DNA of 27,923 nucleotides from positions 1 to 27,923 of IMG/VR virus record IMGVR_UViG_3300005805_000364; one strand, 5' to 3'. The position numbers and the translations under genes were made by a program. Under the pieces are notes generated by a model. It was not told the DNA's origin and did no database searches. It saw nothing but the letters and a program-made list of their open reading frames with translations. This document shows positions 1 through 27,923 of this stretch, in pieces. This stretch comes from a virus (lineage: Duplodnaviria; Caudoviricetes). Position 1 is the stretch's first letter. Every line of letters begins with the position of its first letter.

Positions 1-186
1 TGTTGCAAGGAAGTCCAGAAACTCCACATGGCCCCTGCCAGTGGCATCCCATGCTTCCTTCGCCGCAGCAGCCACTACAGCCGCTATAAGCCCCGCCAAA
101 GGGCTGTACAGGCCCACCACGCCAAAGATCAATAGACCGTACAGGGCGTGATTGGCTTTGTCCTGAGGCAACTGCGGCAGCATCAT
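1..186 (-). CDS. Small membrane protein, VanZ/YfiM-like motif pattern (runs off the left edge, partial)
   Basis: Manual translation from the ATG at 186 (ATGA overlap with the upstream stop): MMLPQLPQDKANHALYGLLIFGVVGLYSPLAGLIAAVVAAAAKEAWDATGRGHVEFLDFLAT. Two hydrophobic segments with a DKxxH...KExxD...D pattern. Not in the ORF track. Confidence 0.65.
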   Translation of the reverse strand, partial: MMLPQLPQDKANHALYGLLIFGVVGLYSPLAGLIAAVVAAAAKEAWDATGRGHVEFLDFLAT

Positions 187-479
187 GCGGCCCAAGGCAG
201 GCCCTGAGATACGGGCGGGTTCTTCTGCATAGCAATGTTCTGTGCCAGCGCAGCCTCAGTGGCGTCTTTGTCAACCCCTGAGGCCCAGCACCAATCCAGC
301 ACCTCTTGCTGCGTGACTTGATCATAGGGAACGGTGGGGGTTCCCGGTGCCCAAGAACAAGTGCTGTAGATGCTGGCGCTGTAGTCACCATCAACTGCCG
401 TGGCAGTCCAATGGGCGGTCGTGATGTAACCGTCTGCGGTGATGTAGTCGGTCTGGGTGATAGTCCATGTGGTGGTCAT
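183..479 (-). CDS. Conserved small tail-fibre-associated protein (98 aa)
   Basis: Directly follows the tail fibre gene. The pattern TWTI...HW...PYDQVTQQEVLDWCW...GLPW resembles small proteins that follow fibre genes in aquatic phages. SD-like AAGGGG upstream. Confidence 0.7.
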   Translation of the reverse strand: MTTTWTITQTDYITADGYITTAHWTATAVDGDYSASIYSTCSWAPGTPTVPYDQVTQQEVLDWCWASGVDKDATEAALAQNIAMQKNPPVSQGLPWAA

Positions 480-492
480 AATTTACGCCCCT

Positions 493-2922
493 TTAAGGGT
501 GGGTTGCTTTGTATGCGTCGAACTCGGCTTTCAATTCCTGCAAAGCCTTCATCAGCGCATATTGCAGATCGGTCTGATAGATGCTCAGGCGCATCTTGGG
601 GTTATCTTCTGTGCCCCAGTTGCTTTCCATCACTAACTCAGGCGCGACTGCTTGAACGTCCTGCGCTACCACACCAAGAGTCAGGCCGGGGTCATCCTCA
701 GACTGGTCGATGTAGTTGAAGGTCTGCACAGGGATAGCGCAGATGGTGTCGAGGTAAGACTTAGCCGGGGCGAAGTTAATCTTCTCGCGGCGGTCAGACA
801 GGTTGACATCGTTGGCGCTGTAGTTTGCGATGCCGCCGTTTGAGCGAATGGTGGCGCGAACCGCAGCGTTGTCTTGGCAATAAAGGAATGTATTTCCTGT
901 TCCGTTTGGCGCTGCTGCCGTGTACTGGATCACTACACCGTTGGGGTTTGTCGCTGTTGCTTGCGTGAAATACCCGATCCAATCTCCTGAAGCATTAGAA
1001 TAAAGTTCATGGTACGAAGCAGTGCTTCCTGCGTAAGTCCCGCTATTACTGGCCTTAAAGTACCCCCCGCTGGTGATACGGGCGCGTTCGGTGCCACTTG
1101 TGCTGAACACAATTGGGTAAGCGCCAGAGTGATAAAAATTAAGGGCATAGGCTGTGCTAATGCCACCAGCACTATTATCAAGTCCAATATAAGCAGTACC
1201 ACCAGTGTTAACCAACTGAATAAGGCTGCTGTTTGTTCCTGTGGTGGCTGTTTGACGAATGCGCGGGCCAGCAGCAGAAATATCAAGCGTAAACCCAGGA
1301 GAAGTTGTTCCAATACCAAGCTGTCCACTCGCATCCAGCGTCATTGCTTGGGTGAAGGTGATGGCATTGCCTGCGGTGCCGGAGGGGGCGTTGTACCACT
1401 GATGCTGGTTGTTAATTAACGTGTACCGTTGTGCGGTATCCGTGGCTACATATCTGTAATTGGCACCATCGTAGTAGGCGTTATTAATTAGGTTTATTTG
1501 CCTGTTGCTCGCGCCGCCGTCATACGCAGCAATAGACCCAACCGGGAACTGCATCGCTTTCAGCGTTGACCACGCACTCGGCGTCACCCCAAGGCCGAGG
1601 TTGCCGGAGGAGTCGAGGCGCATACGCTCGCCCCATGCCGACCCGTTGTAAGTCCAAAATGCAATCGAGGCGGCGGCTCCTGCACTATCTGTGCCGATAA
1701 CACCAATCTGACCAGAAGAGTCGTACCCAAGGAAAATACCTCGTTTGGTAGTTGTATCCTGCCGCGTAATAATCGTGGAATACATAGTCCCAGAGGTCAC
1801 CGTGCCAGCGCCAACCACATCCAGCTTTGTTCCCGGCGAACTCGTCCCAATCCCGAGGTTGCCGGAGGATTCAAGTTGCATTAACGTACTGCCAGCAACT
1901 TGCCATTCATGTCGTGTCGTCGCAGCGTTATATGCAAGAACGCCATTGCTGTACAACAATACAGAACCAGCACCATAGTTCTGAACTTGGAAACGCCCTG
2001 CTGAGGTCTGCACATCCAGCTTATAAGAAGGCGAACTCGTCCCTATACCCAGACCTGTGGAGGTCAGGCGCATTTGTTCGGAGTTGTTTACGCCAAAGGC
2101 CGTGTAGCTGTTAAAGCGATTCCATAGATAGGCTTCACCAGCATTGCCCTGCCCGACAAGTAATGAGCCTGTACCGGGAGTGCGTCCACCTCCTGCAATT
2201 TCCTGATAAGCATCACCTGTGCCCCGAAAGTAGACAATGCCACCTGATACGCCGGACACATCAAGTTTTGCAGCGGGTGCAATACCAACACCTAAACTTG
2301 TCCCATCAAACGTCAGCGCACTCCCCGTAGTCAGGACTTTGCTGCCGTTGAGGTAAGCCACGCCGTTAGCTGTGCCGCCGTTGATGGTTACGGTAGAAGT
2401 TGTGGTCAGCGCATTGGCCGTCAGCGTGGTGCCATCAAACAGCAGATTTGCGCTGTCCGTCAGATTACCGCCCGTGGTGGCGTAGGTCACGCGCCCAGAG
2501 GTCAGGCTGGAATCTGTAAAGTTTGCTGTTACAAGAGTGGTGCCATCAAAGGTCAGATTCGCAGACTGGCCGATGGCGCTTGTGGACGACGAATAAAATA
2601 CTCGGTTTGCAGTGAAACTGGTCAAGCCAGTACCGCCGTTAGTAGTGGCAAGCGTTCCTGCAACAGTGATTGCTCCGCTGGTCGCAGTTGAAGGAGTCAG
2701 TCCGGTCGTGCCAAAGCTCAGCGTTGTGACCGGCGCAACAGTTGCACTCGATGCCAACAAAGTGACTACGCCAGAACTGTTTTTGAAATACAGCTTTCCA
2801 TCGGCATAATTCAATGCCAATTCAGCACCAGACGCACTGCTCGTCAGATTCGCAGCCAGTGGCACATTGGATGCAGTTCCGGAAGCGTAGACGAGGATGG
2901 GCGTGTACCCGCTTTGAGCCAT
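493..2922 (-). CDS. Tail fibre protein with C-terminal intramolecular chaperone (peptidase S74 type), 809 aa
   Basis: N-terminal ELALNYADGKLYFK anchor-like motif. Repeated R(L/I)xxxGxLGIGTxxP modules. C-terminal SDRREKINF...LGVVAQDVQAVAPELV...MKALQELKAE, typical of an S74 autocleaving chaperone with a terminal coiled coil. SD GAAAGGA upstream. Confidence 0.9.
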   Translation of the reverse strand: MAQSGYTPILVYASGTASNVPLAANLTSSASGAELALNYADGKLYFKNSSGVVTLLASSATVAPVTTLSFGTTGLTPSTATSGAITVAGTLATTNGGTGLTSFTANRVFYSSSTSAIGQSANLTFDGTTLVTANFTDSSLTSGRVTYATTGGNLTDSANLLFDGTTLTANALTTTSTVTINGGTANGVAYLNGSKVLTTGSALTFDGTSLGVGIAPAAKLDVSGVSGGIVYFRGTGDAYQEIAGGGRTPGTGSLLVGQGNAGEAYLWNRFNSYTAFGVNNSEQMRLTSTGLGIGTSSPSYKLDVQTSAGRFQVQNYGAGSVLLYSNGVLAYNAATTRHEWQVAGSTLMQLESSGNLGIGTSSPGTKLDVVGAGTVTSGTMYSTIITRQDTTTKRGIFLGYDSSGQIGVIGTDSAGAAASIAFWTYNGSAWGERMRLDSSGNLGLGVTPSAWSTLKAMQFPVGSIAAYDGGASNRQINLINNAYYDGANYRYVATDTAQRYTLINNQHQWYNAPSGTAGNAITFTQAMTLDASGQLGIGTTSPGFTLDISAAGPRIRQTATTGTNSSLIQLVNTGGTAYIGLDNSAGGISTAYALNFYHSGAYPIVFSTSGTERARITSGGYFKASNSGTYAGSTASYHELYSNASGDWIGYFTQATATNPNGVVIQYTAAAPNGTGNTFLYCQDNAAVRATIRSNGGIANYSANDVNLSDRREKINFAPAKSYLDTICAIPVQTFNYIDQSEDDPGLTLGVVAQDVQAVAPELVMESNWGTEDNPKMRLSIYQTDLQYALMKALQELKAEFDAYKATHP

Positions 2923-2951
2923 GATTATTTCCTTTCGGAGATGCTTTTGGT

Positions 2952-3431
2952 TTACCCAAGATTAGAAACGATCTCAGCCCTTTTTTCAACCGAGCGCAGG
3001 CCCTCCAAAGCCTGTAAAACGGTCTCTGGCTGAACGAACTTGCTGGGATCGTGCTCTACGAACTCCCACCACAAAAACTGGTTCTCAGACAGGCATTCCC
3101 TGCTCTTGAGAAGATTCACATTCTCAGGGTGCCCATAGATCAGTGGGTCAGATACTGACCACAGGACAATGCCCCTTTTCCCCTCGTCCCAGCCCAGATG
3201 CTGGAAAAAACTGTCACAAGCAATCCATGTGTCGCACTGCCTGAGCAACTCACGCAATTGCTGGACTGACAAGTCCTTCCTGAAATCGGGCACAAGCTGC
3301 TTCTCACCCGTGATCCCAACCTGAATGATCTCATCGTCGATCATAGGGATCAACTGCTCCCAGAACGGGTAATTCTTGGGATTCTGCCGGCCATTCATCA
3401 GCGCCTTGGAGTATGGAGCAATCAAGATCAT
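2952..3431 (-). CDS. GT9 (heptosyltransferase-like, GT-B fold) C-terminal nucleotide-sugar-binding lobe, 159 aa
   Basis: Motifs ILIAPYS...KNYPFWEQL...IIQVG...DLSVQQLRELLRQCDTWIACDSFFQHL...GIVLWS...YG match the RfaF/GT9 C-terminal domain pattern. Start reassigned to the ATG at 3431 (ATGA overlap with the upstream stop). Confidence 0.8.
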   Translation of the reverse strand: MILIAPYSKALMNGRQNPKNYPFWEQLIPMIDDEIIQVGITGEKQLVPDFRKDLSVQQLRELLRQCDTWIACDSFFQHLGWDEGKRGIVLWSVSDPLIYGHPENVNLLKSRECLSENQFLWWEFVEHDPSKFVQPETVLQALEGLRSVEKRAEIVSNLG

Positions 3432-4396
3432 GCGTATAGCCTCCTGAACGCTCCCTCCAGATTGCCCTTCCACTTCCACTGATCCATCTTGCCATATACG
3501 TTGAACGCATCAATGCTTCCAAACAGCGCCTGCGCTTCAGCAATCGACCGACAAGGCACTATCTCTGGATAGCACCCAAAGATCACCGGGTTCTTGATTT
3601 CCGGCAGCACATGAGTGAACACAATGTGATCTCCCATGCCACAGTTGAGAACCACAATCGTGTTGTCCCGATGGGCCATGAAGTTCTGGAAAATCGCCTC
3701 GTCCTGCTCATACAGCTTTTGGTTTGTCTCGCTGCGGATGCCGCCTTCCGGATTCTTCAGGTGCCATGTCACAGCATCAGGCACCACTAGAACCTTGTAT
3801 CCCTTCTTAAACAGCCCATAAGTGAACAACGTCTCTTCACGGTGCGCCACCCTAGATAGCCCGGTGTTGTAGTCGTACACGCCGGCACGGTACAAAAACG
3901 TGCAGTGCAAATGCTCGACTTCCTGCTTGTGCTTGATGTAAGACCACTGGATGTTCGGCTCGGCATTGATCATGTCAACCCGGCCAGTGGAAACAATCGG
4001 GTTCGGGTCAAACGGCTTGGTCAGCACAGACCCGCCAATTGCTCCCACATCATCTGCGATGTGCTTGCACAGATTCTCAAGCACATTGGGCTCGGGTATC
4101 GCGTCATCATCTACCCGCCAAACCCAATCGAAACCCATTCGGTTTGCGATCTGGTGATTGTGATGCTGGCCCTTCTTGCCGGCAAAGAGCCACTCCCATT
4201 GGATGCCTTTTTCCTGCAAGATTTGAAAGAAGTGCGAATAGATCAACTCTGTTCGCACATCCTTTGGCTCGTCGTTGTCGTCGAAAATGACGAGCTTATC
4301 GACGCGCCTAGTCTGACAGATCACCGCCTGCAAGGTCAACGGCAGTGTGCTGTGATATCGACCTCTTGTGGATATTGAGCAAAGAATCTTACCCAT
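3428..4396 (-). CDS. Glycosyltransferase: GT2 (GT-A) domain plus a short GT9-like N-lobe at the C-terminus, 322 aa
   Basis: ISTRGRY...LVIFDDND...WVWRVDDD (DxD)...HREET for GT-A. The C-terminal IVVLNCGMGDHIVFTHVL resembles the GT9 N-terminal G(I/L)GD motif. Confidence 0.8.
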   Translation of the reverse strand: MGKILCSISTRGRYHSTLPLTLQAVICQTRRVDKLVIFDDNDEPKDVRTELIYSHFFQILQEKGIQWEWLFAGKKGQHHNHQIANRMGFDWVWRVDDDAIPEPNVLENLCKHIADDVGAIGGSVLTKPFDPNPIVSTGRVDMINAEPNIQWSYIKHKQEVEHLHCTFLYRAGVYDYNTGLSRVAHREETLFTYGLFKKGYKVLVVPDAVTWHLKNPEGGIRSETNQKLYEQDEAIFQNFMAHRDNTIVVLNCGMGDHIVFTHVLPEIKNPVIFGCYPEIVPCRSIAEAQALFGSIDAFNVYGKMDQWKWKGNLEGAFRRLYA

Positions 4397-5681
4397 TTGT
4401 CCACCTACAAATCATCAGATTCAAGTGATTTGTATCGTTGATCGGGTGAGCCACAGCGGAGATTTCGCCGGCCTCGTTGATGTAGTTGAACTCAAAGCCG
4501 GGGAAGTGACTCTCATTGAGGCCATGCAGCTTGTGATGCGGCCCCCAAAACCCGACAGGCTCGTTCATCGGCACTGTGATCATCAGGCGCTTGCAATGCT
4601 TCTTCAGGCGCTCTACGACCTCAAGGCCATTGTCTATGTGCTCAATCACCTCAAACGCAACGATGGAGTCGTACTGCTCAAGCGGGAACTGGTTTATGTC
4701 TGCATTAAAGAACTTGGTGTGATCACCCCAGCCCTGCTCCTTTGCGACTTCAACAATGATCGGGTCGTAGTCCACGCCCGTGTAGTCAATGTCTTGCGGG
4801 AAGAACTGTGTGCCGTAACCGTTAGAGCAGCCAATCTCAAGGATTTTCTTGCCGACCAAGTTGTCATTGGCCCACTTGTACCGCGTCACCTCGCGTGGGA
4901 ATACATGATCACCCTTGAGGAAAACAGCCCGCTCCCAGTAATTGGACAGACGCCAGCGATACCACTCAAAATTGTATTTCTTGGCGAGCTTGAGACTGTT
5001 CCTCAAAAAGATGTTGTCCCAACCCTGAACCAAGTTGGGGTCGTGCATCGTGCCCTCACCCTTGTGGTAGATCGGAAACCAGCCCGTGTACTGAGTGCCA
5101 TCCCAAGTCTTGGTCAGCACTTCCTGCACCTCAAAGCCGGCCTTCTCTGCCTCGATACAGAACTCGGTGTCCTCTCCACCGCCAACGCCGTATTCCTCGT
5201 TTAGAAGACCGATCTTGTCAAAGACTTTACGGTCAACCATCACACAAAAGAAGACAGCGAAATCGCGCCCTGCCGGCTCAGACGGCCCCTTGATCACGCA
5301 TGAGATGCCGCACTTGGGATTGTCCTGAAATGGCTTCTCAAACAACTCCAGCCAGCAAGTCTTAGGCTGCTCCAAGAGCACCGTGTCGTTGTTCAACAAG
5401 ACGATGCGCTGGCCTGTGGCGGCTTTGATGCCCTCATTGGTGGCCTTAGCATAGCCAAGCGGCTTGTCATCCCAAACCACCTTGAAATGGCTGGAAAAAC
5501 CAATTGCGTCGAACTGGTTTTTTAAAGACTGCAAGTACCAGTATGTGTTGTCCGTGCATCCATTGGCAGAGATGACCAACTCAACGTCGGTCAAATCTGT
5601 CCACTTGAAGATGGAGTCAATGCATGGTTTCAGGTACTTGTCACAGTTGTTGTACGTCGGGATGACGATACTGTATTTCAT
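4389..5681 (-). CDS. GT2 glycosyltransferase fused to a class I SAM-dependent methyltransferase, 430 aa
   Basis: YSIVIPTYN...GYAKATNEGI...VLLNNDT...GGEDTEFC (GT2), then RYKWA...ILEIGCSNGYG...YTGVD...FEVIEHI...ITVP (methyltransferase motifs). The start overlaps the stop of the Gly-Ser repeat gene (TAATG). Confidence 0.9.
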   Translation of the reverse strand: MKYSIVIPTYNNCDKYLKPCIDSIFKWTDLTDVELVISANGCTDNTYWYLQSLKNQFDAIGFSSHFKVVWDDKPLGYAKATNEGIKAATGQRIVLLNNDTVLLEQPKTCWLELFEKPFQDNPKCGISCVIKGPSEPAGRDFAVFFCVMVDRKVFDKIGLLNEEYGVGGGEDTEFCIEAEKAGFEVQEVLTKTWDGTQYTGWFPIYHKGEGTMHDPNLVQGWDNIFLRNSLKLAKKYNFEWYRWRLSNYWERAVFLKGDHVFPREVTRYKWANDNLVGKKILEIGCSNGYGTQFFPQDIDYTGVDYDPIIVEVAKEQGWGDHTKFFNADINQFPLEQYDSIVAFEVIEHIDNGLEVVERLKKHCKRLMITVPMNEPVGFWGPHHKLHGLNESHFPGFEFNYINEAGEISAVAHPINDTNHLNLMICRWTNG

Positions 5682-8584
5682 TAGAACGCGCCTCCTGAAA
5701 CGCCACCTGTTATGGCGTTTGTCGTCCCATTGTAGGTCAGGCCGCTATTGACAAACACAGATTGTGCGCCTGTTGTGCCTGTGACAAACGTCAGATAGGT
5801 GGTCGTTGCAGTGCTGGTGGACACCGTGACTGTTGTCGGAGGTGCGCCTGAGAAACCGCTTACACCCGAAAAACCAGAAATGCCAGAGAATCCGGATATC
5901 CCAGAAAAGCCCGAAATTCCTGAAAAGCCACTGATGCCCGAAAAACCTGAGATGCCAGACGCACCAGAAAAGCCTGATATTCCAGAACCGCTAAATCCTG
6001 AAATACCAGAAAAGCCGCTGATACCAGAAAAACCAGATATGCCGCTAAATCCAGATATGCCGGATGCGCCAGAGAATCCGGAAATACCTGAGCCGCTAAA
6101 CCCGCTTATCCCAGAAAAACCACTAATTCCAGAAAAACCACTAATTCCAGAAAAACCTGAAATACCGCTAAATCCAGAAATTCCCGATGCGCCTGAGAAA
6201 CCAGAAATTCCAGAACCAGAAAATCCAGAAATTCCTGAGAAACCACTTATCCCAGAGAAGCCCGAAATACCGCTGGCCCCACTAAACCCAGAAATGCCAG
6301 ATCCGCTAAATCCTGAAGTGCCGCTAAATCCGGATATTCCACTAAATCCGGAAATGCCAGAAAAGCCAGAAATTCCACTAAAACCGGATTGACCTGAAAA
6401 ACCGGAAATGCCTGAGCCACTAAAGCCAGAAATACCGCTAAAGCCAGAAATTCCGCTAAAACCTGAAATCCCAGAAAAGCCGCTGAATCCACTGATTCCA
6501 GAACCGCTAAAGCCCGAGATGCCAGAGCCGCTAAAGCCAGAAATTCCGCTAAAACCAGAGATCCCTGAGAACCCAGAAATGCCGGAGAACCCACTAAACC
6601 CAGAGATGCCCGACCCGCTAAATCCGGAGATGCCTGATCCACTAAATCCCGAAATGCCACTGAAGCCAGAAATCCCAGAAAAGCCAGAGAAGCCGCTGAT
6701 ACCGCTACCAGAGAAACCAGAAAAACCGCTGATTCCGCTGCCGGAGAATCCAGATCTGCCAGAAAAGCCACTAAAACCAGATATCCCGCTAAACCCGGAA
6801 ATACCCGAAAAACCGCTAATGCCGGAACCGGAAAATCCAGAGGTGCCAGAAAAGCCGGAGATGCCTGAGAACCCGCTTATTCCTGAGAATCCCGAAATAC
6901 CACTGGCTCCGCTAAAGCCTGATATGCCAGAGCCGCTGAATCCGGAAATACCAGATCCGCTAAAGCCAGATATGCCAGAAAAGCCAGATGTGCCGCTAAA
7001 ACCAGAGATTCCAGAAAATCCACTAATTCCGCTGCCAGAAAATCCAGAAATTCCAGAAAAGCCAGAAATGCCAGAAAAGCCTGAAATTCCTGAAAAACCA
7101 GAGATGCCAGAAAAACCTGACGTTCCACTAGCGCCTGAAAATCCTGAAATTCCGGAAAAACCAGATGTCCCAGAAAAACCGGATATCCCGCTTTGCCCTG
7201 AAAAACCTGATGTTCCTGAAAATCCTGAAATTCCTGATGCGCCAGAAAAACCGGAAATGCCAGAAGTTCCAGAAAAACCGGAAATACCAGAAAAACCACT
7301 GGCACCAGAAAAACCACTAATTCCAGATCCGCTAAAACCACTTATTCCTGAAAATCCAGAAATTCCGCTAAAGCCGGACTGACCAGAAAAACCAGAAATG
7401 CCCGACCATCCGGAAATTCCGCTAAAACCCGAAAATCCAGATATGCCCGAAAAACCAGAAAAACCAGAGAAGCCAGAAACTCCAGACCCTGAATAGCCAC
7501 TTATCCCAGAAAAACCACTTATTCCAGAAAAACCGCTGATTCCAGAAAATCCGCTAATTCCCGAGAAGCCACTGACGCCAGAAAATCCGCTGGCGCCTGA
7601 GTAGCCAGAAACACCTGATCCAGAATAACCAGAAAGTCCGCTAAAACCAGAAATTCCGCTAAAACCAGATGTGCCACTAAACCCAGAAACTCCTGCTCCA
7701 CTAAATCCACTGAAGCCAGAAATGCCAGACCCGCTGTACCCTGAAATCCCGCTAAAGCCAGAAAGACCCGAATTTCCAGAAAAACCAGAAAAACCAGAAA
7801 TTCCTGAAAAACCAGACAAACCAAGGCCAGAAAAACCTGACGCTCCAGAATATCCACTTACACCAGAATATCCAGAAGTGCCGAGAGCATTAGACCAACC
7901 AGCACTGGTGTAGGCTTCAATCTCATTTAAATCTGTGTTATATCGTATTGCACCAAAAGAAGTGGTATTGCGTTCGGCTGATGTTCCGCTTGGCAGCACC
8001 AAAGAACCTGTACCAGGAATTACCGGGTTGGATGCAATAGAAACAGTAATGTTTCCAGAACCATCTCCATTTGCAATACTAATCTGATTAGTAGTGCCAA
8101 GAACATTGATCTTGCCTACGGTGCCAGATTGGATGGCCAGAACACCTGTTCCAGTCAAGCTGACTAGGTTTGACAAAAACGCGCCAAGACTGATGGTGGG
8201 GTTCCCAGAGACGCCATCTGCGTCAGTGACACCTAGTCCTGCACCAACCGCCAAAGAACGTGCTATGAGCGTATTAGGCCCTGTCTTGACCTGTATTCCT
8301 GTGCCGCTTGAGTCCAGGGACTGTGCAGCACCAGTCAGATTGATCTGCAGCGTACTGCCGACCCCGTTATCGGTCAAAGACAGACCTAATCCTGTTGCCA
8401 GATATCGTGCTAGGGGCAGTCCGGCAGTAGATCCGACCGTCAAGAACGGATAGTTCAGCGCACCAGCACCAGCGATTGCGCCCGTGGTCGTTTGAACCGT
8501 GACCCCGTTTTGGACGATGGGTACGGATTCGGTTCCGGTCAGTGCCTGAGCCTGTGGAAGTTGGGTGATTGAGACTTGTGCCAT
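5681..8584 (-). CDS. Virion appendage/fibre protein with a very long Gly-X-Ser repeat, 967 aa
   Basis: Start moved to the ATG at 8584, 1 nt after the upstream stop. N-terminal anchor-like VSITQLP...VPIVQNG, a fibre-type motif LPSGTSAER...GAIRYNTD...EAY...W, about 680 aa of SG(F/I/Y) repeats, and a short beta-rich C-terminus ending SGGAF. Confidence 0.8.
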   Translation of the reverse strand: MAQVSITQLPQAQALTGTESVPIVQNGVTVQTTTGAIAGAGALNYPFLTVGSTAGLPLARYLATGLGLSLTDNGVGSTLQINLTGAAQSLDSSGTGIQVKTGPNTLIARSLAVGAGLGVTDADGVSGNPTISLGAFLSNLVSLTGTGVLAIQSGTVGKINVLGTTNQISIANGDGSGNITVSIASNPVIPGTGSLVLPSGTSAERNTTSFGAIRYNTDLNEIEAYTSAGWSNALGTSGYSGVSGYSGASGFSGLGLSGFSGISGFSGFSGNSGLSGFSGISGYSGSGISGFSGFSGAGVSGFSGTSGFSGISGFSGLSGYSGSGVSGYSGASGFSGVSGFSGISGFSGISGFSGISGFSGISGYSGSGVSGFSGFSGFSGISGFSGFSGISGWSGISGFSGQSGFSGISGFSGISGFSGSGISGFSGASGFSGISGFSGTSGISGFSGASGISGFSGTSGFSGQSGISGFSGTSGFSGISGFSGASGTSGFSGISGFSGISGFSGISGFSGISGFSGSGISGFSGISGFSGTSGFSGISGFSGSGISGFSGSGISGFSGASGISGFSGISGFSGISGFSGTSGFSGSGISGFSGISGFSGISGFSGFSGRSGFSGSGISGFSGFSGSGISGFSGFSGISGFSGISGFSGSGISGFSGSGISGFSGFSGISGFSGISGFSGISGFSGSGISGFSGSGISGFSGFSGISGFSGISGFSGISGFSGSGISGFSGQSGFSGISGFSGISGFSGISGFSGTSGFSGSGISGFSGASGISGFSGISGFSGISGFSGSGISGFSGASGISGFSGISGFSGISGFSGISGFSGISGFSGSGISGFSGASGISGFSGISGFSGISGFSGISGFSGSGISGFSGASGISGFSGISGFSGISGFSGISGFSGISGFSGVSGFSGAPPTTVTVSTSTATTTYLTFVTGTTGAQSVFVNSGLTYNGTTNAITGGVSGGAF
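5846..7882 (-). repeat. Coding 9-bp-period tandem repeat encoding (Gly-X-Ser)n, X mostly Phe/Ile, with periodic Gly-Ser dyad interruptions
   Basis: Directly visible as repeated ccagaaaaa/ccgctaaa/ccagaaat units on the + strand. Translation gives GISGFSGISGFSGSGISGFS... with heavy synonymous variation. Confidence 0.97.
8077..8093. promoter_or_regulatory. Palindrome TACTAATCTGATTAGTA (intragenic copy of the recurring site)
   Basis: 17/17 identical to the copy at 26188-26204. Lies inside the 967-aa gene, encoding TNQIS. Confidence 0.55.
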
Positions 8585-8585
8585 A

Positions 8586-8927
8586 TCAGGGCTGCGTTCC
8601 AATGATTTGTTGGTTTCCGTCCTGAGCCGGCGTCTGACCGCTTTGCTCCGTGCTTATCGCAGCGCCACCATAGGGCTGAGTCAGGATGTCGTTGGGGTCA
8701 ACGGCCACGCTGACATCTGGTCGCGGATATTGCAATGCAATTCGCTCAGTCTTGCGAGCCGGCAAACGATACGGGTCTTTCTCATCAGCACAACCCTCCT
8801 GGCAAACCTTGAGACCAGGAAAGTTGGGGTCTGGCATCGCCTGAATGATCGGGCGCTTCATGCGGCAACGGTCGCAGATGAATACTGCGATTACTGCATT
8901 ACCGCGGGTGTCGAGAAAACGAGGCAT
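8586..8927 (-). CDS. Conserved phage protein with a putative Zn-binding motif, 113 aa
   Basis: CDRC...CQEGC...DP...RPD pattern. Tightly packed between the neck gene and the appendage gene. Confidence 0.7.
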   Translation of the reverse strand: MPRFLDTRGNAVIAVFICDRCRMKRPIIQAMPDPNFPGLKVCQEGCADEKDPYRLPARKTERIALQYPRPDVSVAVDPNDILTQPYGGAAISTEQSGQTPAQDGNQQIIGTQP

Positions 8928-8930
8928 TTT

Positions 8931-10001
8931 TTACCTCGTATAGACAGAAATATTCGGCGCGTAGTAGATGGGCGACTTGTCTCGATTTTCTGCCTCGGCC
9001 ATCTGGAAATACTTCTCAGCTTGACCCTCAAGATACGTGATGCGAGCCAGATCCACCCCAGGCAAGATCATGCTCATCTGGTGAGCCAGCAAAAATTGGA
9101 TGGCCTGGAAGAAATACTGGGGGATTTCAAGTTCACCATACAGATCGCCCACATCCATGATCTGACGCGAATACCAGATGGTCATCTGATAAAACGGGTC
9201 TGACGGCGTCGGCCACAAAGTAATCGTGGCCTGCGGAATCGTGCGGTTGAGCCAATACTGATACGGCTGGTTGGCCGTGAAGTTCTTGTTAGGCAGGTTT
9301 GTGTAGTCGTCCCGATTCAACCGAGCCATGGTGACCTCGGTCGAATTGTTGCCAACGTAGAACTCGGCCACATCCAATGTGCCGCCGCCGGTCTCGCGCA
9401 TGCGGTAGTACTGCGCGGTCACACCAGGCTCAATGTCGTACCACAGCCACTCACCACTGACCCAAATCTCAGTGCCGGTGTCTTTCAGCAAATTCCAATT
9501 AGTGCCATCACTTGACCACTCCAAAAGGATGTGGAACGGGCCAGAAGTCGCCGGCAAAATGCCGATTGAGCCAGCATAGACCTCGTTGTACTGGCCGTAA
9601 TTGATGCCAATATGGCCGTTTGGTGCATTCTGAGCATCAGAAGTCAGAATGTTGTTGTCAAAGGCCAAGCCAGTAACGCCAGATGACGCAAAATAACCGC
9701 CGCCGGCATTGGGCGTAGGACGATTCATGCGCCGATACAAAGCATTGAGCACATCATTGCCGCCCACAGGCAGCAAGTACTCATACTGATCCATCCGAAG
9801 GCCATAGACCTTCTTGGAAACGCACCAATAGTTGATGCCCTGATTGATCAGATTGCTCAGAGTAAAGAACAGGGCCTGCTTTGCCGCTTGGACTTGCTCA
9901 ACAGTCAATTCCTCGGCCAACTTGCCCGACAGACGAGCACCTTGGTCAATGAATTTCTGTACAGAAACGACTGTTTGTCCAACGGTTCCGCTATAAGCCA
10001 T
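8931..10001 (-). CDS. Putative head-tail adaptor/neck protein with an inserted beta-sandwich (discoidin-like) domain, 356 aa
   Basis: Helical N-terminus (AKQALFFTLSNLINQGINYW), LNRDDYTNLPNK...P.QYW...LWPTP, and a helical C-terminus, as in podovirus adaptors. The insert has AFDNN...LEWSSDGTNW...AQYYRM. SD GAGGT upstream. Confidence 0.65.
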   Translation of the reverse strand: MAYSGTVGQTVVSVQKFIDQGARLSGKLAEELTVEQVQAAKQALFFTLSNLINQGINYWCVSKKVYGLRMDQYEYLLPVGGNDVLNALYRRMNRPTPNAGGGYFASSGVTGLAFDNNILTSDAQNAPNGHIGINYGQYNEVYAGSIGILPATSGPFHILLEWSSDGTNWNLLKDTGTEIWVSGEWLWYDIEPGVTAQYYRMRETGGGTLDVAEFYVGNNSTEVTMARLNRDDYTNLPNKNFTANQPYQYWLNRTIPQATITLWPTPSDPFYQMTIWYSRQIMDVGDLYGELEIPQYFFQAIQFLLAHQMSMILPGVDLARITYLEGQAEKYFQMAEAENRDKSPIYYAPNISVYTR

Positions 10002-10009
10002 GTGCTACC

Positions 10010-10264
10010 TCACCATCCTGGGCATTTCCAGCGCTTCAGGGACGCCTTAGCGCGTTCTGCATCGCCTTTTGAGTGTGCTACTACTCCTGACATTCTCGCG
10101 CAAAACGAGTCTTTGCGGGCCCCTCCTTGGGGCTGTGGAGCCTTCAGATTAGAACCAGTCTCGCGGTTGTACTTTGCCCTGCCCTTGGCCGTCAAACCGG
10201 CACCTTGGGAAGCAGGCAACTTCTCTCCGCGGCCAACAGCAAGTGAAACACCTTTTTTTGCCAT
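10010..10264 (-). CDS. Small basic conserved phage protein (KDSFCARMSG type), 84 aa
   Basis: GAGLTAKGRAKYNRETGSNLKAP...RKDSFCARMSG...SLKRWKC is a motif set I recognise from aquatic phage structural modules. Function unknown. Confidence 0.75.
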   Translation of the reverse strand: MAKKGVSLAVGRGEKLPASQGAGLTAKGRAKYNRETGSNLKAPQPQGGARKDSFCARMSGVVAHSKGDAERAKASLKRWKCPGW

Positions 10265-10266
10265 GA

Positions 10267-10845
10267 TTACCAGCAGGATTTTTTGACCTTGCCGCCAGTT
10301 GCCTTTGGCAATTTGGGAGCAGGATGTTTGCCAAGATTTGCCTTGATTGATCTCTTTATGTACTCAGGTCTTAAAGCGCGTTCTTTAAAAGCCGTTCTTT
10401 GAACGTAATCATCGCTGTAATTTTGAGAAGAAGGATCATTTTCAACAGGAATGTTTTGCAAGTTTGTTTGACCCTTGCGAGGAACTTTAAATGGCTGGTT
10501 TATGCCAATTCTTACGGCCAATGGATCTCTTCCAGGCACTCGAAACGGGAAAGCCTCAGGAACTCCACCGTCACTTATTTTGGCGGTCTTGGCAGACTGC
10601 TTAAATGCATCCGCAGTCGGAGCGCCAGGCGCACCTGGCTTACGCATCTTCTCGCCAGAACCTTTGGCAATGCGCTCGCGTTTGGCGTGAATGTTGGCAT
10701 ACAGACCACCACCATCCGCTTTTTTGGCGCGACGCTGAACATCGTAGGCAATTGCCACTGCCTGTTTCTGTGGCTTGCCAGCAGCAATCTCAGCCTTAAT
10801 GTTGGACTTGAATGCTTTTTCTGATTTGGATTTAGTCAAAGGCAT
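10267..10845 (-). CDS. Basic modular protein: three segments delimited by G-G motifs, 192 aa
   Basis: Segment 1 MPLTKSKSEKAFKSNIKAEIAAGKPQKQAVAIAY; KADGG; segment 2 GLYANIHAKRERI...AKTAK; ISDGG; segment 3; terminal KATGGKV. Confidence 0.75.
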   Translation of the reverse strand: MPLTKSKSEKAFKSNIKAEIAAGKPQKQAVAIAYDVQRRAKKADGGGLYANIHAKRERIAKGSGEKMRKPGAPGAPTADAFKQSAKTAKISDGGVPEAFPFRVPGRDPLAVRIGINQPFKVPRKGQTNLQNIPVENDPSSQNYSDDYVQRTAFKERALRPEYIKRSIKANLGKHPAPKLPKATGGKVKKSCW

Positions 10846-11433
10846 TTAGGCCACCTGTTGCATAGACACGACCACAGACTGGGTCGATGGAATTGCAGGG
10901 GTTGTTTGTGCAGCATAGAACGGCACAGTCACATTTGTTGAGGTTGGCAACCAAACAATTTCAACATACTGACCTGCAGTCAATGTTAGAAAGTAATTCC
11001 AGCCAATGATTGAATGAAAAGGATCAGAAGGATTTTTCCGCGCAGGCATACCAACTTTGCCAGCAGAACCATTTACGTCTGTACCATTGACCCGCAGCCA
11101 AATATAAATATCTTGAGGGGCAACATCTGTGCTTTGCACTTGCACACTAAATTGCAAGTTGTATGTACCAGCAACAGGAACCGTCAACCGGCTGTTGCTT
11201 GCCACGGTCACGCCGCCAGCATAGTCGGTTGTGTTGAATGTAAATGCTGTGCCTACACTAGTTGAGCCAGTTTGCGTTGCTCCGCTTGAGAACGCGCCAG
11301 CATTACCTCTAGTAAATGCCGTCAAGTTTGATAGCGTTGACTTGACATTTGCGCCAGACTGAACCAGAGGCACAAGTTCTGCACCAGTCAGCGTTGCTGC
11401 TGACGGCATTGCTGAGATTTTGGTATCTGCCAT
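10846..11433 (-). CDS. Short virion appendage protein with a C1q/TNF-like beta-sandwich C-terminal domain, 195 aa
   Basis: N-terminal ADTKISAMP...LVPLVQSG anchor. The C-terminus has SRLTVPVAGTYNLQFSVQ...IWLRVNG...LTAGQYVEIVW, a C1q/BclA-CTD-like pattern. Confidence 0.75.
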   Translation of the reverse strand: MADTKISAMPSAATLTGAELVPLVQSGANVKSTLSNLTAFTRGNAGAFSSGATQTGSTSVGTAFTFNTTDYAGGVTVASNSRLTVPVAGTYNLQFSVQVQSTDVAPQDIYIWLRVNGTDVNGSAGKVGMPARKNPSDPFHSIIGWNYFLTLTAGQYVEIVWLPTSTNVTVPFYAAQTTPAIPSTQSVVVSMQQVA

Positions 11434-11666
11434 TAGTTGCTCTCCAATTCAATCTTGCTGCCGTCTTCTTGCAAGACGTAACCAGTCGATTCCATCAAAA
11501 TGTAGTATTTGACCCGTGCTGCACCACCGTAGAGGTCAACAACACCGTTGTCGCCCACATCATCGCCCGGTGTTGCACCTACTACGTTTGCGGCACTGGT
11601 ATCCGCAGCAAATCCGTCTGTGGTATTTGCTTGGTTGGCAACGCCTGTGTAGCCAACATAAGGCAT
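11433..11666 (-). CDS. Small acidic structural-module protein, 77 aa
   Basis: Fills the gap between neighbours exactly, with a TAATG overlap into the next gene. C-terminal YILMESTGYVLQEDGSKIELE motif. Confidence 0.7.
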   Translation of the reverse strand: MPYVGYTGVANQANTTDGFAADTSAANVVGATPGDDVGDNGVVDLYGGAARVKYYILMESTGYVLQEDGSKIELESN

Positions 11667-11667
11667 G

Positions 11668-11970
11668 TCAGATGCCCGCTTGAATCAGGTTTAGAGTTGC
11701 ACTGCCATCACCTGAATTGACCAAAACTTTGATCCCAGTCACAGGAAATGCGTAGTTGCCGTCCTGATTGTCAGTCTTGCTGGCAATCGTAGGATGGCTG
11801 TACCAAGTCGTAAATCCCACCGCGGGATCATCAAAAGTGTGCTGCACGGTGTAGTTCACAGTGCCAGACACCACAACACCAAATCCCACATTGAAAGGGC
11901 TGATGTTCGTATTCATCACCAGGGCAGGGCTTGAGCCTGTGCCGGTCTTGGAAACAGTCTGAACTTTCAT
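11668..11970 (-). CDS. Beta-rich structural protein, 100 aa
   Basis: SD GAGGA upstream. All-beta pattern (VSGTVNYTVQHTFDD...PVTGIKVLVNSG). Confidence 0.75.
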   Translation of the reverse strand: MKVQTVSKTGTGSSPALVMNTNISPFNVGFGVVVSGTVNYTVQHTFDDPAVGFTTWYSHPTIASKTDNQDGNYAFPVTGIKVLVNSGDGSATLNLIQAGI

Positions 11971-11981
11971 GTCAATTCCTC

Positions 11982-12009
11982 AAAAAAAGCAGGGGCCGAA
12001 GCCCCCGCT
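11982..12009 (-). terminator. Rho-independent terminator
   Basis: The minus strand reads AGCGGGGGC-TTCG-GCCCCTGC-TTTTTTT right after the stop at 12012: a GC stem, a UUCG loop and seven U. Confidence 0.85.
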
Positions 12010-12011
12010 CT

Positions 12012-13379
12012 TCAGCACTTCATTGAGCCGCCACGCTTTCTAGACGGCGTCACCGTGACCGATTCCTTGGTCTTGGTAACAGCGCCTGGCGCTTTGTCAG
12101 CACCAGTCATGCCGCTAAAAAGAGACCTTGCGCCTTGGTAAAGCCGGCGAGGAACGCTACGAATGGCCTTAGCCATGTCCATCTCGCTCTCGCTGGGGCC
12201 AATGCTCTTGTCATAAGCACCTTTGCTCGCGTCTTCCAAGCCGCCTTCAGCATGGCGCTTGACCTTGCCTCCGCGCTTGAAAGTACCAGATTGCAAGCTG
12301 TTAGCCACGGGCGGGCTGATGAAATGGTGAGGCATCTTTACTGCCTTACCATCATCAACAACGTTGCCCCCCGTGGCGTAGTGCTTTTTTGAGGCATGGC
12401 CTCCATGCTTGTAGCCACCAGCGTTGGCCTCTTTGACCTCACCAGTCTTGGTGTTGGTCTTGCCAGCCTTAGCAGTATTGGCAGGCCGGTTTTCCCAATT
12501 ACCACCTTCGACAGTGGTACGGGTCAACTTGCTGTCAATCGCGCCGCCAGAGGCGTATTTCATGGCCTTGCCACCATGTTTGAAGCCGCCAGCATTAGCC
12601 ATCTTAACGCCACCAGTGGTGCCATTAGTCTTGCCCTTGCCGGCAGTGTTCATCTTGGTGTTTTCGTATGCGCCCTCATTGCCCATAATGGAGCCACCCA
12701 TGGCATAGCCTCCCGGCTTGCCTTCCTTGACCTCACCAGTGCCGTGAGCAGTGTCCTTCTTTGCCGTATCAACTTTGGTCTTGGCATAAGGCTTGACACT
12801 GTTCTTCAGCGTGGTCTTGGTCTCGGCTGCATCAATCTCGCCACCAGAGGCTTTGCCGTGCGCTTTTGCCGCAGACATTGACTCATGATGCTTGAGTTCT
12901 TTCTCAAGTTTGGCGCAATCAGCAGCAGTGGAACCACCCTTCTTCATGCCCATGAGAGCACGACGAACAGCAGCAGCACGACTTGCTCGAGCAGCAGGGG
13001 CCATTGCAGCCAAAGCAGGACGACCCATCGGTGACATAGCAGGACGAGCCATGGCAGCGCCAGAGCCCATCGGAGCAGCACCACCAAGAGCACCAGCGCC
13101 CATACCGCCAGGCATTGCCCCGCCCATCTGCTTGTGAGCGACTTTGCCGCCCTTGGCATACATGTTGGGGTTCATCGCCTTACGGCGAGCAGCCATCGGA
13201 GGCTTCTTGGGCGCTTTACCGCTTTCAGCAGCATCAAAAGGATTGCCACCAGAAGTCTGACTCATGGATTTGAATCCATCGTCATGACCCTTGGCCTTGA
13301 CTTTTCCACCTTTTTTGAGCTTCAGGATCACTGAGGGCTCATCGGTGTACATCTTCACCATTGGTTTGAATTGGCCCAT
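12012..13379 (-). CDS. Lys/Gly/Ala/Met-rich low-complexity protein with 13 x-[AK]-x-G-G-type motifs; putative internal virion protein, 455 aa
   Basis: Start moved to the ATG at 13379 (SD GAGGAGG). Lies between the capsid-linked genes and the terminator. Motifs LKKGG, YAKGG, MKKGG, YAMGG, FKHGG, YASGG, YATGG, FKRGG and others. Confidence 0.75.
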   Translation of the reverse strand: MGQFKPMVKMYTDEPSVILKLKKGGKVKAKGHDDGFKSMSQTSGGNPFDAAESGKAPKKPPMAARRKAMNPNMYAKGGKVAHKQMGGAMPGGMGAGALGGAAPMGSGAAMARPAMSPMGRPALAAMAPAARASRAAAVRRALMGMKKGGSTAADCAKLEKELKHHESMSAAKAHGKASGGEIDAAETKTTLKNSVKPYAKTKVDTAKKDTAHGTGEVKEGKPGGYAMGGSIMGNEGAYENTKMNTAGKGKTNGTTGGVKMANAGGFKHGGKAMKYASGGAIDSKLTRTTVEGGNWENRPANTAKAGKTNTKTGEVKEANAGGYKHGGHASKKHYATGGNVVDDGKAVKMPHHFISPPVANSLQSGTFKRGGKVKRHAEGGLEDASKGAYDKSIGPSESEMDMAKAIRSVPRRLYQGARSLFSGMTGADKAPGAVTKTKESVTVTPSRKRGGSMKC

Positions 13380-13390
13380 GATATGCCTCC

Positions 13391-13840
13391 TCAAACTTTC
13401 TGAGCGTAAACCACAGTCAGGCGATAAATCCCCTGAGTGGTGGAGATCGTGCCGTTGGGGTCAACGGTGATCACAACGCTTTGATTGGTGCTGACATCAG
13501 CCATTGCAGCCAATTGAGCAGCCGTGAATGTCAAAGCAATCCGCCCGCCACCAATGACATCTGTTGAAGACACATATTGTGTGCCTGCAGCAGCAGTGCC
13601 AATGGTCATTGCAATTGCAGTCGCTGTGCCGCCGCCTACAACTTCATCTTGCACAGTATCAACAAAGAAATTGATGATCTGAGAAGAAGCCGGAATGGTG
13701 ATAGTGCTGGACACAGCAGTACCAGCGGCAACAGTGGTTACCGTGGTAGTTTGTGCCAAAACCATGAAACCACCATCAGTGGTATCGGTCAACGTGCCAG
13801 AGCCTGCCCGAACGGTACTTCCAAAGTACGTTTGTGCCAT
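13391..13840 (-). CDS. Capsid-associated beta-rich structural protein, 149 aa
   Basis: Start moved to the ATG at 13840 (SD AAGGAG). Immediately follows the major capsid gene. Pattern IPASSQII...IGTAAAGTQY...G.YRLTVVY. Confidence 0.75.
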   Translation of the reverse strand: MAQTYFGSTVRAGSGTLTDTTDGGFMVLAQTTTVTTVAAGTAVSSTITIPASSQIINFFVDTVQDEVVGGGTATAIAMTIGTAAAGTQYVSSTDVIGGGRIALTFTAAQLAAMADVSTNQSVVITVDPNGTISTTQGIYRLTVVYAQKV

Positions 13841-13858
13841 TGTCTTTCTCCTTAGTGG

Positions 13859-13880
13859 AGCAGGGGCCGAAGCCCCCACT
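13859..13880 (-). promoter_or_regulatory. UUCG hairpin after the capsid gene, without a U-tract
   Basis: AGTGGGGGC-TTCG-GCCCCTGCT, 21/22 identical to the terminator hairpin at 11988-12009, but followed by CCACTAAGGAG instead of poly-T. Confidence 0.65.
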
Positions 13881-13885
13881 TAGGT

Positions 13886-14800
13886 TTAGACGCCGGGAGT
13901 GCCGAAAGCGCAACGGGGGTCAGTGAAGCCCAGGTCGTAACGCTCAGTGGCCTTGTAGCGCATCGAGTCGGTCTCGAAATCGCCTTCCATGGTCTTCTCC
14001 AGACGACGACGCATCAGGAGCTTGAAGCCCTCCGGTGCATCGGTCTGAACCCACCATGCGGTGCTCGAGGTCAGACGCGACAGAACAGCGGCACCCTCAT
14101 CCAGCAAGCCGATCGACTTGACGGGGTTGATGTCGTTGTTGGCGTTGCCAGTACGCAGAACCGACTTCAGCAGAACTTCAGCCTGGAAGATGTTGCCAGG
14201 GGCCACGATCAGTTGACGCGGCACCAGACGGATCTTCTTGCCGTTGTTGTCCACAGCCTGACGGATCTGGATCAGCATCTGCTCGAGCGAGGTCTGCGAC
14301 AGGTTAGCGGCAGTAGCCAGCAAGTTGCTGAAGGTGCCGTTAACAATCGGGTGCGAAGCACTGTTCAGTGCAACACCGTCGCCACCAGGGTACGACGCAT
14401 TAAAGGCGGTGTTCAGCACGTTCGCTGCCAGCAGTTCTTTGGTTTCCACCAGAGACTGTGCCAGGTGACGGGCATACACTTGACCAATACGGATATGGTC
14501 GCCGTCTTCCACCAGCACTTTGGTCAGCGCGAACGCCAGACCATATACCTTGTACAGGTAACGCTTGAGGAAGAGAACGCCACCCTGCTGATAGGTCACC
14601 GGGGTGCCATCAGGCAGTTGGGGCGCTGCGCCGAAACCGTACAGGACGGGCTCTTCATGATAGTTACGGGGAATGCCGTCTTCTTCGCGGAACACACGGC
14701 TCCACTCGTCGGCACGTTGATCATAGACTCCGTCGAAACACTCGTTGAGAATTGGCTCAACAATCGAACGAAAGTCCGTACTACGCATAGGTGCGGCCAT
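13886..14800 (-). CDS. Major capsid protein (HK97 fold, Mu gpT-like family pattern), 304 aa
   Basis: YGLAFALTKVLVED, GGDGVALNSASHP, PRQLIVAP, NDINPV, DFETDSMRYKATERYDLGFTDPR...GTPG. Strong SD AAGGAG and biased codon usage. Confidence 0.92.
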   Translation of the reverse strand: MAAPMRSTDFRSIVEPILNECFDGVYDQRADEWSRVFREEDGIPRNYHEEPVLYGFGAAPQLPDGTPVTYQQGGVLFLKRYLYKVYGLAFALTKVLVEDGDHIRIGQVYARHLAQSLVETKELLAANVLNTAFNASYPGGDGVALNSASHPIVNGTFSNLLATAANLSQTSLEQMLIQIRQAVDNNGKKIRLVPRQLIVAPGNIFQAEVLLKSVLRTGNANNDINPVKSIGLLDEGAAVLSRLTSSTAWWVQTDAPEGFKLLMRRRLEKTMEGDFETDSMRYKATERYDLGFTDPRCAFGTPGV

Positions 14801-14817
14801 TTTTGACTACTCCTTAA

Positions 14818-15414
14818 TTAAGCAATAGCGGTGACAGCACCGAAGAATTGCGAGTTAGCACACACGACACGCACAATAGTGAAATTGTCGCCCCAAGCAT
14901 TGTCCGGGTACGGAGCAACGTCAACAACACGCATTTGACCCTGAACACCAGAGCCCACAGCAGTTGCCGAGCCAAGAGTGGCGGCAGACAAGCCAGTGGT
15001 GGTGGAACCAGCGGTCACGTTGGTGAAGTTGAACTCGTTGCCAATGGTGGTCTGAGCCATTGAGCCGTCAGCCTGAATTTCATAAACGATGTTTTGATCG
15101 TTGTAGAAATAGGCAACGCAAGAACCAGCCGTATAGGCGGTATTTGCAGGCCAATAGTTAGACACGCGAGCACGACCAGTGGTGTCAGTAAACTCAACGC
15201 CAGAAAAAGCACCAACCCAAGCACCAGAAGTGGTGGCAGGGGTGATAGTGCCCAGAGTACCGCCAATAGCGGTGGTTTGATAACGGACTGGTTGACCTTT
15301 GTAAATTGCGGTCGAAAAGCCCGAGGGAATACCGCCAGCGAGCGCCTGAGCGCGATCCAGACCAGAGGGATGGAACGCAGGACGCAGGCCGAACGGAGCA
15401 GAGGTTGCACTCAT
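14818..15414 (-). CDS. Capsid decoration/minor capsid-type protein, 198 aa
   Basis: N-terminal APFGLRP and motifs IYKGQPV, GAFSGVEFTD, VYEIQAD, GSTTTGLS. Directly upstream of the capsid gene. SD AAGGAG. Confidence 0.7.
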   Translation of the reverse strand: MSATSAPFGLRPAFHPSGLDRAQALAGGIPSGFSTAIYKGQPVRYQTTAIGGTLGTITPATTSGAWVGAFSGVEFTDTTGRARVSNYWPANTAYTAGSCVAYFYNDQNIVYEIQADGSMAQTTIGNEFNFTNVTAGSTTTGLSAATLGSATAVGSGVQGQMRVVDVAPYPDNAWGDNFTIVRVVCANSQFFGAVTAIA

Positions 15415-15426
15415 AGTAACTCCTTG

Positions 15427-15975
15427 TTAACCCGCAAATACGGGTGTTCGGTTGGGTTGCGATTCAATAGAGCCAATACCCTCGCCTTCGACGTTAACCA
15501 GCGACCGTCCGTTGCTGTCACGCTGACCCTGGAGATTTTCCACCTGGACACGAATCTTCTCAGCCTCTTCACGAGGTTTCTCGTGATGGTGATAAGTCAT
15601 AACTTCCTGGTAAATATCCATGGGCAACTTGAACAGCAACATCTCGTTGCAGGAGATATACCCAACATGCTCGCCTGACTTCACTCGATAATCTTCGTAG
15701 CCGGGAAACTCATCCGCTTTCACGGGAACGTATCCAAGGCGCATCCGCTTATCAATGCTGTCGTAGCTGTTGGTTGTCGAGAGCCAGCAAAGGTGCCACC
15801 CGTCGATTTCGGGCAGTTTTGGCAATGCTGATTGCGTCCATTCCTCGCTCCACATCCTGCGACGTTCCTGCGTAGAAATGAACTTTTCTTCCGGTGCGCG
15901 GCGACCAGCGTCCTCGCTTGCGCGATCATGACGACCGCCGGCACTGAGAGATTTTTTAAGACGAGATTCAGACAT
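15427..15975 (-). CDS. Conserved head-module protein, 182 aa
   Basis: GWHLCWLS...RMRLGYVPVK...MLLFKLP pattern. Lies between the scaffold and capsid genes. SD AGGGG. Confidence 0.7.
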   Translation of the reverse strand: MSESRLKKSLSAGGRHDRASEDAGRRAPEEKFISTQERRRMWSEEWTQSALPKLPEIDGWHLCWLSTTNSYDSIDKRMRLGYVPVKADEFPGYEDYRVKSGEHVGYISCNEMLLFKLPMDIYQEVMTYHHHEKPREEAEKIRVQVENLQGQRDSNGRSLVNVEGEGIGSIESQPNRTPVFAG

Positions 15976-15993
15976 GATGTTTTCCCCTAAGAA

Positions 15994-16971
15994 TTAGTTG
16001 CGGATACCGTTAGCACGATCATAGGCAATGAATTGCCTAATCATCTTCTGCTTGCGTTCAGGATTGTCCCAAGCACCAGCTTCTTTCATCGCCTTTACCC
16101 TTTCAGGTGAAAGCGTGAACTGGCTGCGATTAACGCCACCATAAGCCGCTGATGCTTCTCGTCCAGAACTTCCCACAACATTCCTCGGTCGTCTGACTTC
16201 ACGGTTGTCGTCGTCATTGGAATCATTGTAGCGGTGTGGCAATTCTTTTTGCAAACGGCTAGTCAACTCTTCCCAATAATCTGGATCTGCCGGGTTCCAG
16301 CCCTGAGCAGACATCAATTCATCAATCTTTTTTGCCACCCGGCTGTCCGGGTCAGTTGCCGCTGGGTTGTACCAAGAGTTCTTGCGAATCCACTGTGCAG
16401 CCAGTTTCTGCACCTGGGGATCAGGCAGGTTTTCCTGCTGTGGCCGGCGCAATTCAGCATCAGCCCGCTCACGAACACCAGTCAGATTGCGAACTTCTTC
16501 ATGGGCGTTCTGCCAAAGAGTCTGCGCCTCCACCATGGCCTGCCCATCATTGTTTTGGGTGGCCTCGGCAAGTTTCATCTTGGCATATTCCAGGCGAACC
16601 TGGGCGTCCTCAATGTTCTTTTCAATGCGGGTAATCTGCTCTGCCTTGGTATTTCGCTCCAACTGGGCCAGCCGGCGCTTAAATTCCTCGTTTTCACGGG
16701 CTAATTGCTGCAGACGAACGTCTTTTTCCTGATTTGTCTTGCGAATCAGTTCTTTTTTAGCCCGACGACGATTGCGCTTGGCAGAACGCAGTTCAGCATC
16801 GTCGTCTGGATGGTCTTCGTCATCGGCATTGACATTTCCACCATCACTTTTGACATCCAAATCGACTTCTTCCACGCCATCAAGCATGGTTTCAGGCAAA
16901 TCGACCGTTGCAGACCCGTCTTGAGCCTCCATAACGGCAATTTCGTCGTCTTTTTCCTTGGGATCAGCCAT
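15994..16971 (-). CDS. Putative capsid scaffolding protein, 325 aa
   Basis: Acidic N-terminus, long coiled coil, W..KNSWY motif, and C-terminal LSPERVKAMKEAG helix. Position between portal and capsid genes. SD GAGGAG. Confidence 0.7.
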   Translation of the reverse strand: MADPKEKDDEIAVMEAQDGSATVDLPETMLDGVEEVDLDVKSDGGNVNADDEDHPDDDAELRSAKRNRRRAKKELIRKTNQEKDVRLQQLARENEEFKRRLAQLERNTKAEQITRIEKNIEDAQVRLEYAKMKLAEATQNNDGQAMVEAQTLWQNAHEEVRNLTGVRERADAELRRPQQENLPDPQVQKLAAQWIRKNSWYNPAATDPDSRVAKKIDELMSAQGWNPADPDYWEELTSRLQKELPHRYNDSNDDDNREVRRPRNVVGSSGREASAAYGGVNRSQFTLSPERVKAMKEAGAWDNPERKQKMIRQFIAYDRANGIRN

Positions 16972-16982
16972 TTTTTCTCTCC

Positions 16983-17441
16983 TCAGACGTAGGCTTTGAA
17001 CGAAAGGGGATTGCCGGTGACCTTGGCAATCAATTCGTGGTCATTTAGGGTCATGAAAAGCACTGGATCTTCCAGGTCGTCCTCGCCGGGAACGCGAATT
17101 TCCCAACGATCACCGCCCCATTTGGGCACCCGAACATAATCTCCGACCTGCGCCCATGTGCCCTCAGGCCATGGCTGCATCGTGTCGCGGTTTTTGAAGG
17201 CCAAAGGGCCCATCGCAACCACCTGACCGATCATGTTGTTCCACTTTTCGTTCTCTTTGGTCTCTTCCACCAAGATAATCCTGCCCGCGGTCTTCTTTTT
17301 GATGCGGCGCAATTGGATTACTACGCGCCCTCCAAAAGGCTGCATGCCAGGCTTTACCTTGGGAAATGCCCACTCCAGTTCTTGAGGATCTGGAATATCG
17401 TCAGTCGTCTCAAAAGAAACGATCTTTTTTACTTCACTCAC
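16983..17441 (-). CDS. groES: GroES/Cpn10-like co-chaperonin, 152 aa
   Basis: QPFGGRVVI...KTAGRIIL...GQVVAMGP...VGDYV...LNDHELIAKV match Cpn10 motifs. GTG start at 17441 with SD AAGGAG 6 nt upstream. Confidence 0.85.
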   Translation of the reverse strand: MSEVKKIVSFETTDDIPDPQELEWAFPKVKPGMQPFGGRVVIQLRRIKKKTAGRIILVEETKENEKWNNMIGQVVAMGPLAFKNRDTMQPWPEGTWAQVGDYVRVPKWGGDRWEIRVPGEDDLEDPVLFMTLNDHELIAKVTGNPLSFKAYV

Positions 17442-17518
17442 TCTCTTCTCCTTCACGCCAATATCTCAGGCGCATCATTAAGTGCTTTGCAGCACGGTCT
17501 CACCCCGGAGTGGGGCTA

Positions 17519-17698
17519 TCAATCTCTGTTTTTTTCTTCGTCTAGCATGGAGTCAATCATGTCCAGGGTCGTTTGCAGACCCTGGTGCTCGCCTACCATG
17601 CGCTGATACGCTTCCCATGTCATTGCATTTCCCCCGGCAAGAGATACCTGCAATTCGTTCTGTCGTATCTTGATCCTGTGGATCAACGCTTCAATCAT
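17519..17698 (-). CDS. Small helical protein, 59 aa (below the ORF-track cutoff)
   Basis: Manual translation: MIEALIHRIKIRQNELQVSLAGGNAMTWEAYQRMVGEHQGLQTTLDMIDSMLDEEKNRD. ATGA overlap with the upstream gene. The Y..MVG...GL helical hairpin pattern is typical upstream of phage groES. Confidence 0.75.
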   Translation of the reverse strand: MIEALIHRIKIRQNELQVSLAGGNAMTWEAYQRMVGEHQGLQTTLDMIDSMLDEEKNRD

Positions 17699-17850
17699 TT
17701 CTTCTTGGCTTGCGACAGACCGCCGGCTGGTTTGCTGCTTTTACTAGAACCGCCTTTGGGCTGGTAACTAGTTCCATCAAGTTTTTCGCCCATTGCGATC
17801 CGCTTATGCTGGGGCACGTTGATGCCTTTTTGTTCCTGTTCAGAGGCCAT
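17695..17850 (-). CDS. Small basic protein, 51 aa
   Basis: Start moved to the ATG at 17850 (SD AGGAG, 1 nt after the portal stop): MASEQEQKGINVPQHKRIAMGEK...AKKK. Confidence 0.7.
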   Translation of the reverse strand: MASEQEQKGINVPQHKRIAMGEKLDGTSYQPKGGSSKSSKPAGGLSQAKKK

Positions 17851-17851
17851 T

Positions 17852-20308
17852 TCATACTCCTGGTGGTGGGGTTTCGGCTTGCGCCGGGGGAACAGCCCCA
17901 CCAATATCTGGGGGCTGCACTTGAGCTTGAGCCACATTCTGAATGGTCTCATGCGTCAATTTTGAATTCTCAATTGCAATCTTGGTTTGGTTATCCATGG
18001 CATGCTCCTGCATATCCTTTTGCAGTTTAGCCTGTGCCAGTTGAATATCAGCCTGATCCTTCTGGGTCTTGCGCTGAGTTTCAGCCATGCTGGTGTCCTT
18101 AACCACCTGTGCATCAGGCGGCAAGGGCTGCGGCTGGTTCTTGCGCTGCTGGGCCATCTGGATAAGCTGCTGGAAGGCCGGCGCAAATTGGCCAAACACC
18201 TCCTGCGTATCCATCATCACATGAGCACCCACGGTCGTGTAGACCTTGTCAATCGTTGGCGTAAGGGCCGGATTGTCATAGTCATCCACCGGCTTGCCAG
18301 TAGATTGCTCAACATACCCGTTGCTGCGATTGAGATACCACAGCGTCATGTGCTGCTTCAAATGCTCAATCAGATTATTCAGATAATTGGGATCAGCAAA
18401 TGGCGATTGGCCCAGGAAAGGGTTCATCGCAAACTGCAAATGATCCTGAATGTGAGCAATATGGTCTTGCTGCAAATACGCATATGCCGGCTGACCAATT
18501 AACAGTGCTGCATTTTCATCTGCCGATGTACGCTGTTCAGGTGCCGGTACATCCTTCATCAGTTCATTGATGTTGGGCACCTTCATCTGCTTGAGAACTC
18601 GAGCGAGCACCGTACTGATATTGAACTGATCCGGGTGTTTGTCAGCCAACGCCAGCACAGCCTGGGACTGGGCCATGCGCTGAGTTTCGCTGAAGATGTG
18701 CGGGTCAGACACCGGCACCACATCAGTGTTTCGTGCAAAGTCCTCGCGGCTGATCTCCAGATCTGCCACCACATCGGATTTCTGCATGTCGTCAAAATGC
18801 CACCGATTGAGCCGGCATAAAATTTTGAGGACTCGAGCCTGAGAGTCGTGCAACCGAGCATGGATGGCCGAGAACACCGCAGCACCCTGCTCAATCAGCG
18901 CCTGAGTGGTGCCCACAGGGGCATTGGCATTGATGTCAGCGATCTTTTCTTCGCTGGTGCTCACTACCCCCTTGGCCGCGGTGTCAAGCCAGCCCAAGAG
19001 CCGGAAAAGCACCTCGCTAGGCGGGTTGAATGGCATTGGCATAGCAATCTGCCGAATGTCCTGCACACCAGGCGCACCCTCAATCTCCACAATTTGGGTC
19101 ACCTCAACCTGCTGGCTTTGGCCACTAATCTTGGCCCCCTTGAGCTTGAGCATGGTCGCAGCGTTGTTGATGTGCGCCGAGTCCAGCAAAGCCCTCAGAG
19201 AGCCCGTCAGAGCCGCGCTGAGACCGCCGATAAGGTGCGGCAGGCCAATCGCATATGCGCCACGCCAGGGAATAAATTTGAACTCCACAACCCAGTCAAG
19301 CTTGGTCATGGTTTCATCAGATTCTTCCCAGTTGCGGTACAGGCCCACCACTTCCTGATCCAACTCGTCAATCATCAGGATGTACGGTGCGCTCCTGCCC
19401 TTGGTCTTTCTGTCCTCTTCCAACTCAAGATACGTGTAGATGTGATACACCTTACGTAGCCCGTCTTTGTTTTCCTCAAACTGCTTGCCTTCAACTTTGT
19501 TGTTGGCCTTCTCCACCTTGTTCTGCTCGAGGCTGGGCGCGGCTTTGATGAAATTGACATCGCGGTACATGCCAGTGCGGATGCGGCGCTCAAACTCATG
19601 CGCCGTAATCTCATGCACCTCCGCAGCACGTTGGGCCGTGTAGAAGTTGGTCGCAGCAAAAGGCAAGATCACCCGGTCAATGGGCAAGAACTCCACGCAC
19701 GGGCGCTTCTTCTCCTCATCAAACCACAGCTTGAAGTACTGAGAACCACCAAGCGGCAATTGCGTCAACAACTGCTCTTGCTCATCGCGGAACTCCTCAA
19801 TCTGCTCGCTGATCTGCCAGTTCAGATAATCTTTCTTGCGCTCGGCGGTCTGAGCTTTCAACTCATCCATCTTGCCGATCACCTTGGTCTTCACCGGGCC
19901 ATCAGGCGGGAACAACTCTTTGATTGCCCGTGCCGCAAAGTCCACGCAGCCCTCTGCCATGGCCGGGTGAACGACCTTGCTGGCACCCATGAACGTAGCA
20001 CCGCCAGGCGCATCATTGCCCATGCCAGTGCGCCGGATGCCCTCCTCATACTGCTTGTCGCGCAGCGAGCGAGCCTCCTTGTCAGACTCAAGCAAATCCA
20101 AGTACCGGAATGAAATCGACGACAACGTTCCAGGATCAATTGAATCAGCCAGGTTGTCGTAAAAGTCCGGGTTGAACTCTGGCCCATCCTCAATATCAAC
20201 AATGGCCGATCCGTCAGGCAATTCCTCGCTAGGCAGATCTGGCAGATCAACAACAGCAGAACCGTCGTCCTGCTCTTGGATTTGAATGTCTTCTTGATCG
20301 TCCATCAT
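17852..20308 (-). CDS. Portal protein (P22-like podovirus type, long Gln-rich C-terminus), 818 aa
   Basis: SKVVHPAMAEGCVDF...ELFPPDGPVKT, LPLGGSQYFK, GLPHLIGGL...LRALLDSA, APVGTTQALIEQG..VFSAIHARLH, VPVSDP. Lies between the terminase and head genes. Confidence 0.9.
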   Translation of the reverse strand: MMDDQEDIQIQEQDDGSAVVDLPDLPSEELPDGSAIVDIEDGPEFNPDFYDNLADSIDPGTLSSISFRYLDLLESDKEARSLRDKQYEEGIRRTGMGNDAPGGATFMGASKVVHPAMAEGCVDFAARAIKELFPPDGPVKTKVIGKMDELKAQTAERKKDYLNWQISEQIEEFRDEQEQLLTQLPLGGSQYFKLWFDEEKKRPCVEFLPIDRVILPFAATNFYTAQRAAEVHEITAHEFERRIRTGMYRDVNFIKAAPSLEQNKVEKANNKVEGKQFEENKDGLRKVYHIYTYLELEEDRKTKGRSAPYILMIDELDQEVVGLYRNWEESDETMTKLDWVVEFKFIPWRGAYAIGLPHLIGGLSAALTGSLRALLDSAHINNAATMLKLKGAKISGQSQQVEVTQIVEIEGAPGVQDIRQIAMPMPFNPPSEVLFRLLGWLDTAAKGVVSTSEEKIADINANAPVGTTQALIEQGAAVFSAIHARLHDSQARVLKILCRLNRWHFDDMQKSDVVADLEISREDFARNTDVVPVSDPHIFSETQRMAQSQAVLALADKHPDQFNISTVLARVLKQMKVPNINELMKDVPAPEQRTSADENAALLIGQPAYAYLQQDHIAHIQDHLQFAMNPFLGQSPFADPNYLNNLIEHLKQHMTLWYLNRSNGYVEQSTGKPVDDYDNPALTPTIDKVYTTVGAHVMMDTQEVFGQFAPAFQQLIQMAQQRKNQPQPLPPDAQVVKDTSMAETQRKTQKDQADIQLAQAKLQKDMQEHAMDNQTKIAIENSKLTHETIQNVAQAQVQPPDIGGAVPPAQAETPPPGV

Positions 20309-22602
20309 TTAGCCTTTTTCTTCATGATCATTTCAAGTGCCATCGTGCCAGTGCCTTTATGCATGACAACAGGTTTTTTGATGCGCTCTTTGCGAGAACT
20401 CATGCGCTCTTCCCGCTCCTCCGGATCTTCACGCAAAGCCAAATGATGTTGCGCTGCAACATTTTGCTCAGGAAATGCATGGAAGTCATCATCCTCATAC
20501 CCAGGATGCCGTTTGTTGGAAACAGCACCGCCCATGGCTTTTTTGACAATCTTAATTGGCTGCGGCATCACATACTCTTTACCGCGGGCCTTTTCTTGCT
20601 CCATCGGGTTATCAATCTCATATTCGCCTTTGTTTGCCTTGGCGTGTTCAATGTGAGACTGACTTACGTTATGAGTAAACGGAGTGTGATGCTCAAGATT
20701 AGATGTTGACTCGGTCGGAGTCGTCATCAAAATATGACCGGCTTCTTTGCCATTTTTGGTCTTGAACCGATTCTTAGGCAGGAATTCCGTATCCTTAAAC
20801 CGAGAATCAGTCGGAATCATGTGCGGTGTGCCATCATCATTGTGGCCCACTTGCACCAGCCGCGGATGCAATATGTGCTGCTTCTGATAGTCGTAGCGCT
20901 TGCCATTTACCGTCGTGTGACCGTAATGCGCCTTCTCAGGCGTGGTGGCCTTGCCGCTGGGGCCAAAGTGCCCCTCTGGGCCTTCTTCCTTCTCTTCAGG
21001 GGTCAACTCATGCTCTTCACGGCCAGTTGACCAGTATTTAGCATGCGTGATGTGCTTTTCCATCAGCTTGCTCATGGGAGAGCCGCGCTTGACATCGGTG
21101 ACCATGTATGAGCCCTTGGGAGGCGTCTTGTTGCCCTGCTCGTTTTTGAAGTCACCCTTGTTGTCAGCAGCCATGATGGTGTTGCGAACGCGCTGCTTAT
21201 CCCGGCCAATGTTCTCCGAAACCTCACGGCCATGCTTTACCTTAGGGCCGACGTTTGAATGCGTTACGAAGTAACCATTCTCAGGATCATGCAACTCATT
21301 GGTCTTGCCATATGAGTTTGCAATGATGGGCGGCTTGCCCTCTTCTTGCCGCTGTTTATTCAAATGCCTGATCACATGGCGCGATGACACATCAGTCTCG
21401 TCCACCACATTAGGACGGAACAATGTGCGCTCGTTGTTCTTGTCTGCCTTATTGGAAACTTCACGCAGTGAACCAGTATGAGCCAAGATAAAGTCCTTGG
21501 TCATCGCCGGATCGTGCTTAGCAATCGCATGGCCGGCCCGCCGGCTTGCTGCTGCCGCATACTGTGACTCGGCATTAGGCGCAAAGCAGGTGCCCTTGCT
21601 GGTATCCACAATACCATTCTTGTCAGTACCACCACCGCAGCCAGCAGTCTGACCAGGGCAGGTATTGATCACATGGTATTTCATGTCATCGCCATGCCCA
21701 GACACATACAGCGCATGGCCAGCAATACCCTTGGATGCATACCCAACATGAGTGCGGCCCTGCTCATCCTTCTCATGACGCACAGTATCCAGTTTCTCCG
21801 ACTCATCCAGCGTGTTCTTGTTGGGCTTGATGAATTTGGCTTCCCTGAGGCGGTTCAGAGCGTTCTTTTCCTCTTCTTGCTGCTCTTCAATAGGCTTAGA
21901 AAAATGCTCATCCAAAACCTTTTTGTGCAGCGCACCAATTTTGCTCAGCGTAAGGGGATCGCGGTGCTCTGATCCATAGACCTTTGCCCTGGCCTCTGCC
22001 ATGTTCTTCAGGCCCTCTGCAGATGCCTTGGGATTGCCCTCAATCATGTGCCGAGGAACCACGATTCCTTTGACACCTCCTGGGCCTTCTGCCTTGACCA
22101 AGACACGCTTGTCCTCAGTGCTGGCCGGCTGCTGGCTTTTCTTAGCCTGCAATTCAGTCTTCATCTGCTCAACAGAGGGCTGACCACCCTCTGCCATCGC
22201 CTGCGGAGGCTTCATCGCCGCCATCGCCTGGCCCTGCGGGGTCATGCTCAGGATGTTGCTTGGGGGCTGTGGGCCACTAAACGGCGTCTGAGCGGCTGAA
22301 GAGGGCCCGGATGGCATCTGACTAGGCTGCTGTCCCGGCATCGCGCCCTGAGGCTGCTGCTGGCCTGCCGTGGACATCAGTTGCTGGCCAGGATTTATCT
22401 GGCTCTGGTCAATACCGCCAATGGGCATGCCCTGAGGGGTTGCAACACCACCAGGAGACGGCTGAAACGATTGAGCAGCATCAGGCGGCATGTACGCCTT
22501 GGGTTTGATGTCGGGCGCTTCGTTCACGCCGATGCTCTGCATCTCAATTGGATTGCCGCGGCGAGCCAGCGCCACCCGCATCTGGGCCAGTGTCATGTCC
22601 AT
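20305..22602 (-). CDS. Large protein: disordered Gln/Pro/Met N-terminus plus a Cys/His-containing GP88-like domain, 765 aa
   Basis: TCPGQTAGC...GTCFA, FRPNVVDETD and SYGK resemble the phage 'gene product 88' motif order (recognised by eye). The domain is flanked by MAEGG and KAMGG motifs. Confidence 0.6.
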   Translation of the reverse strand: MDMTLAQMRVALARRGNPIEMQSIGVNEAPDIKPKAYMPPDAAQSFQPSPGGVATPQGMPIGGIDQSQINPGQQLMSTAGQQQPQGAMPGQQPSQMPSGPSSAAQTPFSGPQPPSNILSMTPQGQAMAAMKPPQAMAEGGQPSVEQMKTELQAKKSQQPASTEDKRVLVKAEGPGGVKGIVVPRHMIEGNPKASAEGLKNMAEARAKVYGSEHRDPLTLSKIGALHKKVLDEHFSKPIEEQQEEEKNALNRLREAKFIKPNKNTLDESEKLDTVRHEKDEQGRTHVGYASKGIAGHALYVSGHGDDMKYHVINTCPGQTAGCGGGTDKNGIVDTSKGTCFAPNAESQYAAAASRRAGHAIAKHDPAMTKDFILAHTGSLREVSNKADKNNERTLFRPNVVDETDVSSRHVIRHLNKQRQEEGKPPIIANSYGKTNELHDPENGYFVTHSNVGPKVKHGREVSENIGRDKQRVRNTIMAADNKGDFKNEQGNKTPPKGSYMVTDVKRGSPMSKLMEKHITHAKYWSTGREEHELTPEEKEEGPEGHFGPSGKATTPEKAHYGHTTVNGKRYDYQKQHILHPRLVQVGHNDDGTPHMIPTDSRFKDTEFLPKNRFKTKNGKEAGHILMTTPTESTSNLEHHTPFTHNVSQSHIEHAKANKGEYEIDNPMEQEKARGKEYVMPQPIKIVKKAMGGAVSNKRHPGYEDDDFHAFPEQNVAAQHHLALREDPEEREERMSSRKERIKKPVVMHKGTGTMALEMIMKKKAK

Positions 22603-22605
22603 ATT

Positions 22606-24210
22606 TCAACCCTTCCGGTTTGCCAATTCATACTTCATTCTGTCCATTGTCGCCTTTGCAGGGCTGACATGCACTTGACCGCCTTCTTTGTACAAGGGCA
22701 AGCCATTCTTTAATACGTCCTGGCGCATCTGATCAGTGATCGGGAAATAGTGCGCGGGTACTTTCTTGGGGTGATAGTCAAATTCAGGAGCCCGATCCAT
22801 CGGCAGGTTTGACATCGTAAAGCCGGCATCTTGTACCGCCTGCTCATACTCCTCTGGAGTGCGCTCCTTACCGCGGCTTTGCAACTCCACACCATGCAAT
22901 TGAGTCTTCACGCCATACTTCTTGCCGATATCGTTCAGAATGTTGGGCACTTTCTTGTCGTAGAAGACTTTCATGCCCTTATCACCGACTTTTAGATCAA
23001 CACCTGATATCTCGTGGAAAGAGGAATTGCCGAGTGATTGTTTTTTCTTAGGAGACTGAAGCAACTTTTCTGCTGCCTCTTTCCCTACGTAATTTGAAAT
23101 ATCATCATTTTTAACACCCTGCTGACTAAAAACATGGTGATTATTTTTATATCCGCTCAATTGACCTGACTCTGGAAACCACTGTAAAGAATCAATGTGA
23201 GCGCCTATGTCATATCGATCGGCCTGTTCTTGGCCCGGCGTCACCACGATGCCGTGGTAGCCCTTCTCGGCGGCGTGATGTACTAATCGCTTGAGGGCCA
23301 TCTCTTCCCAGTTCTTTTTGAACGGGGCGTCGGGGGCTTGTTTTTCTTGGACTAATGCCTTGTTGCCAAGATCTTCAAGTTTTTCAGTCTCACCCAACAT
23401 ATACGCCATTTCACTCAAAGGCGTTTTGGCTGAAATTAATTCGGCTTGGTTTTGATTCAAGCCCGTGTTTAACACATGATCGTAAACACGCTTCTTAAGA
23501 GATTTGATGTAGTCCTTGAGAACTTCACGAGCGTTGGCTTCTCCCGGCATTTTGTAGCCCCCCTCACGGCCCTTCTGATGCCAGTCCGACTGCAACTCCT
23601 CGAGGTGCAGCAATTTCTCGCCATTGGGGCCTGTGCGATCCTTCAAACGCATGCTCGCCAATATGCCAGGCTCGCCACCAAAATGCAGCGGATTTCCAGG
23701 AAATTGCTCTGCGCCTTTTGGGGCTTTGATCAGCATCTCACGGTAGTTCTCGCCGCCGGGTATTGTCCATTCGCCATGATGAGATACATGCTCTTGCAAT
23801 TCTTCCGGAAGATAACGATTGATATTACGGTCAGCCACCTCAGGCGCGTACAGCGTGGCTTGACTATATGTATGACCAGTATCTAAATACTGGTCAATTG
23901 CATCCTCATAAGCCTGCTCCCATGCCTTGTTGCGGGCCTTAGAGTCCTTGACAGGCTCGCCCAGCATCTTCTCTTTGATCGCCGGCACAGGCTTGCTCTG
24001 CAGTGCAGCCAAAAACTGCTCATGCGTCATCTTTGGGGCGTTGAGCAACTCTCCCAAACCGCGCTCGTTTACCTCGGTCTGCTTGACCCCAGGAATTGCC
24101 ATCAACTCCTTCAGGAACTCAGACCCGGTGCCCACCTTGCGCTTGAGCATCCCAGCAGCCTTGTCCAAGGACGAATACAGGGGCTTGCCTTGCCCGACAA
24201 GATCTTTCAT
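22606..24210 (-). CDS. Putative internal/ejected virion protein with an EELQSDWHQ domain (large polyvalent protein type), 534 aa
   Basis: LYSSL...GVKQTE, PGGENYREMLI, HF...R...LHLEELQSDWHQKGR, PDAPFKKNW...KR....AAEKGY...TPG.EQADRY, GMKVFYDKKVP, PIT..MR....GLPLYKEGG: a motif series seen in large phage polyvalent/internal proteins. Confidence 0.65.
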   Translation of the reverse strand: MKDLVGQGKPLYSSLDKAAGMLKRKVGTGSEFLKELMAIPGVKQTEVNERGLGELLNAPKMTHEQFLAALQSKPVPAIKEKMLGEPVKDSKARNKAWEQAYEDAIDQYLDTGHTYSQATLYAPEVADRNINRYLPEELQEHVSHHGEWTIPGGENYREMLIKAPKGAEQFPGNPLHFGGEPGILASMRLKDRTGPNGEKLLHLEELQSDWHQKGREGGYKMPGEANAREVLKDYIKSLKKRVYDHVLNTGLNQNQAELISAKTPLSEMAYMLGETEKLEDLGNKALVQEKQAPDAPFKKNWEEMALKRLVHHAAEKGYHGIVVTPGQEQADRYDIGAHIDSLQWFPESGQLSGYKNNHHVFSQQGVKNDDISNYVGKEAAEKLLQSPKKKQSLGNSSFHEISGVDLKVGDKGMKVFYDKKVPNILNDIGKKYGVKTQLHGVELQSRGKERTPEEYEQAVQDAGFTMSNLPMDRAPEFDYHPKKVPAHYFPITDQMRQDVLKNGLPLYKEGGQVHVSPAKATMDRMKYELANRKG

Positions 24211-24425
24211 AGAGGGCGCTCCTCAATCTCCAGATGGTGGGCGTGGGTTATTCGACCGCCATTTGCCTGCCCCTGCTGGCGCTGAGACATCCACTGAGCA
24301 AACGGGATCATGTCCTTCGTGTACCGCCCGGCCATATCAGCCTGGTACTGCTGCATTAATTGCGCCCGCATCGCAGCTTCTTGCCGCAACTGCTCGAGCT
24401 TGGCTTTATATGGCGTGGGAATCAT
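24207..24425 (-). CDS. Small protein, 72 aa
   Basis: ATG at 24425, 8 nt after a -10 box. ATGA overlap with the next gene. Carries the QANGGRI motif. Confidence 0.65.
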   Translation of the reverse strand: MIPTPYKAKLEQLRQEAAMRAQLMQQYQADMAGRYTKDMIPFAQWMSQRQQGQANGGRITHAHHLEIEERPL

Positions 24426-24433
24426 GGCGGTCA

Positions 24434-24462
24434 ATTATGCCCTTAGGCCCCTAGTTGGACAA
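24434..24462 (-). promoter_or_regulatory. Sigma70-like promoter for the structural operon
   Basis: The minus strand reads TTGTCC-17 nt-CATAAT in the intergenic gap, pointing at the gene cluster. Confidence 0.55.
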
Positions 24463-24477
24463 TCAGCACACCGGCCA

Positions 24478-24699
24478 TCACTCTGACAGATCCCCAGACT
24501 CTCGCAGCTTCTCCTTGCGCTTTCTGATCCACTCCCTGAGGGCCTGCACTGCCTGCTGCTCCCATATATCACTGCGGGGCTGGATGACGATCTCAAATCG
24601 GTTCTCGCAGATTGTGGTTCGCACCCCATCAGCACATGTGACTTGCGTGTAGTGCTGATCGCTGATCTGCGTGTAGATGTACTTTTCATCTTCCATCAT
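24478..24699 (-). CDS. Hypothetical protein, 73 aa
   Basis: SD GGAG upstream. Fills the gap after TerL. Confidence 0.65.
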   Translation of the reverse strand: MMEDEKYIYTQISDQHYTQVTCADGVRTTICENRFEIVIQPRSDIWEQQAVQALREWIRKRKEKLRESGDLSE

Positions 24700-24707
24700 T
24701 GCTCCAA

Positions 24708-24753
24708 TACTAATCTGTTTAGTAAAACAATTTGATTACTAAACAGATTAGTA
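24708..24753. promoter_or_regulatory. Two TACTAA-N5-TTAGTA palindromes arranged as an 18-bp perfect inverted repeat with a 10-nt spacer
   Basis: TACTAATCTGTTTAGTAA (24708-24725), AACAATTTGA, TTACTAAACAGATTAGTA (24736-24753). AT-rich island filling the gap after the TerL stop. Confidence 0.8.
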
Positions 24754-24754
24754 A

Positions 24755-26188
24755 TCATGCAGCGTATGGATTGCCGCGGGTACGCATGTTGTAGATTTCG
24801 GCATCGGTGATGTCCTCCTGCTCGATGTCTTCCCGCGGTGGTGCGTCAATGTTCAGCCAGCCGCCATCACGCAGATACCGCAGGGCCTGGCTCATGCAGT
24901 CCACATACTCGTCATGCACGGTGCCCTCAGGAAATGAGCAGATCTCCGAGATCATGCCTTCAGCCCAGTCCCTCACAAACCCCTTGCGCTGGCTTGACTC
25001 AGGCACCCACACCCTGCCGGCCTTGATGATGTTTGCCACGATTGACAGGCGCTGCACCTTGTCTGCCCGGCCAGGGTTGTAGGCATGCACCGGCAGGTGG
25101 GCTCTCTGCAAGTCCTGGATCAGGCTGATGCCGGCGCTCTTGTCCTCCACCAGCACCAGATCCACCAGCTTGCGCTCCTTGCCCTCGCCGTAGACCGTAT
25201 CAAACTCCTGGATCACCTTGGGGCGCAAATCCGGGTACTGCATGTGCGCCTTCCAGCAGTCCAGCACCATGACAGACATGCCGCCGTCCTGGGGCTTAAA
25301 CACACCGAACGTGATGCTGCCCGTCGGATCGTTATGAGTTTTATCACTAGTCGCGCAGTCGTAGGACTGGACGATGTACTCGAGCTTGGGGAACTGCCGG
25401 CCATCGGGCCAGAGCCTGAACCAGTCCCTCTTAACGATGCCGCCCTCCTCGGGGTCGATGATCTCAGCGTGGATCTCCTGCCGGCCAAGATTCGTGCCTT
25501 CGTACTGCAGGATCTGCTTCTGAAACGATTTGGCCAGGTTGTTGATGTTGCTGTATGTGCTGGCCCTGGTGATCACCACATCGTCGCCTTCGCGCTCAAT
25601 CAACTCCATCACCACATCCTTAGGCTTGGGCGTGGTGGAGCAGATCAGCTTGGTGCGCTGGCCTAGACGGATGCCGAACTGAATCATGTCCCAGGAGTCG
25701 CGCAGGTACTCCCAGGCGGCTAACTCGTCCAGCCAGCCCCCATGGAACTGAGGTCCGCGGAAACGCTCGGGCTCCGACGCCGGGATGCCCTTGATGAATG
25801 AACCATTGATCAGCTTGAGTTCGTGCAGGCTCTTGTTGTAGTCTGCGATTAGCATGCTGGGGATGACTGAGAGCAAGCCAGAATCGCCCTCAAAGCACGT
25901 TCCCTTCAAGTCCCCACTAGTAGGCGCAGAGACCAGCCAGCGGGTCTTAGGCTCTTCCCAGGCCCATTGCGCCAGGGTCTCAGCCGCCGCCCTGGTCTTG
26001 CCGGCACCGCGGCCAGCCAGCATCAACCAGATGTTCCACCAGTCGCCAGGCGGCTCAATCTGATGCTTGTGCGCCTGCTGATACCACTTGGCCTGCCAGT
26101 TAAACACCACCTGAGACAGCACATCCATCTTGGTGAATTCCTTCACCAGGACTTCCTCGTCCTTCAGGATCTGGTCTACTGCACCCAT
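24755..26188 (-). CDS. terL: Terminase large subunit, 477 aa
   Basis: Walker A LAGRGAGKT, Walker B GGWLDE, motif III STTP, and an RNase H-like nuclease (SYDCA...D, VEDKSAG, HDEYVDCMSQAL). Confidence 0.95.
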   Translation of the reverse strand: MGAVDQILKDEEVLVKEFTKMDVLSQVVFNWQAKWYQQAHKHQIEPPGDWWNIWLMLAGRGAGKTRAAAETLAQWAWEEPKTRWLVSAPTSGDLKGTCFEGDSGLLSVIPSMLIADYNKSLHELKLINGSFIKGIPASEPERFRGPQFHGGWLDELAAWEYLRDSWDMIQFGIRLGQRTKLICSTTPKPKDVVMELIEREGDDVVITRASTYSNINNLAKSFQKQILQYEGTNLGRQEIHAEIIDPEEGGIVKRDWFRLWPDGRQFPKLEYIVQSYDCATSDKTHNDPTGSITFGVFKPQDGGMSVMVLDCWKAHMQYPDLRPKVIQEFDTVYGEGKERKLVDLVLVEDKSAGISLIQDLQRAHLPVHAYNPGRADKVQRLSIVANIIKAGRVWVPESSQRKGFVRDWAEGMISEICSFPEGTVHDEYVDCMSQALRYLRDGGWLNIDAPPREDIEQEDITDAEIYNMRTRGNPYAA

Positions 26189-26205
26189 ACTAATCTGATT
26201 AGTAT
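26187..26205. promoter_or_regulatory. Perfect 19-bp palindrome ATACTAATC-T-GATTAGTAT filling the terS-terL gap
   Basis: Spans from the terS stop codon into the terL ATG. There is no SD sequence in the gap. Confidence 0.8.
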
Positions 26206-26579
26206 CAGAGTTCGGACTGGCGCTGCATCTTCATGTTCTTCAGGAGTTCCCCAAAGACATTGACATGCACATCCATCTCGAGCGGGTTCTCCTTGTCCCC
26301 AGCCACCTCCATCCGGGCCAGCTTGGGTACGTGGTACTCCACCACCGACTGGAACATGTCGAATGCCTTCGCCGGGTTCGGAGGCACCACATACTTCTCG
26401 ACGATCTCGCCGTCCTCAGTCTGCTCCTGAACCTTCACCCCTGCTGCCACCTGATCAAGCCACTCAGTGAGCCTGTGGGCGTTTCCATCAACGAATGCGG
26501 CTATGGCCTGCCGAGCCTCTTGCGTGGCCTTGTTGGGCGTTCCAGGGGCCCTGCCGCCTGTCTTCCTTCCTTCAGCCAT
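26205..26579 (-). CDS. terS: Terminase small subunit, 124 aa
   Basis: GRKTGGRAPGTPNKAT N-terminus and EYHVPKLARMEVAG...PL C-terminus. Directly upstream of terL. SD GAAGGAG supports the ATG at 26579. Confidence 0.8.
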   Translation of the reverse strand: MAEGRKTGGRAPGTPNKATQEARQAIAAFVDGNAHRLTEWLDQVAAGVKVQEQTEDGEIVEKYVVPPNPAKAFDMFQSVVEYHVPKLARMEVAGDKENPLEMDVHVNVFGELLKNMKMQRQSEL

Positions 26580-26730
26580 GACAACTCCTTCCAAATCCGT
26601 CTACTTTAGACTTTGAGGTAGTTATCAGTTGAATAACGAAGCACACTTGTTGTGGTCTGTACGACATATCTCAGTCCTTTCTCGCGCAGTCCTTTCAGCG
26701 CTCTATGGGGACTAAGTGTACTCCTGGTGT

Positions 26731-26943
26731 TTATGGATTGGGAATTCCTTTTATCTCTTGGTATTTGGACATAAGGATTTCTGCCATCTCCAGGTACTTT
26801 TCCGGCGCGATGTTTTCGGGATCATGGCCGTCACGCAGGACGATCACCCCTATCCCGTTTTTCAGGGAATCGAGGTGGGCATCGATGTACCACTGGGGTG
26901 CATCTGGCTCTTTACTCTTCTTTTGCTTGTGTGTGGGGTTCAT
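26731..26943 (-). CDS. Hypothetical protein, 70 aa
   Basis: SD AGGA upstream. Same strand and packing as its neighbours. Confidence 0.55.
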   Translation of the reverse strand: MNPTHKQKKSKEPDAPQWYIDAHLDSLKNGIGVIVLRDGHDPENIAPEKYLEMAEILMSKYQEIKGIPNP

Positions 26944-27100
26944 TTGATTTCCTATATGGCAGGCTCGGGCCCATGGATTCCATCCAGCACAGTTGACACC
27001 AAACCCCTTCGTGGCCGGGGATCGTGCTGGTGATGGCGTATTCGTGCTCTCCGTGCTTTGGGCAGATCACGGTCAAATTACTAATTGAATTAGTAGTCAT
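26912..27100 (-). CDS. Small putative Zn-finger protein, 62 aa
   Basis: Start moved to the ATG at 27100 (ATGA overlap, SD GAGGGAG). CPKHG...WCQLC motif. Confidence 0.65.
   Translation of the reverse strand: MTTNSISNLTVICPKHGEHEYAITSTIPGHEGVWCQLCWMESMGPSLPYRKSNEPHTQAKEE
27079..27095. promoter_or_regulatory. Palindrome TACTAATT-G-AATTAGTA (copy of the recurring site)
   Basis: Begins 5 nt inside the start of the 62-aa gene, encoding TNSIS. Confidence 0.7.
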
Positions 27101-27336
27101 TGCTCCCTCGCTTTCAGCATGGCATCGGCCACTGCCCACGCCGACTCTTCGATCCAGGACTGTCCTGCTTTGAGAATCTGCTCTTGCAGCTTTGGGTTTG
27201 CCAACATTCCCTGCATCGCCTTGGCCGCGAAGTAATCTCGCAGCGTCATGCCTTGCGGCTCGCTCTCAAAAGTTTCCCCATCAGCGTTAACGTAGCTTTG
27301 AACGGGAAACGCTGGCCCACCTGTGTCTTTACTCAT
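27097..27336 (-). CDS. Conserved small phage protein (GGPAFP...GMTLRDYFAAKAMQ family), 79 aa
   Basis: Characteristic motifs GGPAFP, GMTLRDYFAAKAMQG and AWAVADAMLKAR. SD GAGGAG. Confidence 0.85.
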   Translation of the reverse strand: MSKDTGGPAFPVQSYVNADGETFESEPQGMTLRDYFAAKAMQGMLANPKLQEQILKAGQSWIEESAWAVADAMLKAREQ

Positions 27337-27589
27337 GCTCGCTCCTCAGGATTCTGTGCTCGGCAAACTTCCTGTATGCCTTCAGATTCTTGTTCTCTTC
27401 TTTCAGGCGCTCGACTTCGCCCGTCAAATGCCTTAGCCGGCTGCTGGCCTGCTCAATCCAGTCTTTGACCTCCTGGGGCATCATGTACATGGGCTCCTGC
27501 ACTGGTGCCTTCTTAGCTGGTGCCTTCTTAGCTGGCACTTTCTTGGCCGGCACCTTACTTGTTTTCTTGGCCGCGGTCTTTGTTGCCAT
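27329..27589 (-). CDS. Protein with histone H1-like PAKK repeats and a coiled coil, 86 aa
   Basis: AAKKTSKVPAKKVPAKKAPAKKAP, then LTGEVERLKEENKNLKAY. SD AGGAG. Confidence 0.75.
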   Translation of the reverse strand: MATKTAAKKTSKVPAKKVPAKKAPAKKAPVQEPMYMMPQEVKDWIEQASSRLRHLTGEVERLKEENKNLKAYRKFAEHRILRSEHE

Positions 27590-27740
27590 GTTTCATCTCC
27601 TGTTCTTTCGTGATTTCGTCAATTACAAATCGTTCTCTGATCTGCTTGCACTCATTGAATCGGTGCAGCCACCTACTGTCTCCTGTATCTCTGTACTTCT
27701 GCCTCAAATCGTTCATTCTTTCGTCCAAATATGCTTTCAT
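27555..27740 (-). CDS. Hypothetical protein, 61 aa
   Basis: ATG at 27740 in an ATGA overlap with the upstream ORF: MKAYLDERMNDLRQKYRDTGD... Confidence 0.55.
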   Translation of the reverse strand: MKAYLDERMNDLRQKYRDTGDSRWLHRFNECKQIRERFVIDEITKEQEMKHGNKDRGQENK

Positions 27741-27886
27741 GATTCTTTCTTTCGTGCTGGGCAACTTCTGCCCTGGTCGCAATCGTAATTGCAAGTCTCA
27801 CAAGGACTAAAAATTGCATGAAATGCCCACCAGATGACGGCTGCGTAGCCGCCAAAGAACATGATGTAGTCCCAGCATGTGATCAT
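27737..27886 (-). CDS. Small membrane-anchored Cys-rich protein, 49 aa (not in the ORF track)
   Basis: Manual translation: MITCWDYIMFFGGYAAVIWWAFHAIFSPCETCNYDCDQGRSCPARKKES. SD AAGGGG. One hydrophobic helix and a C-x3-C-x-QGR-x-CPAR motif. Confidence 0.65.
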   Translation of the reverse strand: MITCWDYIMFFGGYAAVIWWAFHAIFSPCETCNYDCDQGRSCPARKKES

Positions 27887-27923
27887 GTCTTCCCCTTTAT
27901 CTTGTCCCAGTGTTCGCCATAGA

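Follow-up and report, generated by a model that had tools for sequence, protein, structure and literature searches.

Phage-encoded glycosyltransferases predicted to O-glycosylate the serines of an adjacent collagen-like Gly-X-Ser fibre

Glycosyltransferase genes near phage fibre genes are usually read as modifying DNA or host lipopolysaccharide (LPS; excerpts of PMC10202952 and PMC7029224). In one freshwater phage, three such genes lie next to a fibre gene consisting largely of Gly-X-Ser triplets, which raises the question of what these enzymes modify. All genes of this module are on the minus strand of a 27,923-nt stretch of DNA, here called the window, from IMG/VR record IMGVR_UViG_3300005805_000364 (Table 1). 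Judged from sequence, the enzymes probably O-glycosylate the serines of the fibre with host sugar donors, and in doing so likely stabilise a collagen-like stalk without proline or charge.

The fibre gene and its repeat tract

A sequence-only reading had described about 680 residues of Gly-X-Ser repeat, about one third of them serine, and measurement bore this out. The tract comprises 679 aa and is composed of 34.5% Gly, 34.0% Ser, 14.6% Phe and 10.8% Ile, with 231 Ser, 9 Thr, a single charged residue and no Pro. GFS (99) and GIS (73) triplets mostly alternate, and with 19 GS interruptions the tract forms 22 uninterrupted runs, the longest of 32 triplets. Glycine occupies every third position and bulky residues are confined to X, with serine at Y in tracts that were pre-selected for Ser at this position. 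Such placement agrees with the positional rules of collagen. Collagen-like proteins have been defined by at least six contiguous Gly-X-Y triplets (PMC11923368), a length reached by 18 of the 22 runs. Furthermore, the Pfam Collagen family (PF01391) matches the tract (E 3e-73; a match of the low-complexity type). PHROGs tail-fibre matches of the repeat protein were discounted, as they are produced by the low-complexity tract.

The repeat is maintained at the protein level, because its 47 GFSGIS units are spelled in 44 different ways in the DNA (mean difference 5.2 of 18 nt); this diversity also led to the rejection of assembly slippage or artefact as the origin of the tract. The fibre N-terminal domain has 117 relatives in viral contigs, and 79 of the best 80 (55–75% identity) run on without a Gly-X-Ser tract. 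Gene position suggests that the fibre is a virion component. The module had been placed between neck and tail-fibre genes; the tail fibre stands, with its S74 chaperone domain, while the supposed neck neighbour has only a weak SU10-adaptor match (E 8e-4, below cut-off).

Table 1. Features of the fibre and glycosyltransferase module, with positions in the window.
Feature	Position	Strand	Basis
Fibre ORF	8584-5681	(-)	967 aa counted from ATG at 8584
Fibre N-terminal domain, ~234 aa, likely virion anchor	7883..8584	(-)	Common to repeat-less fibres of relatives
Gly-X-Ser tract, predicted glycan acceptor and collagen-like stalk	5846..7882	(-)	Composition; Pfam
Fibre C-terminal domain, 54 aa	5681..5845	(-)	Repeat-less fibres end in same domain (blastp over relatives' loci; alignment A5)
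GT2a + class I SAM methyltransferase fusion, 430 aa	4389..5681	(-)	PF00535 E 5e-17; PF08242 E 1e-10
ORF GT2b + GT9-like N-part	4396-3428	(-)	GT2 domain PF13641, E 8e-8
GT2b, GT-A fold catalytic domain, DDD motif; minimal core	3671..4396	(-)	Pfam; motif; model
C-terminal extension of GT2b ORF, ~80 aa, likely reduced GT9-type N-lobe	3428..3670	(-)	Invariant GxGD; natural fusions
GT9-like C-lobe, separate gene, 159 aa, ATG at 3431; minimal core	2952..3431	(-)	Profile; fused homologue
Downstream tail fibre with S74 chaperone, no repeat	493..2922	(-)	PF13884 E 6.5e-12

The glycosyltransferase cassette

Both GT2 ORFs pass the family cut-offs, and the fusion of GT2 and methyltransferase proposed earlier was recovered on ORF 5681-4389. 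The NND motif of GT2a is kept in 71/74 sequences and the methyltransferase motifs in 68/69, and all 76 GT2b sequences contain the DDD motif. GT2b has 2,421 homologous proteins at E<=0.001, and its predicted structure (pLDDT 89.6) matches GT-A structures at Z 16-18, the nearest being polypeptide GalNAc-transferases (Z 18.0, rmsd 3.8, 244 aligned), with which GT2 enzymes tie within 1 Z. Contigs covering the glycosyltransferase stretch come from four runs in as many studies, with no indel listed.

The sequence-only reading had assigned the rest of the cassette to the N- and C-lobes of a GT9 enzyme. The GT9 call rests on homologues and natural fusions, because the window's own parts have no Pfam GT9 match at E<=0.01. 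The C-lobe profile (A3) aligns to WaaC residues 179-293 (E 1.5e-4), and P0121, a fused homologue (54% identical), scores above the Pfam GT9 cut-off (E 1.8e-7); on PF01075 it scores 31.2 bits against a cut-off of 22, compared with 16-22 bits for four split C-lobes. In the natural fusions P0121, P0126 and P0128 the GxGD-bearing N-part stands directly before the C-lobe, and GxGD is invariant in 71/71 sequences of this part, which is likely a reduced GT9-type N-lobe. Profile searches of solved structures with the GT9N and GT2b-GT9N profiles matched nothing meaningful. The fused-GT9 model is of low confidence (pLDDT 65.7, pTM 0.39) and too weak to demonstrate lobe pairing; it matches WaaF 1psw at E 2e-4, but with an rmsd of 19. 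Scores against the NCBIfam LPS heptosyltransferase equivalogs are about 20 bits, far under their cut-offs of 170-437.

The genes overlap as described, by 1 nt (fibre/GT2a), 8 nt (GT2a/GT2b) and 4 nt (GT2b/GT9C). However, the translational coupling that had been taken as a sign of partnership is not diagnostic of it, because genes overlap or abut at 11 of the 25 junctions of the window; in relatives, the cassette sometimes lies kilobases away from the repeat. Promoter and terminator scans gave signals at chance level only.

Cassette content also varies. The methyltransferase slot beside GT2 is taken by FkbM-type, Methyltransf_24 or Methyltransf_11 families in relatives, and four loci (L161, L167, L177 and L205) carry only GT2b-GT9N and GT9C. 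By sequence comparison, GT2a-methyltransferase is the variable part of the cassette, and some relatives do without the methyltransferase; the methyl cap proposed earlier is thus not universal.

In the proposed mechanism, the three genes would constitute a cytoplasmic cassette for O-glycosylation of the adjacent fibre, expressed late together with the virion genes. The two GT9-like halves would pair into one GT-B enzyme, which with GT2b would form a minimal core that places the first sugar on serine and then extends it from host nucleotide sugars; as initiator, the GT9-like enzyme using ADP-heptose and GT2b are about evenly balanced. GT2a would add an outer sugar and the fused methyltransferase would methylate it, a part of the glycan that would differ between phages. 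With up to 231 sites predicted per fibre chain, the glycan may permit (GFS-GIS)n chains to fold as a trimeric stalk of at most about 190 nm, and the glycans likely both stabilise and coat this stalk. The use of host donors, suggested previously, is supported by the finding of no sugar-nucleotide synthesis family among the 71 scanned of 81 ORFs of two complete relatives.

Co-occurrence and the likely substrate

Self-glycosylation of the fibre is likely because related phages nearly always hold both repeat and cassette or neither. Among 50 distinct homologues of the fibre N-domain, 13 have both, 37 have neither and none is mixed, a distribution for which well-supported branches of the tree force at least three changes. 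Searches across the whole records of 28 repeat-less relatives, 10 of which reach 90% completeness or more, found neither a GT2b homologue nor PF00535. Tract and cassette are both absent from 49 relatives by capsid, of which 12 are at least 90% complete, and the positive control carries the two together. Counted from the enzymes, the tract occurs in 42/43 loci with at least 3 kb upstream (15/16 clusters at 95%). The exception, L020, is a 14.8-kb fragment with its cassette beside helicase genes and no tract in 10 kb upstream. Counted from the repeat, PF00535 occurs in 39/50 Gly-X-Ser phage records compared with 1/45 lysine-aspartate collagen records, a control not matched for host or habitat.

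Viral stretches with the repeat pattern are estimated at about 540. Ten of the 41 repeat contigs with at least 3 kb downstream are without a nearby cassette, and these are mostly fragments of large phages; among the nine that were searched, five have other GT2 genes elsewhere and four (14-21% complete) have none. One of these four, L199, is a small-phage fragment bearing the tract and no glycosyltransferase in 4.7 kb downstream; it was left out of the tree, its N-domain match being shorter than 170 aa. Small phages acquire or lose repeat and cassette jointly, and their repeat proteins do not commonly lack nearby glycosyltransferases. The earlier claim that the enzymes modify the repeat serines is thus favoured by co-occurrence and still stands as a prediction. 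The linkage could mirror a single co-inherited block.

The tract is also found in 20/37 distinct homologues of the downstream tail fibre from glycosyltransferase-positive loci and in 0/63 from negative loci. Tract and cassette occur together in unrelated virion types, among them the cultured Methylophilaceae phage P19250A (KX815270.1), in which the cassette is annotated as hypothetical and the Gly-X-Ser protein is gp23. A scan of 185,579 species genomes, which detects only relatives retaining one of two motifs, gave four matches, all in metagenome-bin contigs of unrelated taxa, and one of them, a 39-kb phage-like contig, bears its own tract. On sequence grounds, the cassette is phage-borne.

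It is possible, if rather doubtful, that the serines are glycosylated while the tract itself stays unfolded as a mucin-like or bottle-brush tether, or adopts a polyglycine-II or beta structure, the glycan serving solubility, shielding or adhesion and not triple-helix folding. Consistent with this, the interruptions leave many runs shorter than 10 triplets, a 25% content of Phe and Ile would be expected to aggregate when bare, and the sulfotransferase and GT25 genes additionally present in relative G051 suggest surface chemistry. However, the strict pattern of the tract argues for a helix (Ser at Y being pre-selected), as does the near absence of PF00535 from phages with charge-stabilised collagen. 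The mucin-like fibre of the sequence-only reading fits poorly, and a collagen-like stalk would better suit a strict-Gly, Pro-free tract of this composition. An unfolded tether would leave the enzyme-substrate claim as it is and differ in structure only.

Alteration of the host envelope (LPS core or O-antigen) against superinfection, with a fibre that recognises the same surface sugar travelling along, is improbable, even though it is the usual proposal for glycosyltransferase genes near fibre genes of aquatic phages (excerpts of PMC7029224 and PMC10202952). Among characterised enzymes, those closest to the C-lobe are LPS heptosyltransferases, and a receptor-binding fibre could co-segregate with a receptor-modifying enzyme. 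However, it is the stalk composition that co-varies, the fibre tip being common to cassette-less relatives, and although several different fibre genes carry the tract, they do so only in company with the cassette. Hydropathy over 19 residues peaks at 1.32 in the cassette proteins, which have no membrane segment. Gtr-type serotype conversion employs membrane flippase and membrane transferase genes; no Gtr-type family was found in the window or in the 71 ORFs of the two complete relatives, nor any integrase family in those ORFs. The rarity of cellular matches, among relatives keeping one of the two motifs, also tells against an envelope target.

Glycosylation of other virion proteins (capsid or tail), with the tract hitch-hiking in the block, is quite improbable. 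Phage glycosyltransferases are reported to act on capsid and tail-tube proteins of mycobacteriophages (Freeman et al. 2023, as cited in PMC12619734 and PMC10877033), and the L020 cassette lies away from a fibre gene. Nevertheless, cassette-less phages share capsid proteins at 90-97% identity, and cassette and tract recur together across the unrelated virion types, P19250A included. Hypermodification of phage DNA against restriction, a known role of phage glycosyltransferases (excerpts of bioRxiv 10.1101/2023.12.21.572611), is very improbable, since the 71 ORFs contain no match to a cytosine methyltransferase or TET-type dioxygenase family and the cassette, placed in the virion operon, varies in step with a protein repeat.

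Serine O-glycosylation of the fibre may belong to a wider scheme, offered tentatively as somewhat short of probable: a portable system in freshwater phages of several unrelated virion types, in which Pro- and charge-free (Gly-aromatic-Ser, Gly-Ile-Ser) collagen would fold only after phage-encoded Ser O-glycosylation, and sugar-aromatic stacking would replace hydroxyproline and salt bridges. Once the enzymes are present, the acceptor tract would spread into further fibre genes, and swappable outer glycosyltransferases, methyltransferases and sulfotransferases would diversify the coat like a phage 'serotype'. No description of the pairing of a Gly-X-Ser fibre with a glycosyltransferase cassette was found in a search of the openly accessible literature. 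If true, the proposal would widen phage self-glycosylation from mycobacteriophage capsids to aquatic-phage fibres, provide a natural test of glycan-stabilised collagen and yield a compact soluble toolkit for serine O-glycosylation; the cultured P19250A carries the same genes and makes the question directly testable.

Comparison with known systems

A close parallel in gene arrangement is seen with SgtA-BclA3 in Clostridioides difficile and with BclA on Bacillus spores, where a GT-A gene adjoins the gene of a collagen-like surface fibre; SgtA attaches O-GlcNAc to Thr residues within the collagen repeat encoded by neighbouring bclA3 (excerpts of PMC7157674). In these systems the acceptor is Thr in Pro-containing GPT-type spore repeats, whereas in the phage it would be Ser in a Pro-free aromatic repeat. 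The phage cassette further adds a split GT9-like enzyme and a fused methyltransferase, and no TPR family was found by Pfam in its three ORFs.

Among bacterial autotransporter heptosyltransferases (BAHTs; TibC/AAH), TibC, a WaaC-like GT-B enzyme whose N-lobe is reduced, heptosylates many serines of a repetitive surface protein and in this resembles what is predicted for the split enzyme; TibC has its own N-terminal beta-barrel, four-cysteine iron finger and beta-helix substrate (PMC4358343, in part). In contrast, the phage enzyme is divided between two genes and fused to GT2, and its C-lobe profile has no TibC match at E<=10. The hallmarks of a BAHT are absent, as the N-part follows a GT2 domain in place of a barrel and the C-lobe alignment is without the four conserved cysteines; the phage enzyme is not a BAHT but may work like one. 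WaaC and WaaF themselves are related through the C-lobe alignment and the Pfam GT9 membership of the fused homologue, and differ in the low equivalog scores and the short N-part of the phage enzyme.

Mycobacteriophages are reported to modify their own virions with their own glycosyltransferases (Freeman et al. 2023, via PMC12619734 and PMC10877033). Their glycans are placed on the C-termini of capsid and tail-tube subunits, whereas the target predicted here is hundreds of stalk serines, and the one cultured cassette phage infects a Gram-negative freshwater host. In A064R of chlorovirus PBCV-1, a virion glycan is capped by a sugar O-methyltransferase joined to glycosyltransferase domains in one protein (PMC9614988, in part); this is a eukaryotic virus with N-glycans on its capsid protein, and the parallel is architectural and does not imply homology. 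For the stalk itself, the described precedent is (Gly-Pro-Thr)10, which forms a triple helix only when glycosylated (PMC11923368, in part).

Co-occurrence of the Gly-X-Ser tract and the glycosyltransferase cassette

The Gly-X-Ser tract of the window fibre and its three-gene cassette (GT2a-methyltransferase, GT2b-GT9N and GT9C) are real, and comparative genomics gives good support to their proposed partnership. A GT2a-methyltransferase homologue was present in 197 loci; in the best 80 of these, GT2b was the next gene in 80/80 and GT9C followed in 76, the remaining four stopping within 36 nt. The tract was present in 68 of these 80 loci, and in 42 of the 43 with at least 3 kb upstream (15/16 clusters at 95%). 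The lone tract-less locus among the 43, L020, has no tract within 10 kb upstream of its cassette.

A DNA pattern of the repeat gave 166 loci, and the 62 contigs with long flanks represented among the first 84 of them were examined. Cassette domains lay in the flank of 41 of the 62, and of 31 of the 41 with at least 3 kb downstream. The ten cassette-negative contigs were mostly fragments of large phages; other GT2 genes occurred in 5/9 cassette-negative repeat records searched whole. Records with lysine-aspartate collagen, from unmatched habitats, served as the control (45 of 50 searchable). PF00535 was detected in 1/45 of these, compared with 39 of the first 50, less complete, Gly-X-Ser records, and the cassette profiles revealed no GT domain in 78 lysine-aspartate collagen loci.

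The fibre N-domain had 117 matching loci. In the best 80, many of them short, L081 was the only tract carrier and the only cassette carrier, and neither a GT2b homologue nor PF00535 was found in the 28 longest records of N-domain relatives. Cassette and tract were likewise absent from all 49 capsid-relative records searched (picked from 80 loci by record length, four also belonging to those 28), while the control has both. A tree was built from 50 distinct N-domains (two rows from one genome), leaving out matches shorter than 170 aa, duplicates and any GT-negative locus whose downstream flank fell short of 3 kb. The co-occurrence of Gly-X-Ser fibres with GT genes, proposed as a check in the sequence-only reading, was borne out here: 13 N-domains had tract and cassette, 37 had neither and none was mixed. 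At least three tract/cassette changes are required on this tree and, because three are few, the pattern supports linkage, short of proof. Furthermore, among homologues of the N-terminus of the downstream tail fibre, the tract occurred in 20/37 from GT-positive loci versus 0/63 from GT-negative loci.

Tract composition and enzyme assignments

The window tract comprises 679 aa, one third Gly and one third Ser, with no Pro and one charged residue; its X residues alternate between aromatic and non-aromatic in 170 of 190 neighbouring pairs. Synonymous scrambling among the DNA of the repeat units shows that the tract is maintained at the protein level. Translational coupling had been claimed for these genes; the overlaps at the three cassette-gene junctions (1, 8 and 4 nt) are real but say little, since genes overlap or adjoin at 11 of the window's 25 junctions.

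The enzyme claims of that reading held for GT2 and methyltransferase, as GT2a-methyltransferase and GT2b have clear Pfam assignments, with motifs kept over ~70 distinct homologues. GT2b is predicted to adopt a GT-A fold (pLDDT 89.6), and polypeptide GalNAc-transferases are the structures closest to the model, level with ordinary GT2 enzymes, a likeness that is no more than suggestive. The GT9 assignment of the window halves is indirect, via homologues. One longer homologue of the third gene among 298 candidates, P0121, is a GT2b-GT9N-GT9C fusion above the Pfam GT9 cut-off, and 3/9 members of its cluster, from three sources, are fused. In profile searches GT9C matches WaaC, and a language-model search gave, as a lead, a viral GT9 cluster at 0.94. 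The 80-aa GT9N has a GxGD motif invariant among homologues and no match in a profile search of solved structures; the model of the fused GT9 protein is weak. No membrane segments were found in any of the three cassette proteins.

The window phage, its relatives and modularity of the cassette

The 27.9-kb window record carries the virion operon on the minus strand (see table). Its capsid protein shares 96% identity with that of a 57-kb spring-water phage and 77% with that of Caulobacter phage RW, and complete relatives are mostly 50-58 kb. Several studies contributed sequencing runs with the cassette, chiefly on lake, freshwater and drinking-water samples, and contigs of the four runs compared covered the cassette stretch without indels. 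Large ORFs of two relatives contain polyvalent-protein ADP-ribosyltransferase domains. Fragments of large phages (L166, L176, L178, L206, L212, L235, L239) encode giant Gly-X-Ser proteins reaching 3,077 aa, frequently as successive neighbours; the three-gene cassette is not nearby, and some of these fragments have GT2 genes elsewhere.

Features of the window and of related records
Feature	Location	Strand	Content
Window virion operon		(-)	terminase, portal, capsid, weak adaptor match, repeat fibre, three GT genes, S74-chaperone tail fibre
Window GroES-like gene	16983-17456	(-)	between portal and capsid genes; Pfam Cpn10, E 1e-6; also in G051
Window 195-aa protein	10846-11433	(-)	weak BclA C-terminal-domain match, E 7e-5, below cut-off; homologous segments inside Gly-X-Ser ORFs of some relatives
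Window large unannotated ORFs	20305-24210	(-)	between terminase and portal
Window Lys/Gly/Ala-rich ORF	12012-13394	(-)	3' of capsid gene
L020 cassette	9971-12647		adjoins helicase and DUF932 genes
L170, large-phage fragment	10112-11948		sulfotransferase gene and GT2-like match below cut-off, near Gly-X-Ser protein
P19250A module	L430:9753-15403		gp23 tract protein, then gp24-26: free methyltransferase, GT2b-GT9N, GT9C, annotated hypothetical
G051 (complete, 56.6 kb)	L436:3493-7954		sulfotransferase, GT25, APS-kinase-like gene, DxD sugar-binding GT

The minimal form comprises the tract, GT2b-GT9N and GT9C (L161, L167, L177, L205); GT2a and methyltransferase are lost, fused or swapped for other families in relatives, and L186 has an additional GT17 domain. 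The cultured Methylophilaceae phage P19250A (KX815270.1) gave the only GT2b match among 50,697 GenBank phages (69%). The gp23 of this phage carries a tape-measure annotation but is a Gly-X-Ser protein of 1,201 aa. In contrast to the window, the P19250A record lists a tape measure along with a host-specificity J gene. A scan of 185,579 prokaryote genomes, which reaches relatives keeping one of two motifs, found only four cassette matches. All are metagenome-bin contigs (L431-L434) from bacterial or archaeal bins of unrelated taxa and resemble phage sequence that was binned together with cellular DNA.

In two complete cassette-bearing phages, 71 of 81 listed ORFs of at least 130 aa were scanned (the other ten being cassette, capsid, portal and terminase homologues), and these contained no sugar-nucleotide synthesis, DNA-hypermodification, Gtr or integrase families. 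The additional genes of G051, one of the complete cassette-bearing relatives, lie in the same operon downstream of the cassette, suggesting a glycan that is extended and possibly sulfated.

Proposed function and known systems

Proline and charge, which usually stabilise prokaryotic collagen, are both missing from the tract. A third stabilising route, described for Thr, is to glycosylate the Y-position hydroxyl (PMC11923368). The cassette enzymes, which track the tract and not charged collagen, probably supply such glycosylation, by O-modification of Y-position Ser hydroxyls in this Pro-free, charge-free tract. The form of the product is less certain: a triple helix is possible, at somewhat under even chances, and a rise of 0.286 nm per residue would give a stalk of up to about 190 nm. 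A brush-like tether would be a somewhat less probable product.

The pairing of a Gly-X-Ser fibre with a GT cassette was not described in the literature searched. As a glycosylation partner of the tract, the cassette would work like SgtA-BclA3 and TibC-TibA, but it lacks defining features of each.
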